IMG/VR virus record: IMGVR_UViG_3300008448_000001
Location: 124,001-188,000 of that record
Reading direction: 5' to 3' (one strand)
Length of the DNA: 64,000 bases
Notes under the pieces: model-generated
What the model saw: the letters and a program-made list of their open reading frames with translations, nothing else
Told to the model about the DNA's origin: nothing
Databases searched by the model: none
Made by a program: the position numbers and the translations under genes
Shown here: one piece after another, positions 1 through 64,000 of the stretch
Layout: each line of letters starts with the position of its first letter
Position numbering within the stretch: the first letter of the stretch is position 1

Positions 1-561
1 ACACCTACGCTTCAGCCGTATACACGAGATACAGCTACGGCTGTTGGTTTGCCTATAACGGGAGCAGCCGTGGCCGGCAGGCCTACGCTGTATCGTTTTG
101 ACGTAAGTTCCTTAGACGATGACGACTACGTAATGGACGTAGCGAACCCTGTCGGGCGTTTCGTGGTACGTCTCAGTGACCCGGATTACTTCATTGCAAA
201 CGAGTGGTGGGAAATCGACATCCTGACTGATCCGGCCAGCGATCCACACAAGGTGCTTGTCGATGTCAATTACGGCGGCACAAACAACCTGCGGTACGAC
301 TTGGACGGTGTTCCGATCGAAGACGCGACCATTGAAGTTTTCCTTTACTCGATGTACATCGCAGGCAATAAAGACGGAACGTATCGCCTTCGAGATACCC
401 GGCAGCGTGCTAACGGTACTTGGGTTTTGCCCTTTTACTTAGATCCAGGCGTCTACGTTTTCCGTTACTACCGGTCAGGCGTTGCAGGGCCCGATGCGTT
501 CCGGGTCGTTGTCAGCTTTGATCCGTCCGAAATTTCTGTCACTAAACTGCCTAGCGCGTAG
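1..561 (+). CDS. Virion structural protein, 5'-partial
   Basis: Frame is open from base 1 to TAG at 559-561; beta-rich sequence; first gene of the structural run. Confidence 0.65.
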   Translation, partial: TPTLQPYTRDTATAVGLPITGAAVAGRPTLYRFDVSSLDDDDYVMDVANPVGRFVVRLSDPDYFIANEWWEIDILTDPASDPHKVLVDVNYGGTNNLRYDLDGVPIEDATIEVFLYSMYIAGNKDGTYRLRDTRQRANGTWVLPFYLDPGVYVFRYYRSGVAGPDAFRVVVSFDPSEISVTKLPSA

Positions 562-569
562 GAGTACCG

Positions 570-1556
570 ATGCCACTTGAGGGAACACCTGTAGAGTTGC
601 CTGTGCCCTTACCGGGAGCTGACTGCGAGCAACAGAACGTCATAAAACCTAAGCAGACCGTCGTAGATGGCTGTCCGGTTTTGCCTAAGTTGCAATGCCA
701 CGAAGTGCAGATGGGTCAGGCCGCAAGGCTGATATGGACTTTCAAAAATCCTGAAGGCCAACCGATCAACTTGCAAGACTGTGTCAACAACTGTGCAAGC
801 ATGTCGAGCCAAACTGCGGGAGACTTCGATGCCGTGGGAAACCCTGGTTGCGGCGTGGTCTTGCGTATGCGAGAGTTGTCCGGTTACGACCCGGTGAACG
901 ACCCGATTGTTCAGATCGAGGCGGAAATCTTGGACATGTCCGAGGGTGTTGTTCGCGCGAACGTTTTGCCAGATTCAATCGTAAGGGCTGCCGGAATATA
1001 TTTGGAAGAGTGGTCCTTTTTCGCTCCTGACGGCAGCATGCTTTTTAGCAACCAGTGTTGCACTTTCGTTCGGCGTGGTCTTTTCGGCGTTAGCAGCGAT
1101 TTGAACATGCGTAACGTCGGGCCTCCCACGTTGGAAGAAATACGTTTGTCGATCCGCGACAATAGCGGCGCTGATAACGTACTGTTGGATGATGTCGAAT
1201 TTGACTCCGCCGAAATCATCCAGTCCGTCATGCGACCACTGCAGTACTGGAACGAGATCCCGCCTCCGCTAAATCCGCTTTTAACGACAAAGAATTTCCC
1301 GTTCAGAGAACTTTGGTTGCAAGGCATTCAAGCTTATCTTTTCGACATTGCTGCGAACCACTACCGCAGAAATCAACTGGCTTACAGCGCGGGAGGCATG
1401 GCGATCGACGACAAGAACAAGGAACAGCAATACGTTGCAGCTAGCAACCGCATGCTGCAAATGTTCCAGGACAACGTCAAGGCGAAGAAGATCGAGATAA
1501 ACATAGCAGCTTTCAGCGGTGCTATCGGATCGCCATATTCCGGCCTTTTTTACTAG
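570..1556 (+). CDS. Putative neck / head-tail adaptor protein
   Basis: AGGAG RBS upstream; C-terminal helical domain (EIRLSIRD...NVLLDDVEF...YWNEIPP...NQLAYSAGG) resembles neck adaptors; lies upstream of sheath. Confidence 0.55.
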   Translation: MPLEGTPVELPVPLPGADCEQQNVIKPKQTVVDGCPVLPKLQCHEVQMGQAARLIWTFKNPEGQPINLQDCVNNCASMSSQTAGDFDAVGNPGCGVVLRMRELSGYDPVNDPIVQIEAEILDMSEGVVRANVLPDSIVRAAGIYLEEWSFFAPDGSMLFSNQCCTFVRRGLFGVSSDLNMRNVGPPTLEEIRLSIRDNSGADNVLLDDVEFDSAEIIQSVMRPLQYWNEIPPPLNPLLTTKNFPFRELWLQGIQAYLFDIAANHYRRNQLAYSAGGMAIDDKNKEQQYVAASNRMLQMFQDNVKAKKIEINIAAFSGAIGSPYSGLFY

Positions 1557-1563
1557 GTGAAAA

Positions 1564-2487
1564 ATGACGTTAAACGGCAGCACATCTCCCGGTGTCGACA
1601 ATTCCAGCGAGGTCAAGCAAAACCGCTACATTTCGTGCGAACCACGAGCGTGCCCGTCAACATGCGAAAGCGTGTTTGACATGGTGCACGTTTCTTACTT
1701 GATACGTGGTGGCACGCGTGTAATGTGGCAGCTCTTAGACAGCTTCAACGATTTGCAGCCTTGGGTTTTTCAGCTGCAAGCCGGTCAGACGGGTAACCCG
1801 GACGCCGACGATTGGACGGACATCGGTCTTGCCGTTGAGAACACGTGCTATGCGATAGACCCGCAGCAAAGATCTTTCACGCGGTCTCTGGCCACCTACT
1901 ATCGAGTAAAGGTTACGACACCGAACCAGACGTACTTTTCTAGTCCGGTCGCGCAGACCGGGATTTTGAACGTGCGGGATTGGCGAATAGCACGTGAAAT
2001 AGCGAGAAAAGAAAAGCTGCGGTTCATGTACACCGCACAGGACGGTTACCTTCTCAAACGAAGGCTTACAGGTGAAAACTGCCCTCGTTGCCTGGACCCG
2101 CAGACAATGGAGATCACCGATCCGTACTGCCCGCAGTGCTGGGGAACCGGCAAACTGTGCGGTTACTACTACCCGCTTGCCTGCGTCTGGGCCGACCTTC
2201 AACCAAGCTCAAGCAAGCTTAACATCGACGATCAATCTGTTCGTGGTACGGTGCAAGACGTTCGAATTAAGGCCCGGATGTTAATGCTTCCGATCATCGG
2301 CGAGCAAGACGTATGGGTGTCACGTAAAACCGACACGCGATATTACATCGAGGCCACACAAAACATTTTTGAAATGCGAGGGGTTCCGATAGTAGCAGAA
2401 GTCGTGCTTCGACCGGCTCCGGCTACGGACGTTGCCTATCGTATACCCATTCCACAGCAGGATGCTTGGCTCCAGGAGCGATGTTAA
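1564..2487 (+). CDS. Putative head-closure/neck protein with Zn finger
   Basis: CPRC...CPQCWGTG motif followed by a beta-rich domain; position in neck cluster. Confidence 0.5.
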   Translation: MTLNGSTSPGVDNSSEVKQNRYISCEPRACPSTCESVFDMVHVSYLIRGGTRVMWQLLDSFNDLQPWVFQLQAGQTGNPDADDWTDIGLAVENTCYAIDPQQRSFTRSLATYYRVKVTTPNQTYFSSPVAQTGILNVRDWRIAREIARKEKLRFMYTAQDGYLLKRRLTGENCPRCLDPQTMEITDPYCPQCWGTGKLCGYYYPLACVWADLQPSSSKLNIDDQSVRGTVQDVRIKARMLMLPIIGEQDVWVSRKTDTRYYIEATQNIFEMRGVPIVAEVVLRPAPATDVAYRIPIPQQDAWLQERC

Positions 2488-2699
2488 TGATTCCGGTCTC
2501 TCGCTTTTCACCGATGGGGTTGCGTGCGCCTCTAGGTTTGCCGCAGAATGACGAACACGCGAAAACATCGCACGTGGCAGAGAAAGCCAAGGAAAAGGAT
2601 AATACGAAAGGCAGAAATCCTTTTACTACCCGGCTGAGCATGCGAAAGTGGGATTACGATCCTTCGCAGGTGATTCAACAAATGGATAATCGCAAATGA
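2487..2699 (+). CDS. Small hypothetical protein
   Basis: TAATG coupling to previous gene and ATGA overlap with next. Confidence 0.5.
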   Translation: MIPVSRFSPMGLRAPLGLPQNDEHAKTSHVAEKAKEKDNTKGRNPFTTRLSMRKWDYDPSQVIQQMDNRK

Positions 2700-3421
2700 C
2701 AACGAACTGGTGCCCCACCCCTGACCCGCAGCCTTCAAAAGACAACTACGGAACGCAAAGCACCGTCGACATTCCTTTTTTGTGCGACAACGGTTGGCAA
2801 CCAATTCTCATAACGGGCTTTTTCCGCGACTTCCTTACGCGGCAATGGTCGGATGCGCAAAACATACTGACACCGGAGCTTCGCCAATATCTATGGAAAG
2901 AGCAAACTGATTCCGGTATATTGATCGAAACCGTTCACCGATGGCGGGGCGATATCGTTGAAAAACGCCCTGCGATCATGATAAAACGCAATTCGTACCG
3001 AAACTTGGCAATGGGTTTTTCCCACCAGATTCAAGGCGGAGGCTTGGCGGCTTATCAAACCGAAAAGGGGGCTATCAAGCGTTATGCCACACATTACGTT
3101 GGATCGCACACGCTTTTTTGCATACATCAGACAGGCGCTTCTGCGGACATGCTTGCAACTGAGGTCCAAAATCAGCTGATGGAGTTTTCGCCAATCGTGC
3201 GATCACACTTGAAGCTGAGACAATTTAGCGTGGCCGAGGTGGGAGCGATTCAAGAGCTAGAAGAGTCTACTGAAAATTACGTTGTACCCGTTACTGCCAG
3301 CTGGGCTTACGAGCACACTTGGGAGTTACGCGAAAAATCGCTACCACTGCAGGCTGTTTCACTATCCAGTTTCCTTGGCGAAAACGACATCTCGATGAGG
3401 AGCCGTTACCAAGGACCGTAA
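2696..3421 (+). CDS. Putative tail terminator/completion protein
   Basis: 241 aa gene directly before sheath; KRPAIMIKR and alpha/beta pattern typical of tail completion proteins; mainly synteny. Confidence 0.5.
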   Translation: MTTNWCPTPDPQPSKDNYGTQSTVDIPFLCDNGWQPILITGFFRDFLTRQWSDAQNILTPELRQYLWKEQTDSGILIETVHRWRGDIVEKRPAIMIKRNSYRNLAMGFSHQIQGGGLAAYQTEKGAIKRYATHYVGSHTLFCIHQTGASADMLATEVQNQLMEFSPIVRSHLKLRQFSVAEVGAIQELEESTENYVVPVTASWAYEHTWELREKSLPLQAVSLSSFLGENDISMRSRYQGP

Positions 3422-3439
3422 TTCAAAAACGAGGACACG

Positions 3440-6268
3440 ATGGCAACTTACGTTTTACCGCAAGTATTGGTTTACCAGGACTTCACTTCGCAACCTGCGG
3501 TTGCTGCTAATCCCTTGTGCGCTCACATCTCTGGTGGGCACGCACATCTCGTTCGTCAGTCGCAGAGCGACGAACGTGACGATGGTCGGTTAGGCCTTTA
3601 CGACAACGTTTCTGACAACGACTACGCTTGGCCCAACAAGCCCGCCGGAAGCCTGATCGACTCAAGCTACACCAAGCTGTACATCGAAAACGCGCTGTTG
3701 GCTTACTTCAGCGATGCGCTGAGTGCGGGTAGCGATGTGGAAGTTTTGAGCGGTTTCAAAAACCGCATCCGAGCGGCCTCCATCAATTTCGCATCCAGCG
3801 GAGCTTATGCGCGAGATCCGGATCTGTACGATCGTGATGTGAAAGTCGGCGACGTTATTCGAGTTCGCGGTGTGCCGACTGGCAGCGGAACGCTCGGGGA
3901 TCCGATCAACTTGTGGACTTACGTTCAGGCGTTGGTGGCGGATGCTTTGCCTGCGACTATCGCTCCTGCGACCATAGAGCCTTCTAACGCTGACACCCAG
4001 AGCTGCACACACTCTGTCACACAGACGGCAGGTCCGGTCAACTGCGTTTCGGCGACCGTCAACGGTTGCATTTACGACGGAACACCGGATGGTAAGATCA
4101 GCGAAACTTACACCGTCAAAGTCTTGGACAGCTCGGTTAACGGCGATCACACCACCGCTCGTTTACTTGTGCTTTCTGCCAGCGGTACCGACGATCAAGT
4201 CGACGTTGTCCCCTCGGCAAGCGGTTCGCCTACTGCAATTGGAAGTCGCGGGCTTACCTTGACTTTCTCGGATGCGGATACCGCCGCTTGTTCACTCTCG
4301 GCAGACAACTCCGGTGTCAGCTCGGATGACCTGATCGCGGGCCAAGAGTTCACCGTTGTAGTCAATCAAGCGTTTACGGCAACCACGGCTTTCTCCGACG
4401 GAACGTACAACAGTCGCGAAGACACGACCTACATCGTCACGGTGACCAAAGGCGGAAGCTTCGATACCTTGCCCGAGATCTCCGTTACGACCGTAGGTGG
4501 TACCGATCAAAGCGGGCCGCACGTGGTTACTGCGACTGGCGTAGATGTCAACATCGGTACGCGAGGGGTTATGATCGCGTTTGGCGCTTCCACCAAGTTG
4601 AACAAGGGCGATCGCTTTTACGTGCCCGTTCAAGGCATCAGCAACGGACCTGTTCGCACGATCGTACTGGGCCACAACCTCGACTCGACTTTTGCTTCCG
4701 GGGACGAGGTCGGCATCGACCTGTACATCCGAAAGCCTTTGCTCGAAGTCGAAGCCAACCGGACCGGCATGGCTCCGCTCACCAACTGGGAGCAGTCGGC
4801 TACTGAGTTCACCGTTAAGTCCGGTATCGTGGCCTATGACGCGAGCTGGACTGACAGCGGCGTTGCGCTGCCCTTGGAAGTTCGCTCGGCGGCAGAACTC
4901 GACTACGGAATCCTTTTCGTCGAGTATCGCGCTTGGTTGCCTACGCTGGCAAACCAGATCGGTGGCCTTTCGAACGTCGGCGATATCGACCAGATCAGCG
5001 GACCATTGACTCCCGACAACCCTCTGAAGTGGGGTGTTTTCCAAGGTGTGTCTAACAGCAACGGGACACCAGTCCTTTACACGGCTGTGACAGACCCGTC
5101 GAGTCTTGACGCTTGGGCGGAAGTGCTCGAGGTTGCTTTGACTCGCGATGACATCTACGGTCCCGTTCCACTCACGCGGGACGCGGCTGTTTTGAGCCTT
5201 TTCCAGGCACACGTGAACGGGGCTTCGTCGCCGACCGAGGCACAATGGCGTACGGGTTGGTTCAATCTTGCGGGAATTCCCGAGATTCCGATCGTTTCCG
5301 CTGGATCCTCGATTACCGGCTACATGACGGCCACGACAAACGACGGTCAAAACGCTTTAGCTGTGTTCGAAGATGACCCGTCTACCGGCGGCACGCAATA
5401 CACGATTTGCCGTGTACCTGCCGCCAACTCCGACTTCATTAAGAACGGGGTACGGGCAGGCGATATCGTGCGAGCCATCTACAACGGCGACGGTTTCGGT
5501 AATTTCACTTACAGCGAGTACATCGTCGAAGAAGTGCAATCTGAAAACCAGCTTCGGTTAGCAGCCGGTCCCGCAGCCCCGCAGACTGTACCTGCCAAGA
5601 TTGAAGTTTGGCGAAACTTGTCGCTGGATGAAGAGTCCACAGCCATCGCAAAGGTTGCGGGTGCTTACAACGATCGACGCATCCGAGCTGTTTGGCCGGA
5701 CAAAGTCGAGGGGGCGGGTCTGATTCAGGAAGGCTACTTCCTGAACTGTGCTCTTTCCGGGTTGGCGTCCGCAGTGTTGCCGCAGCAAGGTCTGACAAAC
5801 GTACAGATTACAGGGTTTTCTGCCGTTCCCCGTTCGACGCGGTTTAACAAACTGCAACTGGACAACATGGCAAAATCCGGAGTATGGATTGTCACGCAAA
5901 GTCGCGATGGAGAGATCTATACGCGACACGCGGTGACAACTGGCGACTACGAAGACATCAATCAACGCGAAGAGATGATCACACGCAACGTCGACAGTAT
6001 CAGTTATCGCGTCAAGGACTACTTCGCGCCTTGGATCGGTGTAACTAACGTCACACCTTCCATGCGGGATATCATCCTGGGCGGTGCCGACAAACTGTTC
6101 CGTCTGTTGAAGACCGAGCGATCCACGCCGCAGCTCGGCGGGCAGCTGATAGACGCAACAATTGACAGGTTCTTCATTTCGGAGGTCTTCAAAGATCGTT
6201 ATGTCCTGTATGCGACTTACACAGTACCGTACGCGACAAACAACATCGAAGTGCACCAGGTTGTTTAA
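3440..6268 (+). CDS. Tail sheath protein
   Basis: GAGGA RBS; N-terminal YVLPQVLV and sheath-type C-terminal domain (QLDNMAKSGVWIV...RHAVTT...EEMITRNVDSI...VPYATNNIEV). Confidence 0.85.
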   Translation: MATYVLPQVLVYQDFTSQPAVAANPLCAHISGGHAHLVRQSQSDERDDGRLGLYDNVSDNDYAWPNKPAGSLIDSSYTKLYIENALLAYFSDALSAGSDVEVLSGFKNRIRAASINFASSGAYARDPDLYDRDVKVGDVIRVRGVPTGSGTLGDPINLWTYVQALVADALPATIAPATIEPSNADTQSCTHSVTQTAGPVNCVSATVNGCIYDGTPDGKISETYTVKVLDSSVNGDHTTARLLVLSASGTDDQVDVVPSASGSPTAIGSRGLTLTFSDADTAACSLSADNSGVSSDDLIAGQEFTVVVNQAFTATTAFSDGTYNSREDTTYIVTVTKGGSFDTLPEISVTTVGGTDQSGPHVVTATGVDVNIGTRGVMIAFGASTKLNKGDRFYVPVQGISNGPVRTIVLGHNLDSTFASGDEVGIDLYIRKPLLEVEANRTGMAPLTNWEQSATEFTVKSGIVAYDASWTDSGVALPLEVRSAAELDYGILFVEYRAWLPTLANQIGGLSNVGDIDQISGPLTPDNPLKWGVFQGVSNSNGTPVLYTAVTDPSSLDAWAEVLEVALTRDDIYGPVPLTRDAAVLSLFQAHVNGASSPTEAQWRTGWFNLAGIPEIPIVSAGSSITGYMTATTNDGQNALAVFEDDPSTGGTQYTICRVPAANSDFIKNGVRAGDIVRAIYNGDGFGNFTYSEYIVEEVQSENQLRLAAGPAAPQTVPAKIEVWRNLSLDEESTAIAKVAGAYNDRRIRAVWPDKVEGAGLIQEGYFLNCALSGLASAVLPQQGLTNVQITGFSAVPRSTRFNKLQLDNMAKSGVWIVTQSRDGEIYTRHAVTTGDYEDINQREEMITRNVDSISYRVKDYFAPWIGVTNVTPSMRDIILGGADKLFRLLKTERSTPQLGGQLIDATIDRFFISEVFKDRYVLYATYTVPYATNNIEVHQVV

Positions 6269-6354
6269 ACGCCGCAGCAAAACCGACGAGAGGTTTGTTG
6301 CATCCCTTCAGTGATCAAACGTCCGCAGCTAGCTCTGCGGCATAAGAGGTAAAA

Positions 6355-6906
6355 ATGGCTGACGTATACGCAAGGCAGAGAACAGGGTTCGGAGGCTCTT
6401 TTGCTTCCGACTTGGCAGCGATGACAATCGCAGGAAGCACGACTCCGTTAGGTATCGTGCAGAACGTGCAGATTAACTTTTCGCAGCAAGTGGCACGCAT
6501 TTATGATGTTTCCAACGGCGGATCGGCCAACGCAGGCACGGGAGGTTTTGTGCCCGTGTTCTACGTTGGAGGCCGAACGCAAGGCAACGCCAGCATTGCT
6601 CGAGTGTTGGGCCCGCAGTCCGGCGCTTTGTGCGCTTTCTATGCTGAGATCGGAAACGTCTGCTCGCCGCAGGATCTGACGTTCACGTTTGCCGGGGGTT
6701 GCGGTCCTTCCGGGCAGGGTTCAAGTCCTACCCAGCCGATCGCTTTTAACACAGCAGTCGGTAACGCGGAGGCGAATTCCGTCAAGTACACGATTCAGGC
6801 CGCGACCATGGTTAACGTAACGGTCGGTGTCGCGGCGCAAGACATGATCGTGAATGAAAACATCGCGCTGATGTTTGCCAACTTGAGCTGCGACGAAATC
6901 GTGTAA
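6355..6906 (+). CDS. Tail tube protein
   Basis: 183 aa beta-rich gene immediately after sheath, GAGGT RBS, followed by a terminator. Confidence 0.7.
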   Translation: MADVYARQRTGFGGSFASDLAAMTIAGSTTPLGIVQNVQINFSQQVARIYDVSNGGSANAGTGGFVPVFYVGGRTQGNASIARVLGPQSGALCAFYAEIGNVCSPQDLTFTFAGGCGPSGQGSSPTQPIAFNTAVGNAEANSVKYTIQAATMVNVTVGVAAQDMIVNENIALMFANLSCDEIV

Positions 6907-6928
6907 GCGGAAACTACGATGGCAATTT

Positions 6929-6966
6929 AAGGCTAGCTCAGGTAAAAATGAGCTAGCCTTTTTTAT
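6929..6966 (+). terminator. Rho-independent terminator
   Basis: 12 bp perfect stem AAGGCTAGCTCA/TGAGCTAGCCTT, 8 nt loop, T run. Confidence 0.85.
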
Positions 6967-7053
6967 TGAGCGACGCTGCGGCGGCCAAATTGCGTTAAAA
7001 TGCGGTTTTAAGTCCGGCCAGCCCCAAACGCACCGCAAGGTGAGATACCGTAA

Positions 7054-9861
7054 ATGTCACTACCTTGGAACTCCGCGCAGAACGTTAACAGCCAACCCGC
7101 CGTATTGAATGCCAAGCAGACAGGGGCGGCTCCCAGCGATTACGCCTTTCTTTACAGCCTCTTCTCTCGAGTTCAAGAGGCTACTTCTGTCGTACAGCAG
7201 TCGATCACAGGTACGGTAGCGGAAGACCCAAAAAAGCTTGCGGTGGTGCAGAACCATACGTTCCAGCAAGACACTCCGCTTCGAATGGGTAAAGTTCTTT
7301 TCGCCATACCTTACTTGCATTGTTATGTTGTGCAGTTGGCGGGTAGGCAAGGCAAATGCATGGCCGTAGCCAGTGGGCACAATGCCATGACGCCCTTAGG
7401 TGTTCGAAGCGGAGAAGTCATTCCGCCGAATTCAAACGTCATTCTGTGGAAACCGAAGAGCTCATTCCTGGCTTATATTATGGGTACAGTGCCCTCGCCG
7501 CTGTGGTCTGACTTTTACAGCCCGGCTGAGATCCTGCAGCAAGGCGGCAACACGGGTATCAAGCAGATTCCGGCTTACGTTAATCTGATCAATTCGTCGA
7601 CGGACGGTTTGGGTGTCAGGGCCCACACAGCCGGAAGGCCTCTAGACGGAACCGTTGGCGAATACGTTCGAATGTCGGAGACAGGTATTGGCTTGCTAAT
7701 TGACTCGTTCCAGGCTTACTTGCGAGTGAACGAAGCGACCGGGCTTTTCCTCAACTATTTCGACGACTACGCCAAGCTTTCCGGCGTTTCGCTCGATGTT
7801 CAATCTTATGCAACGCACGTTTCTCAGCGACTAGACGAGGGTGAAATTTACTCTCGCATCGGGCACGCCATCTACCCTTGGGAAGCTACCGGCATGTACG
7901 GGCCGGATGCCAACTTCACAAGTAGTAATGACCCGGCTAAAGTTCAGCTCGACCGTGATTTTCCGCTCGCCGAGATAGACGTGAACAATCCAGGTCAAAC
8001 CCCGATTCATCGTTTGACCGAGTACGGCGGATACCTGGGACAAGGCTATCAGCGGATGTTGATGCGTCCGTCAAAGACCAGCGGCATTCGAGTTGCGACC
8101 GATGCAGCGTCGAATGTGGATACGGGTCTTTTCCACGAGATGTTGAGCTTGGACGGAAGTTACGGCGTCCGCACTGCTAAGAGTTACTCAATCGTCAAGT
8201 ATCCTGCAATTCCTGTCCCGCAGGAGCTTCGAAAGCCGGAGGACGCGAAAGGCGACGACCTTGCCGAGAATAACAACTACCGTTTCAGTGGAGTATACGG
8301 TAGCGGCGACGAGCACAAGGTTCGAGACTGGGACGATTCGTCTGTAACCGACGTGCCGTCAATTCTCAGGGCTGCGGGCGTGATGGACATGCTATCGCAC
8401 CAGTTCAACTGGAAAGGTACGCATGCCTTTGCTTACCATGCGAAAGATTACCATTACCCGCAGGAAAAGAACGGGGGTAGTGTTCTGGCCGCGGGTGTCG
8501 AGTTTTATCGCGGCAGCATGTCTCAAGCGTACGTGCAGGTAGAACCGAAAAAGCTGGAGATCGACAAGCGATACGGCGACTCAAACTACTACAACACCAT
8601 GTCTTTTTTCCGGCTCGAAGAAGACGGAAGCGTGATCATCGCAGACGGTTTTGGTTCGCAGCTAACCATGACCGGCGGGCAGATCCGGCTGGAGGCAGGT
8701 GGCGACGTAATGATACTGTCCGGGTCCCGTGCAATCACCATGGCCGATGATGTGATTTTGCGTGCCCGATCTAACGTAGACGTGTCCGCAAGTGACAAAG
8801 ACGTCCGCATCAAGGCGGAAAACAACATACAGGTACTGGCCGGGAATGGCGGTTATGGTGGTATCTTGCTAGAAACGAAGGGGCAGGGAACGTCTCAGAA
8901 TTACCAACAAAAGATTGGCGAAGAGGTGCAATCCGCAGGCATCACGTTGTTAGCCAAAGGCTCTGCGGTTAACGCTATTTCGCAAGACAATTACATCCGC
9001 ACCGGTGTCACGAAAGAGGTCGCCGAAGGCTACGGTACGTTTATTGTGGACTGCGGCAGTGGTCGCGGCGATTGTATCAACTACGCCAGACAGCACGTTT
9101 TTGTGAACAGCATAGGACTGGGTATCTACCATAGCGCACCGGGCCAAGGCGAAGCGACCATCAACAAGTCGCACTTCTTCGGCCCGTCTTTTTCAAAGAT
9201 AAACGGCCCAACGGTATTTACTAAGAACGTTGTCATCACCGAGAACGGCGCACTTGGCGTCGAGGGGAGCGTTTACTCGAAGGGCCAGATCTTCGCTCTG
9301 CGAGCCATGGCCTGTTACAAAGGGCGAGTTGGCGACAGCTCGCAGGGAGAGACTCCGACAGCAATTCGGGACTTTATCGACGCGTACGAAGAAGCAGTTC
9401 CTAAATTCAATACCGCCGGACAGACGGCAATACAGTATCTGCAAGAAAGAGTGTGGGCCGAGAACCGTGTAGGTAATAACACGTTCCTGTTGGACGAGGT
9501 CGGATTTTCGTACCGTGACAACAGTCAAAGCGGAAACGCTTACGGGTACGCAGAAGGCAAGTTTTTCTTGCTGGAAACGCGTTGGCAGCAGCTTGATCGG
9601 ATGGGGCTGACGCAGGTCTCGTCTTCGACTTGGCAAGAGAACCCCGTGTTCTACCAAGGAAATAGCCTGTATCCTTGGCCCGGAAAGAAAAACTGGGCTG
9701 GTGACGAGACGTTTTTAGCTTACAGTAACACCGACGATTTTGTGGTTTTTGACAAGGGTGCGAAAGCCGCTAAGGACCGTGACGCGAGTCAAACGGATTA
9801 CGAGTCGCCTGTGTTTAAACCTTGGAAGCAACGTGTCTGCGATGGCAATTACAAACTATAG
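7054..9861 (+). CDS. Baseplate spike / gp5-VgrG-like protein
   Basis: OB-like N-terminal region; beta-helix-like stretch (RLEEDGSVII...IRLEAGGDVMILSG...VRIKAENNIQV). Confidence 0.55.
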   Translation: MSLPWNSAQNVNSQPAVLNAKQTGAAPSDYAFLYSLFSRVQEATSVVQQSITGTVAEDPKKLAVVQNHTFQQDTPLRMGKVLFAIPYLHCYVVQLAGRQGKCMAVASGHNAMTPLGVRSGEVIPPNSNVILWKPKSSFLAYIMGTVPSPLWSDFYSPAEILQQGGNTGIKQIPAYVNLINSSTDGLGVRAHTAGRPLDGTVGEYVRMSETGIGLLIDSFQAYLRVNEATGLFLNYFDDYAKLSGVSLDVQSYATHVSQRLDEGEIYSRIGHAIYPWEATGMYGPDANFTSSNDPAKVQLDRDFPLAEIDVNNPGQTPIHRLTEYGGYLGQGYQRMLMRPSKTSGIRVATDAASNVDTGLFHEMLSLDGSYGVRTAKSYSIVKYPAIPVPQELRKPEDAKGDDLAENNNYRFSGVYGSGDEHKVRDWDDSSVTDVPSILRAAGVMDMLSHQFNWKGTHAFAYHAKDYHYPQEKNGGSVLAAGVEFYRGSMSQAYVQVEPKKLEIDKRYGDSNYYNTMSFFRLEEDGSVIIADGFGSQLTMTGGQIRLEAGGDVMILSGSRAITMADDVILRARSNVDVSASDKDVRIKAENNIQVLAGNGGYGGILLETKGQGTSQNYQQKIGEEVQSAGITLLAKGSAVNAISQDNYIRTGVTKEVAEGYGTFIVDCGSGRGDCINYARQHVFVNSIGLGIYHSAPGQGEATINKSHFFGPSFSKINGPTVFTKNVVITENGALGVEGSVYSKGQIFALRAMACYKGRVGDSSQGETPTAIRDFIDAYEEAVPKFNTAGQTAIQYLQERVWAENRVGNNTFLLDEVGFSYRDNSQSGNAYGYAEGKFFLLETRWQQLDRMGLTQVSSSTWQENPVFYQGNSLYPWPGKKNWAGDETFLAYSNTDDFVVFDKGAKAAKDRDASQTDYESPVFKPWKQRVCDGNYKL

Positions 9862-9869
9862 GACCGAAC

Positions 9870-10739
9870 ATGAGTAATAGTTTTGAGGCGGAAAAAGAAC
9901 TACTGGCTGCGGTAGCCAAGTCGCAGGGAATTACTGTCGAACAGCTGCTTGAGCAGCAAGGTAAGACCGTTGCGAAGCCGACAAGCGAAGATTCGACGGT
10001 TGTTTTCAGCGAGGTTCCCTCGCCGATCGCGGAGACAGCCACGTTGGCACCGGCAGATCCCACCGTCACTTTCGTGCCAAATCTCCCGGACTTGGCACCG
10101 CCGCCGCCGGCTGCCGTAGAAGAAAGCGTTTCGGAAACCTCGGCGGCCTCCGTCGCACCTATCTGTACGCATTGCGGCTGGGATCAGCGACGCCCTCCGC
10201 TTGATCCGCCTGACAAGCAGGACAAACTGGTTTTCCTCGCAACCGTACTCGGACAAAAGGTTTTCACCAAGGACTACAGCACGCTTGGCGGCAAACTGAA
10301 AATGTCTTTTCGCGGTCTGACAGTGCAAGAGCTTGACGCCCTGTACACTTCGGCCTACCGGGAGCAGCGAGCGGGACGCATTGAATCCACACAAGAGTAT
10401 TACGACTATCTGAATCGGCAGCGTCTTTTCCTGCAGCTTCAAACTTTAAATGCTTCGGCTAGCGCGATGCATTTTGTGCTTCCAGACGGCTTGTCGAAAA
10501 AAACAAACAAGCTGTGCGGAATAGATTGGGAAGATTTCTTGAAGGACAAGGCGGAATACGACGCGGAGGATGAACTGATTCCGCAGATTGAAGCATACGT
10601 GCTTAAGGAAGTCTTGTGCACTGAGCATTTGCAACGAATTGTTTCCCACTACTGCGCTAAGTTCAATCAGCTGGTGGCCAAGTTGGAGGTTTGCATAGAC
10701 GACGAAAATTTTTGGAAAGAGACCGCGACGCCGCTCTAA
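9870..10739 (+). CDS. Tail assembly chaperone (G-type)
   Basis: Two genes upstream of tape measure; slippery A AAT TTT near 3' end; CxxC motif. Confidence 0.65.
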   Translation: MSNSFEAEKELLAAVAKSQGITVEQLLEQQGKTVAKPTSEDSTVVFSEVPSPIAETATLAPADPTVTFVPNLPDLAPPPPAAVEESVSETSAASVAPICTHCGWDQRRPPLDPPDKQDKLVFLATVLGQKVFTKDYSTLGGKLKMSFRGLTVQELDALYTSAYREQRAGRIESTQEYYDYLNRQRLFLQLQTLNASASAMHFVLPDGLSKKTNKLCGIDWEDFLKDKAEYDAEDELIPQIEAYVLKEVLCTEHLQRIVSHYCAKFNQLVAKLEVCIDDENFWKETATPL

Positions 10740-11239
10740 CGCTAAAGGCTGCCATGCGTGGTGCGTTGGACTTTTCGCAGGCTAACGTAAAAGATCACGG
10801 GTGGTGGCTTAAATGGCGTTACGTCACACGGTCTCTTGCAGCTGAAGAGCACACAGAGCTGGTTGGTAACTTGTACAGTCTAAGCCTGGCACTGTTGTCC
10901 AACTCGAGAATAGACACGGCGGCACAGCACAAGAGTACGCTTGAGCGGTACAGCACGTTGCGGGAAAGCAAGCAACCTTGGGCGGCAGCTTTGGAGTCGC
11001 AATATTTACGCAGCGAAGCCGACGAGTATGCTGTACAATGGGAAAAACTCACCGGGTGGAAACCGAACGACGCGGAGGCCTTGGCAAAGTGGGAAGAGGA
11101 AATTCGAAACGCTACGAGCGGCAAACGCGAAGAAAGAGAGCGGCAGGCAAGACAAGAGCAGAATCGGCTTGACACCTTCCACGCAGCTGTCGAAGAGATA
11201 CGTAAAAAGCGCTTAAAGCAGCAAGGACGCCGCCGATGA
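10706..11239 (+). CDS. Tail assembly chaperone extension (GT-type), reached by -1 frameshift
   Basis: Open -1 frame overlapping end of previous gene at heptamer 10706-10712; ends with ATGA overlap on tape measure start. Confidence 0.65.
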   Translation, partial: KFLERDRDAALTLKAAMRGALDFSQANVKDHGWWLKWRYVTRSLAAEEHTELVGNLYSLSLALLSNSRIDTAAQHKSTLERYSTLRESKQPWAAALESQYLRSEADEYAVQWEKLTGWKPNDAEALAKWEEEIRNATSGKREERERQARQEQNRLDTFHAAVEEIRKKRLKQQGRRR

Positions 11240-14200
11240 ACTACATGAACGACCCGAACATCCAGCTGTATTTGATGCAGCAGACCGGGTACTCCGGTTT
11301 CCCGGGTTTGGGTATGCCCGGACCCGGTGGAAACAACTTAGCCGCTACTGCAAACATGCACGGTCCGGCAGTTTTCGGTGCCGGTAGTGTAGACACCTCG
11401 CCTTTAGCGCCTTTCGGTCTCCACAACTACGGTCTTCCGGGGCAGTTATTAGGCGCCGCAGGCAACATATACCTGTCTCAACGCCTGCAACAAGCCGGTT
11501 TAATTTCGACCGGAAACGCGGCGTCTATGCAGCAAGCAATCGACGCAAGACAGATGCAAGCCACACAGCTTCAGGTAATGAACGGGGTCGCAAGCCAGGA
11601 TGCGGCTAACATCTACCAGTTTTTCCGGGGAAGCGCGGCAATCGCCGGGGTTCCGATGACATCTAGTCAGCGGTTTGCGGCACAGCAGATGGCGGGAAAC
11701 ATTGCCCAGCAAAGCCCGATGATTTCGATGCTTGTGCCCGGCGGATCCGAATTTCTGGACATGATGTCGGGTCCGTCCGGCAGCGTGCAGGCTATGGCGT
11801 CGCAGATGATGGAAGCCAACAGGTACCGCATCGACCCGGTCACGGGAAAGTACGGCTTAGGTGCGGATGCTAACACCGGACTCATTAAAAACGTTTTTAG
11901 CAACATGTTTGCCGCCGACAACATTCCTAGGATGCAAGGTCTGCGGGCTGGCGACGTAGGGCAAATTTATCGCACGTTGTCCGCAGAGGGATTGGCCGGT
12001 CCGACAACAAGTCTTCGAAACCGCACGCTTGACGCTATCGAAGCTGCAAGGCAAACGGGCGTCAGCGCGGAGGACCTGGCCAACGGTACCGGTATAAGTG
12101 CGGAAGCCCTTTCCGGTAACTTGAACGGGCTAAGCAACGCACAACTTGGACAGTTGCGTAAAAACTCTTCCGTGCAGGAGCAACTCACGAAGGCTGACGC
12201 GCAGCAGATCTCCAGTCAGCTTCAGGAATACGTGGGTGCAATCTCGGCTATGCGGGAAGTGTTTGGTGAAGCCGGAAACCCCAATGCACCCGTGCCACAG
12301 CTTATAGGCGCATTGAAAGCGTTGACCGGTGGCCAGATGCAGAAGTTCGACCCCGCGTCGCTTGCGAATATGGTTCGAGACATGCAGGCCATGAGCCAAA
12401 TGTCGGGCAAGAGCGTGGATCAGCTTTTGGCAATGAGCCAAACCGCTAACTCAATGAACACGACGATGCTCGGATCGCACGCAGCTAATTTCAATCCTGC
12501 AACGATGGCCGCGGGCGTGGCAGGCGGTATGGCTTTCTCTCAGGCCGGAGGCGCTACGGGATTCGGTGCGCTTAATCGACAACAAGCAGAACAGGCCACG
12601 ATGAGTTTGTTCAGTCGCGGCCTAGGCTCTGAAACGGCGCAAGCCATGGGTGCCTTGTTGCGTGTACGGCAGGCTGGTGGCTTTTCAAACAACGCCGCCG
12701 GGCAACAGCTTCAGGCGATTATGAACGCGGCGGCTGCTGGCGAGGACACGTACACCTTCAACGGAACCACTCACAACATGCCGACTAAACTTACCGAGTT
12801 TAGGTCTTTGGCAGCCGCAGGTGGTCTGGCAGGAGGCGATGCAAACACCTTTAACATGATGCTCACCGACACCACTGCGAACATGCGAGCGCTGGCGGAA
12901 AACCCGGAAATGCAACAGGTGGCTTTTCAGCAACAACGCCGTGAAATCAACCAGAAACTTAATCAAGTCATGGGCTTCAGGCTCAGCGGCGAAACGATTT
13001 TAAGGACGGGCATTCCCGATAATGCACAAAGGGCAGATGCTTCTCGTGCAATAAGTGCCGCCGGGCTTGACGCGTTAAACACGCTTTCTCCGGCTGAAAT
13101 GCAGAACCCGGAATTGCGAATAGGTGCCATGGCAGAGGCTATTCGCGCGGAAGCTGCAACCTACAACGTTACGATGTCGGACGAGCAGGCTCGAGCCGTT
13201 GCTGCGGGGCAATTTGGGCAAGCGGAACAGACGGTAAAAGGCTACGGCTTTGAGTCTTTTACGGCTTACTCGCAAGTTCACGGAAGCCAGGTTTCACAGG
13301 CACGCAATGCGGCGCAGCAAGCTGCGGCTGTGCGAAGCTCGGTAAATGAATCCATGGCTAAGATGCAGGGTGTCGGCGGTGTGCAGGGTCGTATCGGCTC
13401 CGCCATCATGCGTCAAGCCGATCGAGCAGCGGGCGGTCAGCCCGTTAACATGGATACGTTGCTACAGGATGTATTCGGCGGTGCCTTTTTGCCGGAGCAG
13501 CAGCAAATAAGCGGACCGCTTGCGCGGGTGCAAGCTGCGTACGAGAAGGCGCGAGCGTTAGAGGCGCAATTCGCTGAGGCTTCAACGCCCGAGGAGCGAC
13601 AACGTTTGCAAGAAGAAGCGAAACAAATAAAGACCGAACTCGATACGGCGATCGAGGAAGCCGGAAGCGCTATCGAGGTCAGCGGGCTGGGTGCTGCACA
13701 AAACTTGGCCAAGTTGACACTTGGGAATTACGACGAAGACGCCAAGAAGCTTGGCATGACGCCTGAGCAATACCTGGAAGCCGTCAAGTCCGGGAAAATG
13801 CCTTCATCACTTTTGGCGATCTCGGACAAAGAAGTTCTAGCCAAAGCCAAAAACGCAGAATCGATTATTTCTTCAACGGATCGCGATATCTCGCGTTTCG
13901 ATGCTGACCTGCAATCGAAAGACCCGGAAGTCCGACGGCGAGCGTCAGCTTCGGTTGCTGCTATCAGGGCTAAACGTGAAGTTGCTTTACGCGACAGGAA
14001 TGCCGGTATGCTGGCCATGGGTTTGACTCCGGGCGATCCGAAAGACGAGGCCGAGTATAAGAAACAGCTGGCTAATCAAGGCTCGATCGGCTTACTCGAA
14101 AGGCGAGCTAAAGACTACGAGGCGGGTCGAGAAGCGTTGCGGTCTCAAGGCCTCAGCGAGAAAGAAATCGACAACAAGATAGAAGAGTCCGTGAAGCTGG

Positions 14201-14760
14201 AGCAGACGGCAAGGGACAACGAAGCCGAAGCGCAAGCCAGGGTTTTGCCTACCGAAGAGCTGAACACGCTGGCTGACGCCTTCGGATTAGAGGCAGCGGA
14301 CGATCGCAAAGGTTTTGCCGAAAAGCTGAAAACGGAAGAAGGCGACTCGTCTGCAAATCAAAAAATGCTGGCGACCGTGCTTAAAAGGCTGGACAAAAAC
14401 AAGAACGTAGACGGTGCTAACGCAATTGAAAAGCTGGATTCTTTAACGGACAAGTATGCGGAAGCGAAAGGTGATCCCGAGAAACTTAAGCAGTTGGCTA
14501 AGTCTTACAACATGTCGGTCGGAGATTTGAACAAAATGATGCAGCAGACGGAGTTCTTGGGTATGCGGGAGGAAACCGGGACTTACACACAGGAAAAGCT
14601 TGCAAAGGAAATGTCTGCGGTTGCGGGACGAGATATCGCAGCGGAGACGGCGAGTGAAAGTGCTTCCACTCAGCATATTTCCGGCGAAATTCGAGTTACG
14701 GGTGACGTAGTAAACGGTACCGGTACGCTGCAAGGTGTTACAACCTCTCTGGGGAGCTAA
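11236..14760 (+). CDS. Tape measure protein
   Basis: 1174 aa, A/G/Q/M-rich and helical, follows chaperone pair. Confidence 0.75.
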   Translation: MNYMNDPNIQLYLMQQTGYSGFPGLGMPGPGGNNLAATANMHGPAVFGAGSVDTSPLAPFGLHNYGLPGQLLGAAGNIYLSQRLQQAGLISTGNAASMQQAIDARQMQATQLQVMNGVASQDAANIYQFFRGSAAIAGVPMTSSQRFAAQQMAGNIAQQSPMISMLVPGGSEFLDMMSGPSGSVQAMASQMMEANRYRIDPVTGKYGLGADANTGLIKNVFSNMFAADNIPRMQGLRAGDVGQIYRTLSAEGLAGPTTSLRNRTLDAIEAARQTGVSAEDLANGTGISAEALSGNLNGLSNAQLGQLRKNSSVQEQLTKADAQQISSQLQEYVGAISAMREVFGEAGNPNAPVPQLIGALKALTGGQMQKFDPASLANMVRDMQAMSQMSGKSVDQLLAMSQTANSMNTTMLGSHAANFNPATMAAGVAGGMAFSQAGGATGFGALNRQQAEQATMSLFSRGLGSETAQAMGALLRVRQAGGFSNNAAGQQLQAIMNAAAAGEDTYTFNGTTHNMPTKLTEFRSLAAAGGLAGGDANTFNMMLTDTTANMRALAENPEMQQVAFQQQRREINQKLNQVMGFRLSGETILRTGIPDNAQRADASRAISAAGLDALNTLSPAEMQNPELRIGAMAEAIRAEAATYNVTMSDEQARAVAAGQFGQAEQTVKGYGFESFTAYSQVHGSQVSQARNAAQQAAAVRSSVNESMAKMQGVGGVQGRIGSAIMRQADRAAGGQPVNMDTLLQDVFGGAFLPEQQQISGPLARVQAAYEKARALEAQFAEASTPEERQRLQEEAKQIKTELDTAIEEAGSAIEVSGLGAAQNLAKLTLGNYDEDAKKLGMTPEQYLEAVKSGKMPSSLLAISDKEVLAKAKNAESIISSTDRDISRFDADLQSKDPEVRRRASASVAAIRAKREVALRDRNAGMLAMGLTPGDPKDEAEYKKQLANQGSIGLLERRAKDYEAGREALRSQGLSEKEIDNKIEESVKLEQTARDNEAEAQARVLPTEELNTLADAFGLEAADDRKGFAEKLKTEEGDSSANQKMLATVLKRLDKNKNVDGANAIEKLDSLTDKYAEAKGDPEKLKQLAKSYNMSVGDLNKMMQQTEFLGMREETGTYTQEKLAKEMSAVAGRDIAAETASESASTQHISGEIRVTGDVVNGTGTLQGVTTSLGS

Positions 14761-14764
14761 CCGT

Positions 14765-15280
14765 ATGCCGTTAATATTTGCACAAAACACAGGTCGAGTC
14801 GCGGCTATCAACGATGCAGTGGCGGCGGGATCCCTTTCGCTTGTTTCGCTGGTAGGAGACACTCGCGTAAACTACCAGGTACACAACAGCATCTTCACTA
14901 GAGTAGGCGTCTCTGCTGGCGGTAACTTTCAATTCTTGCACTCGATCGCTAACGACGTGTTCATGTACGTGTTTGGCGATCGCATGGGGCAAGTTGTGCT
15001 GGATGGCATAAGCTTTGCAAACAAATGCGAGGTGAACGGTGGTACTGTTGCGCAGTTTAATCCAGGGCAGCAAAGCTTCAAACACGGCATCGAGGAGATG
15101 CTGAACTGGTACGAGAAAAACAGACTATCGGCTAGAAAAGACCCGGTTTTTGTGACGGTTGGCAGAAGCAAGGCTTTCGCTGGGTTTATCACAGCCATAT
15201 CGAGCAACGTGCAGGACCCGGTACACAGAACAGTTAATTTCCAACTTACTGTATCCCTTTTACCCGATTCGGTTTTCTAA
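14765..15280 (+). CDS. Putative tube-initiator/baseplate protein
   Basis: Beta-rich gene directly after tape measure; synteny. Confidence 0.5.
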   Translation: MPLIFAQNTGRVAAINDAVAAGSLSLVSLVGDTRVNYQVHNSIFTRVGVSAGGNFQFLHSIANDVFMYVFGDRMGQVVLDGISFANKCEVNGGTVAQFNPGQQSFKHGIEEMLNWYEKNRLSARKDPVFVTVGRSKAFAGFITAISSNVQDPVHRTVNFQLTVSLLPDSVF

Positions 15281-16071
15281 TGTACAACCACGCAAGAACT
15301 TTGCTGTTGAACCAATCCGGAGAAGGCGGTTCACAGCTCATTTATCCGGGCGATGAACTTATTCCCGAGGATTTTAGACCTGTAAAGCTGCCGACTTATC
15401 TGCAAGTTGTGCGGTCTATATTGTTTGGCATCAGCCCGGACCGCGTCATGTTGAACTACCGAAGCTGTCAATTTTTACGATTGATCCAGTCAACGGAGCT
15501 GCAGTCGCACATCGCAGAATTAGACAAACGAATCACGTACAGCCCTTTCGATTCGCGGCTGTTGGCGACGGAACTGTTCCAGCCCTCAGCGGTTGCAAGC
15601 CAGCCTGTCGAAGATGCTGCTATCTATATTAACGGAAGCGATCTGTCTCCGGACGCCTCAGGTCGGTGCGAGTATTCTTATCTTGTCTCGGTCTTAAGTG
15701 GCGACCTCGTTGTACAGCGTACAGTTTCTCCGGAAGCGAACACTATTACGTCGTTGACATTTACAGCCGGTCTAAGTCAGGAGGTCGAGCTGCCGTACTC
15801 GGCTTATCGGGTTCGCGTAAACGAACTTTCTGAAGGTTGCACGTGGCGGGTTCAAGGGTACTACCGTCCGTCGCGATCTCTGTCGGAAATCGACGAAAGC
15901 CTGCGAAGTATAGGCCAAGAAAACGTTTTACAGTTGTTTGGAGAATCTCCGGCAGAGCCGTACATGACCTTTTACAACTGCTGGCAGAAGCATCCTGAAT
16001 TTGCCTACCGGCTGGGCGGTATTTTGTTGGCGCACATTTACCGAACAGAGGAAACGCGTAATGGTGGGTAA
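15280..16071 (+). CDS. Virion-associated hypothetical protein
   Basis: TAATG coupling; in tail cluster. Confidence 0.6.
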   Translation: MYNHARTLLLNQSGEGGSQLIYPGDELIPEDFRPVKLPTYLQVVRSILFGISPDRVMLNYRSCQFLRLIQSTELQSHIAELDKRITYSPFDSRLLATELFQPSAVASQPVEDAAIYINGSDLSPDASGRCEYSYLVSVLSGDLVVQRTVSPEANTITSLTFTAGLSQEVELPYSAYRVRVNELSEGCTWRVQGYYRPSRSLSEIDESLRSIGQENVLQLFGESPAEPYMTFYNCWQKHPEFAYRLGGILLAHIYRTEETRNGG

Positions 16072-17770
16072 ATCTAACACGTATGCAACTGTCGACTTGT
16101 CTGGCAAACAAGGCGGTGCGAAAATTGTAATAAAGGTTGCAGACACCGAGATACCTGCGTCTATGTTCTCGATGAACTATTCGCTTAACTCTATCCCAAC
16201 GGCCACCGCAGCGGTACCGCTTGGACGCGACGCAAGGACAGGTAAGCCGTCTGCCGTCTACTCGATCGCCAAAGACCTGAAGCAGATGGCACCGGTGGTT
16301 GTGACGCTTGTCGGAAGCCTTGGCGACTGGGCTCCCGCGGGTCTGAATGCGGCAAAGCAACAGTTTCCACGAGGTGAATTTGTGCTGTTCACGGGCTACA
16401 TAGCCGGCACTTCTTACCGCCGAAGTAACGGAAGCATTGCGCTTGTTCTTAGTTTAGTGAACACGCTCGTTGATTTGGCTTTGTCTTCCTGCGGTAGCCG
16501 CGACGCTGTGCCAGGTGCCCCGCACGATCTTATGCTCCCAATACTTCACCAAGACTCCGGTGCTAAGACTTACATGGACGCTGCAAGTCGTTTTATCAGT
16601 GAGCTACCTATCGCGATGAACCTTGACATCGCGGAAGGGTTGCTCACGGTGCTCACCAAGATAGCTAAAGACAACCTGATACAGGCGACTTCTGCTTGGT
16701 GTAACAGTGCGCCACCGTCCGCGTTAGTGGATAACTTGCTGTCAAACACGCGTGCGTTGCAGGCGATATCGGGCGTTCTCGAGTGGAAAGGGTTCATTAA
16801 TCTTCTCGACAACAATCAACCGACATACGTTAAGGACTACCCTTTCGAGGTTGATTTGAACGCTAAGCAAGCCCTTTCAAAGAGTATTGGGAATCGCTTA
16901 AACGCCTCATTTGCCGGGACAAGCATGTGGCACACGCTGATAGGCTCCCTGCTGCCAGACATCGGGCTTTCGGTCGTGCCGCTCGCAGACTCCGCCATCA
17001 TTGCACCCGCCTTCGAAATGGCTCGGGAAGCTGGCGCCGTAATCTGGACGTCCGACGTAGCCGACATGCACTTATCCGTGCGATCGCAGCGTCCGCTCTT
17101 CGGAGTAGGCGTGATGCACGAGCAGCACATGGGAAGCCTACCTGCACAATCTAAACAGTGCGTTGGCGGGTCCTACACCGCAAGCCTGGACGGCGTGGTG
17201 GACGGGATGTGGCTTTTCGTGCCCGCTCCGGACTGGCTTTCGGCCTGGGACAGCCTCGACGACAATGCGGTCAACGGCAACGGAAGCGTAAACAACTTGT
17301 TGACGCAAGTTGTGAACACTGCTGTGGGAAGCGACAACTCAGCGGTGCAAGAGCAAGCCGAGACAACGGTTGTCGACTGGAATGACGTGTCCAACAAGTA
17401 CGCTCAAATGATTTACGCTGCGAACGCTTTGCAAGGCCGCGAAGGAACGTTAACGGGAAAGTTGCGTTTCGACATAGCGCCCGGCAGCACAGTCGTAATC
17501 CGTGCGGACGCCGCAACCAAAAGTGCAGGTATTGACGACCTTGCGACAGATATTTACGGTTTCGTGAACCGTGTTACCGTTACTATCAACGCCCAGGATG
17601 CCAGTGCGACAACGTCTTTCAACCTAGCGAATTTGCGAACGGCGGAGGAGAATGACTTGTCGCGGTTCTCAATGGATTCGCACCCGTTTTACGGGGTAAA
17701 GTATTTCAACTACGCGCCATTGATCCCGGGCTTCGAAAAGCTGACGGAAGCCGAACGCAAAGCAATTTAG
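16061..17770 (+). CDS. Putative baseplate hub protein (gp27/gpD-like)
   Basis: C-terminal GTLTGKLRFDIAPGSTVVI...GFVNRVTVTI pattern typical of hub proteins; synteny. Confidence 0.55.
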   Translation: MVGKSNTYATVDLSGKQGGAKIVIKVADTEIPASMFSMNYSLNSIPTATAAVPLGRDARTGKPSAVYSIAKDLKQMAPVVVTLVGSLGDWAPAGLNAAKQQFPRGEFVLFTGYIAGTSYRRSNGSIALVLSLVNTLVDLALSSCGSRDAVPGAPHDLMLPILHQDSGAKTYMDAASRFISELPIAMNLDIAEGLLTVLTKIAKDNLIQATSAWCNSAPPSALVDNLLSNTRALQAISGVLEWKGFINLLDNNQPTYVKDYPFEVDLNAKQALSKSIGNRLNASFAGTSMWHTLIGSLLPDIGLSVVPLADSAIIAPAFEMAREAGAVIWTSDVADMHLSVRSQRPLFGVGVMHEQHMGSLPAQSKQCVGGSYTASLDGVVDGMWLFVPAPDWLSAWDSLDDNAVNGNGSVNNLLTQVVNTAVGSDNSAVQEQAETTVVDWNDVSNKYAQMIYAANALQGREGTLTGKLRFDIAPGSTVVIRADAATKSAGIDDLATDIYGFVNRVTVTINAQDASATTSFNLANLRTAEENDLSRFSMDSHPFYGVKYFNYAPLIPGFEKLTEAERKAI

Positions 17771-17786
17771 ACCGGAGACCTTTCGC

Positions 17787-18521
17787 ATGATGAACGATTA
17801 TTTAGAAGACGAATTTCGCCCGGCCTTTCAGACGTGGCAGGCCGATAAGACGCCAACCGGTAATGCCGCCTTTTTGAAAGCGATCGACCCTGTCATTAAC
17901 CAGGGCCTTCAAGCTTACGGTGACGACAGCCCTTTGCTGCGAAGCCGCGCAAGGTTATTGGCCTTAGACGCTGCGAACAAGTACGATCCTAAAAGGTCTA
18001 GGCTGCGGTCGCACATTGTTACAAATATGCAGGGACTCAGGCGGATATCTCGTCAACAAAACCAGATTGTCAACGCTCCCGAGCGTATTGTGCTTGAAAA
18101 CCACAAGCTTCGGTCGGCTACGCAAGAGCTTGCCGATGAGCTGGGGCGAGAACCAACGGATGCAGAGCTTTCCGATTTCATGCGGGTTTCGATTCCGCGT
18201 ATCGCCAAGATAAGGAAGTACCAGCCGGGATTCAGCACGGGTCAAGCCGAAAGTCCGGAATCAAATTTTGAAAGCATGGCCAGCAGGCTTCCTGGCGACA
18301 CCGGTGCCTCGGATCTCTGGTTACAGGTGGTGCATCAAGATTTAGATCCGATTGACCAGCAAATTTTAGAAATGACTCTCGGTATGAATAACAGGCGTAA
18401 GTTTTCCAACCTAGAGATCGCAAAAGCGCTGAACCGAACGCCAGCGGCTATTACGCAGCGGAAAGAAAAAATCCAACGTCTTTTAGACCAAGAACAAGCT
18501 CTTTCACCTTTTATCTCGTAA
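17787..18521 (+). CDS. Sigma-70 family RNA polymerase sigma factor
   Basis: Region 2 (AANKYDPKRSRLRSH), region 3 (ELGREPTDAELS), region 4 HTH (FSNLEIAKALNRTPAAITQRK). Confidence 0.85.
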   Translation: MMNDYLEDEFRPAFQTWQADKTPTGNAAFLKAIDPVINQGLQAYGDDSPLLRSRARLLALDAANKYDPKRSRLRSHIVTNMQGLRRISRQQNQIVNAPERIVLENHKLRSATQELADELGREPTDAELSDFMRVSIPRIAKIRKYQPGFSTGQAESPESNFESMASRLPGDTGASDLWLQVVHQDLDPIDQQILEMTLGMNNRRKFSNLEIAKALNRTPAAITQRKEKIQRLLDQEQALSPFIS

Positions 18522-18525
18522 CAGC

Positions 18526-18990
18526 ATGGCACAACAAAGTCTTATAGACCCGAATTTGAGCAAAGTCCTGGTTCAGCTTGCGAAGCTTAAAAAGAAAGCC
18601 GCGCAAGCTCGGCGACAAAACAAGCCCGTGGGTTGGTTACGCCCTGCTGTGGACATAGCGAACATTGACATCACTACGCTGAACGGCTTAAAAGGCCTTA
18701 GAGCCGTCTTCAACACGGACAAAGCGGAAGAAGCGTTGATAAAGGCTGCTACGCCCGGCAGTATTGGAAATTCATCGGACATGATCGTTTTACCTTCCCA
18801 AATAGACTACATGCAGCAGTTGGAACGAGCATACCGGGCCCGGTATCAGACCTTTCCTCGAGCGGTTGCGCACTTGGCGGGAAGAGAGCTCGGTCACGGT
18901 AGTGACAACGGGGTCATCGCCGGTTTACCTATCCGTTACTTCACTGATTTGATTTCCCAAGGTGCGACAGGCGACGGAGGTGCCGTATAA
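18526..18990 (+). CDS. Hypothetical protein
   Basis: Tightly packed ORF, TAATG coupling to next gene. Confidence 0.6.
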   Translation: MAQQSLIDPNLSKVLVQLAKLKKKAAQARRQNKPVGWLRPAVDIANIDITTLNGLKGLRAVFNTDKAEEALIKAATPGSIGNSSDMIVLPSQIDYMQQLERAYRARYQTFPRAVAHLAGRELGHGSDNGVIAGLPIRYFTDLISQGATGDGGAV

Positions 18991-19478
18991 TGTATTTTTC
19001 TGGAAGTGTTCAGCAATACAAAGGGAAAACAGTCGATTTTCTCATGTACGATGGGGCGAAACCCTCCGGTGACACGCAAGTCTTGCCTGCACTCGTACAG
19101 GAAGGTCAAAGCGGAGCGTTGATAACTGGCCCGGCTAAGCTGGCTCAACGATTTTTGCTCGAGCTGCTTACCGATAAGGGTTCGCTGCAGTACGACATTA
19201 ATCGCGGCACTTTTTTCATGACGCAGATCCGGAGCGGGTTAGCCCGGACGTCCGCCGACCTGTTTCAAATTTTCGCAGCTAGCGAACTGGACTTGCGAAA
19301 CAATTTACGCTTAGAAGATGACACCTCTTTTCCAGACGACGAGCGGTATGCTTCTTCGGAGCTTTTGGATGCCTCTTTCATAGGGGATGCGATTTACCTT
19401 AGAATACAGCTCAACAGCGTGGCTGGTGAGTCGCGAGAAGTTCTGTTTCCACTACGAATCCCGGCGGTTCAGCTATGA
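18990..19478 (+). CDS. gp25-like baseplate wedge / sheath initiator
   Basis: ITGPAKLAQRFLLELLTDKGS...RGT motif; precedes baseplate J. Confidence 0.7.
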   Translation: MYFSGSVQQYKGKTVDFLMYDGAKPSGDTQVLPALVQEGQSGALITGPAKLAQRFLLELLTDKGSLQYDINRGTFFMTQIRSGLARTSADLFQIFAASELDLRNNLRLEDDTSFPDDERYASSELLDASFIGDAIYLRIQLNSVAGESREVLFPLRIPAVQL

Positions 19479-21142
19479 CTCTAACCTATTCCGACTTTGA
19501 AATCTCCGATCTTTCGCAATTGGATGCAGCCGATGTGCAACAGACGCTGCTGCGGACTATTGCGCAGCTGCAAGCGTTGAATCCGACGTTGGATTTACGC
19601 CGAGGAGCTTTCCGCGACACCATTGCTTACTTGCAGTCAGTTTTGGGTACTGCCGCTCGCGTAAACTTGGAGCGGTACCAGTCTGCAAGAAGTCTACAAC
19701 GCATTCAAGAGGATCCGACGCTCGCTGACGAAACTGTGGTCAGCGAAGTGCTTTCCAACTGGGGTATTGTGCGAAAGACCGGCACCAAGGCAAGCGGGCC
19801 GGTCACGATCGAACTTTCAGCACTTCGACCGTTAACGATACCGCAAAACAGCGTGTTTGAAGCTAACGGCTTCCAATACTTGGCCACGGCGACTTTTATC
19901 GGAAGAATATCGGCTGCCCAAATACTGGGGAGCAACGACCGGCTGCTGGTTCCACTTAGCAACGGCAACTACGCTTTCACGATCGAGGTAGAAGCCGTGG
20001 ATATCGGTGCCGACAGGAAGCTGAATGCAGGCGACCTAATAGTCCCCAACCGCGCGGTCGTTAACTACGTCACAAGCTATGCCACGTCTTCTTTCGAGGA
20101 CGGAACCAACACCGAGACAAACGAAGAGCTTATTAACGAGTTGCAGCTGGGTGTCGCGGCAAAAACGCTCTCGAACCGCACGAACATGCGCGCCTACTTG
20201 CGAAGTCTGCCGCAGTTCGAGTCGGTCACAAATCAATCCATCGTCGGTTGTGGCGATCCCGAAATGCTGCGGGACAAACACACCATCTTCCCGACGCTTA
20301 CCGGCGGTAGGGTAGACTGGTACATACGCGGGCAATCTGCGTTGCAACGAAAAACGGTTGCAGTCGTGGCCACCTGCATGTCGGTATCAACGCTTACAGG
20401 AACAAGTGAGTGGCAGTTTGCTGTTCCGGCGACAACTCTTCCCGGGTTTTACGAGGTGGACAAGATACGCAAGGCAACCGACTCTGCTGTCGTGTCAGGC
20501 TTCGGTATCGTATCGGACACGCGTTACACCGCGTTACCTGCAAGCGGTTTCTCCCCGGACATTGCAACAGCAGAGGAGAGCGCATATTCCGCTTTCCAGT
20601 CCGCAATTATCCTTTTCACAGATACGGTCACATCGGTTGCAGATTTAGCCGTCGGTCAGACCGCAGAGTATGTTTACGAGATAACGGGCACGCCACATGT
20701 CCGTGAACTGCAGGATCTTGTTTCCAGCCGAGATATCCGGCACTACGGCGCCGATGCCTTGATCAAAGCCCCTGTCCCGTGCTTTGTCAGCGTGACTCTT
20801 ACGATAAACAAGGCTGCTGACGATGTTTCTCCGTCGCTAGAGCCTATTCGGTCCGCCATTGTGACGGCGATTAACTCCGTCGACTTCCAAGGCGTGTTAC
20901 CTGGTTCTTTGATCGTGGATACCGTGCACAACTACCTGCAAGGTCGATTGAACGTCACGGAACTGGATCTTTTGGGTCGGATTCGCATGCCGGACGGCAC
21001 CATCAAGTATTTACGCAGCGATGACGCCTTGATAATACCAGAACTTCCTGGAAAAATGGTAACCTCCAAGACAGTTCAGTTTTTTGCCGAAGCGATAGAC
21101 GTAAACTTGAACGTAATCTCCTCAATACCGGTTGCAACCTAA
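19475..21142 (+). CDS. Baseplate J-like protein
   Basis: WGIVRKTGTKASGPVTI, IEVEAVDIG, GTNTETNEEL motifs. Confidence 0.85.
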   Translation: MTLTYSDFEISDLSQLDAADVQQTLLRTIAQLQALNPTLDLRRGAFRDTIAYLQSVLGTAARVNLERYQSARSLQRIQEDPTLADETVVSEVLSNWGIVRKTGTKASGPVTIELSALRPLTIPQNSVFEANGFQYLATATFIGRISAAQILGSNDRLLVPLSNGNYAFTIEVEAVDIGADRKLNAGDLIVPNRAVVNYVTSYATSSFEDGTNTETNEELINELQLGVAAKTLSNRTNMRAYLRSLPQFESVTNQSIVGCGDPEMLRDKHTIFPTLTGGRVDWYIRGQSALQRKTVAVVATCMSVSTLTGTSEWQFAVPATTLPGFYEVDKIRKATDSAVVSGFGIVSDTRYTALPASGFSPDIATAEESAYSAFQSAIILFTDTVTSVADLAVGQTAEYVYEITGTPHVRELQDLVSSRDIRHYGADALIKAPVPCFVSVTLTINKAADDVSPSLEPIRSAIVTAINSVDFQGVLPGSLIVDTVHNYLQGRLNVTELDLLGRIRMPDGTIKYLRSDDALIIPELPGKMVTSKTVQFFAEAIDVNLNVISSIPVAT

Positions 21143-21143
21143 A

Positions 21144-22067
21144 ATGCCAAAGAAAGTCAGTGGTAAGTCGGAAGTCGTCAGAATTTTAACGAAATCCGAC
21201 ATGGCGACGTCAAAAACGCGCCAAAACAAGCAAGCTATCACGTTTGCCACCGATTACTTGGTTTTTTTCGGCTATTTGACCGTCGAACTGCTGAAAAGCG
21301 TGAGTATGGACGATATTCACGCTGGAATTAAGGTTTTTCAACGATATTTTGGCATAAAAGCAGACGGAATGCTCACCGAGGAGACACTTCGCGCCATGCA
21401 GGTTCCTCGCTGCGGTTGCCCGGACAAGTTGGACAAATCCAACGGAAAGCACGTAGAATTCTTGCGTGCTGCCGAAGTTGCAGCTGAAAGACGTGATCGA
21501 TGGAACAAAACAGGTTTGACTTACTTTGTTGCAGACTACGTCGGAGGCAAAATACCTAAATCCGAGCAACGCCGCATTTTCCAGGAAGCCTTCAAGGCTT
21601 GGGACGACGTGTGCGGTTTGGACATTTCCGAAAGTAAGGACGTCGAAACCACGGACATCGTCATCACCACAGGGAAAGGCCTTCAACATCAGTTTGATGG
21701 AAAAGGTGGGACGCTCGCTTGGGCTTACATGCCAAGAGGCGACAACGAAAAGCTACTGATGCGTTTCGACTTGGAAGAAACCTGGGTGGCAAACAAAGGC
21801 GAGCGGGGTATACTGTTATCTAACGTTGCATGCCACGAGTTCGGCCATCTGCTTGGGCTACTCCATTCGGATAGGAACCAGGCCTTGATGGCACCGTACT
21901 ACAACCCGTTCGTCGGAACACCACAATCGGTCGATGACATCTCTCGAATACAGAAGCTTTACGGGCCCAACCAAAACCCAGAGAAGCTCAAGTCGAACAT
22001 TGTTCAAACCAAAAATACCATCGAGGTAAAGTTACAACCGGGTCAGAAGTTAATCGTTACCAATTGA
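21144..22067 (+). CDS. Matrixin (M10A matrix metalloprotease) with PGBD-like prodomain
   Basis: FQRYFGIKADG prodomain, PRCGCPD cysteine switch, FDGKGGTLAWA, HEFGHLLGLLH zinc motif, ALMAPYY Met-turn. Confidence 0.93.
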   Translation: MPKKVSGKSEVVRILTKSDMATSKTRQNKQAITFATDYLVFFGYLTVELLKSVSMDDIHAGIKVFQRYFGIKADGMLTEETLRAMQVPRCGCPDKLDKSNGKHVEFLRAAEVAAERRDRWNKTGLTYFVADYVGGKIPKSEQRRIFQEAFKAWDDVCGLDISESKDVETTDIVITTGKGLQHQFDGKGGTLAWAYMPRGDNEKLLMRFDLEETWVANKGERGILLSNVACHEFGHLLGLLHSDRNQALMAPYYNPFVGTPQSVDDISRIQKLYGPNQNPEKLKSNIVQTKNTIEVKLQPGQKLIVTN

Positions 22068-22077
22068 AAGGAAGTTT

Positions 22078-22419
22078 ATGCTTGCTGAACTTACGCTGGA
22101 TTTAGAGACGCTGGTCAACGCTGTAAAGGCTGCCGCAGCTGTCGGTCTTTTGGGTGCCGCAGCTTTTTTCAGTTACCGGCATTTCGCCCCGAGACGCAAA
22201 GTGAATGCGAACGCGTTCCGTGAAGAATACAAACGAAAGGACTCCGGTCGCAGCAGCGATGCGCCGCCTCCGGTAGGTTTTGCGGAACACTTGCAGATCA
22301 TAGAAAACACGGCTCCAAACGCGGGACCGGAAGTTTGGTGGAGCTACGCAAAGGGCGAGCTCACCGAGGCAGAAGTCGCGATAGCCGAGGCCAAGCTGGC
22401 CACGCACAACAAACAATAA
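22078..22419 (+). CDS. Membrane protein, one N-terminal TM
   Basis: Hydrophobic AAAAVGLLGAAAFF followed by basic residues. Confidence 0.65.
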   Translation: MLAELTLDLETLVNAVKAAAAVGLLGAAAFFSYRHFAPRRKVNANAFREEYKRKDSGRSSDAPPPVGFAEHLQIIENTAPNAGPEVWWSYAKGELTEAEVAIAEAKLATHNKQ

Positions 22420-22430
22420 GGGCAATCTTG

Positions 22431-22817
22431 ATGAATACTGCACGGATCGCAGGCGAAGAAAATACACCCAGCTTCCCGTGGGCCATTTTGGTTTGCGGTT
22501 TGCTGGGTGTTTTGTTATTGGTTCCGACCAGCTGGTTTTCGCCAAACCGAAAAACGCTAAATGCGGATTTAGCGAATGAAGCTTTTGAAACCTACGAAAG
22601 TCTTTGGCGAATCCACCAAGGAAAAGCTGCCGACAGGTTAAGCACAGGCGAACTGCAAACTGAACAAGAAGTCTGGGAGTTTCAAGCCGCCGGGCAAGAA
22701 CCTGCTCGCAAGCTTGCTTTCGAAAAACTGGCCCGAGCCGAGGCCGACTACTTCAAAAACAAAGGCGGCTGGTCCAAAGAGTCGCACGAGTCCCTGTTAC
22801 GGAGCTATGCAAAATAA
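22431..22817 (+). CDS. Membrane-anchored protein
   Basis: N-terminal TM (WAILVCGLLGVLLLV) then helical domain; TAATG coupling to peptidase. Confidence 0.65.
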   Translation: MNTARIAGEENTPSFPWAILVCGLLGVLLLVPTSWFSPNRKTLNADLANEAFETYESLWRIHQGKAADRLSTGELQTEQEVWEFQAAGQEPARKLAFEKLARAEADYFKNKGGWSKESHESLLRSYAK

Positions 22818-23773
22818 TGATTTTTACGAGTTACAATTTCGAGCGAGAAGATCGCAAGTACTTGAAGTCGCTGCCTGTTTTACCGATGCAAAGTAGTGTG
22901 TGGCGGTCTTTCCGGCGGCCCTCCGAAGTGGCTATCGACTGGCACCGCGAGGAAAATCAGTTTCAGATCGGAAGTTGCCAAGGCAACTCGCTTTCCTCGG
23001 TACTAGAACGCTGCGCTTTCGTGGCCGGCAAGAAGGTGCAGCTCTCCAGAATCTTTGCGTACCTGGCAACACAGAAGATCGACGGGCTTCTCGGGTCTGA
23101 CAACGGGTCAACGGTTTCCGGCGGCGCGAAGCTGGCGATAGAGACCGGGTGTCCGCTGGAGAAGTTGACAGGGTACCCTCGGGCATACCCTGGCCGAGCC
23201 GAACGCAACGAGATTTTGAGTGAAGCTAATTACAAGGCGGGTGCTGAGTACAAGGCAAAATCTGCGTGGCAGGTTTCTCCCGATCACGACGAATTACTTG
23301 ACTTCATTGGTGGCGGGGGTGCCATCAACTTCGGTATTCGTTACGGGGGTTCGACAATACCCTCCGACCGAGTGATCCGTCGTTTCGTTCCAGGTCGCGG
23401 CGGTCACGCCATGTGCATCCTAGGCTACACCCGTGACGGCGACCTTCGTGCAATGAATTCGCACGGGGATGGGCAGTACTTGATCACGCCGAGCGCTTGG
23501 AAGGCCATGCTTGCTGACAGTTGGACTACTGCGATCGGCCTTATGGGATCCAAAGAGCCTGTGCCTGTAGATTGGTACAGTAATTCGCCATACTTCAAGA
23601 TAACGGAAAAGTCCGCCGAAGTCGAAGCGGAAGAAGAGCGAGAGCATCTGGCGGAAGAAGAGCGAGAGCATCTGCTCGAGTTACTCCACATGCATGAGGC
23701 GGACAGTCACGAAGAACCGACGAATGAGGCAGATGACTACGAGGAGTTTGACGATGAAGAAATTGGTAGCTAG
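22817..23773 (+). CDS. Papain-like cysteine peptidase (C1 family)
   Basis: NQFQIGSC (oxyanion Gln and catalytic Cys), GHAMCILGY (His), MNSHG (Asn); acidic tail. Confidence 0.85.
   Translation: MIFTSYNFEREDRKYLKSLPVLPMQSSVWRSFRRPSEVAIDWHREENQFQIGSCQGNSLSSVLERCAFVAGKKVQLSRIFAYLATQKIDGLLGSDNGSTVSGGAKLAIETGCPLEKLTGYPRAYPGRAERNEILSEANYKAGAEYKAKSAWQVSPDHDELLDFIGGGGAINFGIRYGGSTIPSDRVIRRFVPGRGGHAMCILGYTRDGDLRAMNSHGDGQYLITPSAWKAMLADSWTTAIGLMGSKEPVPVDWYSNSPYFKITEKSAEVEAEEEREHLAEEEREHLLELLHMHEADSHEEPTNEADDYEEFDDEEIGS
23627..23674 (+). repeat. 24 bp exact tandem duplication (AEEEREHL x2)
   Basis: GCGGAAGAAGAGCGAGAGCATCTG twice. Confidence 0.9.
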
Positions 23774-24359
23774 TTTTTTTACCGCCGCTTTACTGTTCTT
23801 GCTAGGGTGCTCACCTTCACCGCAACCGTTGAAAGACGATCTCGTTGAACGCTTCAACGCTGCGGTCACGGAATCCATCCAACAGTCCCACAGCGAGACA
23901 ATGTCGGAGTTGCAAAGTTACCGTTCGACACTGGAACGTATCGAACAAGCCGTCAACGATCTTCAAGCGAAGGCGAAAGAGCCGCAAGCGAATACAGTGC
24001 TTGCAAAGCCTGTGCAAGCGGCTAACGTACGCGTTGACGCTCCGACATTTTCAAACGGGAGCGTAACACGCATGCCGGGCTCAAACTGGAACGTAGAAGG
24101 TGACTGGAACTACACACTCGTTGAGCTTGCGGATCACCTTCGGCAAGTTCACGGTTTGAACGTAGACGGAAAAACCATGACCGAACTGCAAGCCATGCAC
24201 GATAATTTGCATAACGGCTACTCGGCTTATGGCTCGCAGATTCGATCCGTGAACGCTGCCCCTGTGACTCAATACTACGCAACAAACCGAGCCCCGACAG
24301 TTTTTCGCAGAAATCGTACCTACAGCACATGCCCGCAAGGGCAACCGTGTCCCCAATAA
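23754..24359 (+). CDS. Lipoprotein with coiled coil and His-rich domain
   Basis: GAGGAG RBS; MKKLVASFFTAALLFLLG-C lipobox; HLRQVHG...MHDNLHNG; ends CPQGQPCPQ. Confidence 0.8.
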   Translation: MKKLVASFFTAALLFLLGCSPSPQPLKDDLVERFNAAVTESIQQSHSETMSELQSYRSTLERIEQAVNDLQAKAKEPQANTVLAKPVQAANVRVDAPTFSNGSVTRMPGSNWNVEGDWNYTLVELADHLRQVHGLNVDGKTMTELQAMHDNLHNGYSAYGSQIRSVNAAPVTQYYATNRAPTVFRRNRTYSTCPQGQPCPQ

Positions 24360-24646
24360 TGTTAAACTACCCGGTCGGCATACCCGAGAAGTTGCATTCC
24401 ACCCTGTCGCAATTGTTGCAAACAGGGTGCGTAGATTTCAACGGCGGTACGGCGGACTTTTCCAACTTGCAGGAAGTAACTTTGCAGGCAGGTGTCCTTC
24501 GCTTCAATCCTCCCGTGAAGGTGCGAGTGAAAGTCGGCCCGATAATGGTAAAGACGACGATATCTGGTGTAAAAAACGTCGGCGGCGGCCTTAAGGTCGA
24601 AATCGATAACTCGCCCATCGACGTGCTTTTGAAAGCAGAGGATTAG
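24359..24646 (+). CDS. Small hypothetical protein
   Basis: TAATG coupling; beta-rich. Confidence 0.6.
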   Translation: MLNYPVGIPEKLHSTLSQLLQTGCVDFNGGTADFSNLQEVTLQAGVLRFNPPVKVRVKVGPIMVKTTISGVKNVGGGLKVEIDNSPIDVLLKAED

Positions 24647-24647
24647 T

Positions 24648-25001
24648 ATGGATTGGGAAAAGACGGCGACGGCATTCTGCGCTTCGCGCAACCTGGACGA
24701 TTTAACCTACATGCAAGCCGTAGGCAAAAATCGTAGCCGGGAAATATTTCGCATTGAAAAGGAGCGGGCAGACGTTCGCAGGGCAATGGACGCGGTCAAA
24801 CAAGCTTGGGAGGAAAACCCAAACGCTAATCGCGCTCAACTTGAAAAGAAGGCCTACAAGTTCATCACGGGCGGCGTCATTCTAACGCTATTACTGCAAG
24901 TTCTGCTGTCGGCTACAATGAAGCTTGCTATCGATTACTTTCTAGACAAGCTATTCCAAGAAAAAGCCGATGCCGCAACTTTACAAGTATCCTCAGAATG
25001 A
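24648..25001 (+). CDS. Membrane protein (possible holin-like)
   Basis: GAGGA RBS; one hydrophobic segment GGVILTLLLQVLLSA; holin role is a guess. Confidence 0.55.
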   Translation: MDWEKTATAFCASRNLDDLTYMQAVGKNRSREIFRIEKERADVRRAMDAVKQAWEENPNANRAQLEKKAYKFITGGVILTLLLQVLLSATMKLAIDYFLDKLFQEKADAATLQVSSE

Positions 25002-26529
25002 CTTCGATAGACCTGACTCGCTGCTGAGCGTACTGGGTAGCTTTTGGGCTTCGCTTTACCAGGGTAACGGCCTGGTTTCGGATATCAGTAACGTTGTCGG
25101 GCAGCTATACCAGCAAGTCAACACGCAGTTCCTTGAGCTAGTAAACAGCGTTTCACGAAAAAACGTGCCTGTCTATCATCAAGACGACTGGTACGCAGTG
25201 CAGGTAAGACGTTCAGCTCTTAACACCGACATAAGTTTGCTTGCGCGTTATCTCACGGGAACAGCCTACAAGTACAAAAGCCAAGCTGAACTTTTCTACG
25301 GACAAATACCGACTTCTCGTTATTACGCGATCAGTAAGCCTCGCGAGCTTGTAGAGTGCTCCGTCGTATTTGAACAGGTCACGCAGCCTACGGTGCAGAT
25401 GCTTAACGGCATCGACTTCTGGCTGGAAGAAAACACAGTTGTTTTTGTCGCTAACCCGTTCGACAACCCGGACATTCCGAAGAAGGAAATATTGAACGCG
25501 GTTGGGGAGATCGTTGACACTGAAATTACCTTGTGGTTTTATCGATCTAAGTGGGACTGGAATTACATTTACGACCAGTTCGGTTACGCTCTGAATTTGC
25601 CTATGCGATCCAGCGCAGGCTACAAGACGCTGGTGAACGCTGTACTCGAAAGCTTTAACGAGGGGACCAGCGCTCGTTCGCAGCAACAAGCTTTGGCCGC
25701 TGTCTTTGGCATACCTCTAGTGATCGATGCAACGGAAGTTGTCGAAGCCATTGCCACCGACGCAACAGGTTTGAAAGTGATAACGAACTCAAACGTGTAT
25801 GCATATCCTTCCACGGCAACGCCTGTCGTTTCCGTCGGGCAGACGGTTTACGCAGGCCAGTCGCTCACTGACACGTTCGAAATCATTGAGCTTAACCGGG
25901 GATTCGACGTTAATTGCGGCGTCGACAGTTTAACGATGGACACCGGTATGCTGACGAAGGGGTATCACGACGGCCTCGTTTTTTCGAACGCAAACGTCCC
26001 GGTACAAACAGAACTTGATGTCGACGGCTATACCAAGGTCACCTGGGATTTGGGCGGCTTTCCGCGAGACGTTTCGAAGTTTTGGGAGGATGTCCACGCA
26101 AACGGCATAGCTAAGAACGAAACATTAGCGATGCTGCTAGACGTGCGGGAGAACCCTGTCGGCCAGCCGACGGCTGACTCTTTGCCTGCGGAGATCAACC
26201 CGTTGAAGTTTCTGGTAGACAACCTGCTCCGGTTCAACGTTTTCATCGTGAAAGTTAAACCTGGAAGCAAACTGCAGAATAGGCTAGAATTTGTGCCTGT
26301 GTCGCAGCTTCGAAAGGTGATGCCACCGCACACGTTGATGATCTTGCTGGTGGACTTAGCGTATGCCGACAACCCTATCATCATGGAAGGTTACGGTACG
26401 CCGGAGTCGCCAGGGTACACTGAAAGCTTTGAAAACTTCCAGTGTTTAACCGTTTCCGAGTCGCTTGGATACGAAGCATACGTAACTGAAGAGTCAAAAA
26501 TAAAATCAATCAGTGGAAGGTGCGTTTAA
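24970..26529 (+). CDS. Baseplate wedge / structural protein
   Basis: C-terminal LRKVMPPHT resembles the PAH motif of gpI-type wedge proteins; synteny. Confidence 0.55.
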   Translation: MPQLYKYPQNDFDRPDSLLSVLGSFWASLYQGNGLVSDISNVVGQLYQQVNTQFLELVNSVSRKNVPVYHQDDWYAVQVRRSALNTDISLLARYLTGTAYKYKSQAELFYGQIPTSRYYAISKPRELVECSVVFEQVTQPTVQMLNGIDFWLEENTVVFVANPFDNPDIPKKEILNAVGEIVDTEITLWFYRSKWDWNYIYDQFGYALNLPMRSSAGYKTLVNAVLESFNEGTSARSQQQALAAVFGIPLVIDATEVVEAIATDATGLKVITNSNVYAYPSTATPVVSVGQTVYAGQSLTDTFEIIELNRGFDVNCGVDSLTMDTGMLTKGYHDGLVFSNANVPVQTELDVDGYTKVTWDLGGFPRDVSKFWEDVHANGIAKNETLAMLLDVRENPVGQPTADSLPAEINPLKFLVDNLLRFNVFIVKVKPGSKLQNRLEFVPVSQLRKVMPPHTLMILLVDLAYADNPIIMEGYGTPESPGYTESFENFQCLTVSESLGYEAYVTEESKIKSISGRCV

Positions 26530-27122
26530 TGACTGCCAAGTTTTGTACGGGCGTGGCTGGACGAGTTCGAGCTTACAAGGTTGAAGATTTAACGCTGCCT
26601 CCGTTTAAGTGGGCTCCGACAACGGACTTTAAGCCTAACTTGATTCTTTACCAGTGGGCAACTATCGCAGCAAAGCTGTTGACGAGCGGAGATAGCCGGT
26701 ACCGGATTAGCGGCATGTACTTGGAGTTTGAAAACACGGACAATCCTGGCGACCCGGTAAGTCCGCCTACCTTCGATCGCACGCGAGATGTCAGCTACTA
26801 CAACGGTCTCTCGCTTAGCTCGAACCGCGACTATCTGCGTATTCCGGTCATCTCGGCGGAGCTCAGCTCGGACGGCGAAGGTCTTACGGATAACCGGATG
26901 TCCTATTTCGCAAGAAGCAGCGGCTCGGTCGGCGTGCACGGGAAACCTTTTTCTGCCGCAGCGAACTCGGTCGTGTTCGGTGGTAGCCTTGTGGCACTTG
27001 TTGACGCCACGGATTTTACGCAAGACTTGCTTTATAGCAGCTGGTATTACACCACGGCGGATCAGCAACAAAAATTGCCTTCCAGCCAGATCGGAATTGA
27101 ATGGCAAACCACTTTGAGCTAG
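26529..27122 (+). CDS. Baseplate / tail-fibre attachment protein
   Basis: N-terminal PNLI and C-terminal KLPSSQIGIEWQ pattern of collar-type proteins; synteny. Confidence 0.5.
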   Translation: MTAKFCTGVAGRVRAYKVEDLTLPPFKWAPTTDFKPNLILYQWATIAAKLLTSGDSRYRISGMYLEFENTDNPGDPVSPPTFDRTRDVSYYNGLSLSSNRDYLRIPVISAELSSDGEGLTDNRMSYFARSSGSVGVHGKPFSAAANSVVFGGSLVALVDATDFTQDLLYSSWYYTTADQQQKLPSSQIGIEWQTTLS

Positions 27123-27132
27123 GGAGCAGCAA

Positions 27133-28950
27133 ATGGGATTAAATCGTTTCATTCAGTACATAAAAGAGAACGAGCCCGTCGCACCGGGAACTGCCAACCG
27201 GCCCATGAGCCAGCTGGACCAAAATCTCAAGTACATGATAGGCCTGCTCGAGGCCGCCAACATCGGATCAACCGTTTACGCTAGATCGCAAACCGTTGTT
27301 TCCACGATCCAAGTCGGACAGCCTGTGTTCTTTAACCCTGCAACGTCAAGGTTCGAGCCCGCTTTCGCTACAAGCGAGTCCGATTCCGCCACAGGGTACC
27401 TTGTCGTACCGAACCAATCCCAAGTGTGGGGCGTGGTCGCAGAGAAGCTTAACTCGACGCTGGCCGACATCTTGCTTTTCGGCTACGCGAAAATCGACAT
27501 AACGGCTGCGGTCGGAACTGACTTGGACAACGACGGGAATGTCCCGCCTGGATTATGGTATCTTTCTGGCGTTAGCGCCGGGAAGCTAACCCGGCAGTCG
27601 CCGCCTTTGTCGATACCGGTCTGCAAGACAGATAACGCCGGTAACGTGTACGTTAATCCTTCTTTCGTCGATTTTCTGGAAAACCACAGGCATTACGTCT
27701 TCGACTTGACCGCGATGCCTGCCGGGCAGGTTACGCCTCCCGACGCTGGCGATCCGCACGTGATCACTTCTGCAGACGCGGACTTGCCCGGGTGGTTACC
27801 GGCTGACGATGTCGTGTTTGAAGGGAAAGCACCGACCGGAGCCAAGTTCGGCTATAACTTGGCCGCCGATGCGTCGCTGCAGAGCGTGTTCCCGCCTGTT
27901 CCCCTGCAGTCTGCTTCGGTAATCATGCAGCGACCCAGCATCTACGACACGCTTGCGGAGCGTAAGTGGTACGGGCAGCAGCTGCTCTCAGATCTTGTTG
28001 TCGTTAACCGCGACGGTATCTGGTGGATGAGCGATTGTTATGACGAAGTTCCATGGGCAACGGATCTCGACACTACTGTCTCGATGAGCAGTGTTTACAC
28101 CGAGTGCGACCCTGCCTCCAAGCCTATAAGCATCAAACTTTATTTTACTCGAGTAGGCTTTGCCACTGACAACAGCTCGGTAACAAGTCTGCGATCGCTG
28201 GATCCTAGGCTGAAAGTTCTTTGCGCAGGCAAAACAGACGTTGCTTTCTCCGGCGATCTCGACATCGACTTGGACTTGTCGCTGATGAACGGCCCTGCGA
28301 ACGTGGCCGGTTACTCGGTATTGAAAACGTTTGACCCTGTCACCAACGAGTTCAGCAGCGGAAAAGTTGTTGAAGGCGTGTATGCCACGTCTGCGAACGT
28401 CTTGCTCAGTGGCGACACTAGCTTTATCGCTGGCGGCAACACGTATTACCAGGGGAAGATTGGGGTTGGGGTGCTCAGCCAGCCTTCTCGCGAGTTGTCG
28501 AGTCAGCTGGTTCGGTTGGAGGGCGTTACGGAAGAAAGTTATCCGGTTTTGTATCTCGGGATGCCGAACGATACGGCGACAAGCTACGTCGTCAAGTTCG
28601 AGGTACCCGGAGACGCACCGGCTAACTCTCAGTTCCGTTTTCGGCCTCGGATACTGGGCAAGGCAGCGGGCACACTGCCGCAGCTTGCGGTCAGCTACTT
28701 TAAGACAGGCAGACCCGTGGACGGCTTAAACATACCGATCACGGTGAGCCAATCTTATGTCGCGCTAACCATTGTTACCGTGGCCACGGTAACGGCAAAC
28801 CAAGCCGTTGAAGCACTAAGCAGCGCCGTCGAGGTGGATCCGGGAGACATCGTGTACCTTCGCGTGACACGCAACCCGGGCGACCCGAGCGACAACTACA
28901 CTGGCGAAGTCGGCATCATGCAGCAGATCGGAGTCTTAACGTCTTCCTAA
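27133..28950 (+). CDS. Virion structural protein (tail fibre base-like)
   Basis: EPVAPGTANRPMSQL N-terminal motif typical of fibre proteins; 605 aa. Confidence 0.55.
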   Translation: MGLNRFIQYIKENEPVAPGTANRPMSQLDQNLKYMIGLLEAANIGSTVYARSQTVVSTIQVGQPVFFNPATSRFEPAFATSESDSATGYLVVPNQSQVWGVVAEKLNSTLADILLFGYAKIDITAAVGTDLDNDGNVPPGLWYLSGVSAGKLTRQSPPLSIPVCKTDNAGNVYVNPSFVDFLENHRHYVFDLTAMPAGQVTPPDAGDPHVITSADADLPGWLPADDVVFEGKAPTGAKFGYNLAADASLQSVFPPVPLQSASVIMQRPSIYDTLAERKWYGQQLLSDLVVVNRDGIWWMSDCYDEVPWATDLDTTVSMSSVYTECDPASKPISIKLYFTRVGFATDNSSVTSLRSLDPRLKVLCAGKTDVAFSGDLDIDLDLSLMNGPANVAGYSVLKTFDPVTNEFSSGKVVEGVYATSANVLLSGDTSFIAGGNTYYQGKIGVGVLSQPSRELSSQLVRLEGVTEESYPVLYLGMPNDTATSYVVKFEVPGDAPANSQFRFRPRILGKAAGTLPQLAVSYFKTGRPVDGLNIPITVSQSYVALTIVTVATVTANQAVEALSSAVEVDPGDIVYLRVTRNPGDPSDNYTGEVGIMQQIGVLTSS

Positions 28951-28962
28951 GAGGTTTACAGG

Positions 28963-29919
28963 ATGCCTATAGCCAATTGGAACTTGGAGTTCCTGAATCA
29001 CAATTCGCAAAGAAGCTATCCGTTAGTCGCCGAGGCGACTAAGACGGATACTAGCGGTGCGTTTATTCTACCCGACGATTTCTTGGTAGGGCTTGATCTA
29101 CCGGTCTCGCCTGCAATGGACATGTCCACCGGGACTTTCTTTATCCGGCAGGTAGGTTTGTTTGCATCCGGAGTTCAACTCATTCTTGCGTACGATTCTG
29201 GCGTCGGCATAGTCGACGTGGCTTCGACGCTGATCCCGGCTTATCAGTTCACTCGGAACAAGGTTTTCACGCTCGGTGGAATTGATCCGTTCGACGACGT
29301 GACGGGCAAGGTCGTGATCGGAAAGCTGGAATCCATTCAACTACAACCCACAGGTCTTTTCAATTTCGAGCTGGCAGCCACAAGGATAGAGCCACAAGCA
29401 ATCCGGCCCATGATACGCGGCATATCGGCGATCCGCGTCGCCAGCTCCAACGGTGTACTAGGCGATCGGTTGTACGGGGATATCGAGCTTGTCGCAGGTC
29501 GAAACATACAGTTGACAACTGTCAACACGCTCACTGACACCAAAGTCGTTATCAGTGCAATTAGCGGTGAAGGAACCATCTCGGATTGTACGTGCACGGG
29601 AGAAGCGTCCAGTGCCCCTTGTATCAAGACAATCAACGGAATAGCTCCTACGCCCGATGGCAATTTCAACCTGATCGGTGACGACTGTCTGACTTTTGAA
29701 GAAATCGCCAGCGGATTAAAACTTACGGACTCCTGCTGTGCACCGTGCTGCGGATGCGCGGAGCTTGAGTCGATAACACAGAACTTGGAGTTGTTCAACG
29801 CACAACGCGCCGCATTGGATCAATTCGTAAACAGGCTCGCTGCAGAAAACGCGGCCTTCTCGGCTACCGTGTTGGGTGCCCGGCTGGGCGACAAACGTTG
29901 CATCAATTGCGAGGAATAG
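28963..29919 (+). CDS. Cys-rich virion protein, paralog 1
   Basis: NSQRSYPL; IKTINGIAPTPDGNFNL; CCAPCCGC. Confidence 0.65.
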   Translation: MPIANWNLEFLNHNSQRSYPLVAEATKTDTSGAFILPDDFLVGLDLPVSPAMDMSTGTFFIRQVGLFASGVQLILAYDSGVGIVDVASTLIPAYQFTRNKVFTLGGIDPFDDVTGKVVIGKLESIQLQPTGLFNFELAATRIEPQAIRPMIRGISAIRVASSNGVLGDRLYGDIELVAGRNIQLTTVNTLTDTKVVISAISGEGTISDCTCTGEASSAPCIKTINGIAPTPDGNFNLIGDDCLTFEEIASGLKLTDSCCAPCCGCAELESITQNLELFNAQRAALDQFVNRLAAENAAFSATVLGARLGDKRCINCEE

Positions 29920-29920
29920 C

Positions 29921-31567
29921 ATGACTCACCCACGCGGCAGGCAGGCCATAGGCTTAAATCAGCCGCCAAACAGCGGTAACCTATATCCTTTCGTTAATCC
30001 TTCGTCGGACATACAGCAGCTTTTTTCCGACTTCTTTGTGTCTTTCGAAAACAGCTCGGGATCTGTCAAGTACCCGCTCAAGGTAGCCTGGCTTTACGGC
30101 TTCGGTTCCAACAGTGTTTCGCCTTTCCCTGGAAGACCTACGCCGTCGCACGCTTACGACCTGATCGTGGAAGATGCGAACGGGGAGATTGTCTTTGACT
30201 CGACCGAGGCTTCCGTTTACAAAGTAGTCGACTGGGATTCTCGTCTGCGGGTCATCGAGTGGGAAAGCAACATGGCTGTTTGTCGTTGCGTGATTCACAC
30301 GCAGTGGACGCAGGAAGATGTCACAGACGGCTTAGCAATCACGTACGACGACAACATAGAACCGGAAAACGGGGAGCTTTACGCCGAGTGTGGCTATGAA
30401 TTGCCGCGTCGCGTGAAATCCATCCAAATCGGAAACGAGATAGTCACAGCAAAAGCCTTGACCCTGCAAAGCGGCTACAACTTCGCCATGGAAACCGTCT
30501 TGCCGATTGAAGTCGAGTCACCGGCTATCGATCTTTTCGGAGAGGTCGGACTTATTGAAGGGAGTCGCAGGGCTACAAAGATCCAGCTCAGCGCGGAGCC
30601 GGGATCGGGGCTTGGAGTTTTCCCTGGCTGCGTGGACACTGCGACTGTCCTGCGTACCTTGAACAAAGTAAGGTCGGACAGCCACAACAACTTTACGTTG
30701 GACAGCGAAGGTTGCATTCGGCAGCATCGACCATTGTCCCTATCGTCTACAACCCCTAGGGTTTTCAGCTACTCGGCAAGTGCGATGTCGACCTCGCAGG
30801 CTGCGGCCACTATAAAGCTCAGCAACGACTGTCGCAACTGCTGCGACTGCGAGTACTACGCAAGAACCTACCAAGGTTTGAAGCGGCAATGGTCGCTGTA
30901 CAAAGACATAGCGCACACCGCCGAAGAGGCAAGAGATTTTTACCGCGACAACAAAGACCGGTGGCTTGTCGAAAAAGCTATGCGGGAAAAGGACTTCATT
31001 CGCGTCAGCGTGGCAACCGATGCGGATTGCAAGGTGCGGTGGGGCGTGGCGGTATGTAATCCGACAAACTGCTGTCTGATCAATTTGAAAATACAAGTAT
31101 TTTTTCTGCCTTACGTCTTTGGCGGCTTGTCTTATGGCGTCAACGCTTTTCACTGCCCTGACACCTACCTGGAAGGCTCTTCGACGTGCCAAGTGCCTGT
31201 GGCAGTGTCGCCAGAGATATTGGACTCCGAGAATCACGTGCACTTGTACACTGTAGATTACGCCGACCCTCAGTCCATGACGCTTCTCTATGGAAAACAA
31301 TGCTTACCGAGCTGTTACGACGAACCGGGAAACACCAGTGTGGCAATAGCCGTGGTAGCTTACTGGGAAAACCAAGCGCCGGTCGGCAGCCAATGCAAAC
31401 CGGTGACTAATATTGCAACGGACCTCGTGGGTGATATAGTTTCATTCTGCGGTCTTGCTTCAATTCCGGTTCCCACGGAAGTTTACGGGCAGGCTTTGTC
31501 GCAGAAGCGAGAAATGCTCGGAAGCACCAGTAGCTGCTTGTCCTGTAACTGTCAGCCAGAGATATAG
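29921..31567 (+). CDS. Cys-rich virion protein, paralog 2
   Basis: GNLYPF; LRTLNKVRSDSHNNFTL; CRNCCDC. Confidence 0.65.
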   Translation: MTHPRGRQAIGLNQPPNSGNLYPFVNPSSDIQQLFSDFFVSFENSSGSVKYPLKVAWLYGFGSNSVSPFPGRPTPSHAYDLIVEDANGEIVFDSTEASVYKVVDWDSRLRVIEWESNMAVCRCVIHTQWTQEDVTDGLAITYDDNIEPENGELYAECGYELPRRVKSIQIGNEIVTAKALTLQSGYNFAMETVLPIEVESPAIDLFGEVGLIEGSRRATKIQLSAEPGSGLGVFPGCVDTATVLRTLNKVRSDSHNNFTLDSEGCIRQHRPLSLSSTTPRVFSYSASAMSTSQAAATIKLSNDCRNCCDCEYYARTYQGLKRQWSLYKDIAHTAEEARDFYRDNKDRWLVEKAMREKDFIRVSVATDADCKVRWGVAVCNPTNCCLINLKIQVFFLPYVFGGLSYGVNAFHCPDTYLEGSSTCQVPVAVSPEILDSENHVHLYTVDYADPQSMTLLYGKQCLPSCYDEPGNTSVAIAVVAYWENQAPVGSQCKPVTNIATDLVGDIVSFCGLASIPVPTEVYGQALSQKREMLGSTSSCLSCNCQPEI

Positions 31568-31569
31568 GC

Positions 31570-33258
31570 GTGATACGAAACAACCATTGGTACAACCTCA
31601 ACGAGCAAAACGCCTACCCTGTCGACGACACGGCTTCGTGCCTGTCGAACGCCGGTTTAAGACTGCCCTCGGCTATCGTTGCAGACTTGCAGCTACGTTG
31701 GCCACGTGAGCTCGGTAAATACGCTTTTATAAGTGCTGTCACGTGCGGCGAAGAGATAGTCACGCTGCTGATTGAAACCGCGGAGCAGCTTGACAACTCC
31801 GGCGGGCAAAGCAGGTTAATTGCCGGGATATCGCTTGGACGATCCGAGCTCACGGCTTACCGCACCTACAAACTGGATGCATTCGAGAAAGGTGTTGCAG
31901 GTTTTATTGCTTTCGGTGCTGGCACTTCGGAGCTTTTCCGTGGCGTCTTCAGCTCTCCGTTGCAGTCCCTGCTGACCGCAAGAGCCGCTCGTCCGATCCG
32001 CAAGCCACCTGTCGAAACGCTTGGAATAGCAAACGTTGAAAGCGTTTTGGCCGGTGTTGTCCGTCTGGCCACCGAGCAGCCGCTGGAAATCGTACGCGAA
32101 CCTCGAATAATCAACGGCGTTGCATACGATAACGTTATTGTTTTTCGGCTGCGAGAACCTCCGTCCGACACAACCGTCCAAAACGTACAGTCTGTTTTTT
32201 CGCAGTTCGCCGGACCTTGTGGACGCCGTGTCGGCTCAAGGTCTTGCGTCGACCCGCAACCTATCGAAACGATAAATGGGCTTGCTCCGGATTGCGATGG
32301 AATTTTCACCTTGGATTTCCAAGGATGTGCCGTCGTGGGTAAGAACACTGCGGACTGCGGCGTAGTCGTAGATTGTCAACGCGGTTTGTCCGATACGTGT
32401 GCGCCTCCATTTTTGCCTGACCTGGCAACAGGTAAGCTGCCGTCTGAAGTGCCACCGGTTATTATTCCTCCACCGCAGCCTCCCGAGCCGCCGGTACCTC
32501 CGGATACTAGCATTAGCGACTCCATGAGCACCTTGCTGTCGCTGCCTTACTGCGATACGTTTGATGACGGTTTCGCTTACAGCTTCTCGCCTATGGATTC
32601 GTCCACTTGGGGCATGAGCAACGATGACAGCCCGGGCGAGGCCTACTGCTGCGTTGGACCGCCGCCCAACTTCACCGCTTACGGCTGCGACTCGTCGTTA
32701 AGCGCGAGTCAGTCTTTCTCGGTCGGCCTTTCGTCTTACAGCTACGGCACAGCCAATCTTCCAAGCCTGTCGAAAACGAATCTGTCGCTTTTCACGTTAG
32801 ACGTGCAGTCGCTGTATCGGCGTTACACGACGGACTTCAAAGTGATTGCTTTGAACCCGACAGGTCAGCTCAATGCAGGTATTGTCGTCAATTACAGGAT
32901 AAACAGCGCGGACTTGCACACATACGTCTTCGCAGCCTTGGACGTGACTAACAAAACGTTCGGAGTGTACTTCTTCAACGGAATCAACGCCGTTCCGCTG
33001 TCGACCGTTGCCGTTCCTTTGGCTTCCGTCGACGAATGGTACCGCTTGGAATTTACAGTCGTCCCGAATGAATTAACGCGTACGAGCGTCAACCTGCAAG
33101 CCGTACTCAAAGGGGTTGTAAACCCGGCAATTGACGTTGCTATTGCTACCAGTTTGTCCGGTACGCTCTGGGAACAAGACGCCGGAAATGCAGGGTTTTA
33201 CACGCGACGTTCCGCAAGCTATTTCTCCTACTGGCGAGTTGACGAGGCTATTCCGTGA
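31570..33258 (+). CDS. Cys-rich virion protein, paralog 3, with C-terminal beta-sandwich
   Basis: NEQNAYPV; IETINGLAPDCDGIFTL; Pro-rich linker. Confidence 0.65.
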   Translation: MIRNNHWYNLNEQNAYPVDDTASCLSNAGLRLPSAIVADLQLRWPRELGKYAFISAVTCGEEIVTLLIETAEQLDNSGGQSRLIAGISLGRSELTAYRTYKLDAFEKGVAGFIAFGAGTSELFRGVFSSPLQSLLTARAARPIRKPPVETLGIANVESVLAGVVRLATEQPLEIVREPRIINGVAYDNVIVFRLREPPSDTTVQNVQSVFSQFAGPCGRRVGSRSCVDPQPIETINGLAPDCDGIFTLDFQGCAVVGKNTADCGVVVDCQRGLSDTCAPPFLPDLATGKLPSEVPPVIIPPPQPPEPPVPPDTSISDSMSTLLSLPYCDTFDDGFAYSFSPMDSSTWGMSNDDSPGEAYCCVGPPPNFTAYGCDSSLSASQSFSVGLSSYSYGTANLPSLSKTNLSLFTLDVQSLYRRYTTDFKVIALNPTGQLNAGIVVNYRINSADLHTYVFAALDVTNKTFGVYFFNGINAVPLSTVAVPLASVDEWYRLEFTVVPNELTRTSVNLQAVLKGVVNPAIDVAIATSLSGTLWEQDAGNAGFYTRRSASYFSYWRVDEAIP

Positions 33259-34058
33259 CAGACATTCGGCACGCAGAACTAATTCGTTCGCTGAGAGAAA
33301 CCAAGTACCCGTTTGTACCGACCGCGAGTTTGAGCAACGGGAGTGTGTTTTTCGTCGAAGATACCTTCTTGGACGCCCACATTTACGCCGTCGAGGGGTC
33401 GGGGCGTTATTACGTTTCGCAAGTTATCGTGCAGTCGGATAAGTTCGTGCTGTACGTTGGCGACACAGCTTTTCCGTTGCGTTTGAAGGGTGAGGTTAAT
33501 CTCCCCATTTCAACGGGTTCTATCCGCCTCACGGACGAGCACGGGAGACCGGCGGGTTTGCTAGTCTCAACTCCCGACAGACTGGCTTTGATCTCCGCCT
33601 GGGGGATTCGAACGCACGTCTTTGAGCAGGGTCAAACGGAGTTTTGTGTTACGTGTCAGGTTCCAGCGGCTTACCCGGGCGTCACGGGCATGCAAACGCC
33701 TGACGGGCAGCTTTCAACGGGCAAAGTTTGGCTTGTGGGTGAAGACGGTGTGGTTCTCCGCACGGATAGCTACATCAACAAACAAGGTGAAGACGTTCCG
33801 GTGGTTCGCGTCGACGTCGTAGGTGATCCTTTGAACTTGCAGAGGTTGTGCAACCCGGCAGACTTGTTCGTTCCAGTTAACCCGATACGTGTCATACGTG
33901 TCGTTAACGGCGATTACACCTACGATTGCTACCCGGACGAACAAGGCAACTTCAACATTCAGATGAACGATGATTTGGCCCCGGATCCTGCGTTAAGAAT
34001 CCGCACTACTGCCGCAGGCATAGTCTTTTCCGTAGAAGGCTCGGTGATCAACAAATAA
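33255..34058 (+). CDS. Virion protein, paralog 4
   Basis: RETKYPF; YPDEQGNFNI. Confidence 0.65.
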   Translation: MTDIRHAELIRSLRETKYPFVPTASLSNGSVFFVEDTFLDAHIYAVEGSGRYYVSQVIVQSDKFVLYVGDTAFPLRLKGEVNLPISTGSIRLTDEHGRPAGLLVSTPDRLALISAWGIRTHVFEQGQTEFCVTCQVPAAYPGVTGMQTPDGQLSTGKVWLVGEDGVVLRTDSYINKQGEDVPVVRVDVVGDPLNLQRLCNPADLFVPVNPIRVIRVVNGDYTYDCYPDEQGNFNIQMNDDLAPDPALRIRTTAAGIVFSVEGSVINK

Positions 34059-34059
34059 A

Positions 34060-35094
34060 ATGCCACGTCCTAACTTTTTCAACGACAACCTGAACCGCGT
34101 CTATCCTTTCAAAGAAGGAAGCTCGGGCGTTAATACGCCTGACTCCGGGCTTTTCGATTTTTACGCTTTGCCGGACAACGTGATAGTTGATTTTGGCGTT
34201 ATCATGGGCCCCGAGTCCGGCTTTGACGCCGAGATCGACGAAGTCTTCTTGTATCGCATCACGCGAGTAAACGCATCGGTATTCGAGTTTGAATTCCGCT
34301 GCACTGCTAGCAATTTGATGCATGCACCACTTATCTTTACCCGTTCGACCACCGCGGAACTATTCGAGACGGAGTTTGTCGAAAGCTTCACGCTTGACGA
34401 GGCGGCAATAAGCCTTTCAATGTCCGGCCAATTACCTGTGTCGACTTCCGACTCCGGTGTCGCGGAAGAATGCGGAGAGCCCCTTTGGTCCGGATTCATG
34501 GTCTCGGGCGACATGCAAAGCCTAGCTGCCCGAATACCAGCAGGCACAAGCCTTACCCGCGAAGACGTCTACTCGGCAATCATTGAACCGTGCCTGATAC
34601 AGAACTTGTACCTAAACCAAGTCGTGTCCGTTAACATCGCGAATTCAGACAGGACGCGAGCTCTTCGCCCGGAGACTTGCCCGCAGAACCAGTGGGACTT
34701 TGACGTCGGTCAGACTTACGTGTACGAAACGTGCTTGACCGGCAATATCAAGTTTAAAGCCGGTTTCAACATGTCTATAAGCCAAGACGTTGCCAGCTCT
34801 ACACTGGTTTTTGCGCCTACGCTCGGTGCGGGAGACGGTCAGCCTTGCGAGGAGATCGCAATCTTCCCTGGAGAAACTCCACCCGTTGGGTCCGATAACG
34901 GCTTGCTTGCAGGTGACTTTTATTGCAATGAAGCCTTGCGTTCGATTAACGGTTTGCAGGGACCGACTTTGACGTTCTTCGGGGAGTCGGGTGTTTCTAT
35001 AATAACGGACGTTGTAAACAAAAAATTAGTCATAGACATCAACTTAGCGGATTTGGCTGTCTGCGATTTTTCATTCAACTCCGTATCACTATAA
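34060..35094 (+). CDS. Virion protein, paralog 5
   Basis: NLNRVYPF; LRSINGLQG. Confidence 0.65.
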   Translation: MPRPNFFNDNLNRVYPFKEGSSGVNTPDSGLFDFYALPDNVIVDFGVIMGPESGFDAEIDEVFLYRITRVNASVFEFEFRCTASNLMHAPLIFTRSTTAELFETEFVESFTLDEAAISLSMSGQLPVSTSDSGVAEECGEPLWSGFMVSGDMQSLAARIPAGTSLTREDVYSAIIEPCLIQNLYLNQVVSVNIANSDRTRALRPETCPQNQWDFDVGQTYVYETCLTGNIKFKAGFNMSISQDVASSTLVFAPTLGAGDGQPCEEIAIFPGETPPVGSDNGLLAGDFYCNEALRSINGLQGPTLTFFGESGVSIITDVVNKKLVIDINLADLAVCDFSFNSVSL

Positions 35095-35104
35095 GGCATA
35101 GGAC

Positions 35105-37882
35105 ATGGCGCCTACGACGCAGTGCCCACAGGGACCGCAGTCACCCGTGTTTGACATCGTCAAATGCGACGTGCCTTGCATTTTCCCTATTCCAGGTGGA
35201 AACTGGCTGATAAACCCACAGGTTCCGCAAGCCCCAGCGGATATCTTTGATTGTCCGTCGCTGCCTGTTCCGTTGCTCGACCCGGATCCAATTTGCCCAA
35301 TTCTTTCCGCCCAAGACGACATCACCACCAACGTGGTACCGATCGGAAGCGAAAGAGTTATTTTTACAGTGACAAAGGGTCAATGCTGCGATTACGTGTT
35401 GAACTTGCAGGTAGACTTTCCCTGTCCGGAAATAACGGGAGAGGCGAACGTCACTACCGTAGGACCTGGCGGAGCACCCTTTGCCAATTTAAACGTCAAC
35501 AAGTCTGGCGATTGCTCCTTTGACATTCAGCTGAACATCGGCTTGCCCAGCCCGCAGCTTGGACCGCAAGGACCGCAAGGACCGCAAGGCCCACAGGGTG
35601 CAGAAGGCCCACAAGGTGCAGAAGGGCCGCAGGGTGCAGAAGGCCCACAAGGACCGCAGGGGCCGGCTGGCCCACAGGGCCCACAAGGCCCGCAAGGTTT
35701 AATCGGACCACAAGGTTTAATCGGACCACAAGGTTTAATCGGACCGCAAGGAGCGGAGGGACCTCAAGGTACGGCAGGCCCGCAAGGTACACCCGGCCCT
35801 CAAGGCCCAATAGGCCCTGACGGTAATCCCGGGCCCGACGGCAATCCTGGGCCTGACGGTAACCCTGGACCGGACGGCAACCCCGGTCCTGACGGCAATC
35901 CCGGAGACCAAGGACCCCAAGGCGACCGCGGACCCCAAGGTCACCGTGGCCCGCAAGGTTACCCTGGCTACACGGGGGCCACCGGCTATCGTGGACCACA
36001 AGGGTATCGAGGTCCGCAAGGTTATCGCGGCCCTCAAGGATATCGCGGAGCGCAAGGCTACAGAGGTCCGCAAGGCTACAGAGGTCCGCAAGGTTACGAG
36101 GGTCCGCAAGGGCCACAGGGTCCCCAAGGAAAACGCGGCCCACAAGGCTATCGCGGACCACAGGGCCACCGTGGGCCACAGGGTTACCGTGGTGCGGAAG
36201 GCCCGCAAGGCCCTTGTTGCGAGGGATCGACAGGTACCACTGGGCCAACTGGTCCAACCGGTCCTACAGGTCCAACCGGGCCTACGGGTCCAACCGGGCC
36301 GACCACGCCTACTTACGAGTTACTCATCAGTTGGGAATTCAACGATCAACTGACGCCCGAGGTTGACCCGCCAGCCCCGTTAAAGTACGCCGGAGACAGC
36401 GAACTTTTCTACGCGGACCCCGACGCGGAATCGGCAAGGCAACAAGCTTTCTCGTTGCACGGTCAGATTTACTTCAACAACGCTTCGCTGGCTGCGGTCA
36501 CGCACATCTATGTCGAGAAATCAAACTACAACAGCGTAGACATATCCGCGTTGCTCGCCACAGCTAAACCCACCGACACGTTAAAAACTCGCGTGATGTC
36601 CGACGTCAACAAGTTCGGCATTTATCGAGTCTTGGCCGTCACGGAAGAAACAACGCTTTTCGACTACACAGTTGAAGCGATAACAACTAACGGCGCTTAC
36701 ACGTTGCTGGATCAGGTCGTTCTCGAAATTCAACCCACAGGTGCCCAGGGTGCAACGGGTGCGACCGGCCCAACGGGTAGCGGTGTGCCGGCGGGCGGAT
36801 TGACCGGGCAGGTGCTGGCGAAAAACACTGACACAAATTACGACACGGTTTGGATAGACAACTACGCCAAGGAACTACGCGTCACCGTCAAGAACATGTC
36901 CGGCGGTGTCATCAACAAAGGCCAAGCCGTTATGGCCACCGGGGCGACAGGGGATACGATCGAAGTTACTCTGGCAAACGCGGACGGTACTGTTCTTCCA
37001 CGTTACATGCTCGGCATAGCATCTGAAAACATAGCCAGTGAAGCCTCGGGTTACGTTACCCTGATTGGCGACATGCAACACCTGAATACCCTCAGCTACA
37101 CTGTGGGTACGGTGCTGTGGTTGAATCCGAGCACGCCTGGCGGGTTAACGGCGACAGAACCGGCGGCGAGCACTATACGCATGCCGGTGGCCATCGTTAC
37201 GCGGCAGCATGTCGAGAGTGGTCGAATTTATGTCCGCATGTATTTGCAGCAGACGGCTTTGCATGAGCTTTTTGACGTTAAGTTCAGCAGCCTGCAAAAC
37301 GGTAATTACCTTCGCTACGATAGCACGCTTTCGGCTTGGAAGAACGATGCAACCAGTCCCACGGGGGCAACCGGAACACAGGGCGCTACAGGGGCCACGG
37401 GCCCAGGCACAACAGTAAATGCGACTGCGACAAACACCGACGCCACGTTCTATCCCGTGTTCGTCGCAGCCGCTGGGAGTAACCAGACACCGAGTGTCGA
37501 CACAACGGCACCGTCGCTGAGCTACAACCCGAGCACCGATTTGCTCAACGTTGGCGGTTTGACCGCGAACAAGTACGCAACAGGTACCGGCATAGTTTCG
37601 GTGGTAACGGGTACAACTCGATCGCTGAGCAGTGCGGACAACGGTATTGTCTTAGAGTGCAGCAGCAGTTCGGCAGTGACAGTCACGGTTCCCACCGGGC
37701 TTCCAGTGGGTTTCACACTTACAATAATTCAAACTGGAACAGGTCAAATATCGTTTAGCGCGTCTGGGACCACGATAAACAACCGTCAAAGCCACACCAA
37801 GACCGCCGGGCGATGGGCCGTGGTATCGCTGATTCAACGTAGTACTAACAACTTCATTTTGGCTGGGGACACTGCCGCATAA
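35105..37882 (+). CDS. Collagen-like tail/capsid fibre protein
   Basis: Long Gly-X-Y tract flanked by Cys-rich N-terminus and several fibre-type domains. Confidence 0.85.
35561..36303 (+). repeat. Collagen Gly-X-Y coding repeats in blocks ([30 protein letters not shown])
   Basis: 9 and 18 bp periodic repeats with synonymous variation. Confidence 0.95.
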
Positions 37883-38301
37883 TGATTCCCTTTTCTGGTT
37901 TCTTTAACTCGCATCCACCGGCGACTACGGGGCCTACGGGCACGGACTGGGCCAATTTGACCTACAGCTACGGAACAGCTAGCAGCAACATAACCAGTCG
38001 GCAGCTGGCTTCGGCGATCACGCTTAAGGTTGTCAATCTGACGAACCCGTCGGCCATCCAACTTTTCTACAGCATCTCCGCGACCGAAGTCACCGGCAGT
38101 CAGTTCGGTTTACCGTTCTCTCCCCCGTGGGATCCAGTTGCGGCCAGCCCCGGAAGCACTTTCTCCGTTTCGGCAGGGCAGTGGGTCAGCTTCACTTGTT
38201 ACAGCGATTCTCTCGCAACAGTGGCACCGCAAACCATCGAAGTCCGAAACAATGCAGACAACACGCTTATCGACACTTTCACTATCCAAGTGACAGCTTA
38301 A
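37882..38301 (+). CDS. Fibre-associated small protein
   Basis: TAATG coupling to fibre gene; S/T-rich beta protein. Confidence 0.6.
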   Translation: MIPFSGFFNSHPPATTGPTGTDWANLTYSYGTASSNITSRQLASAITLKVVNLTNPSAIQLFYSISATEVTGSQFGLPFSPPWDPVAASPGSTFSVSAGQWVSFTCYSDSLATVAPQTIEVRNNADNTLIDTFTIQVTA

Positions 38302-38311
38302 AACCAGTCAC

Positions 38312-38339
38312 TTGCAACGGCGACTGCGTCTGCTAAAGT
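38312..38339 (+). promoter_or_regulatory. Possible sigma-70 promoter
   Basis: TTGCAA-16 nt-TAAAGT with TGn extended -10, in intergenic gap. Confidence 0.3.
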
Positions 38340-38362
38340 GAATCTTTTCACGGGAGTTCTAC

Positions 38363-38701
38363 ATGCTAGATCTAGTGTTAGAAGTGGATCTTCGCGATCC
38401 AACAGAAGTTGATACCGTTAAAGCGTATTGCGTGCTTACGGAAATCAGCCTTAAACTGGATACGAAAGACGTTTGTTGCGTCTTCACCTGCTGGAAAAGC
38501 CTGGAAGCGAGAACGCACGGCTGTAAACCTTTTGCGGTTTTACCTGTTGTAGTCGAGCAAGATGCGGTTCTCCGCGCAGTATTCGACCGCCACTTTGAAG
38601 GCCTAACCGCGATGTGCGATGAACTGGTGCAGTCCTTAAGACAACCGGAAAAGAAAGCAAGGATAGAACAGAATGCCAGAAAAAATACCGTTGGTGCTTA
38701 A
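38363..38701 (+). CDS. Hypothetical protein
   Basis: GGGAG RBS; 112 aa. Confidence 0.6.
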   Translation: MLDLVLEVDLRDPTEVDTVKAYCVLTEISLKLDTKDVCCVFTCWKSLEARTHGCKPFAVLPVVVEQDAVLRAVFDRHFEGLTAMCDELVQSLRQPEKKARIEQNARKNTVGA

Positions 38702-40655
38702 ACACGGTCACCCGCACGCCATGGGTGATACGATTCTTTTTACTTCCATTGTGCGGGATCTGCACGCGGCCTACCCTGGAAAATACGAGACCGAGGTTGT
38801 TACAAATTTTACGAACGTGTGGTGGAACAATCCGCACGTTGTGAAGCTTTCCGCCTCGCAACGATCCTTAGCACGAATTGTCACGATGGACTGGGGAAAA
38901 GCAATCAAGCAGCACGCGATCGACGAAAAGGGAAACAAGCGGCACATACTCTCCTGGTACCACCATAACTTCGAAGAGAAGACCGGAATAAGGGTTCCCG
39001 TCACGAAGCCTAAAGCAGACTTGTATCTGTCGGACGACGAAAAGACACGTCGTTTGGCCGGAAGGTACTGGGTGGTCGTATCGGGCGGTAAACTCGACGC
39101 CACAGTAAAACACTGGCACGCTCACCGCATGCAAGAAGTCATCGACAAACTTAAAGCTGAAGGAATAAGCTGTGTGCAAGTGGGTGCAACACAAACCAAT
39201 CACGTTCACCCGCCACTGGAGCGAACGCTCAACCTCATCGGGCAGACGGATAATGTCCGGGACTTGTGGAACATCATATTGCATGCGGACGGCGTGATAT
39301 GCGGCATCACGGGTGCAATGCACATAGCCGCCGCGTTCGACAAGCCTTGCGTGGTGTACGCGGGAGGGAGGGAGGACCCTTGGTTCGAAGCCTACACGAA
39401 TGAGTACAAAGCCTTCGGGCCGGAAGCTTCGGCAGTCAATGTGCCGCATCGTTACCTGCACACCGTGGGCAAGCTACCGTGCTGCGAAACGTACGGGTGC
39501 TGGAGAAACAGGGTAGTTCCACTGGATCCTTCCGACAGGAACCGGAAGGTACATTTGCTTTGTCAAAATCCCGTGAAACCGGTTGAAACCCATCCCGTGG
39601 CCGGCTGCCAGGACTTGATACTACCCGCTGACGTGGTTTCGGCTGTGATGTCTTACTATTCCGATGGCACGATTCCGGCGGTCGATAAGTCTTCCGTTGT
39701 AAGCCAGAGTCTTCAAGTACCGGTTGTTGAGCTGGTGGAGTACAAGGAATCCCCTGTGCAGCTTATACGTGAACCGTCACGGCCCGAGGTACCGCAGAAG
39801 CAGCACCAGATGTCGCACCCCTTGGAGCTCAAGGCGAATCATACGGGACGAATCGCAAAGACAATTCAAGGCATAGATGATCCGGCAATTGGCGGAAAGG
39901 TCACGATCTTCGTTCTGTGCTACGGTCCGTACACGTCTCTTGCGACGCGTTGCATCGACGGCATACTTCGAACGGTGCCTGCCGACAAGCTGGACCTTCG
40001 CGTTGCGACTAATCAAGTGCCCAAGTCCACCTTGAATTACTTGAAAACAACACCTGCTACGAAAATCTACGAGCACAGTGCTAACGACTTCAAGTACCCG
40101 GTAATGCGGCAAATGTTTTACGACGAAGAGCACCCGATTAAGACCGAGTACATGGTCTGGTTCGATGACGACACGTGGATTTCTAACCCTGCTTGGCTCA
40201 GCGACCTGTGCACGACCATTGCTGCAAATCATAAAAACGGCTTTAGACTTTACGGCAACATGATGTTCCACGATCTCGGCATTTACGCGAACGCCGGCTA
40301 CCGTCCAGACAGCTGGTTCAAAGGAGCGACCTGGCATAAAGGCAAACCACTTAGATCGAAAACTGGCGGCGAGGATGTTTCGAACGGATCCGTAATTGAT
40401 TTCGCGGTCGGATGGTGTTGGGCGCTGCACACGCAGACGATGCGACAGGCGGACATTCCCGACTGCCGGCTGCTTCACAACGGCGGCGACATTACAATCG
40501 GCGAGCAGTTGCACCAGACCGGCTACGGTATAAAGCAATGGAACAAAAACAAAAGTCTTGTTGCCTGTCCGTCTCGCGAGCAAGGCGGAAGACGAGGGGC
40601 AAGTCAGCGTTTTCCGTGGGACCCTAAATTCGAGATGTCACAAATTAGGCGATAA
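38673..40655 (+). CDS. Bifunctional glycosyltransferase (GT9-like GT-B domain fused to GT2-like GT-A domain)
   Basis: AMGDTIL...LIGQTD...ITGAMHIAAAFDKP (GT9 signature); VTIFVLCY...VWFDDDTW (GT-A DxD). Confidence 0.85.
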   Translation: MPEKIPLVLKHGHPHAMGDTILFTSIVRDLHAAYPGKYETEVVTNFTNVWWNNPHVVKLSASQRSLARIVTMDWGKAIKQHAIDEKGNKRHILSWYHHNFEEKTGIRVPVTKPKADLYLSDDEKTRRLAGRYWVVVSGGKLDATVKHWHAHRMQEVIDKLKAEGISCVQVGATQTNHVHPPLERTLNLIGQTDNVRDLWNIILHADGVICGITGAMHIAAAFDKPCVVYAGGREDPWFEAYTNEYKAFGPEASAVNVPHRYLHTVGKLPCCETYGCWRNRVVPLDPSDRNRKVHLLCQNPVKPVETHPVAGCQDLILPADVVSAVMSYYSDGTIPAVDKSSVVSQSLQVPVVELVEYKESPVQLIREPSRPEVPQKQHQMSHPLELKANHTGRIAKTIQGIDDPAIGGKVTIFVLCYGPYTSLATRCIDGILRTVPADKLDLRVATNQVPKSTLNYLKTTPATKIYEHSANDFKYPVMRQMFYDEEHPIKTEYMVWFDDDTWISNPAWLSDLCTTIAANHKNGFRLYGNMMFHDLGIYANAGYRPDSWFKGATWHKGKPLRSKTGGEDVSNGSVIDFAVGWCWALHTQTMRQADIPDCRLLHNGGDITIGEQLHQTGYGIKQWNKNKSLVACPSREQGGRRGASQRFPWDPKFEMSQIRR

Positions 40656-40657
40656 AC

Positions 40658-41272
40658 ATGAAAAAAGTTTTTACGTATTATGAACCCGTTAGTCAGCTTG
40701 AACGTCAACTTGAACAGATTGATGTCTGCCGCCAATCCTGGGAAAGAAACGGTTGGAAGTTGGAAGTGATCGGAGAATCTGTTGCAAGCAGATCCGCTTT
40801 TTACGCCCAATACGTTGAAGCCATAACCAAGCTTCCGACCGTAAATCCCGGCAAATACAACTATCACTGTTACATGCGTTGGTTGGCCATGGCCGAGATC
40901 GGCGGCGGCATCATGATAGATTACGACGTCGTGAATATCTCTTTGATGCAGCCAGATGTCTTCGAACCTTCAGCGATCGCGGTTCACTGCGGCCACGTAC
41001 CTTGTACTGTGTCCGGCTCTGCCGAAAATTATCTGCGGGTTTGTCGGGAATTTTGCGACCTGGCGAAACGACCTTGGCATTTTATTGAAATTTTCGGCAA
41101 ACCCCACACTTCTGACATGGTTATGCTGGCCACCGGGCTTATCCAGTTCGACGAAAAATACACCGTAACGGAATACCCGGTGCCGGGGCAACTTATACAC
41201 TGCAAGACGGACGCCTGCAATCTTGCAAAAAAACCAAAATTAGAGATAATGAAATCGTTGCTTGGCACATAA
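40658..41272 (+). CDS. Putative GT-A fold glycosyltransferase
   Basis: RWLAM...GGIMIDYDV DxD motif as in GT32/GT34-like enzymes. Confidence 0.6.
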   Translation: MKKVFTYYEPVSQLERQLEQIDVCRQSWERNGWKLEVIGESVASRSAFYAQYVEAITKLPTVNPGKYNYHCYMRWLAMAEIGGGIMIDYDVVNISLMQPDVFEPSAIAVHCGHVPCTVSGSAENYLRVCREFCDLAKRPWHFIEIFGKPHTSDMVMLATGLIQFDEKYTVTEYPVPGQLIHCKTDACNLAKKPKLEIMKSLLGT

Positions 41273-41287
41273 TTTGAGGCGAAATTG

Positions 41288-41725
41288 ATGGCTAGACGGA
41301 TCCAGCTTACAAAGTCAGAAACCGGAACTGTCGTATTCCCTAACTACGGTGCTTACCGCTTGCGTGTCGACGTGACGGACTTCGAGGGAAACGACATAGA
41401 CGGTAACGTGTTCATTTATCGTCGAAACCCGCCTAGCCCGCACACGGATCTTAGCACGGATATATTTGAAGCGGTTGCAGGACCACCGCAACTTGCAGAC
41501 ATACCTGCAGGTGCACCGGATCCGGATCAAAGCTGGCCCTACTATCGCTTGAGCTACGTGGAGCTCGACGTCGCCTCGACGGCTCAAGCGACGGCCATTT
41601 GGGATGAGATACAGCACGAAGTCGGGGTGTTGGTCGCGGCGATGAACCGATTGGACACACTGCAGCCAACGCAAGTCGTCTGGATACCCGATGCACCTGA
41701 AACCTCCACATCAAGTTCTATCTAA
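41288..41725 (+). CDS. Hypothetical (probably virion) protein
   Basis: GAGG RBS; end of late cluster. Confidence 0.6.
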   Translation: MARRIQLTKSETGTVVFPNYGAYRLRVDVTDFEGNDIDGNVFIYRRNPPSPHTDLSTDIFEAVAGPPQLADIPAGAPDPDQSWPYYRLSYVELDVASTAQATAIWDEIQHEVGVLVAAMNRLDTLQPTQVVWIPDAPETSTSSSI

Positions 41726-41726
41726 C

Positions 41727-42023
41727 ATGGCAACACACAAACTGCTGGTACTCGAGGACACAGTTCTCCTTACACTTGCGACAAACCCGAATTTTGTACG
41801 GGAATTTCCGTTCCTTGCGAGCGGTGCCGTGCCCACAGCAAAGAAAAGCTGCAAGCCCTGCAATCGGGCGGCGTCCAAACGCGTGCAGGCGATGCAAACC
41901 ATAAAGCAGTCTATTGTCAACATGGGTGTTGAGAAGAAGAAACGGCTGAAAGAGATGCTTAGCGCGGAGAAGCTTCGCCTTCGTGTTGCTCAAAACGGTA
42001 AGGTCGTAGAGTACACTTTTTAG
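41727..42023 (+). CDS. Small basic protein with CxxC
   Basis: ATG 1 nt after previous stop; KSCKPCNR. Confidence 0.6.
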   Translation: MATHKLLVLEDTVLLTLATNPNFVREFPFLASGAVPTAKKSCKPCNRAASKRVQAMQTIKQSIVNMGVEKKKRLKEMLSAEKLRLRVAQNGKVVEYTF

Positions 42024-42058
42024 ACCTTAATTTAGGGTAAAAACGTGTCAGAATAATA

Positions 42059-42911
42059 TGCAGACGACTTATCGTTTGCAGGTCGGTCGAAGTACAAAGG
42101 CAAACGTACTTTCACTGGCTGAAGTCGAGTATCGCAAAGACCGCACTCACTTGATGTAAAAATCAAGCCGAGGGTAACAGCGTCTTTTGTCTTTGCGATA
42201 TTTGCGGGCGGCTAGCACTTGTGTCGTCCTCACCGAGATCTTCTCTATATGGGTCTTGTGAAGCATTACTGTGTGGCGTGTAAAAGTACACGTGGCACGG
42301 TTTCGGGGTTGAACTAAAAGTCTGAAAAGACATCCCCCAGTTAGTGAAAAACTGTTCTGATGAAAAGTCCTAAATTTCTGTGGGCTTCTTCGTTGGCGTC
42401 TTGTTGTATCTTTTTACGCAAGGCGAAGCCAAAAAGCAGTGAACGTTCCGAGAACATACCTTCTCGTTAAAACATAGGTAACGTGGTTACTAGCTCCACT
42501 AAAAAAAGGCTAGCAGATGTTTTGATCAAAAACGATTAAAGCACCCAGTGCGAGTCTGGCGTTTTGTCCAACGTAAAACGATACGCAAAGCTACCGCGAA
42601 GGAGCCATTAATAATCCGGGGAAGTTCTGGATCGCTTAGCAAGCGGCAACAGCTCGTACCCTTAGGCTAACAACCTAAGCTAGCCTGGGCATACAGGTAA
42701 AAATGCAGAGCTCACTCTTTTAGGGGTCCTAGTTACAGGATTCGATTACCGCAAGCATAAAGACTGGTGAGAGTCTTTACTGAGTAAGCGGTATACGGCA
42801 CCATGAATCAGCCTCTACGTGGCGGTGCTAGATAACCAACCGATGATTCATTCCGCGTGTTTTACCACGCAAGCTCTACCGCATTCAGTGGATGCGGCGG
42901 TGGGGCTTTTT
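42059..42911 (+). ncRNA. Candidate large structured ncRNA
   Basis: ~900 bp without a credible ORF in a gene-dense genome; near-continuous hairpins with G-U pairs on + strand; ends in terminator. Confidence 0.6.
42871..42911 (+). terminator. Rho-independent terminator
   Basis: AGCTCTACCGC...GCGGTGGGGCT stem followed by T run. Confidence 0.7.
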
Positions 42912-42937
42912 ACTTTTGCATTCACAAGGATAAAATT

Positions 42938-43414
42938 ATGTTTTCTTTTTTGTTCAAAAAGCAAACCCCGGCAGCGACTCCCGTCAAGCGGAAAACCAAG
43001 TTTGAGCAAGCTGTGGCGTTTGCAAGATCCGCATGGCCGTTGCCGTCCGACTACTCCGATTGGTTTGCTCATAACCATTTCGACGTGCTAGTAATGCGCG
43101 GTTTGGATGAGCCAAGGGACTCGCAATCTCCGTTACATCGTGTAATGGAGGCATGGCACGCTAGCGTGCCAAAGGAGCTGCGTGACGAGCTGCTCGCTTC
43201 GGAAGAGTACCGCCAAGCGGTACTGCATGTGTTCTCGAGGCAGACGGAAGAAAGCCTTTCCAAGTTGCTTTCAAAAATGGGCGATCACGGCTACTGGGCG
43301 CCGATGGCGGCTTGTGTCCGGGATGTCCTGGCTCGCAAATGGTACGGGGCGATGCGAATTGTCCGTCTCAACGATGACGGGAAAATTCATTACAACTACA
43401 CCGTACGCGACTAG
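42938..43414 (+). CDS. Hypothetical protein
   Basis: AAGGA RBS before ATG 42938. Confidence 0.65.
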   Translation: MFSFLFKKQTPAATPVKRKTKFEQAVAFARSAWPLPSDYSDWFAHNHFDVLVMRGLDEPRDSQSPLHRVMEAWHASVPKELRDELLASEEYRQAVLHVFSRQTEESLSKLLSKMGDHGYWAPMAACVRDVLARKWYGAMRIVRLNDDGKIHYNYTVRD

Positions 43415-43518
43415 GCTCGAGTCCTGGGCAGGACGTTAAAAGGCTCAAAAGAAATCAAATCAAAATTCGCGAGTTGCTTACGCGAACACCTTCTGATTTG
43501 ATTTTTATTTGCAACTCC

Positions 43519-43566
43519 AGGAGGAGTACCGTCAAAGCAATAAACTTTGATGGTACTCCTCCTTTT
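43519..43566 (+). terminator. Strong hairpin / terminator
   Basis: 19 bp stem AGGAGGAGTACCGTCAAAG/CTTTGATGGTACTCCTCCT (one G-T) plus T run. Confidence 0.7.
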
Positions 43567-43605
43567 GCGTAAACGATCTAACAAGATCGCTTACGCTTTT
43601 TTTTT
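43567..43605 (+). terminator. Rho-independent terminator
   Basis: GCGTAAACGATCT/AGATCGCTTACGC stem followed by T9. Confidence 0.75.
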
Positions 43606-43635
43606 AACTGTTGACAACCAAAATTGGATTTAAAA

Positions 43636-44004
43636 ATGCGCACAATTGCTTTGATCGTTTTCACTTTTTCGATGTTGTTTTCCCTTTCGGTCATGCAAGG
43701 GGAGGAAGGCAAGCTTCCCGCCAAAAATCGGGAGAAGGTGGAAGCACAAGTTACACGGGAGTTTCAGAATTCCTTTTGGATGGCGTTCGTCATCCAACGC
43801 GGAGAACCGGGCCCGGTTTTCAGACGTTCAATGGACAAGGTTCTCGCGAAAAAAATTCGCGAGTTGACGGACGACGAGCTTGTCATCCTTAACAAGAGGA
43901 TGGCGGATCTGACCGAAGAAGAGACGGAGGTTGTTCGAGCTTTTACAGCTCGAACAACGTGGAATGTGCTGTTTACCATTGTCTTCATGGACGCAAATAA
44001 ATAA
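43636..44004 (+). CDS. Secreted hypothetical protein
   Basis: Signal-peptide-like MRTIALIVFTFSMLFSLSVMQG. Confidence 0.6.
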   Translation: MRTIALIVFTFSMLFSLSVMQGEEGKLPAKNREKVEAQVTREFQNSFWMAFVIQRGEPGPVFRRSMDKVLAKKIRELTDDELVILNKRMADLTEEETEVVRAFTARTTWNVLFTIVFMDANK

Positions 44005-44012
44005 GGCTGGGG

Positions 44013-44857
44013 ACACATGAAACCTGAAGAACTAGCAACGATTTTAACTGAGCACGCGAAGTGGTTAAAGGATGAAGGTGGCAAAAGGGCCAACCTGCAC
44101 AGGGCCGAACTTCGCGGGGCCAACCTTGGTGGGGCCGAACTTGCCATGGTCAAACTTGCCGGGGCCGACCTTCGCGATGCCAACCTTCGCGGGGCCAACC
44201 TTGGTGGGGCCGAACTTGCCATGGTCAAACTTGCCGGGGCCGACCTTCGCGATGCCAACCTTGCCGGGGCCAACCTTCGCGGGGCCAACCTTCGCAGGGC
44301 CTTCCTTTTAGGAGCCAGCCTTATCGGGGCCGACCTGGAAGGGGCCAACCTTTACAAGGCCAACCTTATCGGAGCCAACCTTGCCGGGGCCAACCTTCGC
44401 GGGGCCAACCTTTACAAGGCCAACCTTATCGGAGCCAACCTTGACGGGGCCGACCTTCGCGGGGTCAACCTTCGCGGGGCCAACCTTCGCCGGGCCAATC
44501 TTGAAGGGGCCGACCTTCGCGGGGCCAACCTTAACGGCGCTGACCTTGACGATGCTAATCTTACTGGGGCAAGAATCGACACCCTGGTTTGTCGCATGGA
44601 TATCGATCGTTGGTCGATCTGCGTTTACGCGGACCGAACATCCATCGGTTGCAAAACACAACCTAATGAAAACTGGTTGGCTTGGACATCGGAAAGCGAA
44701 GAGATCAAGAAGATGCACTCCGATGCGGCTTCTTGGTGGGCAACGCACGGCGAGTTTATCAAAGCAGCAATCCGCCACGTGATAAAAAATTCGAAAGGCA
44801 ATAACACATGAAACCTGAAGAACTAGCAACGATTTTAACTGAGCACGCGAAGTGGTT
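44013..44857 (+). repeat. 54 bp exact direct repeat at 44013-44066 and 44804-44857
   Basis: ACACATGAAACCTGAAGAACTAGCAACGATTTTAACTGAGCACGCGAAGTGGTT twice. Confidence 0.92.
44017..44811 (+). CDS. Pentapeptide repeat protein
   Basis: Long A(N/D)LxG repeat tract plus C-terminal domain (SIGCK...WL...WW). Confidence 0.92.
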   Translation: MKPEELATILTEHAKWLKDEGGKRANLHRAELRGANLGGAELAMVKLAGADLRDANLRGANLGGAELAMVKLAGADLRDANLAGANLRGANLRRAFLLGASLIGADLEGANLYKANLIGANLAGANLRGANLYKANLIGANLDGADLRGVNLRGANLRRANLEGADLRGANLNGADLDDANLTGARIDTLVCRMDIDRWSICVYADRTSIGCKTQPNENWLAWTSESEEIKKMHSDAASWWATHGEFIKAAIRHVIKNSKGNNT

Positions 44858-45467
44858 GCGTGGCGAGGGCGGAAAGAAAGCCAACTTTTACAGTGCCAAC
44901 CTGGTTAGTGCCAACCTTTGCGGTGTTTATATGCGACATTGCGACTTTCGCCTGGCTGAGCTTGTACGGGCCAACCTGGTCTATGCCAACCTTGGCGAGG
45001 CCAACCTGCGAGGTGCCAACCTGTTAGACGCTAAACTGTTCGAGGCTAACCTGGAAGGTGCCGACTTGCGGCATGCCAACCTAAGCGAGGCCAACCTTCG
45101 AGGTGCCGACCTGCGGCATGCCAACCTGGAAGGCGCCAATCTGTACCGTGCAAACCTGGAAGGCGCCAATCTGTACCGTGCAAACCTGAAAGGTGCAAAC
45201 CTGAGCCGCACCGTCGTGATCGGCGCTTGCATCAACGCCGCAATTTGTAGGATGGATTTTGGAGGTTGGTCGGTCTGCGTTTACGCGGACCGAACAGCTA
45301 TCGGCTGCCAGCAGCGCATTAACGAGGACTGGTTAGCGTGGACGCCTGAAAGCGAAGAGATCAAGCAGATGCACGAAGATGCGTCTGCTTGGTGGAAGTC
45401 GCACGGCGAAATGATTAAAGGCGTGATACGGGGTGTGATGGCAAAAGCGAAAGGCGGTGACACGTGA
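44808..45467 (+). CDS. Pentapeptide repeat protein (tandem paralog)
   Basis: Same architecture; identical first 16 codons. Confidence 0.92.
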   Translation: MKPEELATILTEHAKWLRGEGGKKANFYSANLVSANLCGVYMRHCDFRLAELVRANLVYANLGEANLRGANLLDAKLFEANLEGADLRHANLSEANLRGADLRHANLEGANLYRANLEGANLYRANLKGANLSRTVVIGACINAAICRMDFGGWSVCVYADRTAIGCQQRINEDWLAWTPESEEIKQMHEDASAWWKSHGEMIKGVIRGVMAKAKGGDT

Positions 45468-45976
45468 GAACGGAAGATTTGATGGCCGGGTTGAAGCCTG
45501 GCACGTGCCTTTGGCGGGATTTTTCCGTCAACAAGAACCACGAAGTTAAATTGGCTAACGTCCCGTTCACGCAAACCGACAAAGGTAATTTTACCGCCCG
45601 TTTGCTGTTCTACGGATCCTGGCTTTTCGAGCCTACGGTGTGGAACCGGGCGGCTAAACCGCACGGGTTTGTGATCTTTGTGGACGAGCTTCCACCCGAC
45701 GACTGGACGCACCTAACGGTGCAAAGGGTCGCCGGTAATCGAAAATCGCTCACAGCAAAGTACGGAGGATTGCTACCAAGTTTGGAAGAGTACTTAGTAT
45801 TCTGCCAGCAGTCCTTCAAGTTGAAACAAGAAATCGTGAATGAAACGCCAAAAAGGAAAATTCAAGCCGGTCTTTCGCTGAAGGTTTCACTTCCGAAGGA
45901 ACAGCACCGCATGGTTGTCGTTCATCACTTCGATGAATCGGATTTAGTCCCGACTTTTCAATATGTCGAAAGGTAA
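45464..45976 (+). CDS. Hypothetical protein
   Basis: GTGA overlap with previous stop. Confidence 0.6.
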   Translation: MRTEDLMAGLKPGTCLWRDFSVNKNHEVKLANVPFTQTDKGNFTARLLFYGSWLFEPTVWNRAAKPHGFVIFVDELPPDDWTHLTVQRVAGNRKSLTAKYGGLLPSLEEYLVFCQQSFKLKQEIVNETPKRKIQAGLSLKVSLPKEQHRMVVVHHFDESDLVPTFQYVER

Positions 45977-45979
45977 GAA

Positions 45980-46225
45980 ATGGCAGAAATTGACGCGATC
46001 GCACTCGACGCAGTAATGAACAGTTTAAAACGCGCAGGTCTTTCCTGGCCGCACGGCGACCGAGAAATGCTTAAAGGTTTGATCCGAATTTACTTCGGGG
46101 ATATTTCAACTCGGCTCATTGCCGAGCTGGAAAAAATCGACAAGCAATGCGCAGCGGCACAACGTGCTGTTGACAGCCTCCAGGTTGCTTGGAAAAAAGA
46201 TAAGAATCGAAAGCGAGCCTTTTGA
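45980..46225 (+). CDS. Hypothetical protein
   Basis: AAGGT RBS; 81 aa helical. Confidence 0.55.
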   Translation: MAEIDAIALDAVMNSLKRAGLSWPHGDREMLKGLIRIYFGDISTRLIAELEKIDKQCAAAQRAVDSLQVAWKKDKNRKRAF

Positions 46226-46234
46226 TTTAGTGTG

Positions 46235-46308
46235 GTGACCGTAGCTCAATAGGTTAGAGCAGGAGACTCATAATCTCTCGGTTCCCGGTTCAAGTCCGGG
46301 CGGTCACA
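46235..46308 (+). tRNA. tRNA with CAT anticodon, probably tRNA-Ile2 (otherwise elongator Met)
   Basis: Acceptor GTGACCG/CGGTCAC, D arm GCTC/GAGC, anticodon loop CTCATAA, T arm CCCGG-TTCAAGT-CCGGG, discriminator A, CCA not encoded. Confidence 0.92.
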
Positions 46309-46371
46309 CTGCTGACAACTGCTACGTAGCAGCTGTTACCTTGTTTGTTAGACCCTTTCACAGGAGTTGAT

Positions 46372-46623
46372 ATGATAGGTTTAATGAAGAAGAAGAACCG
46401 CAAGGAGTGGTTCGATAAAATTGCGAGAGAGTCGCGACGTCTCGGAAGCTACATGGTGAGCTACAATCCGCAGAAAAAAAACGGAGCCTCGGAAGAGGAA
46501 ATCGTTTGGGAGTTGAAGAAACGAGGAGTGCAGTCAGTGCAGTTTTACTCCGCCTTTTTCGACGTGTTTACCCCGTTTAAACCCGCGGAAAACGAGCAAC
46601 CGCTGACGGAAGCGTGTTCCTAA
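46372..46623 (+). CDS. Hypothetical protein
   Basis: AGGAG RBS before ATG 46372. Confidence 0.55.
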   Translation: MIGLMKKKNRKEWFDKIARESRRLGSYMVSYNPQKKNGASEEEIVWELKKRGVQSVQFYSAFFDVFTPFKPAENEQPLTEACS

Positions 46624-46645
46624 CGCAAGACTTCAGGGAGGAAGT

Positions 46646-46807
46646 ATGCTCCGATTGATTTTGATTTTTACGTTTCTGGCGGGCGGTTGCGCCGCCCCCA
46701 GACAACAAACATTAAGGGTGGACGTCTACGCACGTAATGTAGATGTCCTTGCTGATAAGTTTTCAGGGAACGGCGATGTTGCGGTTTCCTATTCATCCGT
46801 TTGGTAA
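46646..46807 (+). CDS. 53 aa putative lipoprotein (absent from ORF track)
   Basis: GGAGG RBS; MLRLILIFTFLAGG-C signal; TAA at 46805-46807. Confidence 0.6.
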   Translation: MLRLILIFTFLAGGCAAPRQQTLRVDVYARNVDVLADKFSGNGDVAVSYSSVW

Positions 46808-46820
46808 GAAAGACAGAATC

Positions 46821-47054
46821 ATGATCTCCACAGTTGAAAAGTCCCGTGACACCTTCGTGGCGGCGAGAAGCGTAATCGTCGTGCGACGAAAAACCTTGAA
46901 GGCGTTCCAGGCCGAACCGCAAGATCCGTGGAAGGTCGGTTTAGAAAGTACGACAGACCAACTGTCGCCAGAAGAGCTGGTTTCCTGGTTTCGCCAGGGT
47001 TACTCGCCCGCTGATATCAACAAGACGAAACCTTCACGTCTTACCTTCGAGTAA
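46821..47054 (+). CDS. Hypothetical protein
   Basis: ATG just after the lipoprotein stop. Confidence 0.5.
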   Translation: MISTVEKSRDTFVAARSVIVVRRKTLKAFQAEPQDPWKVGLESTTDQLSPEELVSWFRQGYSPADINKTKPSRLTFE

Positions 47055-47088
47055 CAAAAGAACCTGAGAAAGGATTTTGATTTTGCCT

Positions 47089-47466
47089 ATGTCAGATACA
47101 AAGCTATCGAAGTTATCGATTACCCGTCGCGTTTGCATGGGGTCGAAACCCCCAGATGAAAGCTGCTTTTTGTTGGGTGAGACGGAGTTTCAGGTGCGAG
47201 CTTCGTCGCAAAATACCGCGCAAATTTGTGTCGTACCTCCGGGCGGTAAGCCGAGTTACCTGCGGTTTCTCGCTAAAGACAAGCCGTTGAAGCACGGGCA
47301 GTGCTTGATCGAACTTGTCGAAGGAGGATCGAATATCAGGCTCCGGTTCACCGCGACTCAGTCGGTGGCGATCGACCGCAAGGAAGTTCGGCGAGCAAAG
47401 TTGGCGTCAGCTAACCGTCAACGGGCTACCGCGAAAACCGTAGACACGGTTGTCGCAAGCAAGTAA
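47089..47466 (+). CDS. CsrA/RsmA-like protein, extended
   Basis: LSITRR...ESCFLLG and GSNIRLRFTATQSVAIDRKEV resemble the N- and C-terminal CsrA motifs (LILTRR.GE; VRIGI.AP..V.VHREE). Confidence 0.5.
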   Translation: MSDTKLSKLSITRRVCMGSKPPDESCFLLGETEFQVRASSQNTAQICVVPPGGKPSYLRFLAKDKPLKHGQCLIELVEGGSNIRLRFTATQSVAIDRKEVRRAKLASANRQRATAKTVDTVVASK

Positions 47467-47508
47467 AATCCCCGAAAGTTCAACCCTTTACTCGAGAGGT
47501 ATACACAG

Positions 47509-47835
47509 ATGATTGAAGTAGTGCAGTGCCAACTAGCTAGTGACGGCACGCGGGCCATCGTTTCGGTGCGGTCCGACAAAAAGTCGTTTACCGAGCAGAT
47601 CGAAGAGCTTGGATCGGCTGCGGCCCGTAACGAGGCCCTAAGAGCCGCGAGTTCCGCTGGCATTAAGGGGTCTCCCGGCATTTCGGGAGCCGCCCAGGCG
47701 ATTCACCCGCGAAACAAAGAAGGCAAGTCGTTAGACGACCTTCGCGATAGCGAAGGGAAACCGCTTGACTTTTCGAGCCCGGAAATGCAACCAGCCTATT
47801 ACCAGGCTGCCTTTGAGATCACCGCCAAGGTGTAA
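47509..47835 (+). CDS. Hypothetical protein
   Basis: GAGGT RBS; 108 aa. Confidence 0.65.
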   Translation: MIEVVQCQLASDGTRAIVSVRSDKKSFTEQIEELGSAAARNEALRAASSAGIKGSPGISGAAQAIHPRNKEGKSLDDLRDSEGKPLDFSSPEMQPAYYQAAFEITAKV

Positions 47836-47855
47836 TCGCAGGTAATGCCAATTTC

Positions 47856-48125
47856 GACAGCAATCAGCTAGCCATTTCGGTGGCTAGCTAACGCAAGGCG
47901 GCAACAGCCTAAGTTGCACTAACAAATAAGCCGACCGGGTACGCGAACAAGTTCCGACAGACGGTCAGGTCTAGGTCTCAAAGAATAGCCCTGACGCCCG
48001 TTAGGCCACCACAGGCAAGCGATTCGGATAGCAAAACATGAGGAGAACAGTCATGAAGCGATGATGATTACAAGACGAGCCGAACTCGGAGGCAAAACCG
48101 ATAAGGCGGCAACAGCCTGAGTTGC
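47856..48125 (+). ncRNA. Candidate structured RNA with a duplicated 23 nt hairpin motif
   Basis: AGCTAGCCA/TGGCTAGCT stem; AAGGCGGCAACAGCCTRAGTTGC at 47895 and 48103. Confidence 0.4.
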
Positions 48126-48127
48126 GA

Positions 48128-48252
48128 GGATCGGCGGCGTGGACAACGACACGCGGAAAGCTGTGCAACGCCTAAACGCATAGACGCAACGGATTCGGAA
48201 CAGATCGAATACCGCCAAGTATGAAAAGCAGGTGTAATTCCTGCCCGATCCT
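48128..48252 (+). ncRNA. tRNA-like element A
   Basis: GGATCGG/CCGATCC acceptor-like stem, GCGTG/CACGC D-like arm, GCAGG-TGTAATT-CCTGC T-like arm. Confidence 0.65.
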
Positions 48253-48253
48253 T

Positions 48254-48411
48254 TGCATATGCGAAACCTGCTACTGGTAGCCTACGGGCATGCAGAGTCC
48301 AGTGAAATGGTTAATTTTGTGCCGCAAGGATCTGCTTCCGGAGATAATTCGAAAGGAGCAGGGAGCGGGTAATCGGGTCGTGCCGAGCAAAGACACAGCC
48401 GGAGAGACGGC
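48254..48411 (+). ncRNA. Structured RNA, possibly manA-motif-like
   Basis: GCGAAACCTGC, GTGCCGC, GCGGGTAATCGGGT...CCGAG blocks and hairpins; resemblance to manA is from memory only. Confidence 0.35.
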
Positions 48412-48413
48412 GA

Positions 48414-48508
48414 GGATCGGCGGCGTGGACAGTGACACGCTCACCAACACTCCTGCAAGTATCCAATTGAGTGCAGGCGACAGCAGGTGCTAATTCCTGC
48501 CCGATCCT
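48414..48508 (+). ncRNA. tRNA-like element B
   Basis: Same acceptor/D/T scaffold as element A with a different interior. Confidence 0.65.
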
Positions 48509-48588
48509 TTTCGGAGCGGTACGAAAGAAAGATAGTAAAAGGTGCGAAATGACACCAGATAAGCAACCGCTTGTGAGGCTGGTAAATT

Positions 48589-48672
48589 GGATCGGCGGCG
48601 CGGGACCACTGAAAAGTAATCCGCGATGGTGCTCAAAGAGCGGTCTAACATGTTCGAATCATGGCCGGTCCG
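48589..48672 (+). ncRNA. tRNA-like element C
   Basis: GGATCGG/CCGGTCC stem; canonical T loop CATG-TTCGAAT-CATG. Confidence 0.55.
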
Positions 48673-48675
48673 CTG

Positions 48676-48722
48676 AGTTATTAAGGCGTTCTTAATAACT
48701 GGATGTTTGTTGGTTTGTTTTG
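48676..48722 (+). terminator. Possible terminator closing the ncRNA island
   Basis: AGTTATTAAG/CTTAATAACT 10 bp stem followed by a T-rich tract. Confidence 0.45.
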
Positions 48723-48735
48723 AAAGGGTTTGGTT

Positions 48736-49401
48736 ATGCGTTTTGTTTGTTTTTTGGTTTTAGCATTGGCGAGTTCGCTGGTCTCGGCGCAGACACCGCT
48801 ACCGGTTCGATTTGTTGAGGCCGGTCAAACTGTGACGGTTCCCAAGGGCAATTACCTGCAGACGCAAGAAGTCATCGTCCGCAAGGGAGGTGCTCTCATT
48901 CTTGAGGCCGGTGTAACTATCCAGGTGAAAGGCCTTGGATTGCCCATGCAGGTCTATGGTTCGCTTTCAGTTAACGGTACCGAGGCTGAACCTGTGGTGG
49001 TCGGCCCCGATGCCGCCGGTGTTTGTGGCACACTGGCAGCGTACCCATCTGCTGACGGCACTAGGCCGCAAGTAACAATTGATTACCTCGAATGGGCCAC
49101 TACCCAAAACTCAAACTGCCTGTTTTTCTCAAGGTGCGACTTCGCTGTCGCCAATAGCGTATTTTTGAGCAATGGTGCTAGCAGCACCAACAGGGTTTGC
49201 GTCCAAGCAACAAACGACTCCGCCGGGAGCGTCAACGATTGCTTATTGGAATGCGTTAAGGCGACCGGAGTGACGACGAACGGGATCGTTGTGAACGGAA
49301 GCGGTGCAGCGGTTGACCTGTGGAACATAACCACAGTTAATTGCGACAATCCGCTAAGGATCAACAAGTTTGTTGCTAAGGTTACAGGAAGCGTTCGCTA
49401 G
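48736..49401 (+). CDS. Secreted beta-helix-like protein
   Basis: Signal peptide MRFVCFLVLALASSLVSA; LILEAGVTI...VYGSLSVNGTEAEPV motif. Confidence 0.7.
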   Translation: MRFVCFLVLALASSLVSAQTPLPVRFVEAGQTVTVPKGNYLQTQEVIVRKGGALILEAGVTIQVKGLGLPMQVYGSLSVNGTEAEPVVVGPDAAGVCGTLAAYPSADGTRPQVTIDYLEWATTQNSNCLFFSRCDFAVANSVFLSNGASSTNRVCVQATNDSAGSVNDCLLECVKATGVTTNGIVVNGSGAAVDLWNITTVNCDNPLRINKFVAKVTGSVR

Positions 49402-49527
49402 TTGCGGATCGCAGGTAATAATTGTCGCAGGAGCGACTTGTTTATCTAAAACATAAACAAGTTTCTCCTGCGGCTTCTTTCTCTTTCCCACGTCGCGGTT
49501 CACGCGACTTTTTTTTAGCTATTGACC

Positions 49528-49932
49528 ATGGACCCGAACAAAATCAGACGTTTAGACCGGGCAACGGGCTCGTGCCACGACCACGTGGTTTGGTTCATGC
49601 TGTGGCTTGAACACTTGAATATGTTCTCTGAGGCACAAGTTTACGATATAATCAAATTCGTAGGTACGGAAGCCTTGGTCGCACGCGAAGCACCCCAGCT
49701 TCCGTCGCATGCAGTTTGCGTTTTCAACGTTGTCGTTTGCGATAGTCGCTGGGTCACTTTCTCCGGCGGCGTTTCCTTCTGGGACACGGCGACCGCCGAA
49801 GAAATTAAAACACTGCCTCAGCCTGCAATCACGCATGTTACTTGTGACTTCACGGCCTTACTGCAGCGAAGAAAAAATGGATCAAAAAGCAACGTCGATG
49901 CTACTTCAGACACTAATCAAGCAAGCCAATAG
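49528..49932 (+). CDS. Hypothetical protein
   Basis: 134 aa ORF on coding strand. Confidence 0.55.
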   Translation: MDPNKIRRLDRATGSCHDHVVWFMLWLEHLNMFSEAQVYDIIKFVGTEALVAREAPQLPSHAVCVFNVVVCDSRWVTFSGGVSFWDTATAEEIKTLPQPAITHVTCDFTALLQRRKNGSKSNVDATSDTNQASQ

Positions 49933-50647
49933 TTCGACAAGCCAGCCGCAAGTCGCCAAGCTGGCCCAGCGAACTTTGCTTGCCGCGGAGGAAGCTTACG
50001 CTACGCCTTTGATCCTGCTTGTACTAGACAAGTACGGCACGGACGCCCTTTCCTGGTCCCCTGCGACCATAAGAATGGAGTTAGAGCAGGACTTTCAGCT
50101 GAAGTTGCCGAAGATCACGCTAGATAAAATCATGGCGGCGGTGACAATTTTGACTACGAATTACTTCTACAAAGACGTAACGCGATTTGTCGAAATCTGC
50201 AATATATTGTCCGGTGACGATTTTCAACCGAACGAGTTTGAACCGGCGGACGCCGGTGAGATGTTGGTCGGAATTACGGAAGCTCTGCTGCTGTATCCCC
50301 CCAACGACGATCCCGAAGACACCGAGTTTTCGGCTGAAATTCAGGAGTACATCAAACAGGTACTCCGTGAAGAGGGTATTTTAAAACCCTTTGACGTCCT
50401 GAAATTTGCAATGAGTGACGACAGTGCAAGCAAAGTAGATGCGGATTACGCCGACGACCCGGAGATGTACTCGGCTATCTACAAAATGCAACAAAGCAAG
50501 ACAGGAGATCTGCGTACGATTTACCTGGAAAATATGCAGGGCTTGATGGATCAACTGCGTATGTTACCATTGAGCAACGGTTCGACAGAAGTTGTAGTAC
50601 GTCAGCTGCAACAAATAGTATCCTTATCGGGAGCAGAAGAAGAATGA
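49877..50647 (+). CDS. Hypothetical helical protein
   Basis: Acidic helical ORF, ATGA overlap with next gene. Confidence 0.65.
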   Translation: MDQKATSMLLQTLIKQANSSTSQPQVAKLAQRTLLAAEEAYATPLILLVLDKYGTDALSWSPATIRMELEQDFQLKLPKITLDKIMAAVTILTTNYFYKDVTRFVEICNILSGDDFQPNEFEPADAGEMLVGITEALLLYPPNDDPEDTEFSAEIQEYIKQVLREEGILKPFDVLKFAMSDDSASKVDADYADDPEMYSAIYKMQQSKTGDLRTIYLENMQGLMDQLRMLPLSNGSTEVVVRQLQQIVSLSGAEEE

Positions 50648-50928
50648 AGATTACCCCCTGGAAGTACTTGCTTTTAGTTGTTGCCAGTTCCAGTTTTGCG
50701 TCGGCGCAAGACTGCGGCAGCGGTACCTGCCGTAAGCCTGTACGAAACACGGTTACCGCAGTAGCAACGCCGGTATTCGAGGCAACCGAGACCGCTGTAC
50801 ACGCTGTCGAGCACGTTGTACAGTCCACGGTGCAGTCCGCAACCTGCGCCACGCAAAAGGCGGTTGCAGTTGCAACTCGTCCCGTGAAACGAGTATTTAC
50901 GACACGGCGAGCTCGTTGCTGCCGTTAG
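50644..50928 (+). CDS. Small secreted Cys-containing protein
   Basis: Signal peptide ending ASA-QDCGSGTC; RKPVR/RPVKR; ends RCCR. Confidence 0.65.
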   Translation: MKITPWKYLLLVVASSSFASAQDCGSGTCRKPVRNTVTAVATPVFEATETAVHAVEHVVQSTVQSATCATQKAVAVATRPVKRVFTTRRARCCR

Positions 50929-50949
50929 TCTAGCACCCTTCAACGCGTG

Positions 50950-50985
50950 ACCACCCGGCTAGGTTTCTGGCCGGGTGGTTTTTTT
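50950..50985 (+). terminator. Rho-independent terminator
   Basis: ACCACCCGGCTAG/CTGGCCGGGTGGT stem plus T run. Confidence 0.85.
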
Positions 50986-50996
50986 ATGGAGTCAAC

Positions 50997-51695
50997 ATGA
51001 GCCATTTAGTGAACGGTTTTTGTGTTAAGGACATCACTGCTCTCTCGCAGGTGGTAAAAGAGCAGTGTCCGCAGCTTGAGTTGGTCGAAGGTACGCAGTA
51101 CCGCACGTGGATAACCGACCACGGCAGGCTGGCCGGAGATTATCCTATTCCTGGGTTTTACCAGGCCATCTTGGCAAACGAACTTAGCCTGGAAGGGTTC
51201 GACCTTGCCGTTATTGCAAAAGAGATGGGCGTAACGCTTCCAGCTAAGCTTTCCGACCTGGAAAGCCAACCTTGGAATCTGGCTACGCAGAAAAGACTTT
51301 TGCAGAACGAGAAAGTGCACGCTGCGTACACGAGAATTGTCAAGGAACGCATGAGCAAAGATTGTCAGTACGTCATTCGTTACAAGGCGGGCGAAGGCAA
51401 CAAGGGGGCCTACGAGATTGGTGTTATTCCGCACCCGTTCCGCAACGGCGAATTCGTGCTGATGATGGACTTTTTCAGCCAGGGTAACGGGTTGCTGAAC
51501 GCCAAAGGTCTCGGCAAGCACGAGTCGAAGGCAGGCGTAGACAATTGGGCTAACCAGCTCAAGCAAGGTTACGCCGCGAGGGCCACTGAGCGAGTCATTC
51601 AACAACAAATGGCTATGGGCAACCCTGCCTACGGTCAAGTCACACGTGTCGCAATGCCTGACGGCAGATTAGTTTATCAAGTGAAAGGTCGCTAA
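50997..51695 (+). CDS. DUF1257 (Ycf35)-like protein
   Basis: MSH start, YEIGV...LMMDFF, QLKQGYA; adjacent to DUF2997-like and AAA genes. Confidence 0.6.
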   Translation: MSHLVNGFCVKDITALSQVVKEQCPQLELVEGTQYRTWITDHGRLAGDYPIPGFYQAILANELSLEGFDLAVIAKEMGVTLPAKLSDLESQPWNLATQKRLLQNEKVHAAYTRIVKERMSKDCQYVIRYKAGEGNKGAYEIGVIPHPFRNGEFVLMMDFFSQGNGLLNAKGLGKHESKAGVDNWANQLKQGYAARATERVIQQQMAMGNPAYGQVTRVAMPDGRLVYQVKGR

Positions 51696-51697
51696 GC

Positions 51698-51895
51698 GTG
51701 GAAAAAACAATCACAGTCACCATTCAACCGGACGGTCAAACAAGCATCGAGGCGAGCGGGTTTACCGGCGGAAGTTGCGTGAAGGCCACGCAGCCGCTTA
51801 AGGAAACGCTCATCGGAGAAGCTCCGGCGGCTCAAGTTTTGAAACCGGAGTACCACATACCTCAACCGCCTATCGCCGAAAGGATGAGGCAGTGA
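51698..51895 (+). CDS. DUF2997-like protein
   Basis: ITVTIQPDGQTSIEASGFTGGSCVKAT...LKPEY. Confidence 0.75.
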   Translation: MEKTITVTIQPDGQTSIEASGFTGGSCVKATQPLKETLIGEAPAAQVLKPEYHIPQPPIAERMRQ

Positions 51896-52314
51896 TGTCG
51901 GACTGGTTTAAAAAGCTGCAAGAAAGCATGAAAAAAGATAACAAAGATGGGGCAGTCGATAAACAACAGTTTGTCGACTGCCCCATTCGTCAAAAAATGC
52001 TCATCGGATTGCCCGCAATACGAAAAAGGCTTATGGAGGACAAACGATTTCGGTTGGTGGCCGAGGTCAATCACGTAGACAACTTCGTGCTAGTCGCTCG
52101 CGCCAGGTTAATCGACGATTTAATGTCGCTGATATGCGACGACTTATGCGGATCGTCTTCAGAAAAAGACAAGGATTGGTGGCACTCAGGTTTTTCGGAC
52201 AGCGAGGTAACCTCATCCAGAACGCCTGATCACCGCGAAATCTACGCAATAGCCGGAGATACTGCGACCTCTGTTTACTACGAATTAAATGGAAGACGAC
52301 AAAGTGGAAGCTGA
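51895..52314 (+). CDS. Hypothetical protein
   Basis: GAGG RBS; TGATG coupling. Confidence 0.55.
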   Translation: MSDWFKKLQESMKKDNKDGAVDKQQFVDCPIRQKMLIGLPAIRKRLMEDKRFRLVAEVNHVDNFVLVARARLIDDLMSLICDDLCGSSSEKDKDWWHSGFSDSEVTSSRTPDHREIYAIAGDTATSVYYELNGRRQSGS

Positions 52315-52636
52315 AAAAGTGGAAGACGAAAAGATAGAGAGCTGTAAGCCGCAGCATCCATCGTGCGAAAGCTGCGTGTTTGCTGCGGAGTTCAAACATC
52401 CCGGGGAGCAGCCTGCGGTAACCCCAGCGACCGTTACCCGCAGGTTCCTTTGGTTCAAGTGGCAGGCCCCTGTTGATTCGGATATTGCGTTTATCGACGA
52501 ATATCGGCTTGACCTGTGGAAAAAACAACTGGAAAAGCACGAAAAACGCGTGCTTTGCTGTCGTTACCCTTTAGTGGTTGAAAAACTTAAAAAATCTCTT
52601 TGTGGTGAATACATACGGGAAGAAGAACATGCTTAA
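52289..52636 (+). CDS. Hypothetical Cys-containing protein
   Basis: CESC...CCRYP...CGEY pattern. Confidence 0.55.
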   Translation: MEDDKVEAEKVEDEKIESCKPQHPSCESCVFAAEFKHPGEQPAVTPATVTRRFLWFKWQAPVDSDIAFIDEYRLDLWKKQLEKHEKRVLCCRYPLVVEKLKKSLCGEYIREEEHA

Positions 52637-54428
52637 AACGATTTTGAAGTACTTGGCGTCCGGTCAGGCAGGCATTTGCGTAACCTCTGTTGAACCGGAG
52701 GACGTGCACAACGAACTACTGGGCTACGCCCTTGAACACGCTCGAACACCCGGTCCGGAAGGCATTATCTTGATTAGCTGGGATGCTGTCGACGGTCTGA
52801 CGGATATTCAAGGCCGCGCGGTAAAGCTCGACGAAGGCCTTGCCCTTGGAAAGACGTCGCTATACAGCTCGCTTGAATACGCGATAAGCAACGCCCGCAA
52901 CCGTATCGCACTGGAGCAGGAAGGCATCGCCCCGGAAAACATGGCTGACGATATGGTGAAGAAGCTTGTCCTCATCGTACGCAACTACGACCGGCACCTG
53001 TTTCCGAACGGGATGGCTAGCGGTCAAGTCGACCCACTCATTCTAGCGCAAACGCAAAAGCTGATCGCCGAAGGGCAAAACGCTCGAGTTTTCTTGATCG
53101 CTCAAACGTCGCCGGACTTCGAGTTGCCTTACGAGTTGGTAGAACATTTCGAGGTTTTGCAGCACAACTTGCCGGACGAAGACGAGCGGAAAGAACTGCT
53201 GCACGCACTGGACGAAGAATCAGATGTGGAAGCAACGACGATCGAAGCCATTGCAGGTTTGTCACGAGCCAAGATCCAGCAGTACGGCGCCGAGTCGCTT
53301 GCCGAAAAGGGTGTCTTTGATCCGCCTTTCCTTTTTCACAAAAAGGCGATGCACTTGAGTCGCAGCTCGAAGCTGGACGTGTGGTCTCCGGCGTTTCAAC
53401 AGGCCATCAAGCTGTGGCCCGAGGAAACTGTTGAGGAACTCCGCGACGCTGTGGACGTCACGCTGTTGTCTGAAGAGTATCCCTCACAGCAAGAGTTGCG
53501 TGCGCGTATCAGTTTCACGCAAGGGGGTAAGAAAGTCGATCGTTGGCTAGACCCAATGCCGGCGGAAGACTTCAACAAGCTTTACCGTCCCGAGCGGAAC
53601 TTCTACACCTTTGACTCGATTATCGGGCTGACGAGCTTGAAGTCGTACCTTAAAAACGGCTTTAGTCCAGCGGTGCCGGATCGCTCCAAGCTGCGACACG
53701 TTTTCATGCTCGGTGTTCCAGGTACCGGAAAGTCGATGACCCCGAAGTGCTGCTCCGGGGAGTTTCGACTGCCGTTGTCCTCGATGCAGGCTAGCAACCT
53801 GTATTCGAAGTGGGTTGGCGACACCGACAAAATCCTGGCGAACATGCTTCGCACGGTGGAAGAGATCGGTGGGATCTTGGCTATCGACGAGTTTCAAAGA
53901 TTTCTCCCGCAAGGCGGAAGCTCGGGGGAAGCCGGAGGTTTGGAAAACCGTATGTTAGGAACGCTGCTGACCTGGTTTAACGATCAGAACAGCACAGTTA
54001 TCCTCTCGGCGGCAAACAACATTGCGAATCTCCCTGACGAGATCACGCGGTCCGGTCGCGTCGATGCTTTGTTTTTCGTCGGCTTCCCCGGAAGCGAAGC
54101 GAAGAACCACGCATGGGAGATGTACATGGCAAGGCACGATCTTCAACCGCAAGAGCTTCCGAAGGATCAATTTTGGACTCCTGCAGACATCGCAGCGTGC
54201 TGTCGGCTAGCTGAAATGCAACGTGTACCTGTTGCAACCGCCGCTAAGTGGGTAACACCCTCTTACGAGAAGAACAAAGAACAAATGGATAACTTGTTGG
54301 GATGGGCCGAGGCCGCCGGCTGCATCTGCGCTGAGACAGGTGAACGCTTCCAGAAAAAGGCAGCGATGGATGCAGTAAACTCCGTGAAGCCACGCGTCGT
54401 TCGAAAACTAACACGAGCAAAGGAATAA
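52629..54428 (+). CDS. Ycf46-type AAA+ ATPase
   Basis: Degenerate N-terminal AAA domain; Walker A GVPGTGKS, Walker B LAIDE, SRH AANN...TRSGRVD. Confidence 0.88.
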   Translation: MLKTILKYLASGQAGICVTSVEPEDVHNELLGYALEHARTPGPEGIILISWDAVDGLTDIQGRAVKLDEGLALGKTSLYSSLEYAISNARNRIALEQEGIAPENMADDMVKKLVLIVRNYDRHLFPNGMASGQVDPLILAQTQKLIAEGQNARVFLIAQTSPDFELPYELVEHFEVLQHNLPDEDERKELLHALDEESDVEATTIEAIAGLSRAKIQQYGAESLAEKGVFDPPFLFHKKAMHLSRSSKLDVWSPAFQQAIKLWPEETVEELRDAVDVTLLSEEYPSQQELRARISFTQGGKKVDRWLDPMPAEDFNKLYRPERNFYTFDSIIGLTSLKSYLKNGFSPAVPDRSKLRHVFMLGVPGTGKSMTPKCCSGEFRLPLSSMQASNLYSKWVGDTDKILANMLRTVEEIGGILAIDEFQRFLPQGGSSGEAGGLENRMLGTLLTWFNDQNSTVILSAANNIANLPDEITRSGRVDALFFVGFPGSEAKNHAWEMYMARHDLQPQELPKDQFWTPADIAACCRLAEMQRVPVATAAKWVTPSYEKNKEQMDNLLGWAEAAGCICAETGERFQKKAAMDAVNSVKPRVVRKLTRAKE

Positions 54429-54432
54429 TTCA

Positions 54433-55659
54433 ATGGAAAACCAAGTCACATACCTTACCATCAAGTACACGGTCGGTTGGTTGCCTTCGTCACTCGGCCT
54501 GACTGAGCAGGCGAAAGCCGTACTTGCCCGCGAACAGAACGTCGACGCCAAGGTGCTGCGAGGATCTTACGCGATCCTCGGTGCGTCTAACGACGATCTC
54601 ATCAAAGAAGGAGCGGGGCTGCGGCGACTCCTCAACATCATCCGGGACGAATACACCATTCCGGAGTACACCTTGGTCGGAACTGCCGCAGACACGGAAA
54701 ACCTGAAACCAGAAAAGGTTCCAGGCTCTTACCTGATCGAGGCGGCGAGGCTGGACGATTTTCTTTCACGGTTCAACGCCATGCGGGACCAGTACCTTGC
54801 GTGGGGTAAGCGTGTTGCTTCACCCGAGAATTACGAAAAGATTCGCGAAAGCGACCGCATAAAACTCGGCAAGGACTGGGCAGTTGTCGAACGCAAATAC
54901 CCGACTGCCGAGGAAATCGCGGACGCGATCACTTGCGACGTGCCGCGAATTGAGCAGTACAATGCGACAATCACCGTGGACAGTCTGGCTCCTGCAACAA
55001 GCGAAAAGCTTCGCGTACAGGCCGAGCAAAGATTGCAAGCGTCGGTCAACGGTGCGGTCGGAGAGCTCGTCTTTGAGCTCAAAGAAATGGTTGCAACCGT
55101 TGCTCGCAACTGCGGGAAACGCATTCGACTGTCGCCCCCTATCGACGGTCAGTACGCTAGTCTGCGTGACGCCGAGGTTCGCGAGATCCTGCGGAACAGC
55201 GATAACCCAGAGATACCGACAGGCTACGTGCAAGTTGTTGTGCAACAATGCGTGCAGAACGGCAAAGGCGGTTTCAAGCAGACGGGCAAAGAACAAAGTG
55301 TTTTGCTTACCGAGCAAGAATACTTGGCGTTAAGGCCTTACGAGACCGACGAGCACCGGACCCTGACGCAAAGCGGTTTCAGCAACTTGCAATGGCTTGC
55401 GGATAAAATCTCTTCCGTCCAGAACATGCTGGGCGAGGAAGGCAAACCCGTTATCGATCTCGCCAAAGAGATCCAAGACACACTGTCCGGTATGGGTAGC
55501 TCCGCAGACAGCGTCACCCGAAACATTCGGGACAACGGCTATGCTCGAGCTACGGCGAAACAAACCTTCACCTCGCTTCTTAATCGAATTTCCGAAAAGG
55601 AAATCGAGATAAGGAAAGTGCAAAGGGTCGGACGAAAGATTGACCGGGCATGCGCATAA
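54433..55659 (+). CDS. Coiled-coil partner of the AAA module (DUF3150-like)
   Basis: Helical 408 aa protein after the ATPase; family call tentative. Confidence 0.5.
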   Translation: MENQVTYLTIKYTVGWLPSSLGLTEQAKAVLAREQNVDAKVLRGSYAILGASNDDLIKEGAGLRRLLNIIRDEYTIPEYTLVGTAADTENLKPEKVPGSYLIEAARLDDFLSRFNAMRDQYLAWGKRVASPENYEKIRESDRIKLGKDWAVVERKYPTAEEIADAITCDVPRIEQYNATITVDSLAPATSEKLRVQAEQRLQASVNGAVGELVFELKEMVATVARNCGKRIRLSPPIDGQYASLRDAEVREILRNSDNPEIPTGYVQVVVQQCVQNGKGGFKQTGKEQSVLLTEQEYLALRPYETDEHRTLTQSGFSNLQWLADKISSVQNMLGEEGKPVIDLAKEIQDTLSGMGSSADSVTRNIRDNGYARATAKQTFTSLLNRISEKEIEIRKVQRVGRKIDRACA

Positions 55660-56048
55660 TCATCCATCCTGACGGAAAAATCGAGAGCCTGGAGAACGAA
55701 GTAACGCGGGCTCTCGGTTTGACGGATCGAAAGCGAGTCAGCCACGTCGAACCTGCAAACCGGTTTCTACGCTTTGTCTTCCGAACGATACGAAACCGCG
55801 TCCGCGACGATTCGAAAATAGCTTGTTGGACCAGAACTTGGCGATGCCGCTGGCAAGCCAACATTTTTGACGGCCCCACGCTAGGGCCGTACGCTCGGCG
55901 GCAGGATGCAATTGCCGCTGAAATCGAATTCATTGAAGAACGACTACTTGGAGAAACACATGAGTTTAACGCCGTCGAATGCAACCATAACGCTAGAGGA
56001 TCTGGTTGCCACAATCAAACTGCTGGAAAAGCTGAAGGAGGATTTTGA
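55650..56048 (+). CDS. Hypothetical protein of the AAA module
   Basis: IIHPDG...RVSHVEP...GPTLGPY..RQDAIAAEI motif. Confidence 0.6.
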   Translation: MRIIIHPDGKIESLENEVTRALGLTDRKRVSHVEPANRFLRFVFRTIRNRVRDDSKIACWTRTWRCRWQANIFDGPTLGPYARRQDAIAAEIEFIEERLLGETHEFNAVECNHNARGSGCHNQTAGKAEGGF

Positions 56049-56454
56049 AAAGAAGAAGAAATTGAAGTTGCCTCCGCAAGCCGTAAGCGGCAAGATCGTC
56101 CTCGGTGTCGACTATCATCTCGTCAAGGCCGAGCCCAGTTCCGCGTGCCCGCCATTCAAACTTGACCAACACCTCGCCCCGACAATTTTGCTTTACGCGC
56201 AGTCGCTGGACAGCGGTAGTGCGCCTCGCGAGAGTCTCGCGTGGCTAAGTAATCTATTCGGTGACAGCGGTGTCATGGGTACACTGATAAAGGCAAGCCG
56301 GCCAGTACCCGTCAACCCGCTGATCGAAGCGCACTTCAAGGCGGAGGTCGAGAAGTGCAAGGTAAGCTTCCAGTCGAAAAGCGGCAAGCAACCGAAAGAA
56401 GGTAACACCACGGTGAGCGGAACCGTAGAGCTCCTTAGCGGTATTTGGAAATGA
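55960..56454 (+). CDS. Hypothetical protein
   Basis: GGAG RBS before ATG 55960. Confidence 0.6.
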   Translation: MSLTPSNATITLEDLVATIKLLEKLKEDFEKKKKLKLPPQAVSGKIVLGVDYHLVKAEPSSACPPFKLDQHLAPTILLYAQSLDSGSAPRESLAWLSNLFGDSGVMGTLIKASRPVPVNPLIEAHFKAEVEKCKVSFQSKSGKQPKEGNTTVSGTVELLSGIWK

Positions 56455-56495
56455 CAGATCCAGCTAACGCTGGCACCAAAAAGAGGTAAGTAAAG

Positions 56496-56708
56496 ATGGA
56501 AGGTAGCGAATTGTGTTCCGGTATTAATTGTGGTTTTAGAGAACATTGCAAACGGTACCAGCCGAAAGCAAAAGGCCAAAAAGGATTAAAACCGCCGGGG
56601 TCGCTGCCTGCGTCTTGTTCGAACTTTGTACCAAGGACAAGTTACGGTAGCTGCTCACCTGGTGCTGGTGAGCAGCTCTTTTGTGAAAAGAAAAATGGAA
56701 AATCTTAG
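56496..56708 (+). CDS. Small Cys-rich protein
   Basis: GAGGT RBS; C.G.NC..REHCKRY. Confidence 0.5.
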   Translation: MEGSELCSGINCGFREHCKRYQPKAKGQKGLKPPGSLPASCSNFVPRTSYGSCSPGAGEQLFCEKKNGKS

Positions 56709-56997
56709 TTTTGAGGCGTTTGCCACTCGGTACTGCGAGACACAGCAATCGACTCCGGAAAGCCTGGCAACAGTTCTCGAATCCCAGGTCAATAAGTTTC
56801 AGCCGGCAGGGTGGTTTTTGAGTCAATGCGAAGACATGTGCTCGTCTAAGCTTGGAAACCAGGTAATCCTTCCGTACGGCCCGGCCAACACTTTCAAGGA
56901 GATACCCGCGAGTAGGTTAGTTCGACCGCACGCTGGATCCGCCTGCACGTATTCCGTCGTGGCCAATTTATCCTTAGGAGAATTCAATGCAAGGTAA
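56695..56997 (+). CDS. Hypothetical protein
   Basis: Overlapping packed ORF. Confidence 0.55.
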   Translation: MENLSFEAFATRYCETQQSTPESLATVLESQVNKFQPAGWFLSQCEDMCSSKLGNQVILPYGPANTFKEIPASRLVRPHAGSACTYSVVANLSLGEFNAR

Positions 56998-57211
56998 AGA
57001 ACCTGTGCGACTGGAAGGCACGGTAAAGCGAATGACGCACAAAGCCATACTTGTGGCCTTGACGTCGCCAAAGGTCAAAGAGATCTGGATACCGTCGAGT
57101 CAGTTGAAAGACACGGACTGTCTGGCGGAAGGGGACGAGGGTTACTTCGTCATTCCAGGTTGGCTGGCTGAAAAGAACGACCTTTTGGAAGACGAGGAAG
57201 ATGACGAGTGA
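56987..57211 (+). CDS. Small beta-barrel phage protein
   Basis: AGGAG RBS; THKAILV...IWIPSSQL...IPGWLAEK. Confidence 0.65.
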   Translation: MQGKEPVRLEGTVKRMTHKAILVALTSPKVKEIWIPSSQLKDTDCLAEGDEGYFVIPGWLAEKNDLLEDEEDDE

Positions 57212-58110
57212 AACAGGGAAACACGAAACTTGGTAAATTGATTTGGCAATGGAGCTTAATCGCCGGCCTGGCGGCTATCTGTATTGGTGCTACGTCCGCC
57301 TGCCTGGAAGTTTGCTACGCTATGCGAAGCCACTACAGGTACAAAACGGTTCAAGACAGCCTCTACAAAAATTATGAGCTGTCGCTAACCGACTTTTTTG
57401 TCGGTTTCATACTAGGTTGTTTGTTTCTCTTCAAAATTCGGATCGCCCGCATACACGCCTCCGGAGATTTCTATAGTCCGGAGTATGTTGGAAAGTGGAC
57501 GGAAATTGCGCAGCGTAGGCCTGACGTTACATTTTACGCCTACACTCGCAGCTGGCGAAACCGGGACGGCAGTTTAAACGAGCCGATGTTGCAAGCGTTC
57601 ACCACTTTGGCTGCGTTACCAAACGTACGCCTGTGGTACTCTTGCGACAAGAACACCGGAGAACCGCCATTGACTTCGCATGTTATGCGATGCTACCTGC
57701 AGGGCAACGACGAAGACATACCGAACTACGATGTCGATCTCTTTTTCCGAAATTCGCGAAAGAGTATCGTCAAACGGGTTAAGGGTAAGATAGTCTGCCC
57801 CGTGGAAAACGGTGCTACGTCGACAACATGTAGTGCTTGTAAGTTGTGTTACACTCCGGTCTTGTTACACCGGATAAACGCAAAAGTTGTCAAAAGTAAC
57901 TCGGATATCGGTTCAAGCGGTTTAACCGATTCCGTCTTTTCAAGCGACCGCAAATATAAACAGAAATTTAAACAGGAAGAAACTGAGAATGAAAACTGCA
58001 TATCTGACAAACAACTATCGCGCAAATCGCCCAAGCCGAAAAGCCGTCGGAAATACGGAAAACCAAAGTCCGCGAAATCCAGGCGTCCGCGTCTATTCGC
58101 TGGACGGTAA
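57208..58110 (+). CDS. Phage Gp88-like (radical-SAM-like) protein
   Basis: GNTKLG, CIGATSACLEVCYA, RIHASGDFYS, FYAYTRSW, C-terminal CP...CSACKLC. Confidence 0.7.
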   Translation: MKQGNTKLGKLIWQWSLIAGLAAICIGATSACLEVCYAMRSHYRYKTVQDSLYKNYELSLTDFFVGFILGCLFLFKIRIARIHASGDFYSPEYVGKWTEIAQRRPDVTFYAYTRSWRNRDGSLNEPMLQAFTTLAALPNVRLWYSCDKNTGEPPLTSHVMRCYLQGNDEDIPNYDVDLFFRNSRKSIVKRVKGKIVCPVENGATSTTCSACKLCYTPVLLHRINAKVVKSNSDIGSSGLTDSVFSSDRKYKQKFKQEETENENCISDKQLSRKSPKPKSRRKYGKPKSAKSRRPRLFAGR

Positions 58111-58516
58111 GCTGATTGCCGTTTACGGCCAGGCTAACCACTGGTGGGCGGAAGAGGTTCGCGCAAAGTACTACGACGAGAACGGTAGACTCGGCACAAT
58201 GGCCGAGGCTGAGCTCGCACGCTGGAAGTACATGGCAGAACTTGTTGACCTACCTCGTCGTACGCCTTTAAACGAGGCCGAGCCGCAAGATTCGCAAATA
58301 CCCTACGCTATTCGACTACTCTGGGGCATCCGCAACTCCGACGATTTGAAAGTAGCCCTCTCGAGTCATCGTTGCGGACAGTGCGAAGATTGCCGAAAAT
58401 TCGGCGACACGGGTAGCAACTGCGAAGACCGTAAACTTCTACGGGCGGTAGCGATCGAGCACGGCTTCAAGCCCGCAGGTGTCCGTGCTCGACCCAAGTC
58501 GCTCATTCGACGCTAG
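57989..58516 (+). CDS. Hypothetical protein with Zn-binding Cys cluster
   Basis: HRCGQCEDC...C; converges on the - strand gene. Confidence 0.5.
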   Translation: MKTAYLTNNYRANRPSRKAVGNTENQSPRNPGVRVYSLDGKLIAVYGQANHWWAEEVRAKYYDENGRLGTMAEAELARWKYMAELVDLPRRTPLNEAEPQDSQIPYAIRLLWGIRNSDDLKVALSSHRCGQCEDCRKFGDTGSNCEDRKLLRAVAIEHGFKPAGVRARPKSLIRR

Positions 58517-59676
58517 TAAGCGGCGGCTGCTTTCTCTAAATCCACATCCGCCAAAGGGCTGCTTGCGACTTTCGACCGGGCGGGAAACTGCCCGGCGGAT
58601 TTCAAAAGCTTTTCAAGCAGTTCTGCGTCTGGTTTGGGTAACGTGTGAGCGATAGCCGCCAGTTTTTCTGGATCAACTTCCAAGCCGACACATGACTCTT
58701 TTGCGAATTCATCGCCCATGAATTCCACGAGGTCTTGCCTTGCCAGTTTTGCAAGTTGATCCTTCCCGTAAACGTTTCCTGTCTGCAGTTCGCACATTTC
58801 GTCGCAAGCTGCAGCCGCTTTGGAGAATGAAACCGCGAAAACGATATCCTCTGGCCGAGGTATTGATTCCGTGTACTTTCCTTTTAACCCGATGGCGTAA
58901 TCCATCTCGTCGATAGTTGCCGCGAGCTTTAACGCTGTGTCTCGGTCGAGAAACAACTCGGGCCGCTCGTTGATTACCTCGGCTAACTTCTCAATGCGGT
59001 CACGGTGCGTTCCGTTCTTGGCGAGCATCGCGCGTGCGTACAAGGCGCTCTGCACTTTCGGCAGATCCGGAAGACCGTAACCGGCTTGCTTTTCAAGTCG
59101 GTCCGCTATGGCATTCCCAAGAGCGACTCCGCAAGCCGCAGCTTTAGTCAGAATCTTTCCCGCCACGATGCAACGATCTTCAAAAATAAAATTGTCCTTA
59201 TTTTCATCGAGCCAGGCTGCTGCGGCTTTGATCTCGTCCGCATCGGTCAGCGGGTAATGTCTTTCAACAATGAAGTCCTTCCCCTGCTTTGTTTTGTAAA
59301 CGTATGCGTAGTCGCTGTCGTCCAGCGACGGCAACGCAACTTCTTTGCTGAGAACTTTGTCGCAATCGGCTTTAACTCCGTGGTAAGCAGCCGCCTTTTT
59401 CAGGTTTTCTTCGATCCTTTTCTGCTCCTTGGAACTGAACGAAGCACGCTTAAACTGAAAATAAGCCGAGGAAAGCCAAGTTGCAGCCGCCGTATGACAA
59501 GGGTACCTTAAACTATGTGGGTAATCCGCATACGCAGTTTTCGCTATGTATGCAGTGTTCGCCACCGTGTCCATTTCTGCTGCCTTGACGAAGTCCGGAA
59601 GTTCGAAAGTCTCTGCGACCTTGATCAAGCCAGATTTGTTTTTATCGTTGGTCGGGTCAAGTACAGGGTAAGTCAT
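58513..59676 (-). CDS. Hypothetical protein, possibly head-assembly related
   Basis: 387 aa ORF from ATG 59676; strongly enriched in K-x-A. Confidence 0.7.
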   Translation of the reverse strand: MTYPVLDPTNDKNKSGLIKVAETFELPDFVKAAEMDTVANTAYIAKTAYADYPHSLRYPCHTAAATWLSSAYFQFKRASFSSKEQKRIEENLKKAAAYHGVKADCDKVLSKEVALPSLDDSDYAYVYKTKQGKDFIVERHYPLTDADEIKAAAAWLDENKDNFIFEDRCIVAGKILTKAAACGVALGNAIADRLEKQAGYGLPDLPKVQSALYARAMLAKNGTHRDRIEKLAEVINERPELFLDRDTALKLAATIDEMDYAIGLKGKYTESIPRPEDIVFAVSFSKAAAACDEMCELQTGNVYGKDQLAKLARQDLVEFMGDEFAKESCVGLEVDPEKLAAIAHTLPKPDAELLEKLLKSAGQFPARSKVASSPLADVDLEKAAAAY

Positions 59677-59677
59677 C

Positions 59678-61912
59678 GTGTCTAGTCTCCTCGACATTCA
59701 CTCCAGTTTAACGTATTCCGTGATAGCCCCCTACATAGGGCTAGAGCCTTTTGACATATACACGGCTGCGGGAAAGTGCCCGTATTGCGGTGAAAACGCT
59801 TGGAACATATACCAAGATAGCAGATATCTGGAAGAATCGCACTACTGTTCTGACTGCAAAAAAGCCGGGACCGTGCTGAGTCTTGCGGCTTCTCGGCTTA
59901 AAATGTCTCAAGTTGAGACGATCAAGTATTTGTACACCAAGCTTGAGTACCGGGTACCCGAAAAGTTTGTAGTGGATTTTGATCGGGTGCAGAACCGGCA
60001 AGAACGCGTTAACCACATCTGGCACACCGCGCAAAACGAGATGATGAAGCCGACTGCACCAGGGATGGAGCTCCTGCATTATTACGGTTTGCGACCAGAT
60101 CGCATGAGCCGTGAACGCTTTTTAGCCGGTCCCGGTTCGCTTTTCGGAACGATAACCGGTAGCGAGATCCGGAAACTTTTCCTCGAGCCGCAATTTAGAA
60201 CACACAAACGCGCAATACTTGTCGTCCCTTGCTACAGGAACCCGAAAGACATCGGCTACGTGACGCTCACCACGCAAGACGGCGAGATCGCACCGGGCGT
60301 CAAACTGTGCATCAGCGACATTGCCTTCTCGGGGCTTCAGCTTCTGCACCGTTTCCAGGCTCCTTTCGTAATCGTCACGTCGATGATGACGAATTATTTG
60401 CAGCTGCAAAACATGAATTTTACGACAAGCGACGTGCCTTTACCGCTTTTTGGCTGGACAAAACCGGCAAGGTCTTTTTGTAAGTCACAATGGTGCATCG
60501 CTGAAGGTAAGTTACCTATCTTTTGGGAAAAGTACCCTACTCCCATAATTCTGCACCAGGCGATGATGCTCGGCGCCAAATTGTCTTTTGTGGGACCGGA
60601 ACAGCTTCGGAGGCAGAACGGGCAAGCGTCACGCGAGAATTGGAACAGTTGGCTTCGGCACGACCCGCCAGCGGAGATAGTTCGACGAATCGCCAGCAAC
60701 GCCAAGCCCTATGAAAAAGCCTTGTCGGATTGGCTGAAAACCGCATCGCACGACAAAAAAGCCCAGCTGATGGCCGACTGTGACAACTACGGCGAAAGCG
60801 TTTCGAAGTTAGTCCGGTCGCACCTGGATCCAAACTTCAAATCCTCTTTCTCTCGTCGTGTGAATGTTCCAACGCGACACGGTGCCGGTAACCGGTTTAC
60901 GCACGGACACACTGTCGTCATCGAGCGAGACGGTAAGTGGTTCAACCTGCAGAATGTCGTCAAGTTTCCAGGGACGCTTCGCGTAAGTCACGTGGTGGTG
61001 CGACCTGACGGCGAAAAAGAACACGTTGGCGTTTTTAGAATAAACGGGAGTGAAATACCTTTTCGCGTCGAGGAAAGGAAGGGCTCGCTTCGCTATTTTG
61101 TTGAGCTGGCGCTTTCCAACGAGATACCCGTTTTTTTACCGCACGAAGCCCCGTTATGGACAACTAAAGCTTGCGAAAGCTTCGAACCGTTGGCGGTGGC
61201 TTGCCGCATCGAAGAACCGCAAATCGTGAAAGGACTGGAACGCATCGGGTGGGATCCGGAGGGCTTTCAGTTGTACGGAACAAAGGTCGTTAAGGGCGTC
61301 TTCAAGACAACGGCACCTTACACCTTCTCCGATGCAGTACCCGGTCCGCGACAGAGTTACTGCAAGCTGACAGAGGACGTGCAGGAATCACTGCAGAAGT
61401 CGGGCCCTGAGATGGAAATAGTCTGGGCGACAGCCATGGCTGTTTGTGCACAGATAACGGCCAGCGTTGGCAAGAAAACTCCGCACGGCGTAGCAATTAC
61501 GCGAACGGAATACGACTCGTTTCTGCACCAGCTATTCGTCCGCTTTGACCTGCGAGAAGGGCCCGCGGGTCTGTGGAAACACCATTGGCCGCGTAAAGTG
61601 GAGAAGTTGAGCGTAGCTGTTAAAAAGTGTGCCGACAACTATTTTGTGGCTTTTAACGACAAGCCCGGGGCGTCGGAAGTTGTCGAGGTGGCTGCAGAAG
61701 ACGAGAACCTTGAGGCTCGCCTGTTGTCGCACAGTGCGGACAAGATAGCGATGAATTACTTGAAGCACTTTACCCGGCAAGAACCGCCTAAGGGGGTTCG
61801 ACTGTACAAAGGGTGGTTGGAACTTACTCGCAAGCTTTTCGGCGAATTGTTTGACTTTGTACCTGCTGAGATGCTAGACAGAGCCTATCGTAGGCTAAAA
61901 GTGAACTCCTAG
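59678..61912 (+). CDS. Primase-like protein with N-terminal Zn ribbon
   Basis: KCPYC...HYCSDCKKAGTVLSL resembles the DnaG zinc-binding domain; TOPRIM acidic motifs not evident. Confidence 0.5.
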   Translation: MSSLLDIHSSLTYSVIAPYIGLEPFDIYTAAGKCPYCGENAWNIYQDSRYLEESHYCSDCKKAGTVLSLAASRLKMSQVETIKYLYTKLEYRVPEKFVVDFDRVQNRQERVNHIWHTAQNEMMKPTAPGMELLHYYGLRPDRMSRERFLAGPGSLFGTITGSEIRKLFLEPQFRTHKRAILVVPCYRNPKDIGYVTLTTQDGEIAPGVKLCISDIAFSGLQLLHRFQAPFVIVTSMMTNYLQLQNMNFTTSDVPLPLFGWTKPARSFCKSQWCIAEGKLPIFWEKYPTPIILHQAMMLGAKLSFVGPEQLRRQNGQASRENWNSWLRHDPPAEIVRRIASNAKPYEKALSDWLKTASHDKKAQLMADCDNYGESVSKLVRSHLDPNFKSSFSRRVNVPTRHGAGNRFTHGHTVVIERDGKWFNLQNVVKFPGTLRVSHVVVRPDGEKEHVGVFRINGSEIPFRVEERKGSLRYFVELALSNEIPVFLPHEAPLWTTKACESFEPLAVACRIEEPQIVKGLERIGWDPEGFQLYGTKVVKGVFKTTAPYTFSDAVPGPRQSYCKLTEDVQESLQKSGPEMEIVWATAMAVCAQITASVGKKTPHGVAITRTEYDSFLHQLFVRFDLREGPAGLWKHHWPRKVEKLSVAVKKCADNYFVAFNDKPGASEVVEVAAEDENLEARLLSHSADKIAMNYLKHFTRQEPPKGVRLYKGWLELTRKLFGELFDFVPAEMLDRAYRRLKVNS

Positions 61913-61950
61913 TCGCGTGAAAATTCGATAAGCCGCAAGCGAGGATATCG

Positions 61951-63918
61951 CTAGTACCAGTCCATGTCGCGAACACCCTGTGTCGAAGCTACCACGTCCT
62001 CGCTTAGTGTTATGTCCTTGTAGGCAGAAAGGTCCGGAAATCTTCCGGCCATTTGGAACAGCATCATGGAACCCATCGTGACGGCTTGCGCGAAATCGTC
62101 GGGACCGGCAGGGTCTCGCAGAATCTTATAAGTGTCACGACCGGAAGCCGACTCGCTTTTGTCTTCTATGAGGTTCAAAAAGTCGTGAAGCAATCCGACG
62201 TCGTCCGAACCACGGTAATCGTATTCAAAGAACCGCAACACCCCGCTTTTCACGAACTGGCAGCAGTAGTTTAACGCTCTGTTACGGTCCATCGCATAAT
62301 GCGCACGCGGATGCTTTCCGGTTGCAGGCTTGAAAATGATCAAACCACCCTTAGCCGGGCCAGTGTATGCCACGGGCAAAATACGATCACGGGGTAACCC
62401 TTCTTGGACAAGCAGTGTCTCGCGGACGGTACCTGCCCCAGTGTAATCGTGCACGACGTGCGAGCAGCGGAAGGCCGACATGATGTTCAGGATCAAGCGA
62501 GCCTCCCTCTCGTGTTCGTGCGGATGCAAGCTGCGGTAACCGTAGATAATGTCAACCCGCCCGTCCGGGCAAAGTCCGCACACGGCTATCGAGGTGTAAG
62601 ACTGCAGAGCAAGGTCGCTCTTACCGTTGCTTACGCCGCCTCCGCCCCAGTCGACCGAAACAAAACGATACAGGTAGCTGTCGATGTTCGTCTTCGCCGT
62701 TTCAAGTGAGTTTCTCCAAGGTAAGCAGGCGGCACGCTTGAGGTCTGTGATGGTGACAAGTTTACTGCCACTGTCCCACGACTCGCCGCACACCTCGTTG
62801 TAAAAAACGTGAATCGGCGTGTTTCCTTTACCGTCCCGCTTGTCGACCAGCGTTTGCCACTTTTCGCGGTTCGCGTAGTGCATAGGCATGATGATCTGCG
62901 GCACGTGGTAGCCTGCAAAACTCCAGCGTTTGTCACCGTAGCGATGCAACCATCGACCCGTTCCACCTTGATAGGCAGGCCTAGGATTTATAGGTTTTGT
63001 GCACTTAGCACAGCTGACTCCCGGAGCCGTTTCGCTGATATCATCCCGGACGGGCCCTATCATTTTGAGTAAGTCATACTCGAGCGAAGGTATGTTCCAG
63101 TGGCCGCAACCTCCGTGCGGACACTTTATAATCCACTCGGCCATGGAGCTATCGATCCAAAGTCTTTCGATCGTGTTGTCAAGCGTCTTTGGAGTTCCCG
63201 CGTACTGCTTGATACCCCAGCTACGCGAAGCCGAAATGGTTTCGTGGATGATCGGTAAAAACGAAATATCCATGTCCTGGATTTCATCGATACAATTCTT
63301 GTCGGCGGAGATACCACGTGTTCTTTCCGCGTCGAGGTACGCGAAAGAGAAAAGCATTTGCGACCGGTTTTTAAACGATCGTTGCAGCACGTTGTTCACC
63401 GTTTTCTCATCGGTGAACAACTTGCCGACGGGGCTGGTTTCAATGAAAGGGGCGACGTAGTTCTGCGAAAAACGCCGAATCATTTCGAACAACGGCGTAA
63501 GGAAAAGCGTGCTAAAATACGGAATACAGTTTGAGAAGAGGACGCCTTGTGCTGCCAGCGACGTGCTTTTAGACACTTGTCGCCCGGTCTTCAGCAGCGT
63601 TGTCCTTGCCATTCTAGTCCTAAAGAAAGGAGCGAAAGGAAAGTGATCGTGTAAATGATAAGGCTTGCCACGGATGGAAAGCAGCAGCGGCAGCAACGGC
63701 TGAAGCGTCGGATAACCTGACGACCTGAGCATAAAAGCTGCCAAGTGAAGTCTACGATCCAGCTGGTTTTTTAACGCTGGCGATTTGTAGCCCATTTCCT
63801 GGGCGACAGCGGTCAGCCTGTTTTCGCTGATTATGTACGGGTCGTGTGCCTGTTCTTCCGCCAAAACCTGGCTGGAAGTTTTTCTGGCGTTTTTGATTTG
63901 ATCGTAGGAGGATGTCAT
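61951..63918 (-). CDS. terL: Terminase large subunit (GpA-like)
   Basis: KTGRQVSKST Walker A, CIDEIQD Walker B, GTPKT motif, Zn-binding Cys pairs, nuclease VDWGGG and DDFAQA. Confidence 0.88.
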   Translation of the reverse strand: MTSSYDQIKNARKTSSQVLAEEQAHDPYIISENRLTAVAQEMGYKSPALKNQLDRRLHLAAFMLRSSGYPTLQPLLPLLLSIRGKPYHLHDHFPFAPFFRTRMARTTLLKTGRQVSKSTSLAAQGVLFSNCIPYFSTLFLTPLFEMIRRFSQNYVAPFIETSPVGKLFTDEKTVNNVLQRSFKNRSQMLFSFAYLDAERTRGISADKNCIDEIQDMDISFLPIIHETISASRSWGIKQYAGTPKTLDNTIERLWIDSSMAEWIIKCPHGGCGHWNIPSLEYDLLKMIGPVRDDISETAPGVSCAKCTKPINPRPAYQGGTGRWLHRYGDKRWSFAGYHVPQIIMPMHYANREKWQTLVDKRDGKGNTPIHVFYNEVCGESWDSGSKLVTITDLKRAACLPWRNSLETAKTNIDSYLYRFVSVDWGGGGVSNGKSDLALQSYTSIAVCGLCPDGRVDIIYGYRSLHPHEHEREARLILNIMSAFRCSHVVHDYTGAGTVRETLLVQEGLPRDRILPVAYTGPAKGGLIIFKPATGKHPRAHYAMDRNRALNYCCQFVKSGVLRFFEYDYRGSDDVGLLHDFLNLIEDKSESASGRDTYKILRDPAGPDDFAQAVTMGSMMLFQMAGRFPDLSAYKDITLSEDVVASTQGVRDMDWY

Positions 63919-64000
63919 CTTGAAGTTAAGCGATACTGTGTTTGACTTACTGTCTCTCACAGCCAAGAGTATAATCGGAGTAGCGGCCCTAACCGCCAAG

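Follow-up and report, generated by a model that had tools for sequence, protein, structure and literature searches.

We have examined a 64,000-nucleotide stretch (the window) of the complete 204.8-kb genome of an uncultured marine phage, in which seven co-oriented open reading frames are tightly packed between a baseplate J gene and a conserved gene for a 519-aa protein. The features are as follows, in window coordinates.

19475 to 21142, + strand: baseplate J-like protein, 555 aa; upstream boundary, not part of the cassette.
21144 to 22067, + strand (alternative TTG start at 21132): g1, matrixin (M10) zymogen, 307 aa, without a signal peptide.
22078 to 22419, + strand: g2, 113-aa single-pass membrane protein, one TMD at residues 14-33.
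22431 to 22817, + strand (the ORF opens at 22335): g3, 128-aa protein with one N-terminal TMD, a Pro-rich linker and a conserved helical domain.
22817 to 23773, + strand: g4, xylellain-type C1A (papain-family) cysteine peptidase, 318 aa, without a signal peptide.
23754 to 24359, + strand (the ORF opens at 23694): g5, 201-aa lipoprotein (lipobox LLGC, Cys19).
24359 to 24646, + strand (start set by homologues): g6, soluble protein of about 95 aa, without a signal peptide.
24648 to 25001, + strand: g7, 117-aa protein with a cytoplasmic N-domain and a C-terminal TMD.
24970 to 26529, + strand: conserved 519-aa late protein; downstream boundary.

The initial annotation had described this order of protease, membrane and lipoprotein genes, and the observation is confirmed, as all seven + strand ORFs exist as described. 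Gaps between genes range from -32 to +11 nt, and no + strand terminator-like site lies between 19.4 and 30.6 kb. The arrangement is not chance, as it is syntenic in relatives whose proteins have diverged to 40-60% identity. Upstream, the J protein matches Pfam Baseplate_J (1.8e-9) and phrog_6 baseplate wedge (3.1e-14) and is syntenic in all jumbo relatives. Downstream, the 519-aa gene is syntenic at 35-75% identity in all jumbo relatives but returned no Pfam, PHROG or NCBIfam hit, and its designation as a wedge gene in the initial annotation is therefore putative.

g1 is a complete matrixin zymogen by sequence. It matches Pfam Peptidase_M10 (PF00413; 1.3e-33, 116.6 bits against a curated cut-off of 24) over profile positions 1-159 of 159 and has a PG_binding_1-like prodomain (1.3e-6), a PRCGCPD cysteine switch, the zinc-site motif HEFGHLLGLLH and a Met-turn. 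R89, C90, G91, D94, H231, E232, H235, G238, H241 and M249 are invariant in 20 homologues of 40-69% identity, within a family of at least 256 proteins. In contrast to cellular MMPs, no N-terminal hydrophobic segment is observed in g1 or its homologues.

g4 gave no Pfam hit at E<=0.1, PF00112 included, and only a few of its homologues carry PF00112 or PF13529, indicating a divergent subfamily. However, the papain motifs are present, with Q48, C54, H197 and N214 at papain spacing and invariant in 23 homologues of 52-95% identity. The AF2 model (pLDDT 87) best matches xylellain (PDB 3OIS, E 8.6e-13) in a Foldseek search of the PDB, followed by cathepsins and papain at around 1e-8 to 1e-7, and its AFDB and Atlas neighbours are C1A. 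Neither the signal peptide nor the I29 prodomain of classical secreted papains is found, as about 45 residues without a hydrophobic leader precede Q48, which is the short xylellain type. An acidic C-terminal tail (residues about 265-318) occurs only in the closest relatives. The family has at least 171 proteins.

Three of the neighbours are single-pass membrane proteins by hydropathy. g2 is predicted to be N-out/C-in (flanking charges -3/+5) with a conserved cytoplasmic C-terminal helix (..APNA.P.VWWEYAKAEMTEAEVAIAEAKLA), and returned no PHROG or Pfam hit. In g3, the constant partner gene directly upstream of the C1 peptidase, F52, Y55, E56, W59, R93 and H119 are invariant. g7 is predicted to be N-in/C-out (flanking charges +3/-2). 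None of the three has similarity to any known holin in the PHROG search, and the soluble domain of g3 is better conserved than its TMD, which is atypical for holins. g5 is preceded by a GAGGAG Shine-Dalgarno sequence and has a predicted long helix at residues 28-75, a Pro-rich linker, a small His-rich domain at 105-160 and a C-terminal S-CPxGxxC motif. H128, H133, H149 and C193 are invariant and W112, H153 and C199 near-invariant in a family of 235 representatives. The AF2 model of g5 has pLDDT >90 for 105-160, with no PDB or Atlas fold match. g6 returned no family hit and travels with the module in part of the family.

The initial annotation, finding no recognisable muramidase or amidase in the 42-kb late region, proposed, against the background of lysis cassettes that combine a holin, a hydrolase and a TM-protein/lipoprotein spanin pair, that the two proteases replace or supplement the endolysin for a host with a protein-rich envelope and that the C1 enzyme might activate the MMP zymogen. 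This interpretation is only partly supported. Three conditions that would have argued against it had been set beforehand, namely a canonical lysis cassette elsewhere, genes that are not co-conserved, and products that are baseplate parts. With respect to the first, no lysozyme, amidase, transglycosylase or PG-peptidase family was found in the complete genome. PF00959, PF01510 and PF01464 are absent at E<=0.1, the only PG_binding_1 is that in g1, and no PG-hydrolase family appears in Pfam scans (E<=1e-3) of all 214 ORFs of 90 aa or more, although for one third of the genome this excludes hits weaker than about 2.6e-5. GH24 and SLT are also absent from the records of five relatives. As planctomycetes do have peptidoglycan (PMC12673574), a PG hydrolase may still be needed and may simply be unrecognisable within these limits.

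With respect to the other two conditions, g3 to g7 form a portable module that is not inherited with the baseplate genes only and is not a set of baseplate parts, as g3, C1, g5, g6 and g7 occur without J or the 519-aa gene in other contigs and in a prophage. C1 homologues of 45-61% identity lie in unrelated, smaller phage contigs with no J, MMP or 519-aa genes, yet with the same neighbours, in the order TM ORFs, g3, C1, exported protein, g6 and C-terminal-TMD protein. Using profile HMMs, g3 is found directly upstream of C1 in 13 of the viral contigs scanned and in 9 of 15 Planctomycetota C1 loci. In the loci compared (L numbers), g2 is detected upstream of C1 in L024 and L047, g6 in L022, L023, L024, L047 and L111, and g7 downstream of C1 in L022, L024, L023 (weakly) and the Planctomycetota loci L103 and L104. 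Of the C1 loci of >=31% identity, 19/21 have a small TM ORF within 1.6 kb upstream and 17/20 have an exported protein next downstream, against a background of 9%. TM ORFs of 69 aa (L022) and 61 aa (L047) upstream of C1 hit phrog_9987 holin at 2.8e-5 and 3.3e-4, respectively. In an about 40-kb lambda-like prophage of Planctomycetota genome G358, the cassette lies between SSB/replication genes and the GpA terminase, where lambda keeps its lysis genes. This prophage has a portal, ClpP, a gpT head protein, a tape-measure protein and an integrase, and no strong PG-hydrolase hit.

The matrixin, in contrast, is not part of the portable module. g1 directly follows baseplate J in every jumbo relative, including GC-rich ones that lack the C1 module and in which g2-g7 are replaced, although g1 homologues also occur elsewhere. 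This co-variation raises the possibility that the matrixin, and perhaps the C1 peptidase, are entry enzymes packaged with the baseplate that digest the proteinaceous wall from outside when the tail contracts, as T4 gp5 lysozyme does for peptidoglycan, the membrane and lipoprotein genes being unrelated passengers. The absence of a signal peptide from both enzymes, the failure to find a PG-degrading domain in any tail protein and a cysteine switch that could keep a virion enzyme latent are consistent with this. However, we consider this reading unlikely, as the C1 gene travels with membrane and exported proteins rather than tail genes, occurring away from baseplate genes in contigs and in one shown prophage, while exported thioredoxin partners and holin neighbours cannot be virion parts. 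In addition, MMP-like genes in other viral contigs sit beside small TM ORFs, an esterase/lipase or the terminase.

The slot after the matrixin is variable cargo in relatives, holding three secreted proteins in L116, L118 and L120. This, the location among tail genes and the many exported or membrane-bound products could instead suggest envelope remodelling or superinfection exclusion, in which surface receptors are altered or destroyed during infection, as by T5 Llp and Cor-type lipoproteins, which are encoded among tail genes. This is an improbable reading, since the two enzymes have no export signal and would need a membrane lesion to reach the envelope, the lambda-type position in the prophage and the holin neighbours fit lysis better, and exclusion genes are usually early or lysogenic rather than part of a late operon.

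The guess of a host with a protein-rich envelope is borne out. The C1 profile hits 25/398 genomes of one Planctomycetota order and 4/401 genomes across the phylum, all four in that order, but 0/381 and 0/381 genomes of two other phyla. Only one locus (G358) was shown to be a prophage, however; the other genome hits could be remnants or cellular genes, and the link between the jumbo phage itself and Planctomycetota is indirect, resting on shared cassette families at 31-41% identity. Planctomycete envelopes are protein-dominated and have cysteine-rich YTV wall proteins (PMC12673574).

A redox theme, missed in the initial annotation, emerges from the exported partners, which are CxPC thioredoxins or His/Cys-rich proteins. 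The exported protein after C1 is a thioredoxin with CGPC, CAPC, CVPC, CEPC or CPPC in G358, G464 (fused to a trypsin-like peptidase), G433, G608, G606, L027, L041 and L111, the last assigned from the CxPC motif only, while L002 gives only a weak hit. g5 itself has no Trx hit and no CxxC, having CPQGQPC and conserved His residues in the same slot. Spanin function remains unsupported and the analogy is weak, as the lipobox of g5 is not conserved among its relatives, several of which have only a signal or anchor sequence, and g2 and g7 have mainly cytoplasmic domains; a complex prediction for g5 with g2, g3 and g7 scored 0.01, a value that provides no answer. Activation of the MMP by C1 likewise remains unsupported.

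Combined, these results suggest, with moderate confidence and from sequence and structure prediction alone, that g2-g7 form a late-expressed, holin-dependent lysis module adapted to a planctomycete envelope, with which g1 may act as a co-lysin. The analysis shows that the genes sit in one late operon, that the C1A peptidase and the matrixin lack export signals, that three neighbours are single-pass membrane proteins and that g5 is an exported lipoprotein with conserved His and Cys residues. The remainder, including host lysis itself, is inferred. In this view, the peptidase, and probably the latent matrixin, accumulate in the cytoplasm until one or more of g2, g3 and g7 permeabilise the inner membrane at the end of infection and release the enzymes. 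In the periplasm the exported redox partner, g5 here and a CxPC thioredoxin in most relatives, would reduce disulfides, either those of the cysteine-rich wall proteins or the catalytic thiol of the peptidase itself, and the peptidase(s) would then digest the protein scaffold that holds the cell together, rather than cutting peptidoglycan, so that the cell bursts. An exported reductant implies that the peptidase works outside the cytoplasm although it has no signal peptide. The cysteine-switch matrixin would be safe in the cytoplasm and unlatched outside it, but may instead, or also, be carried by the virion. The location in the middle of a baseplate operon is unusual for lysis genes, although late timing does fit. 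A cytoplasmic role, in which both proteases process phage structural proteins or cleave host (for example defence) proteins, is consistent with the lack of signal peptides, with the predicted cytoplasmic location of g6 and the large domains of g2 and g7, and with reports of phage-borne xylellain-type C1A peptidases without a stated role (PMC10380794). This appears very unlikely, as it does not explain the constant exported CxPC thioredoxin or lipoprotein partner, the holin neighbours or the lack of any other lysis enzyme.

The closest known arrangement is the holin-endolysin-spanin cassette of tailed phages (lambda S-R-Rz/Rz1; P2 Y-K-lysABC), with which the present genes share the organisation as clustered, translationally coupled late genes, a putative wall-degrading enzyme without a signal peptide flanked by small membrane proteins and an exported or lipoprotein component, the position between replication and terminase genes in the G358 prophage, and PHROG holins next to the enzyme in L022 and L047. 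They differ in that the enzyme is a C1A protease and not a PG hydrolase, the exported partner is a thioredoxin or His/Cys protein rather than a short Pro-rich o-spanin, no embedded or overlapped Rz/Rz1-type pair is present, g2, g3 and g7 match no holin family, and the cassette is here inserted in a baseplate operon. The proposed principle, lysis enzymes tailored to an unusual host wall, is the same as in envelope-specific accessory lysins such as the mycobacteriophage LysB esterase and the PeiP/PeiW pseudomurein endoisopeptidases of methanogen viruses, the latter also thiol peptidases; these belong to different enzyme families and hosts, and neither is known to be paired with an exported thioredoxin. 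CHAP and NlpC-P60 endolysin domains (clan CA PG peptidases) likewise use papain-like Cys-His catalysis for cell-wall lysis, but the fold search places g4 with true C1A proteases (papain, cathepsins, xylellain) and not with CHAP or NlpC, and g4 has no cell-wall-binding domain.

Xylellain and other short bacterial C1A peptidases share with g4 the Q-C-H-N set and a short N-terminal extension in place of an I29 prodomain, and the 3OIS match is aligned over the whole length, albeit at only 21% identity. Xylellain-type peptidases are reported to have been acquired by Myoviridae and Siphoviridae (PMC10380794), although no published function for the phage copies was found in the literature searched. 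The phage family is a distinct, large, mostly viral clade with fixed membrane and redox neighbours. g1 had no match in 50,697 GenBank phage records. Compared with matrix metalloproteinase zymogens, it shares the full profile match, PRCGxPD switch, HExxHxxGxxH and Met-turn but lacks a signal peptide and a hemopexin domain, is encoded by a phage next to baseplate J and, as judged by eye, has LAWAY in place of the LAHAF structural-zinc segment.

The genome examined is a single 204,794-bp contig with a 101-bp terminal overlap, classed by IMG/VR as a virus with direct terminal repeats and estimated by CheckV to be 100% complete. GC content is 51.7% and about 85% of the greedy ORFs lie on the + strand. 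The genome encodes DNA polymerase A, a sigma-70-like protein, a GpA-type terminase, collagen-repeat proteins and many glycosyl- and sulfotransferases. Outside the window, in ORF sets covering about 56-124 kb and 122-205 kb, multi-subunit RNA polymerase domains (Rpb2_6 7.6e-44, Rpb1_2, Rpb1_5), an RNAP alpha C-terminal domain, three pentapeptide-repeat proteins (1.3e-60), several sulfotransferases, a SET domain and a ferritin were detected, suggesting a largely autonomous transcription apparatus. The sigma-70-like gene (window 17787-18521, +; Sigma70_r3 1e-7, relatives also showing r4) sits inside the baseplate gene block and is conserved there in all jumbo relatives at 41-85% identity. A 925-aa protein with collagen triple-helix repeats (window 35105-37882, +; 3e-36) is probably a fibre, with a second collagen-repeat protein encoded elsewhere in the genome. 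ARAGORN detected a tRNA-Met in the window (46235-46309) and, outside it, at genome 70737-70811, a tRNA with anticodon TCA (called SeC) which could be an opal suppressor, although ORF coverage with the standard code is 97%, so recoding is not obvious. In blastn and tblastn searches, neither the region nor its C1, MMP or baseplate J proteins matched any of 50,697 GenBank phage records, whereas homologues come from Tara, GOS and other aquatic metagenomes. This is an uncultured marine jumbo myovirus lineage.

The initial annotation described seven tightly packed genes in the baseplate region, and this observation was confirmed. All seven ORFs are present on the + strand, separated by -32 to +11 nt, as follows:

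21144-22067 (+), g1, complete matrixin (MMP) zymogen with a PG_binding_1-type prodomain

(+), g2, membrane protein, predicted N-out/C-in, with a conserved cytoplasmic C-terminal helix

(+), g3, protein with an N-terminal TMD, a proline-rich linker and a conserved helical domain

22817-23773 (+), g4, C1A (papain-family) cysteine peptidase by motifs and predicted fold, referred to as C1

starting at 23754 (+), g5, lipoprotein with a GAGGAG Shine-Dalgarno sequence and the lipobox LLGC

24359-24646 (+), g6, small soluble protein

(+), g7, protein predicted to be N-in with a C-terminal TMD

No + strand terminator-like site lies between 19.4 and 30.6 kb, and a promoter and terminator scan returned no more sites than in shuffled sequence. 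None of the seven proteins has a hit in PHROGs, and NCBIfam gave only sub-threshold matches, mainly metallopeptidase families for g1. g1 matches Peptidase_M10 at 1.3e-33 over the whole profile, and in 20 homologues of 40-69% identity the PRCG..D cysteine switch, HExxHxxGxxH and the Met-turn are invariant. g4 has no Pfam hit of its own but belongs to a family of more than 171 proteins with invariant Q48, C54, H197 and N214 at papain spacing. Its AF2 model (pLDDT 87) matches xylellain (3OIS, 8.6e-13) and then papain and the cathepsins, and does not match CHAP or NlpC enzymes. A CHAP- or NlpC-type peptidoglycan (PG) peptidase was therefore rejected for g4, as the fold search places it with true C1A enzymes. 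Its C-terminal tail (window 23600-23773), which overlaps the start of g5, is highly acidic, contains a tandem duplication (EEEREHLAEEEREHL) and occurs only in the closest relatives, most homologues ending at about residue 265. Neither enzyme has a signal peptide. g5 contains a predicted long helix (residues 28-75), a linker, a confidently modelled small domain (105-160) with invariant H128, H133 and H149, and a conserved C-terminal S-CPxGxxC motif. A profile search against PDB sequences and Foldseek shape searches of the g5 model against PDB and Atlas found no credible match. Complex prediction of g5 with g2, g3 and g7 gave a score of 0.01, a value which is evidence neither for nor against an interaction. 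For g6, a chagasin- or staphostatin-like inhibitor of the C1 peptidase was considered, but only as a possibility.

A canonical endolysin was not found. PF00959, PF01510 and PF01464 are absent from the genome at E<=0.1, and the only PG_binding_1 is the one in g1. A Pfam scan of all 214 ORFs of 90 aa or more, using alignments as carriers, revealed no lysozyme, amidase, transglycosylase, M15, M23, CHAP or NlpC family at E<=1e-3, although for one third of the genome hits weaker than about 2.6e-5 are not covered. GH24 and SLT are also absent from five relatives' records, two of which are at least 93% complete.

Gene order is conserved in jumbo relatives (C1 60-72% identical, neighbours 40-60%), being sigma - x - x - J - MMP - g2 - g3 - C1 - g5 slot - g6 - g7 - 519 aa, where J is baseplate J and the last is a conserved 519-aa gene. 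Two facts, however, separate the matrixin from the rest. Firstly, more distant, GC-rich relatives (J 41-44% identical) keep J-MMP but carry three secreted proteins where g2-g7 would be. In these relatives (contigs L116, at 10915-14202, L118 and L120) the three proteins, of about 520-590, 230 and 250-260 aa, lie between J-MMP and the 519-aa gene, and similar secreted pairs flank MMP genes in unrelated contigs (L122, L126 and L128), suggesting a second module associated with the MMP. Secondly, C1 homologues of 45-61% identity occur in unrelated, smaller phage contigs that lack J, MMP and the 519-aa gene, with neighbours of the same kind as in the window: small TM ORFs, g3, C1, an exported or lipoprotein partner, g6 and a C-terminal-TMD protein. 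Profile HMMs confirmed this, as the g3 family lies directly upstream of C1 in 13 of the viral contigs scanned and the g5, g6 and g7 families recur downstream. Among C1 loci with at least 31% identity, 19/21 have a small TM ORF within 1.6 kb upstream and 17/20 have an exported protein next downstream, compared with a background of about 9% among 701 other ORFs of the same loci. More distant C1-like genes lack this context. At locus L111, the enzyme slot holds a divergent 374-aa protein whose nearest Atlas clusters are also viral C1 peptidases.

Signatures of lysis were detected in a subset of these loci. In viral contigs L022 and L047, a 69-aa and a 61-aa TM ORF upstream of C1 match phrog_9987, annotated holin, at 2.8e-5 and 3.3e-4, and L022 continues into HNH and terminase genes. 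The strongest case is the chromosome of Planctomycetota genome G358, in which the C1 gene (E 8.6e-72; 41% identical to g4) lies in a lambda-like prophage of about 40 kb carrying a DNA polymerase III beta-clamp homologue, SSB, methylases, a GpA terminase, a lambda-family portal, ClpP, a Mu gpT head protein, a tape-measure protein and an integrase. The cassette sits between the replication genes and the terminase, where lambda keeps S-R-Rz. No PG-hydrolase family appears among that prophage's strong Pfam hits.

The distribution of C1 points to a host group. The C1 profile hits 4 of 401 genomes sampled evenly across Planctomycetota, all four belonging to one order, and 25 of 398 genomes of that order at E<=1e-20 (best 2.6e-76). 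In contrast, it hits 0 of 381 and 0 of 381 genomes in the phyla of a Gaiellaceae MAG and a Chloroflexus MAG, a census that does not cover Proteobacteria, Bacteroidota, Cyanobacteria and Verrucomicrobiota. Profile searches replaced a pattern-based scan of all GTDB genomes, which was saturated and missed the prophage copies. In 9 of 15 of the Planctomycetota C1 loci the g3 family lies directly upstream, and in two the g7 family lies downstream. The order contains a MAG labelled 'uncultured Planctomycetaceae bacterium', and a weak 'Planctomycete cytochrome C' domain hit occurs in a secreted protein of a GC-rich jumbo relative. The MMP profile gave no host signal, as only distant cellular matrixins, matching in the catalytic domain only, were found in the 401 Planctomycetota genomes. 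The host of the jumbo phage itself is therefore inferred, not shown. The jumbo relative L118, a 177-kb contig, is classed by IMG/VR as a 'provirus' and, if that is correct, its flanks could reveal the host directly.

The exported protein encoded immediately after C1 shows a redox theme that extends across several loci. A thioredoxin-fold protein with an intact CxPC motif occupies this slot in G358 (CGPC, a lipoprotein), G464 (CGPC), G433 (CAPC), G608 (CVPC) and G606 (CVPC), and at loci L027 (CGPC, a lipoprotein) and L041 (CEPC, a lipoprotein). In L111 the evidence is the motif alone (CPPC), without a thioredoxin profile scan, accompanied by DnaJ-like CxxC pairs, while the jumbo relative L002 gives only a weak hit with CVFC, which is not CxPC. 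In Planctomycetota genome G464 (L177:2314-3777) the thioredoxin is fused to a trypsin-like serine peptidase, which adds a third protease class to the same cassette type. In the window the same slot holds g5, with its conserved His and Cys residues. An exported reductant paired with a cysteine protease that has no export signal implies that the protease is meant to work outside the cytoplasm after a membrane lesion, which is the logic of a holin-dependent lysin. This also fits the host, as the 2025 review of the phylum describes envelopes dominated by protein, cysteine-rich YTV wall proteins and only later-detected peptidoglycan (PMC12673574).

The constant position of the matrixin after J argues for a tail-linked role, whereas its lack of a signal peptide and conserved cysteine switch fit either a latent virion enzyme or a cytoplasm-safe lysin. 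MMP-like genes in other viral contigs lie among small TM ORFs (L141), just upstream of the terminase (L150), or next to an esterase/lipase and a C-terminal-TMD protein (L122), contexts that are again lysis-like. In L122, an unrelated viral contig, the esterase/lipase (10960-11562; phrog_21992, 5.3e-29) directly follows the MMP homologue and precedes the C-terminal-TMD protein, an arrangement that recalls LysB-type accessory lysins.

Combined, these results partly support the interpretation in the initial annotation of a protease-based lysis or envelope-breaching system. With moderate confidence, g2-g7 are best read as a portable, holin-dependent lysis module for a planctomycete envelope that combines proteolysis with disulfide reduction. 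The presence and order of the genes, their recurrence with C1 and the prophage position in G358 are results of the sequence analysis, while lysis itself, holin-dependent release, reduction and proteolysis of the wall, and the host of the jumbo phage are inferred. The inclusion of g1 in the module, a spanin role for any component and the suggestion in the initial annotation that C1 activates the MMP are, on present evidence, possibilities only. A more far-reaching reading, which we consider unlikely although it is not excluded, is that phages of planctomycetes lyse their hosts with no peptidoglycan hydrolase at all. They would use 'reductive proteolysis', in which a holin-released C1A cysteine protease, plus in the jumbo clade a cysteine-switch matrixin, works with an exported thioredoxin-type reductant to dismantle a disulfide-cross-linked protein sacculus. 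If so, protein rather than murein is the load-bearing wall layer in these bacteria, and the matrixin's cysteine switch would serve as a compartment sensor, latent in the cytoplasm and unlatched in the periplasm.

Phage lysis cassettes are known as a kind of system, but the enzymes and the redox partner are new to it. Xylellain-type C1A peptidases were acquired by Myoviridae and Siphoviridae, as noted without an assigned function in PMC10380794. Literature searches on jumbo phage matrixins, planctomycete phage endolysins or lysis, and papain-like or other protease-based lysis cassettes found nothing relevant, and the 2025 review of the phylum mentions phages only in passing (PMC12673574). A lysis module built from a papain-family protease, an exported thioredoxin or His/Cys protein and a matrixin zymogen would be a new enzymatic solution to phage lysis. 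It would give a genetic handle on the old question of whether protein or peptidoglycan mechanically holds the planctomycete envelope together, and would supply candidate enzymes for lysing planctomycete cells in the laboratory. It also assigns a testable role to the xylellain-type C1A peptidases that are widespread in uncultured tailed phages. Structural neighbours of g4 in Atlas include bacterial clusters whose members carry choline-binding repeats, PG_binding_1 or Phage_lysozyme, most of which, though not the lysozyme-annotated one, also carry Peptidase_C1. C1-type domains may therefore act on cell walls more widely.

What the first reader, a model, noticed from the sequence alone, without database searches (positions are those of the whole stretch)
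21144..22067. Complete MMP-style zymogen with cysteine switch in a phage tail operon
Seen: PGBD-like prodomain, PRCGCPD (21405-21425), basic ERRDR segment before the catalytic domain, FDGKGGTLAWA, HEFGHLLGLLH (21834-21866), Met-turn; no signal peptide and no hemopexin domain. Known: PRCGxPD is the latency switch of animal and plant matrixins; many bacterial M10 proteins lack it. Inference: an activatable phage protease, relevant to the origin of MMP prodomains from peptidoglycan-binding domains.
Basis: partly seen in the sequence, partly recalled or inferred. Interest (0 to 1): 0.72.

Follow-up and report, generated by a model that had tools for sequence, protein, structure and literature searches.

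The report
Latent MMP-like protease in jumbo phage
A 205-kb freshwater phage encodes a complete look-alike of an animal matrix-metalloproteinase zymogen, and it belongs to a large, undescribed phage-only branch of that enzyme family that has lost the second (structural) zinc site and probably attacks the host cell envelope.

Summary
Window 21144-22067 (+) encodes a 307-aa protein with a PG_binding_1-like prodomain, PRCGCPD, an intact HEFGHLLGLLH zinc site and a Met-turn. It has no signal peptide and no hemopexin domain. Its best sequence and fold matches are human proMMP zymogens.

The gene starts one base after a Baseplate_J gene in a complete 204.8-kb phage genome with terminal repeats.

It is not a one-off. 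At least 172 clusters (50% identity) match at E<=1e-30, and 90 IMG/VR contigs encode relatives. Free-living bacteria carry the same prodomain-switch-catalytic layout.

The new point is that the phage proteins form their own clade (support 0.998). In it the MMP structural-zinc histidines are replaced by Trp193 and Arg/Lys207, the S-loop is shortened, and the switch usually reads Cys-Gly-Cys.

Six genomes of this phage clade lack five common endolysin families. The gene heads a block of small membrane proteins, a papain-like peptidase and a lipoprotein.

Best reading (inferred): a protease held latent in the cytoplasm and released at lysis to cut the host envelope. A baseplate-borne entry enzyme is the main rival. 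Activity, latency, substrate and host are untested.

The parts
21144..22067 (+). Whole gene: 307-aa MMP-like zymogen (P0001), stop codon included
   Evidence: ORF and translation. Pfam PF00413 at 1.2e-33 plus PF01471 at 1.2e-6. proMMP matches by sequence and by fold.
21144..21242 (+). Residues 1-33: hydrophilic N-terminus with one predicted helix (7-17); no signal peptide
   Evidence: AF2 secondary structure. Hydropathy. Weakly conserved, 23% mean identity.
21243..21404 (+). Residues 34-87: PG_binding_1-like helical prodomain
   Evidence: Pfam PG_binding_1, residues 34-85. pLDDT 90-93. Aligns with the proMMP-9 prodomain. F42, G43, Y44, Q66 and G75 are invariant in A1.
21405..21425 (+). Residues 88-94: cysteine switch PRCGCPD (Cys90 = 21411-21413; second Cys92 = 21417-21419)
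   Evidence: R89, C90, G91 and D94 are invariant in A1. C90 is present in 256 of 258 family members and C92 in 174 of 258. 97% mean identity.
21426..21497 (+). Residues 95-118: linker with an extra helix (101-115), His103 and the non-conserved ERRDR. It is longer than in proMMPs. This is the presumed site of any propeptide removal.
   Evidence: It appears as an insertion relative to MMP-10, -1 and -9. pLDDT is 67-77. His103 is present in 118 of 258 family members, and the segment is absent in all 79 cellular homologues.
21498..21971 (+). Residues 119-276: M10 catalytic domain
   Evidence: Pfam profile positions 1-159 of 159. 38-41% identity to MMP-13 catalytic-domain structures.
21720..21764 (+). 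Remodelled S-loop: Trp193 (21720-21722) and Arg207 (21762-21764) stand where MMPs have two structural-zinc histidines
   Evidence: Alignments to MMP-10, -1 and -9. W in 238 of 258 and R/K in 214 of 258 phage-family proteins, against His in 76 of 79 cellular homologues at both positions. Segment print-out.
21834..21866 (+). Residues 231-241: HEFGHLLGLLH catalytic zinc site (His231, Glu232, His235, His241), followed by Ser242
   Evidence: Invariant in 258 of 258 family members.
21882..21902 (+). Residues 247-253: Met-turn ALMAPYY (Met249)
   Evidence: M249 in 250 of 258. Aligns with ALMYP of MMPs.
21972..22064 (+). Residues 277-307: short family-specific C-terminal tail with two predicted beta-strands
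   Evidence: AF2 strands 286-288 and 293-295. Loosely conserved V.L..GQ.L.V pattern.
19475..21142 (+). Upstream neighbour: Baseplate_J-like wedge protein. Its stop codon ends one base before the MMP start.
   Evidence: Pfam and PHROG hits. The bpJ-then-MMP order is kept in 13 related viral contigs, down to 41% bpJ identity.
22078..22419 (+). 113-aa protein with one N-terminal transmembrane helix (holin-like by shape only)
   Evidence: Hydropathy. Conserved in L003-L009. No Pfam family.
22431..22817 (+). About 128-aa protein: N-terminal transmembrane helix plus a helical C-terminal part (i-spanin-like by shape only)
   Evidence: Hydropathy and the ATG at 22431. No Pfam family.
22817..23773 (+). 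318-aa papain-family (C1) cysteine peptidase without a signal peptide
   Evidence: PDB 3ois cysteine protease at 2.3e-7. Atlas clusters Peptidase_C1, mostly Uroviricota. Conserved in L003-L009.
23754..24359 (+). About 201-aa predicted lipoprotein (signal peptide with lipobox LLGC)
   Evidence: No Pfam family.
24648..25001 (+). 117-aa protein with a C-terminal transmembrane helix. It is the last gene of the variable block before the conserved tail genes at 24970-28950.

Best explanation
The gene encodes a latent zinc endopeptidase of the matrixin (M10) family. It belongs to a phage-specific subfamily.

Shown or directly read from sequence:
- It sits in a late structural operon, with no signal peptide, so the product accumulates in the cytoplasm.
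- Its N-terminal half is a PG_binding_1-like helical prodomain. That domain places the PRCGCPD peptide in the active-site cleft of an intact HExxHxxGxxH / Met-turn catalytic domain, as in proMMPs.

Inferred by homology: the Cys90 thiolate binds the catalytic zinc and keeps the enzyme off. A protease made in the cytoplasm needs this, because otherwise it could cut phage and host proteins during assembly.

Hypothesis for the role:
- The enzyme is the first gene of an envelope-directed (lysis-type) cassette that is embedded in the baseplate module.
- When the neighbouring small membrane proteins breach the inner membrane, the zymogen reaches the wall and the prodomain docks it on murein.
- The switch then opens. 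One route is oxidation of the vicinal Cys90-Gly-Cys92 pair outside the reducing cytoplasm. The other is cleavage in the 95-118 linker, either autolytic or by the adjacent papain-like peptidase.
- The active enzyme cuts peptide or protein components of the host envelope and so promotes lysis.

Unlike canonical MMPs, it should carry a single zinc.
For: Identity as a zymogen:
- Pfam M10 at 1.2e-33 and PG_binding_1 at 1.2e-6.
- proMMP-10, -1, -9 and -3 are the best PDB matches. By sequence they score about 1e-27, spanning prodomain to catalytic domain. By fold, TM normalised to the target is 0.82 over about 250 columns.
- Catalytic residues are invariant in 258 of 258 family members and Cys90 is present in 256 of 258.
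- The switch peptide is the most conserved segment.

Distinct phage subfamily:
- Trp193 and Arg/Lys207 replace the two structural-zinc histidines, and the S-loop is shortened. 76 of 79 cellular homologues keep the canonical HGD...LAHA...HFD pattern.
- The bipartition has 0.998 support.
- The Cys-Gly-Cys form of the switch occurs in about 72% of long-prodomain phage proteins against 6% of cellular ones.

Envelope or lysis role:
- It is the only PG_binding_1 protein in the genome.
- A Pfam survey of 237 ORFs found no canonical lysin family.
- Phage_lysozyme, SLT, Amidase_2, Peptidase_M15_4 and Glyco_hydro_19 were each not found in the five genomes searched, out of six clade genomes in all.
- The genes that follow encode two single-pass membrane proteins, a C1 peptidase, a lipoprotein and a tail-anchored protein. 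In distant clade members they encode signal-peptide proteins.
- Short secreted variants of the same subfamily exist on other viral contigs, so the site of action lies outside the cytoplasm.
- Precedent: a phage-derived metzincin in Listeria sensitises the wall to phage lysis (PMC8235301).
- From my own knowledge: P2-like phages carry their lysis genes inside the late structural operon, and phiKZ-type endolysins have an N-terminal PG_binding_1 domain ahead of the catalytic domain.
Against: - No enzymology, no latency data and no virion or expression data exist. No RNA run was listed that holds the gene.
- To my knowledge, no M10 enzyme is known to cleave peptidoglycan.
- The absence of canonical lysins is negative evidence in a genome where most ORFs have no Pfam match. 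One Pfam batch showed only 25 of its 31 families.
- The membrane proteins are 'holin/spanin-like' by shape only.
- The gene's fixed position right after Baseplate_J fits a virion enzyme equally well.
- In 13 other phage lineages the gene sits among ClpS, ClpP, RNR and methyltransferase genes, with no lysis-type context evident.
- Cellular homologues keep latency elements without the second cysteine, so Cys-Gly-Cys is not required for a switch.
- The host is unknown.
Confidence: 0.5

Rival explanations
1. Virion-borne entry enzyme. The zymogen is assembled onto the baseplate and opened during tail contraction. It then digests surface-layer protein or wall peptides locally so that the tail tube can pass, the role that lysozyme domains play in other myovirus baseplates.
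For: The start codon lies one base after the Baseplate_J stop, with no predicted terminator between them. The bpJ-then-MMP order is kept across 13 related contigs, down to 41% bpJ identity. Conserved tail genes resume at 24970-28950. A short conserved C-terminal tail could serve as a docking element.
Against: The genes directly downstream encode membrane proteins and a lipoprotein, which are not typical virion parts. In other phage lineages the homologue is not next to recognisable baseplate genes. Secreted, signal-peptide variants exist. There are no virion proteomics data.
Confidence: 0.22
2. Processing protease for the phage's own proteins. One example would be trimming of the collagen-repeat tail fibres, which would fit the collagenase kinship of MMPs.
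For: The genome encodes two long collagen-repeat proteins, one at window 35105-37879 and one at genome 119286-120821. The gene lies in the tail module.
Against: Collagen-repeat genes over the Pfam cut-off were found in only 1 of 5 other phage records that carry the protease. A 93%-complete member of the same clade has none. A murein-binding-type prodomain and secreted variants do not fit an assembly protease.
Confidence: 0.07
3. Accessory protease unrelated to the wall. It might degrade host defence or regulatory proteins in the cytoplasm. Alternatively, after lysis it might degrade extracellular or surface proteins, for example receptors on cell debris, to free progeny.
For: In other lineages the gene travels with miscellaneous accessory genes such as ClpS, ClpP and methyltransferases. 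It has a patchy, mobile distribution over unrelated phage contigs.
Against: A zinc-thiolate switch should stay closed in the reducing cytoplasm. The conserved PG_binding_1-like domain and the envelope-type neighbours point to the wall.
Confidence: 0.13
4. Non-catalytic relic. The protein would serve only as a murein-binding or structural module.
For: None beyond the lack of any activity data.
Against: His231, Glu232, His235, His241, Met249 and the calcium-site residues Asp209 and Glu212 are invariant or nearly so in 258 relatives. dN/dS for the prodomain is about 0.09.
Confidence: 0.03

Closest known systems
Vertebrate proMMP zymogens (proMMP-10 9csx, proMMP-9 8k5v/5ue3, proMMP-3 1slm, proMMP-1 1su3)
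   Same: Helical PG_binding_1-type prodomain, PRCGxPD switch, HExxHxxGxxHS zinc site, Met-turn and FDGxGG calcium loop. Identity is 30-33% over about 250 columns, and TM is 0.82 normalised to the target.
   Different: No signal peptide and no hemopexin or fibronectin modules. All four structural-zinc ligands are replaced (Lys178, Leu180, Trp193, Arg207) and the S-loop is shorter. The switch has a second cysteine. The prodomain-catalytic linker is longer, with an extra helix. There is a 31-aa C-terminal tail. The protein is made in a phage-infected bacterial cytoplasm.
Chromosomal bacterial PGBD-switch-M10 proteins (e.g. Litorimonas sp. WD9-15, Sphingomonadaceae, Microbacterium ulmi, Mycobacterium sp. 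ACS4331, Nodosilinea, Aquimarina rubra)
   Same: The same three-part layout, with a PRCG[FNVM]PD switch. They are 30-36% identical to the phage protein from the prodomain through the catalytic domain.
   Different: They keep the canonical MMP S-loop (HGD...LAHA...GD.HFD) with both histidines in 76 of 79. They rarely have the second cysteine. They fall on the other side of a 0.998-supported split. They are uncharacterised experimentally, and the recent phylogenetic study of bacterial MMPs discusses them only as possible collagen degraders (PMC12587646).
Karilysin of Tannerella forsythia (PDB 2xs4, 4r3v)
   Same: A prokaryote-associated M10 catalytic domain of MMP type. Sequence match 3e-19; fold TM 0.77 to 4r3v.
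   Different: From my own knowledge, karilysin is secreted and is kept latent by a short propeptide that uses an aspartate, not a cysteine. It has no PGBD-like prodomain.
MMPs of insect dsDNA viruses (granulo-, asco-, irido-, entomopox- and nudiviruses)
   Same: Virus-encoded M10 enzymes. They are the best matches in the viral structure library, and IMG/VR loci L073-L077 and L080 belong here.
   Different: They come from eukaryotic viruses, are 470-600 aa long with signal peptides, and keep His/His at the structural-zinc positions. They group with the cellular type.
Listeria monocytogenes Mtz-Tim pair (phage-remnant metzincin plus lipoprotein)
   Same: A phage-derived metzincin whose expression weakens the wall and enhances phage lysis, and which works with a neighbouring lipoprotein (PMC8235301). 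Here too a lipoprotein gene lies three genes downstream.
   Different: Mtz is secreted and is not described as having a cysteine-switch prodomain. I did not test homology to the present protein or between the two lipoproteins.
Modular endolysins of large myoviruses with an N-terminal PG_binding_1 domain (phiKZ gp144 type; own knowledge)
   Same: An N-terminal murein-binding module followed by a C-terminal catalytic module, with no signal peptide.
   Different: Their catalytic module is a transglycosylase or lysozyme, not a protease, and it needs no latency device.

Membership tests
Peptidase family M10 / matrixin (Pfam PF00413) | Full-length match to the family profile above the curated threshold | tested here: met
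   116.7 bits against a cut-off of 24, profile positions 1-159 of 159.
Peptidase family M10 / matrixin (Pfam PF00413) | Extended zinc motif HExxHxxGxxH followed by Ser/Thr, and a Met-turn | tested here: met
   HEFGHLLGLLHS at 231-242 and ALMAPYY at 247-253. Invariant in the family.
Canonical MMP (M10A) catalytic domain | Structural zinc site in the S-loop (His, Asp, His, His) | tested here: not met
   The aligned residues are Lys178, Leu180, Trp193 and Arg207. The family-wide pattern is Trp / Arg-Lys, against His / His in cellular homologues.
Canonical MMP (M10A) catalytic domain | Calcium-binding residues of the FDGxGG loop with the Asp and Glu of the FDxxExW segment | tested here: inconclusive
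   Asp185, Gly186, Gly189, Asp209 and Glu212 are conserved. Metal binding cannot be read from sequence, and the loop that holds the other calcium sites is shortened.
MMP zymogen | Prodomain of PG_binding_1 / three-helix type packed on the catalytic domain | tested here: met
   Pfam PF01471 at 29 bits against a cut-off of 23. The model superposes on whole proMMP-10, -9 and -3 with TM 0.81-0.84 normalised to the target.
MMP zymogen | Cysteine-switch motif PRCGxPD between prodomain and catalytic domain | tested here: met
   PRCGCPD at 88-94. Cys90 is present in 256 of 258 relatives.
MMP zymogen | Latency that is relieved by thiol modification or propeptide removal | not testable with these tools
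   Needs recombinant protein. See the next steps.
MMP zymogen | Secretory signal peptide (secreted or membrane-bound enzyme) | tested here: not met
   The N-terminus is hydrophilic. The same holds across alignment A1.
Phage endolysin / lysis enzyme | Cell-wall-binding module joined to a catalytic module, made without a signal peptide | tested here: met
   It is the only PG_binding_1 match in the genome.
Phage endolysin / lysis enzyme | Catalytic domain of a class known to cleave peptidoglycan | tested here: not met
   The domain is M10. I know of no M10 murein hydrolase, and the literature searches found none.
Phage endolysin / lysis enzyme | Adjacency to holin and spanin genes | tested here: inconclusive
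   Single-pass membrane proteins and a lipoprotein follow the gene. None matches a holin or spanin family.
Phage endolysin / lysis enzyme | No other lysin in the genome | tested here: inconclusive
   No lysin family appeared in the Pfam survey of 237 ORFs. Five lysin families were each absent from the five clade genomes searched, six genomes in all. Divergent or novel lysins cannot be excluded.
Baseplate / virion-associated hydrolase | Conserved gene order with baseplate genes | tested here: met
   bpJ-then-MMP in L002-L010, L012, L014, L018, L030 and L081. This order is not seen in 13 other lineages.
Baseplate / virion-associated hydrolase | Presence in the virion | not testable with these tools
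   No cultured phage or virion proteome exists for this clade.

The most novel reading that the evidence does not exclude
A whole clade of uncultured jumbo phages lyses its host with proteases instead of muramidases. The lead enzyme would be a single-zinc MMP whose Cys-Gly-Cys switch works as a built-in redox sensor. It stays closed while zinc-bound in the reducing cytoplasm. It snaps open by forming a Cys90-Cys92 disulfide once a holin lets the protein reach the oxidising envelope, with no activating protease needed. If so, the cysteine switch of animal MMPs would have a prokaryotic-virus counterpart in which its original logic (cytoplasm off, outside on) is plain to see.
Probability: 0.15. 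Interest if true: 0.8.

Novelty: new variant of a known kind. Interest (0 to 1): 0.55.

Why it matters
MMPs are among the most studied proteases. Their prokaryotic relatives are still treated mainly as collagen-degrading imports or exports of animal biology, and the 2025 phylogenetic study does not mention phages, the cysteine switch or murein at all (PMC12587646).

Here a large and diverse family sits in phages that infect bacteria in lakes, where animal matrix is not the target. It keeps the full zymogen design, yet it has dispensed with the structural zinc that is taken as a hallmark of the MMP catalytic domain.

This offers three things:
1. A natural minimal, single-zinc MMP scaffold for structural and folding studies.
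2. A simple bacterial-cytoplasm system in which to test how the cysteine switch works and what opens it.
3. A candidate for a protease-based lysis or entry strategy in a phage clade that lacks five common endolysin families.

It also warns against using bacterial MMP genes as proxies for animal substrates in evolutionary dating.

Tried and rejected
- Complex prediction of Baseplate_J with the protease gave 'no answer' (score 0.00).
- PHROGs: no family for the protease.
- GenBank/INPHARED phages: no tblastn match to the protease at 1e-5 and none to Baseplate_J at 1e-3. The sheath is only 27-30% identical to Vibrio phages D181, D148 and D69 and to Salmonella phage Arash.
- Host search.
  - No WhiB gene.
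  - Baseplate_J was found in 0 of 401 Planctomycetota genomes. In 401 Actinomycetota genomes the only match was the MAG contig already known.
  - The protease matched in 4 of 401 Planctomycetota genomes, and only one of those is of the phage type.
  - Weak hints towards Planctomycetota remain. PSCyt1 domains occur in neighbouring genes of two related contigs. DUF1501 occurs in another lineage. The two phage-type hits in 'cellular' bins are Planctomycetaceae and Pirellulales MAGs. I rate the host as unknown.
- The collagen-fibre processing idea was tested by co-occurrence and found weak.
- Baseplate adjacency as a general rule was rejected: neighbours in 13 other lineages show no baseplate families among the 25 most frequent Pfam hits.
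- Promoter and terminator scans around the gene are at chance level.
- Cys157/Cys230 covariation is modest (96, 64, 55 and 43; odds ratio about 2.6) and is confounded by relatedness. I make no disulfide claim.
- Expression: no RNA run was listed that holds the gene, and read laying was not used.
- The review 'Matrix metalloproteinases outside vertebrates' could not be read because it is not held. What I say about it is from memory and is not used as evidence.
- I built no tree that includes animal or plant MMPs, because no tool gave me their full sequences. The position of the phage clade relative to eukaryotic MMPs, and the root, are therefore open.
Full report
**1. What is there**

Window 21144-22067 (+) is an open frame of 307 codons. 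The ATG at 21144 lies one base after the TAA of the upstream gene. It matches the N-termini of homologues, which begin MPKK or MTKK.

Pfam finds Peptidase_M10 over the whole profile (E=1.2e-33, residues 119-274) and PG_binding_1 (E=1.2e-6, residues 34-85).

- PRCGCPD, residues 88-94
- FDGKGGTLAWA, residues 184-194
- HEFGHLLGLLH, residues 231-241
- the Met-turn ALMAPYY, residues 247-253

PRCGxPD and HExxHxxGxxH each occur once in the six frames of the whole 204.8-kb genome. The N-terminus is hydrophilic. The protein ends 31 residues after the catalytic domain, so there is no signal peptide and no hemopexin domain.

**2. It is a whole zymogen, not only a catalytic domain**

A sequence search of the PDB puts the pro-forms of human MMP-10, -1, -9 and -3 on top, at about 1e-27. 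The alignments run from the prodomain through PRCG.PD into the catalytic domain.

An AlphaFold2 model built on 26 family members has mean pLDDT 82.4 and pTM 0.81. The prodomain scores 90-93 and the switch 86-89.

Foldseek against the PDB again ranks proMMP-10, -9, -3 and -1 first. TM normalised to the target is 0.81-0.84 over about 250 columns. That is only possible if the prodomain and the catalytic domain sit against each other as in the zymogens. I could not read coordinates, so the Cys90-zinc contact is inferred, not measured.

**3. Setting**

The window is bases 124001-188000 of a 204,794-bp virus record with direct terminal repeats, rated 100% complete.
- Upstream lie a tail-sheath homologue (3440-6268) and a Baseplate_J / baseplate-wedge protein (19475-21142).
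- Elsewhere the genome encodes a large terminase, family-A DNA polymerase, RNA polymerase beta/beta'-like proteins, ribonucleotide reductase and thymidylate synthase.
- DNA runs that hold the region are labelled freshwater, lake-water, aquatic or, oddly, fungus metagenome.
- The phage is remote from cultured phages.

**4. The family**

- A word-indexed search found 256 relatives. Nearly all are about 300 aa with the same two Pfam domains, and many lie on contigs of 170-236 kb.
- An exhaustive HMMER search of 1.84 billion cluster representatives gave 6017 hits at E<=1e-3, 2131 at E<=1e-10 and 172 at E<=1e-30.
- Ninety IMG/VR contigs encode relatives.
- In 13 of them, plus one contig binned into a 'Nanopelagicales' MAG, the gene keeps its place directly after Baseplate_J. 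In these contigs Baseplate_J itself falls to 41% identity.
- In 13 other viral contigs, 150 neighbouring ORFs show ClpS, ClpP, RNR and methyltransferase families but no baseplate families. Baseplate adjacency is therefore a trait of this clade, not of the gene.

**5. What sets the phage proteins apart**

I aligned three sets: 258 metagenomic family members, 79 proteins from viral contigs, and 79 from species-representative bacterial genomes.

| Feature | Phage family | Cellular bacterial homologues |
|---|---|---|
| Catalytic His/Glu/His/His | invariant | invariant |
| Cys at switch position 90 | 256 of 258 | 53 of 79 |
| Position 193 (MMP structural-zinc His) | Trp in 238 of 258 | His in 76 of 79 |
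| Position 207 (MMP structural-zinc His) | Arg/Lys in 214 of 258 | His in 76 of 79 |
| S-loop | shortened: TG.G....FDG.GGTLAWAY.P.G....L.M[RK]FD | canonical: HGD..PFDG..GVLAHAF.PPPNGG..AGD.HFD |

The six insect-virus MMPs also have His at both positions. The S-loop segments are printed. The other two zinc ligands of human MMPs align with Lys178 and Leu180.

A FastTree of 281 non-redundant sequences puts all 48 His-type tips in one clade with 0.998 support. It puts 201 of the 209 Trp-type tips in a clade free of His-type tips.

The second cysteine of the switch (Cys-Gly-Cys) occurs in about 72% of long-prodomain phage proteins. It occurs in about 19% of short-propeptide, apparently secreted phage variants and in 6% of cellular ones.

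The switch heptapeptide is the most conserved segment of the protein, at 97% mean identity. The catalytic domain scores 59%, the prodomain 50% and the linker 37%.

**6. What it may do**

*Shown.*
- It is the only PG_binding_1 protein of the genome.
- A Pfam survey of 237 ORFs finds no canonical lysin domain. One batch displayed only 25 of its 31 families.
- Direct six-frame searches find none of Phage_lysozyme, SLT, Amidase_2, Peptidase_M15_4 or Glyco_hydro_19. Each family was searched in five of six clade genomes (G000 with G001 and G006-G008, or G001 and G006-G009). Five of the six genomes are at least 93% complete.
- The genes that follow encode a 113-aa and a roughly 128-aa single-pass membrane protein, then a papain-family C1 peptidase (PDB 3ois, 2.3e-7; Atlas Peptidase_C1 clusters), a lipoprotein with lipobox LLGC, and a tail-anchored protein. 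Conserved tail genes resume at 24970.
- In distant clade members the same slot holds signal-peptide proteins.

*Inferred.* This block is an envelope-directed, lysis-type cassette set inside the baseplate module, much as P2 carries its lysis genes inside a late structural operon (own knowledge). A protease that waits in the cytoplasm needs a lock, and a zinc-thiolate lock is stable exactly there. That would explain why the switch is the best-kept part of the protein.

*Hypothesis.* Opening by a Cys90-Cys92 disulfide in the oxidising envelope, or by cleavage in the linker (possibly by the neighbouring C1 peptidase).

A phage-remnant metzincin that sensitises the Listeria wall to phage lysis is a functional precedent (PMC8235301).

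**7. Rivals**

- A baseplate-borne entry enzyme fits the fixed gene order, and it cannot be excluded without virion proteomics.
- Processing of the phage's own collagen-repeat fibres was attractive, because the genome has two such proteins (window 35105-37879 and genome 119286-120821). However, only 1 of 5 other protease-carrying phage records has a collagen-repeat gene above the Pfam cut-off, and a clade member that is 93% complete has none.
- A wall-unrelated accessory role and a non-catalytic role are less likely, for the reasons given in the rival list.

**8. Known or new**

The fold, the switch and the domain order are those of MMP zymogens, so the kind is known. The same order also exists in many bacterial chromosomes. 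It is therefore not a phage invention, and it does not by itself inform the origin of the animal prodomain.

The viral structure library holds only unnamed 'uncultured Caudovirales phage' entries of this sort. The named viral MMPs are all from insect viruses.

Seven full-text searches found no description of phage MMP zymogens. The latest phylogenetic paper on microbial MMPs mentions neither phages nor the switch.

I therefore class it as a new variant of a known kind: a phage-specific, structural-zinc-less, signal-less MMP zymogen subfamily with a Cys-Gly-Cys switch.

**9. Limits**

- There are no activity, latency, metal, expression or virion data.
- The host is unknown, with only weak hints towards Planctomycetota.
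- The tree lacks eukaryotic MMPs and a root.
- The lysis reading rests on context and on negative evidence.

Noticed in passing
window 17787-18521 (+): A 244-aa protein inside the baseplate module matches Sigma-70 region 3 (Pfam 1e-7) and a PHROG RNA polymerase sigma factor (2.9e-10). It is conserved in all syntenic relatives. A sigma-like gene among baseplate genes is unexpected.
   Followed up: partly
genome outside the window (batch A3: genome 66802-142987) and window 18990-64000 / genome 186001-204794 (batch A4): The phage encodes RNA polymerase beta/beta'-like domains (Rpb2_6 at 7.6e-44, Rpb1_2 at 4.4e-20, Rpb1_5 at 4e-19) and an RNA polymerase alpha C-terminal domain (4.8e-11). It therefore carries parts of a multisubunit RNA polymerase. 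The exact ORFs were not assigned.
   Followed up: no
window 35105-37879 (+); also L168:11286-12821 (genome 119286-120821): Two long collagen-triple-helix-repeat proteins, presumably fibres. The 925-aa one has more than 70 G-X-Y triplets, many of them GPQ.
   Followed up: partly
window 22817-23773 (+): A papain-family C1 cysteine peptidase without a signal peptide lies two genes downstream of the MMP-like gene. It is conserved in close relatives (60-95% identity) and belongs to clusters found mostly in tailed phages. Two cytoplasmically made proteases side by side is unusual.
   Followed up: partly
window 44017-44808, 44808-45464 (+); L169:11575-12126: Three paralogous pentapeptide-repeat proteins share the N-terminus MKPEEL..IL..H.KWL.
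   Followed up: no
L036-L039, L069 (about 215 aa) and L031-L035, L040-L061 (about 195-230 aa) in IMG/VR contigs: These are short variants of the same Trp-type subfamily with Tat/Sec-like signal peptides. Some have PRCGVKD directly behind the signal peptide and no PGBD-like domain. They amount to a secreted form of the phage enzyme.
   Followed up: partly
L081:10995-12191; L010:12737-13435; neighbours in batch A5: 'Planctomycete cytochrome C' (PSCyt1) domains occur in genes next to the protease in related phage contigs (1.4e-6 and 9e-4). A DUF1501 protein (2.3e-52) occurs in another lineage. To my knowledge these families are typical of Planctomycetota, so they give a weak host hint.
   Followed up: partly
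L081 (contig JBDNFH010000027.1, 25.6 kb, in a 'Candidatus Nanopelagicales' MAG): This contig carries the same baseplate-protease gene order as the phage (bpJ 47% identical), so it is very likely a phage contig binned into a bacterial MAG.
   Followed up: partly
genome 66802-142987 (batch A3): A second putative zinc metallopeptidase (Pfam Peptidase_Mx, 1e-6), a SET-domain protein, sulfotransferases and several glycosyltransferases are encoded elsewhere in the genome. The window half also holds a heptosyltransferase (Glyco_transf_9, 4.6e-12), which suggests a lipopolysaccharide-bearing host.
   Followed up: no
window 46235-46309 (+): A single tRNA-Met (CAT) gene.
   Followed up: no
one search run table: Several of the DNA runs that hold this phage region are labelled 'fungus metagenome', alongside the lake and freshwater runs. 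The reason is unknown.
   Followed up: no

Follow-up and report, generated by a model that had tools for sequence, protein, structure and literature searches.

We analysed a 64,000-nt window, positions 124,001 to 188,000 of the 204.8-kb IMG/VR contig IMGVR_UViG_3300008448_000001, in which nearly all long ORFs lie on the + strand. The recognizable genes are phage structural genes: a baseplate-J protein (19475-21142), a collagen-repeat tail fibre (35105-37882), a family-9 glycosyltransferase (38673-40655) and two pentapeptide-repeat proteins (44017-45467). BLAST searches against isolated phages with the DNA of the region described below, with 10 kb around it and with the baseplate protein gave nothing, so this is an uncultivated jumbo-size phage of unknown host. 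Between a 98-aa gene (41727-42023) and a 158-aa gene (42938-43414) lie 914 bases (42024-42937) that contain, in order on the + strand, a promoter-like element (42026-42058), a structured RNA body (about 42060 to 42796), a 55-nt minimal HDV-like (theta-type) ribozyme by architecture (42797-42851), a small hairpin seen in the MFE and centroid folds (42855-42870) and an intrinsic terminator (42873-42917).

To test if this region is coding, we examined its reading frames and those of its relatives. On the + strand the longest listed ORFs are 33-40 aa and the longest stop-free stretch is 55 aa, while on the - strand the longest ORF is 56 aa. No stop-free frame is shared between lineages, and translated similarity appears in all six frames alike. 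As RNA, the + strand folds to an MFE of -311.2 kcal/mol, against -259.8 +/- 8.8 for dinucleotide shuffles (z -5.87), whereas the - strand reaches only -259.0 (z -2.09). An earlier note had described 42059-42911 as an almost continuously base-paired, roughly 850-nt non-coding region ending in a terminator, and had proposed a new large ornate phage RNA in which neither GOLLD nor ROOL was recognized. The observation is confirmed and the interpretation is supported, with the changes described below.

Relatives were found by way of the upstream 146-aa and 98-aa proteins, which led to related contigs (numbered here with the prefix L). Two exact 20-24-mers searched in IMG/VR found only the four contigs already known, a three-part pattern searched in a metagenome collection gave one true new locus (L041) and four chance hits in coding DNA, and a gapped pattern searched in IMG/VR added L202. 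In every contig whose 98-aa protein is at least about 78% identical, a homologous gene-free stretch of 850-1100 nt follows that gene directly. The lineages are L005 (95% identical to the window), clade B comprising L006, L015-L019 and L041 (about 79%), L024 (77%), L202 (71%), L026, which is identical to L027 (about 50%), and L022 (about 53%). The genes downstream of the stretch differ between lineages.

The helices are kept by compensatory changes across six to eight phage lineages. RNAalifold on six close sequences predicts 214 pairs, 36 of them with compensatory double changes, and with L026 and L022 added 56 of 139 pairs are compensatory. On six lineages the consensus energy is -206.7 on the + strand and -150.0 on the - strand, whereas forty column shuffles that keep gap pattern and conservation give -101.6 +/- 5.5 (z about -19), and 49 of 196 pairs carry compensatory changes, against 12.2 (maximum 21) in the shuffles. 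For the 5' domain (42081-42229) we built a covariance model, R1, and used it to align all lineages. On that alignment 93.2% of cells pair, against 80.4% in shuffles, and 22 of 39 pairs changed on both sides, against 8.7 in shuffles (0 of 500 reached the observed value), while sliding the partners by 1-3 columns gives 4-10. Seven of those pairs are predominantly G-U on the + strand, which fits an RNA read from that strand.

The body begins with a 5' terminal hairpin at 42059-42080 (UGCAGACGA / UCGUUUGCA), in which 4 of 9 pairs have compensatory changes and which is replaced by hairpins of different sequence in L202, L026 and L022. The 5' domain that follows has two long helices around the invariant GGCUNAAGUCGAGU strand, plus the hairpin GGGCGGC/GUCGUCC, and model R1 finds it in every lineage with more than about 75% upstream-protein identity (57-135 bits). 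The middle region (42234-42470) contains hairpins at 42234-42258, 42268-42301 and 42305-42338, a multi-helix element at 42351-42440 and a hairpin at 42449-42466; the GAAA tetraloop hairpin at 42318-42329, inside 42305-42338, is clade-specific, being absent from L024, L202, L026 and L022. The central domain at 42580-42665 (GCAAAGCUACCG...GGRGCC...UAAUA, then hairpin 42614-42632 and hairpin 42633-42645) is the most widely conserved part of the family, and a second covariance model, R2, scores 87-100 bits in all eight lineages, including the ~50%-identical L026 and L022. The 3' terminal hairpin (42748-42792), with 5 of 16 pairs compensatory, is followed by the 4-nt tail AUAC (42793-42796).

Nearly all of the stems listed in the earlier note are in the consensus structure of six lineages and carry compensatory changes: 42059-42067/42072-42080, 42081-42095/42106-42120 (which contains AAGTAC/GTACTT), 42124-42141/42189-42205, 42268-42282/42287-42301, 42490-42495/42508-42513 (CTAGC/GCTAG), 42614-42620/42626-42632, and 42748-42754/42785-42792 enclosing 42757-42765/42772-42780. 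Three are not general, in that CTTGAT/ATCAAG is a clade-specific insert absent from L024 and L202, CTTAGG/CCTAAG has no counterpart in clade B, L202 or L024 in sequence alignments, and AAAACAT/ATGTTTT is in the single-sequence MFE fold but not in the consensus. TGAATCA/TGATTCA, which the note read as a junction, is real, but it is helix P2 of a ribozyme pseudoknot.

The body matches no Rfam 15 family. At gathering thresholds Rfam gives only the tRNA-Met at 46235-46308, and it gives nothing for 41900-43050 at E<=10, nothing for the whole window at E<=0.01 and nothing for the bodies of L022, L024, L026 and L006 at E<=1. GOLLD, ROOL, OLE, HEARO, raiA, RNase P, tmRNA and the intron families are all in that library, and neither ARAGORN nor Rfam supports an RNase P, tmRNA or group I or II intron. 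A literature search found no description of such an RNA.

The relatives gave the clue to the 3' end. In clade B the Rfam type-P1 twister model (RF03160) matches L006 7469-7528 over its full length at 55.8 bits (E 4e-10 to 3e-12), and L202 has the same at 5423-5482 (58.4 bits), both lying between the last hairpin of the body and the terminator. Every core nucleotide of the model is present, but these matches, at 55.8-62.3 bits among the relatives (E 1e-11 to 4e-10), are below the gathering score of 67.2, which leaves the assignment to this family tentative. In the window, L005, L024, L026 and L022 that slot holds a different ~55-nt block, which is almost invariant even between sequences that are otherwise 50% identical.

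This block has the nested double pseudoknot topology of an HDV-like ribozyme. P1 is GGCACC (42797-42802) with GGUGCU (42824-42829), closed by a G-U pair between G42797 and U42829; P2 is AUGAAUCA (42803-42810) with UGAUUCAU (42844-42851); P3 is GCC/GGC (42811-42813/42821-42823) around L3 UCUACGU (42814-42820); P1.1 pairs C42815-U42816 with A42830-G42831; an 8-nt linker (42832-42839) stands in place of P4; and J4/2 is CCGA (42840-42843), beginning with the candidate catalytic C42840. A descriptor written for this layout hits the window once, hits the homologues and hits five further sites in other phage contigs, against one hit in 0.91 Mb (both strands) of unrelated bacterial DNA. Over ten instances, including that of the window, P1 takes five sequences and P2 seven, always complementary, P1.1 switches from CU/AG to CC/GG, and the first base of J4/2 is always C (CCGA, CCAA, CTAA, CGAA, CAAA). 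Rfam gives no hit to the window element even at E<=10 on 42740-42940; its covariance models cannot score pseudoknotted pairs and probably expect a P4. The element is thus a member of the minimal HDV-like group by architecture, with cleavage predicted rather than demonstrated.

HDV-like ribozymes cleave at the 5' edge of P1, so the predicted cut is between C42796 and G42797, leaving the terminal hairpin plus AUAC. Twisters are expected to cut inside their 5' strand, at the U-A step before the conserved AA, which in L006 and L202 would leave the homologous hairpin plus GUGU. Two unrelated ribozymes are therefore predicted to produce the same kind of end, 4 nt past the same hairpin. The same hairpin plus a 4-6-nt tail precedes the cleavage site in the HDV-like lineages of clades A and C and in the twister-bearing lineages (the tail is 5-6 nt in L024), while L026 and L022 end in a different hairpin with a 3-nt tail. 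Because the outlying lineages L026, L022 and the more distant L038 all have the HDV-like type, twister probably replaced it, an inference that rests on the identity matrix and not on a rooted tree.

The promoter-like element (CTTAATTT-N13-GTGTCAGAAT AATA) lies within the first 35 bases after the stop codon of the 98-aa gene, which are conserved in all lineages. The motif CTAAATAAT-N10-CGTGTCATTATTATAT occurs only once in the 64-kb window but recurs two or three times per locus in more distant relatives, in front of a MYG1-family exonuclease gene in L030-L035, a twister-P5 in L009 (38.1 bits, above the gathering score of 37.6) and other short units. It therefore behaves like a phage promoter. 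With CAGAAT (42049-42054) as the inferred -10 element, transcription is inferred to start at about 42060-42062, where the first helix begins. At the other end, the terminator has a G+C-rich stem (about 42873-42906) followed by UUUUUACUUUU; a simple terminator scan missed it because its loop exceeds 8 nt. It is conserved with changed stem sequence in clade B and replaced by a different hairpin plus U-run in L202, and L005 has a second copy after a ~650-nt insertion.

A distant, shorter relative, L038, whose 98-aa protein is 53% identical, has in order two promoter copies, a gene-free stretch that folds well (z -5.3), a match to R2 (30 bits, E about 7e-6, rough calibration) and an HDV-like ribozyme that does have a P4 hairpin (4364-4437). 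R1 does not find L038 or the MYG1-gene clade. The central domain plus a 3' ribozyme is thus the most widely kept part of the family.

Taken together, we consider it more likely than not (probability about 0.6) that the region is an independent transcription unit for a large, highly structured noncoding RNA of a family not yet described. In this reading a phage-type promoter starts transcription at about 42060, the transcript folds into a multi-domain body, and the ribozyme directly 3' of the body cuts at its own 5' edge, releasing the body with a 2',3'-cyclic phosphate four nucleotides after its terminal hairpin and leaving the ribozyme and terminator fragment (42797 to about 42917) as a by-product. 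The mature RNA is then probably about 737 nt, not the roughly 850 nt of the earlier note, with its 3' end made by self-cleavage rather than by the terminator. Promoter use and cleavage are inferred, in the absence of expression data or a cleavage assay, and a terminator 20 nt downstream of the ribozyme already ends the transcript, which leaves the need for trimming unexplained. That sister phages appear to reach the same end with a twister suggests that selection acts on a precise, terminator-free 3' end and not on a particular ribozyme; such an end may protect from 3' exonucleases and tailing, or provide a free 3' tail for tertiary or intermolecular contacts. The function of the body is the weakest step. 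No partner gene travels with it, no partner protein, target or ligand was found, and antisense matches within the window are 11-13-mers at chance level. By analogy with GOLLD and ROOL we rate a trans-acting structural or assembling RNA as the most likely role, with low confidence. The family is also narrow, about seven lineages of one group of uncultivated phages.

The most serious alternative, although we consider it unlikely, is that the ribozyme is operon punctuation, giving the downstream message a 5'-OH, ribozyme-capped end or simply separating transcripts, with the structured region a long untranslated spacer or the 3' UTR of the 98-aa gene. Three further twister-P1 copies do lie between protein genes in L202, and HDV-like ribozymes flank small ORFs in contig L051, so these ribozyme types may be general transcript punctuation rather than dedicated to this RNA. 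This explains the ribozyme but not the structure upstream of it, as a spacer would not keep about 200 base pairs by compensatory change over lineages down to ~50% identity. In addition, the promoter motif lies between the upstream gene and the RNA, a terminator separates the ribozyme from the next gene, and the next gene differs between lineages while the RNA stays.

A cis-acting leader, riboswitch or thermosensor for the 158-aa gene is suggested by its position directly upstream on the same strand, but is very unlikely, because a terminator and a separate promoter-like site (42909-42936) intervene, the downstream gene is replaced in L005, L006, L202, L022 and L026 while the RNA is kept, the size is far beyond known leaders, and self-cleavage would detach the region from the gene. 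A DNA-level element, such as a replication origin, packaging site or recombination hot spot, is similarly improbable. Although there are many inverted repeats and the G+C (0.455) is lower than in the neighbouring sequence, both the single-sequence and the consensus folding energies are strand-asymmetric, several conserved pairs are G-U, which would be A-C on the other strand, no iterons or tandem repeats are seen in the alignments and there is no GC-skew switch, and ribozyme, promoter and terminator all point the same way. A decayed or recoded protein gene, despite a 117-126-aa stop-free stretch in clade B and a 219-aa gene placed inside the region by a gene caller in L017, is excluded by the absence of any frame open in more than one clade and the equal translated similarity in all six frames, with neighbouring genes all read in the standard code and substitutions compensatory in helices.

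A more far-reaching reading, which is possible but tentative, is that this is the founding member of a class of large ornate phage RNAs with a modular build, comprising its own promoter, a ~740-nt multi-domain body and an exchangeable 3' self-cleaving cassette, HDV-like in some lineages and twister in others. The cyclic-phosphate, terminator-free end would then be needed for what the RNA does, for example self-assembly into a higher-order particle as in GOLLD or ROOL, end-joining or docking to a host machine, and ribozyme-made ends would be a general maturation route for phage stable RNAs (tRNA, tmRNA and large ornate RNAs). Very few large, intricately folded bacterial or phage RNAs are known, and a further, unrelated class would widen that small set. 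The apparent occupation of one slot by two unrelated ribozyme classes is an evolutionary argument that the exact 3' end matters, and would give small phage ribozymes, whose roles are mostly unknown, a concrete job beyond tRNA trimming. The ribozymes themselves are of known kinds; the body and the architecture as a whole were not found in Rfam 15 or in the literature searched.

The window element has the same element order and sizes as published theta ribozyme entries (Kienbeck et al. 2024, PMC10879173): P1 of 6 bp, J1/2 of 0-2 nt, P2 of 6-8 bp, P3 GCC/GGC, L3 U-CY-NCGU, P1.1 of 2 bp, a short unpaired linker in place of P4 (5-7 nt in the published tables) and J4/2 starting with C (published examples include CTAA, CCGA and CGAAT), followed by P2'. 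Like those ribozymes it is in a phage, and it lies directly 3' of a predicted stable RNA whose end it would trim. It is not a theta ribozyme in the strict sense, as no tRNA adjoins it: ARAGORN and Rfam find a single tRNA, at 46235-46309, 3.4 kb away. It corresponds to the 'isolated ribozyme' class of that paper, and its exact sequence is not in the supplementary tables. The type-P1 twister is matched in the very slot in relatives (the L006 clade and L202) but is not present in the window itself. In an unrelated phage contig, L073, the same ribozyme type starts one base after the CCA end of a tmRNA, which shows this ribozyme type placed to trim another large stable RNA, although the upstream RNA there is a recognizable tmRNA and the window RNA has no tRNA-like domain detectable by ARAGORN or Rfam. 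GOLLD and ROOL (PMC12286853), which recent cryo-EM work showed forming RNA-only cages, are likewise phage-encoded RNAs of 600-800+ nt with many helices supported by covariation, no protein-coding capacity and unknown function, and the window RNA lies in the wider neighbourhood of a tRNA-Met gene, as GOLLD env-38 lies downstream of a Met-tRNA. There is no sequence or structure match to either Rfam model, the window RNA has its own promoter motif and a predicted ribozyme-defined 3' end, of which we found no mention for GOLLD or ROOL, and the host group and phage type (an uncultivated ~200-kb myovirus-like phage) differ.

A conserved promoter-like motif, CTAAATAAT-N10-CGTGTCATTATTATAT, is repeated in this phage group. 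Copies are found at 6766, 7846 and 8478 of L009, a contig of a distant clade, and there are two copies each in the related contigs L007, L008, L030, L038 and L202, while the motif occurs only once in the 64-kb window, at 42026-42058. The motif does not look like a sigma-70 consensus, so it may be read by a phage-specified factor. In L009 a type-P5 twister at 7880-7944 (38.1 bits, above the gathering score of 37.6) lies directly after a promoter copy, that is, at the 5’ end of a transcription unit. In the more distant clade that includes L030-L035 the same inferred promoter position drives a MYG1-family (PF03690) exonuclease gene, at about 4626-5741, instead of the large RNA, and some members (L035, L036) also carry an inserted Endonuclease VII gene on the opposite strand.

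In L025, a short contig of a further lineage (450-912), about 285 nt lie between the promoter with first hairpin (436-501) and the 5’ domain (786-891), so the RNA body tolerates a large insertion there. In L005, the lineage closest to the window, a ~650-nt insertion with small ORFs (7654-8360) follows the RNA unit and ends in a second copy of the terminator region, as the last ~75 nt of the query match twice. The only tRNA in the window is a tRNA-Met (CAU) at 46235-46309, 3.4 kb downstream of the RNA; L022, one of the more divergent lineages, also has a tRNA downstream, at 7702-7774. Two adjacent pentapeptide-repeat proteins of 264 and 219 aa are encoded at 44017-45467 of the window, which is unusual cargo for a phage.

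Ribozymes of these types also occur between protein genes. In L202, a lineage whose large RNA is followed by a twister, three further type-P1 twister ribozymes (57.7-62.3 bits) at 1880-1938, 2505-2563 and 3108-3172 (- strand) sit in short gaps between small protein genes downstream of the large RNA, making four twisters within 3.6 kb of one phage contig. In another phage contig, L051, two HDV-like ribozymes at 3171-3233 and 2164-2216 (- strand; same in L062) lie about 950 nt apart and flank small ORFs, with a third, unresolved ribozyme-like stretch between them. The RNA between the two HDV-like ribozymes would carry a 5’-OH end and a 2’,3’-cyclic phosphate end, which are the ends an RtcB-type ligase could join.

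We also observed an HDV-like ribozyme next to a recognizable stable RNA in L073 (IMGVR_UViG_3300001480_000369), an unrelated phage contig, at 3227-3722. A literature search returned no paper that, by its title or abstract, concerns an HDV-like ribozyme placed in this way beside a phage tmRNA. The locus also holds 10 tRNA genes. ARAGORN calls a phage tmRNA at 3227-3665 that ends in CCA, and the HDV-like ribozyme (P1 AGTCACC) starts at 3666, so it would cut exactly at the mature tmRNA 3’ end.

Follow-up and report, generated by a model that had tools for sequence, protein, structure and literature searches.

A candidate single-chain CsrA-like protein with one predicted RNA-binding face in a freshwater jumbo phage

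CsrA is the textbook example of an obligate interlocked homodimer, which binds GGA motifs and is titrated by small RNAs (sRNAs), and its two faces account for the bridging of two sites as well as for sequestration by multi-site sRNAs. Rearranged family members (RsmN/RsmF) and forms extended at the C-terminus, which bind FliW, are known; RsmF remains a homodimer, with chains that are short and contain an internal helix. Each of the CsrA RNA faces combines β1 from one subunit with β5 from its partner, L4 and R44 being critical, and an engineered heterodimer in which one face is inactivated by R44A (Mercante et al. 2009) represses glgC incompletely (PMC7652899). CsrA homologues are also carried by phages, prophages and plasmids, among them the RsmM-type proteins of Pseudomonas aeruginosa phages, PTXU04_00028 and RsmQ (PMC7366521, PMC8450108, PMC11879866, PMC9928087), and knock-down of one phage homologue results in smaller plaques (PMC8450108, PMC7366521, PMC11879866). 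A monomeric counterpart of the dimer architecture is found in the C-terminal domain of the YqeH GTPase (3EC1), where two repeats within one chain form a β-sandwich with the architecture of the CsrA dimer (Andreeva and Murzin, PMC2954204). We searched the literature for CsrA forms that are single-chain, tandem or monomeric and found nothing relevant.

The window analyzed here is a 64,000-nt stretch of DNA corresponding to positions 124001–188000 of a virus record of 204,794 bp. The record is complete and has direct terminal repeats, which identifies the source as a jumbo phage. Nearly all long open reading frames (ORFs) of the window lie on the + strand, and genes for the tail sheath, baseplate wedge and tail fibre are located upstream of a gene encoding a CsrA-like protein, designated P0001, whose features are as follows.

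47089–47466, + strand: P0001, the CsrA-like ORF of 125 residues, with the ATG at 47089 and the stop codon TAA at 47464–47466
47104–47244, + strand: unit 1, residues 6–52, comprising β1 (6–14), β2 (26–29), β3 (32–39) and β4 (43–49) in the AF2 model
47248–47460, + strand: unit 2, residues 54–124, the complete equivalent of a CsrA chain, to which the structural, Pfam, PDB and hhalign matches map

The ORF at 47089–47466 is a real, conserved gene. We base this assignment on (i) a 100% identical copy and relatives with 94% and 92% identity on other IMG/VR and metagenome contigs, (ii) distant relatives (35%, 31% and 34% identity) that fall in the same length class, at 112–127 residues, and (iii) the codon differences from the 94%-identical relative L002, of which 12 are synonymous and 7 non-synonymous. 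The encoded protein is basic, with a pI of about 10 (9.3–10.0 across the family), and carries LSITRRV at residues 9–15, ESCFLLGETEFQV at 24–36 and IRLRFTATQSVAIDRKEV at 83–100. In L009, the gene and the ORF upstream of it overlap, as they do by 11 nt in L008, and the upstream ORF overlaps in L007 too. An AAGGA sequence at 47070–47074, upstream of the ORF, was considered as a conserved leader motif and rejected, as the L009 gene overlaps the upstream ORF. Scanning of positions 46200–48800 for promoters and terminators detected sites that are no more numerous than in shuffled sequences. No second CsrA-like gene was found in the same phage genome.

An exhaustive phmmer search of 1.84 billion cluster representatives retrieved only four true relatives of P0001 (counted as clusters), with identities of 31–94%; P0005, a fifth candidate, was discarded as a low-complexity false match. 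Word-index searches with P0001 and with the family profile added nothing beyond the same four relatives, and tblastn of P0001 against 50,697 phage records produced no match. Going by these sequences, the family is confined to a small set of jumbo myoviruses from freshwater that are related to each other. The stretch is present, at least in part, in 20 sequencing runs from 13 studies, all of them DNA metagenomes and none RNA, whose source labels are mostly freshwater or lake water. The tail sheath protein is only 27–33% identical to those of the closest cultured phages, which infect Vibrio, Salmonella and Rhodococcus.

P0001 shares remote sequence similarity with CsrA. Residues 80–102 align with positions 27–49 of the Pfam CsrA profile (PF02599) at 12.9 bits (E 0.11), below the curated cut-off of 27 bits, and the protein matches PHROG 9500, annotated as 'CsrA-like regulator', with an E-value of 0.005. 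The Pfam profile is matched by all five family members (5/5), the relatives scoring 18.4, 21.2 and 30.7 bits against the cut-off of 27; P0006 alone exceeds this threshold, its 30.7 bits being made up of a C-half match of 20.3 and an N-half match of 13.1. Searching the PDB with the family profile retrieves the CsrA/RsmE chains 5dmb_D, 2jpp_A, 1t3o_A, 1y00_A and 1vpz_A, with residues 64–111 aligned to CsrA 11–59, and hhalign of the family against a CsrA reference profile (built from Escherichia coli CsrA and 61 distinct sequences of CsrA found in IMG/VR) places residues 81–103 on CsrA 28–50 (P 1e-4).

The stretch between the two ends of P0001 is itself CsrA-like. The N-terminal half of P0006 matches positions 12–38 of the Pfam CsrA profile (E 0.095), hhalign aligns residues 27–52 of the family N-half with positions 12–38 of the CsrA profile (P 0.006), and comparison of the family N-half with the C-half using the same program reveals an internal repeat, in which residues 30–52 correspond to residues 70–91 (P 0.002). 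The N-terminal CsrA-like segment falls in one register across three independent comparisons. Taken individually, the signals from this unit are weak (P 0.002–0.1). Global hhalign with a tandem profile, in which CsrA(1–38) is followed by CsrA(1–58), aligns residues 8–111 end to end (23% identity across 93 columns) and scores 23.9, as compared to 14.5 for a single CsrA profile and 13.4 for the reversed tandem order. In this alignment, KLSITRRV is paired with MLILTRRV, FLLGE-TEFQVRASSQNTAQICVVPPG is aligned next, a later segment corresponds to the second ILTRRV and the remainder follows CsrA 9–58.

An AF2 model computed from the family alignment, which comprises seven sequences (three of them close to each other and two nearly identical), has a pLDDT of 82.9 and a pTM of 0.71, and it folds as nine strands followed by a helix; prediction from the P0001 sequence alone gave a pLDDT of 41 and was unusable. 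The order of strands and helix is the one expected for a β1–β4 unit followed by a β1–β5–helix unit. Unit 1 has an 8-residue insert in its β1–β2 loop and is devoid of β5 and of the helix, and a short PPGGKP loop connects it to unit 2, which folds as β1′ (57–62), β2′ (67–69), β3′ (72–78), β4′ (82–90), β5′ (95–97) and a helix (98–124). Residues 54–108 of the model thus reproduce the β1–β2–β3–β4–β5–α topology of a CsrA chain. Indeed, VIA-align superposes P. aeruginosa RsmA (1vpz_A) on this very segment, with 55 residues aligned out of a chain of 57 (Z 4.5, 1.6 Å r.m.s.d.), and FliW-bound CsrA (5dmb_D) on residues 57–125, with 68 residues aligned (Z 4.7). The RsmN/RsmF structure 4krw spans both units, covering residues 5–101 with 51 aligned positions (2.1 Å r.m.s.d., 24% identity). 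Instead of an interlocked homodimer of short chains with two five-stranded sheets, the model depicts one 125-residue chain in which one of the sheets is four-stranded. Its compactness, its strand order and the matches to the whole model suggest that unit 1 would take the position of the partner subunit.

P0001 therefore appears to correspond to approximately one and three-quarter CsrA copies within one chain, that is, to a truncated pseudo-dimer of nine strands and a helix. The original prediction, made from the DNA sequence, had proposed that the N- and C-terminal stretches of the protein resemble the two ends of CsrA, which is borne out by the pairing of KLSITRRV with MLILTRRV in the global profile alignment and by the Pfam, PHROG and PDB matches. 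The profile and structure-prediction check of the homology that it asserted, now run, agrees with it through CsrA-specific profile matches and an AF2 model that superposes on RsmA. It had also described the protein as a single-chain pseudo-dimer: the fusion of a CsrA β1–β4 unit to a complete β1–β5–helix unit is recovered, but with nine strands rather than ten and with one canonical face only.

Searches with the whole model indicate that, at the level of predicted structures, the single-chain fold recurs among other phage proteins, some of which are annotated as CsrA. Foldseek detected no significant match to the model in the PDB, as expected given that the solved CsrA entries are half-size, non-compact chains. 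In the ESM Atlas, a cluster of 98 residues, in which 91% of members carry Pfam CsrA and half are viral, matches residues 3–100 with a TM-score of 0.77 by target, and a cluster of 88 residues named 'carbon storage regulator family' covers the same residues 3–100 with a TM-score of 0.82 by target. The ESMFold model of P0001 in the Atlas retrieves the same neighbours. BFVD contains nine viral proteins matching at E ≤ 0.001, seven of which are 88–114 residues long and one of which is named 'Carbon storage regulator'.

The RNA-binding face predicted for P0001 is contributed by two short segments, one from each unit.

47113–47133, + strand: β1 of unit 1, LSITRRV, equivalent to CsrA L2–V8, with I11 as the L4 equivalent; one half of the predicted face
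47365–47388, + strand: VAIDRKEV, the β5′ strand of unit 2 with the beginning of its helix, equivalent to CsrA V40–I47, with R97 as the R44 equivalent; the other half of the predicted face

Both segments are conserved within the family. In β1, L9 is invariant, position 11 is occupied by isoleucine, phenylalanine or leucine and position 14 by arginine or lysine; in the second segment, V93, I95, D96, R97, K98 and V100 are invariant in all seven sequences (VxIDRKxV). The β1 strand of the distant members reads LSFAVKV or LALTFKA; the R6 equivalent is gone and only the R7 equivalent is still basic. The two-unit CsrA-like architecture and the conserved face residues are shown computationally. In place of two identical RNA faces, the model has one that carries the equivalents I11 and R97 and another that is devoid of β5 and the helix. 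As unit 1 comprises neither of these two elements, only one canonical RNA face can form.

The best explanation of these data, which we judge moderately probable, is that P0001 is a single-chain, one-face phage protein of the CsrA fold that modulates translation of mRNAs. The interlocked homodimer would be replaced by a single chain made of unit 1 (β1–β4) and a complete unit 2, with L9, I11, R13 and R14 of the N-terminal β1 and V93, I95, R97 and V100 of β5′ building the one predicted face. During infection, such a protein would bind mRNAs of the host or the phage at single-stranded GGA-type or Shine–Dalgarno-like motifs, and it would repress or otherwise modulate translation of the mRNAs bound. 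Its single face could not bridge two sites in one RNA, which would make it a monovalent mimic of CsrA. From this framework, we infer that P0001 is monomeric and binds RNA, and likewise its specificity for GGA and its targets. Since the CsrA dimer with one dead face is impaired on glgC, a natural single-face form probably acts differently, more narrowly or competitively, by analogy with that construct.

Two further sets of features, located immediately downstream of the gene, bear on the alternatives to a monovalent RNA-binding protein.

47509–47835, + strand: a gene encoding a 108-residue protein of no recognisable family, 42 nt 3′ of the CsrA-like gene
47836–48720, + strand: a non-coding island with three tRNA-like modules, which we do not count as part of the protein's system
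48128–48251, 48414–48507 and 48589–48671, + strand: the tRNA-like modules, with repeats, a closing helix and cloverleaf-like minimum free energy (MFE) folds

The alternative that fares best, although we consider it unlikely, is that P0001 has a CsrA-like fold acting through protein contacts, through a dimer that restores two faces, or together with the 108-residue neighbour in the way that FliW or CesT control CsrA. The helix 98–124 aligns with the extended C-terminus of CsrA in its FliW-bound form (5dmb_D), and one of the two sheets lacks an edge strand, so that the open β2′ edge or the long helix could engage in pairing. The 108-residue gene follows the CsrA-like gene, directly or past one small gene, in L001–L003 and L007–L009, which are all the relatives in which this stretch was read, and it is the more conserved of the two: in L007, L008 and L009 the neighbour is 70–73% identical, as compared to 31–35% for the CsrA-like protein (MAFFT alignment; 40%, 37% and 34%, respectively, over the HMMER-matched stretches). 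These observations are offset by the lack of positive evidence for any interface and by the nature of the neighbour, for which we detected no Pfam or PHROG match and no clear fold relative in an Atlas search; moreover, neighbourhood is a weak argument on its own. A homodimer prediction with two copies of P0001, run without controls, scored 0.00 and counts neither way.

The original prediction went further and proposed that a full pseudo-dimer has the RNAs of the adjacent island as cognate ligands, in a self-contained phage Csr circuit with titrating sRNAs, which we regard as very unlikely. The arrangement is suggestive in that gene and island share a strand, with the gene 370–1250 nt upstream, and in that both the gene and the tRNA-like units recur in L002, L005, L006 and L007. 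The island is devoid of a long conserved ORF and contains repeats, 12 units of which are found in four genomes (three in the window, five in L006, two in L002 and two in L007). The units are 70–139 nt long and are closed by a 7-bp helix (GGAUCGG/CCG(A/G)UCC). This helix encloses two hairpins, one resembling a D-arm and the other a T-arm, with a variable middle between them, and a T run usually follows. The T-arm-like hairpin is formed by GCAGG and CCUGC separated by 7 nt in most units, with a UUCGAAU loop in the 83-nt unit type (UUCGAAG in L002). Neither ARAGORN nor Rfam called a module in the island.

The island RNAs were predicted to be rich in GGA. The GGA words that had been quoted are present, but their number is no higher than expected by chance: the 885-nt island contains 19 GGA, as compared to 15.0 ± 4.1 in segments of the same size across the window, 22% of which reach at least 19, and the density of 21 per kb compares with 17 per kb window-wide. 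Likewise, A.GGA occurs four times where 3.4 are expected. Sponges of the CsrB/RsmZ type are several-fold denser in GGA. In the MFE folds, each of the nine GGA that lie in the three repeat units is at least partly paired (3 of 19 are fully unpaired island-wide), and the one GGA that recurs in each unit corresponds to the first three bases of the closing helix GGAUCGG, so that we found no nearby sRNA displaying many GGA in loops. Rfam searches of the island, both at the gathering thresholds and at E ≤ 10, returned no match of the CsrB/RsmY/RsmZ type and only chance snoRNA-like rows.

The junction between leader and helix reads ARGGAUC in 8 of the 12 units, which is a partial match to the CsrA SELEX-type core and is the reason why we do not rate the circuit at zero. 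A protein with one face would gain no avidity from multi-site sponges, however, and the protein is conserved although the number of units and the content of the island are variable. Conservation of the gene neighbourhood, which had been put forward as a check on the circuit, proved uninformative: the order of tRNA-Met, small ORFs, the CsrA-like gene and the 108-residue gene is largely kept in the relatives, extending in L007 via the island or GY-rich ORFs to a gene for a protein of 136–139 residues, and gene order that is kept region-wide makes adjacency of gene and island no argument for a functional pair. In summary, the proposal of cognate RNAs is not supported, given the absence of GGA enrichment, of GGA in unit loops and of an Rfam sponge match, and our analysis provides no support for a phage-borne Csr protein–sRNA circuit.

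Finally, a small β-sandwich unrelated to CsrA (a virion or baseplate accessory protein, or a ResB-like domain) that carries chance or remnant CsrA motifs and does not bind RNA is equally improbable. In its favor, the highest PDB Z-scores of the model are obtained with generic β-sandwiches, namely the CcsBA/ResB periplasmic domain (Z 7.8–9.8) and domain I of class II fusion proteins (Z about 7), the small phage baseplate proteins 9mjn_df, 7yfz_h, 9ndy_O and 7kh1_A4 align over residues 4–94 (Z 4.2–4.6), and tail fibre genes are located a few kb upstream. Against it, the Z-scores of the generic matches fall in a range (6–10) that the aligner itself grades as common, the sequence links are specific to CsrA and keep its register in the N- as well as the C-terminal half, the invariant motif corresponds to the RNA-binding residues of CsrA β5, and CsrA-annotated proteins are among the best matches that the whole model finds in the Atlas and in BFVD.

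Returning to the single-chain, one-face protein that we favor, a broader proposal can be put forward tentatively, and we hold it to be somewhat unlikely as a whole: P0001 would be a natural, conserved, monovalent single-chain CsrA that arose by duplication and fusion of the dimer, and it would belong to a broader class of phage proteins, undescribed and ~80–130 residues long, that occupy GGA or Shine–Dalgarno sites without bridging them, perhaps evading efficient titration by multi-site sponges of the host. P0001 may, in this sense, represent a hidden class of phage proteins. If true, the family would provide a clean case of evolution from an interlocked dimer to a monomer via duplication and fusion, as well as a monovalent CsrA ready for use in the dissection of avidity effects, and it would suggest that phages employ CsrA mimics in a structural disguise that escapes sequence searches.

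Comparison with the described systems places P0001 close to, and apart from, each of them. P0001 resembles CsrA, RsmA and RsmE (PF02599; 1Y00, 1VPZ, 2JPP) in the strand order of unit 2, in the superposition on RsmA and in its basic charge, and it shares with canonical CsrA the β4-AP-x-x-V-x-(V/I)-x-R motif that includes the R44 equivalent as well as an N-terminal LSITRRV in place of LILTRRV. It differs from canonical CsrA in being one 125-residue chain rather than two interlocked chains of ~61 residues, in presenting one face instead of two symmetric ones, in its 8-residue β1–β2 insert and its 27-residue helix, and in scoring below the Pfam cut-off. Like the CsrA homologues of mobile elements, P0001 is a CsrA-fold copy that presumably reprograms post-transcriptional control. 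These homologues are described as being of canonical size, close to bacterial CsrA and variable only at the C-terminus, whereas P0001 has an extra N-terminal unit and a barely detectable sequence relationship; a scan of IMG/VR with E. coli CsrA as the query yielded 364 canonical CsrA stretches.

Three systems with an altered CsrA architecture are more instructive. As in RsmN/RsmF (4KRW), the strands of the CsrA family are re-wired, and in P0001 this re-wiring takes the form of a duplication and fusion. Like YqeH's C-terminal domain, P0001 is a monomeric equivalent of the interlocked dimer, although the YqeH domain has compact repeats, a segment-swapped relation and no reported sequence similarity, whereas unit 2 of P0001 keeps the CsrA conformation and motifs; 3ec1 is absent from the top structural matches of the P0001 model. 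P0001 also parallels the R44A heterodimer in its predicted CsrA body with a single working RNA surface, which is a laboratory construct in the one case and would be a natural and conserved state in the other.

The same predicted fold is seen in phage proteins of 81–114 residues, including the BFVD entries A0A6G5YEX0, A0A1J0MD66, A0A6J5RUQ1 ('Carbon storage regulator') and A0A7S5US24, among others. Together with ESM Atlas clusters of 88, 95 and 98 residues, they match with TM-scores of 0.6–0.84 by target, span both units and are mostly from Uroviricota, and their models indicate that they probably share the single-chain architecture. Exhaustive phmmer and profile word searches detected no sequence similarity between these look-alikes and the P0001 family. 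We found no published description of a duplicated single-chain CsrA. Since the topology of a CsrA chain is present in unit 2, the Pfam threshold is passed only by a relative, and the model has one chain and one face in place of the interlocked homodimer with its two symmetric faces, we place P0001 among structural variants of CsrA and not among the ordinary members of the family.

The non-coding island downstream of the 108-aa gene that neighbours the CsrA-like gene contains repeated tRNA-like modules, which recur in stretches of other contigs carrying relatives of this region (L002, L006 and L007), their copy number differing among the related phages (3 in the window, 5 in L006, 2 in L002 and 2 in L007).

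Window 48128-48251, 48414-48507 and 48589-48671: tRNA-like non-coding modules
L006 7030-8801, L007 7902-8471 and L002 6033-6870: tRNA-like non-coding modules of relatives

The modules span 70-139 nt and share a 7-bp acceptor-like helix (GGAUCGG/CCG(A/G)UCC), a D-arm-like hairpin, a variable middle and a T-arm-like hairpin; a T-run comes after the module in 9 of the 12 units. In the 83-nt type the T-loop reads UUCGAAU, or UUCGAAG in L002, and there is no canonical anticodon loop. Neither ARAGORN nor Rfam made a call on any of the modules.

Short repeated sequences occur near the units and elsewhere in the genome.

Window 47895-47917 and 48103-48125: 23-nt direct repeat, AAGGCGGCAACAGCCT(A/G)AGTTGC
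Whole phage genome (G000) 70909-70920 (+) and 122589-122600 (-): two further exact copies, outside the window, of the 12-mer GGATCGGCGGCG

The direct repeat could form a small hairpin, and one copy stops 2 bases short of the first tRNA-like unit in the window; its 3' part, CCT(A/G)AGTT, also lies ahead of units in L002, L006 and L007. The additional genomic copies of the 12-mer may correspond to further tRNA-like units or to chance matches.

Other genes lie near the modules in the window or in relatives.

Window 47509-47835 (+): 108-aa protein gene, placed after the CsrA-like gene directly or past one small gene
L002 about 6500-6751 and L007 6916-7469: Gly-Tyr-rich repeat ORFs (GYGYG...)
L007 8506-9099 (+): RNA ligase gene of a distant relative (Pfam PF09414, E 5e-13)

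The 108-aa protein retains 70-73% identity in relatives whose CsrA-like protein shows only 31-35%; it matched no Pfam or PHROG family, and a search for structural relatives returned none that was clear. Part of the gap between this gene and the tRNA-like units is occupied in relatives by the Gly-Tyr-rich ORFs, which are underlain by GGCTAC repeats and are absent from the window. The RNA ligase gene lies directly 3' of a tRNA-like unit in L007; the genome to which the window belongs has no PF09414 match.

Several genes precede the CsrA-like gene in the window.

44017-44811 and 44808-45467 (+): two adjoining pentapeptide-repeat proteins
46235-46309 (+): tRNA-Met (CAU) gene
46646-46807 (+): ORF of 53 aa bearing a lipoprotein-like signal (LAGGC)

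L007 carries a homologue of the 53-aa ORF, and ORFs of that length sit at the equivalent relative position in L001-L003, L008 and L009. The tRNA-Met gene is conserved, with its relative position unchanged, in L002 and L005-L008. Both pentapeptide-repeat proteins match PHROG 7713; for the one encoded at 44017-44811 the Pfam PF00805 match has E 1e-60.
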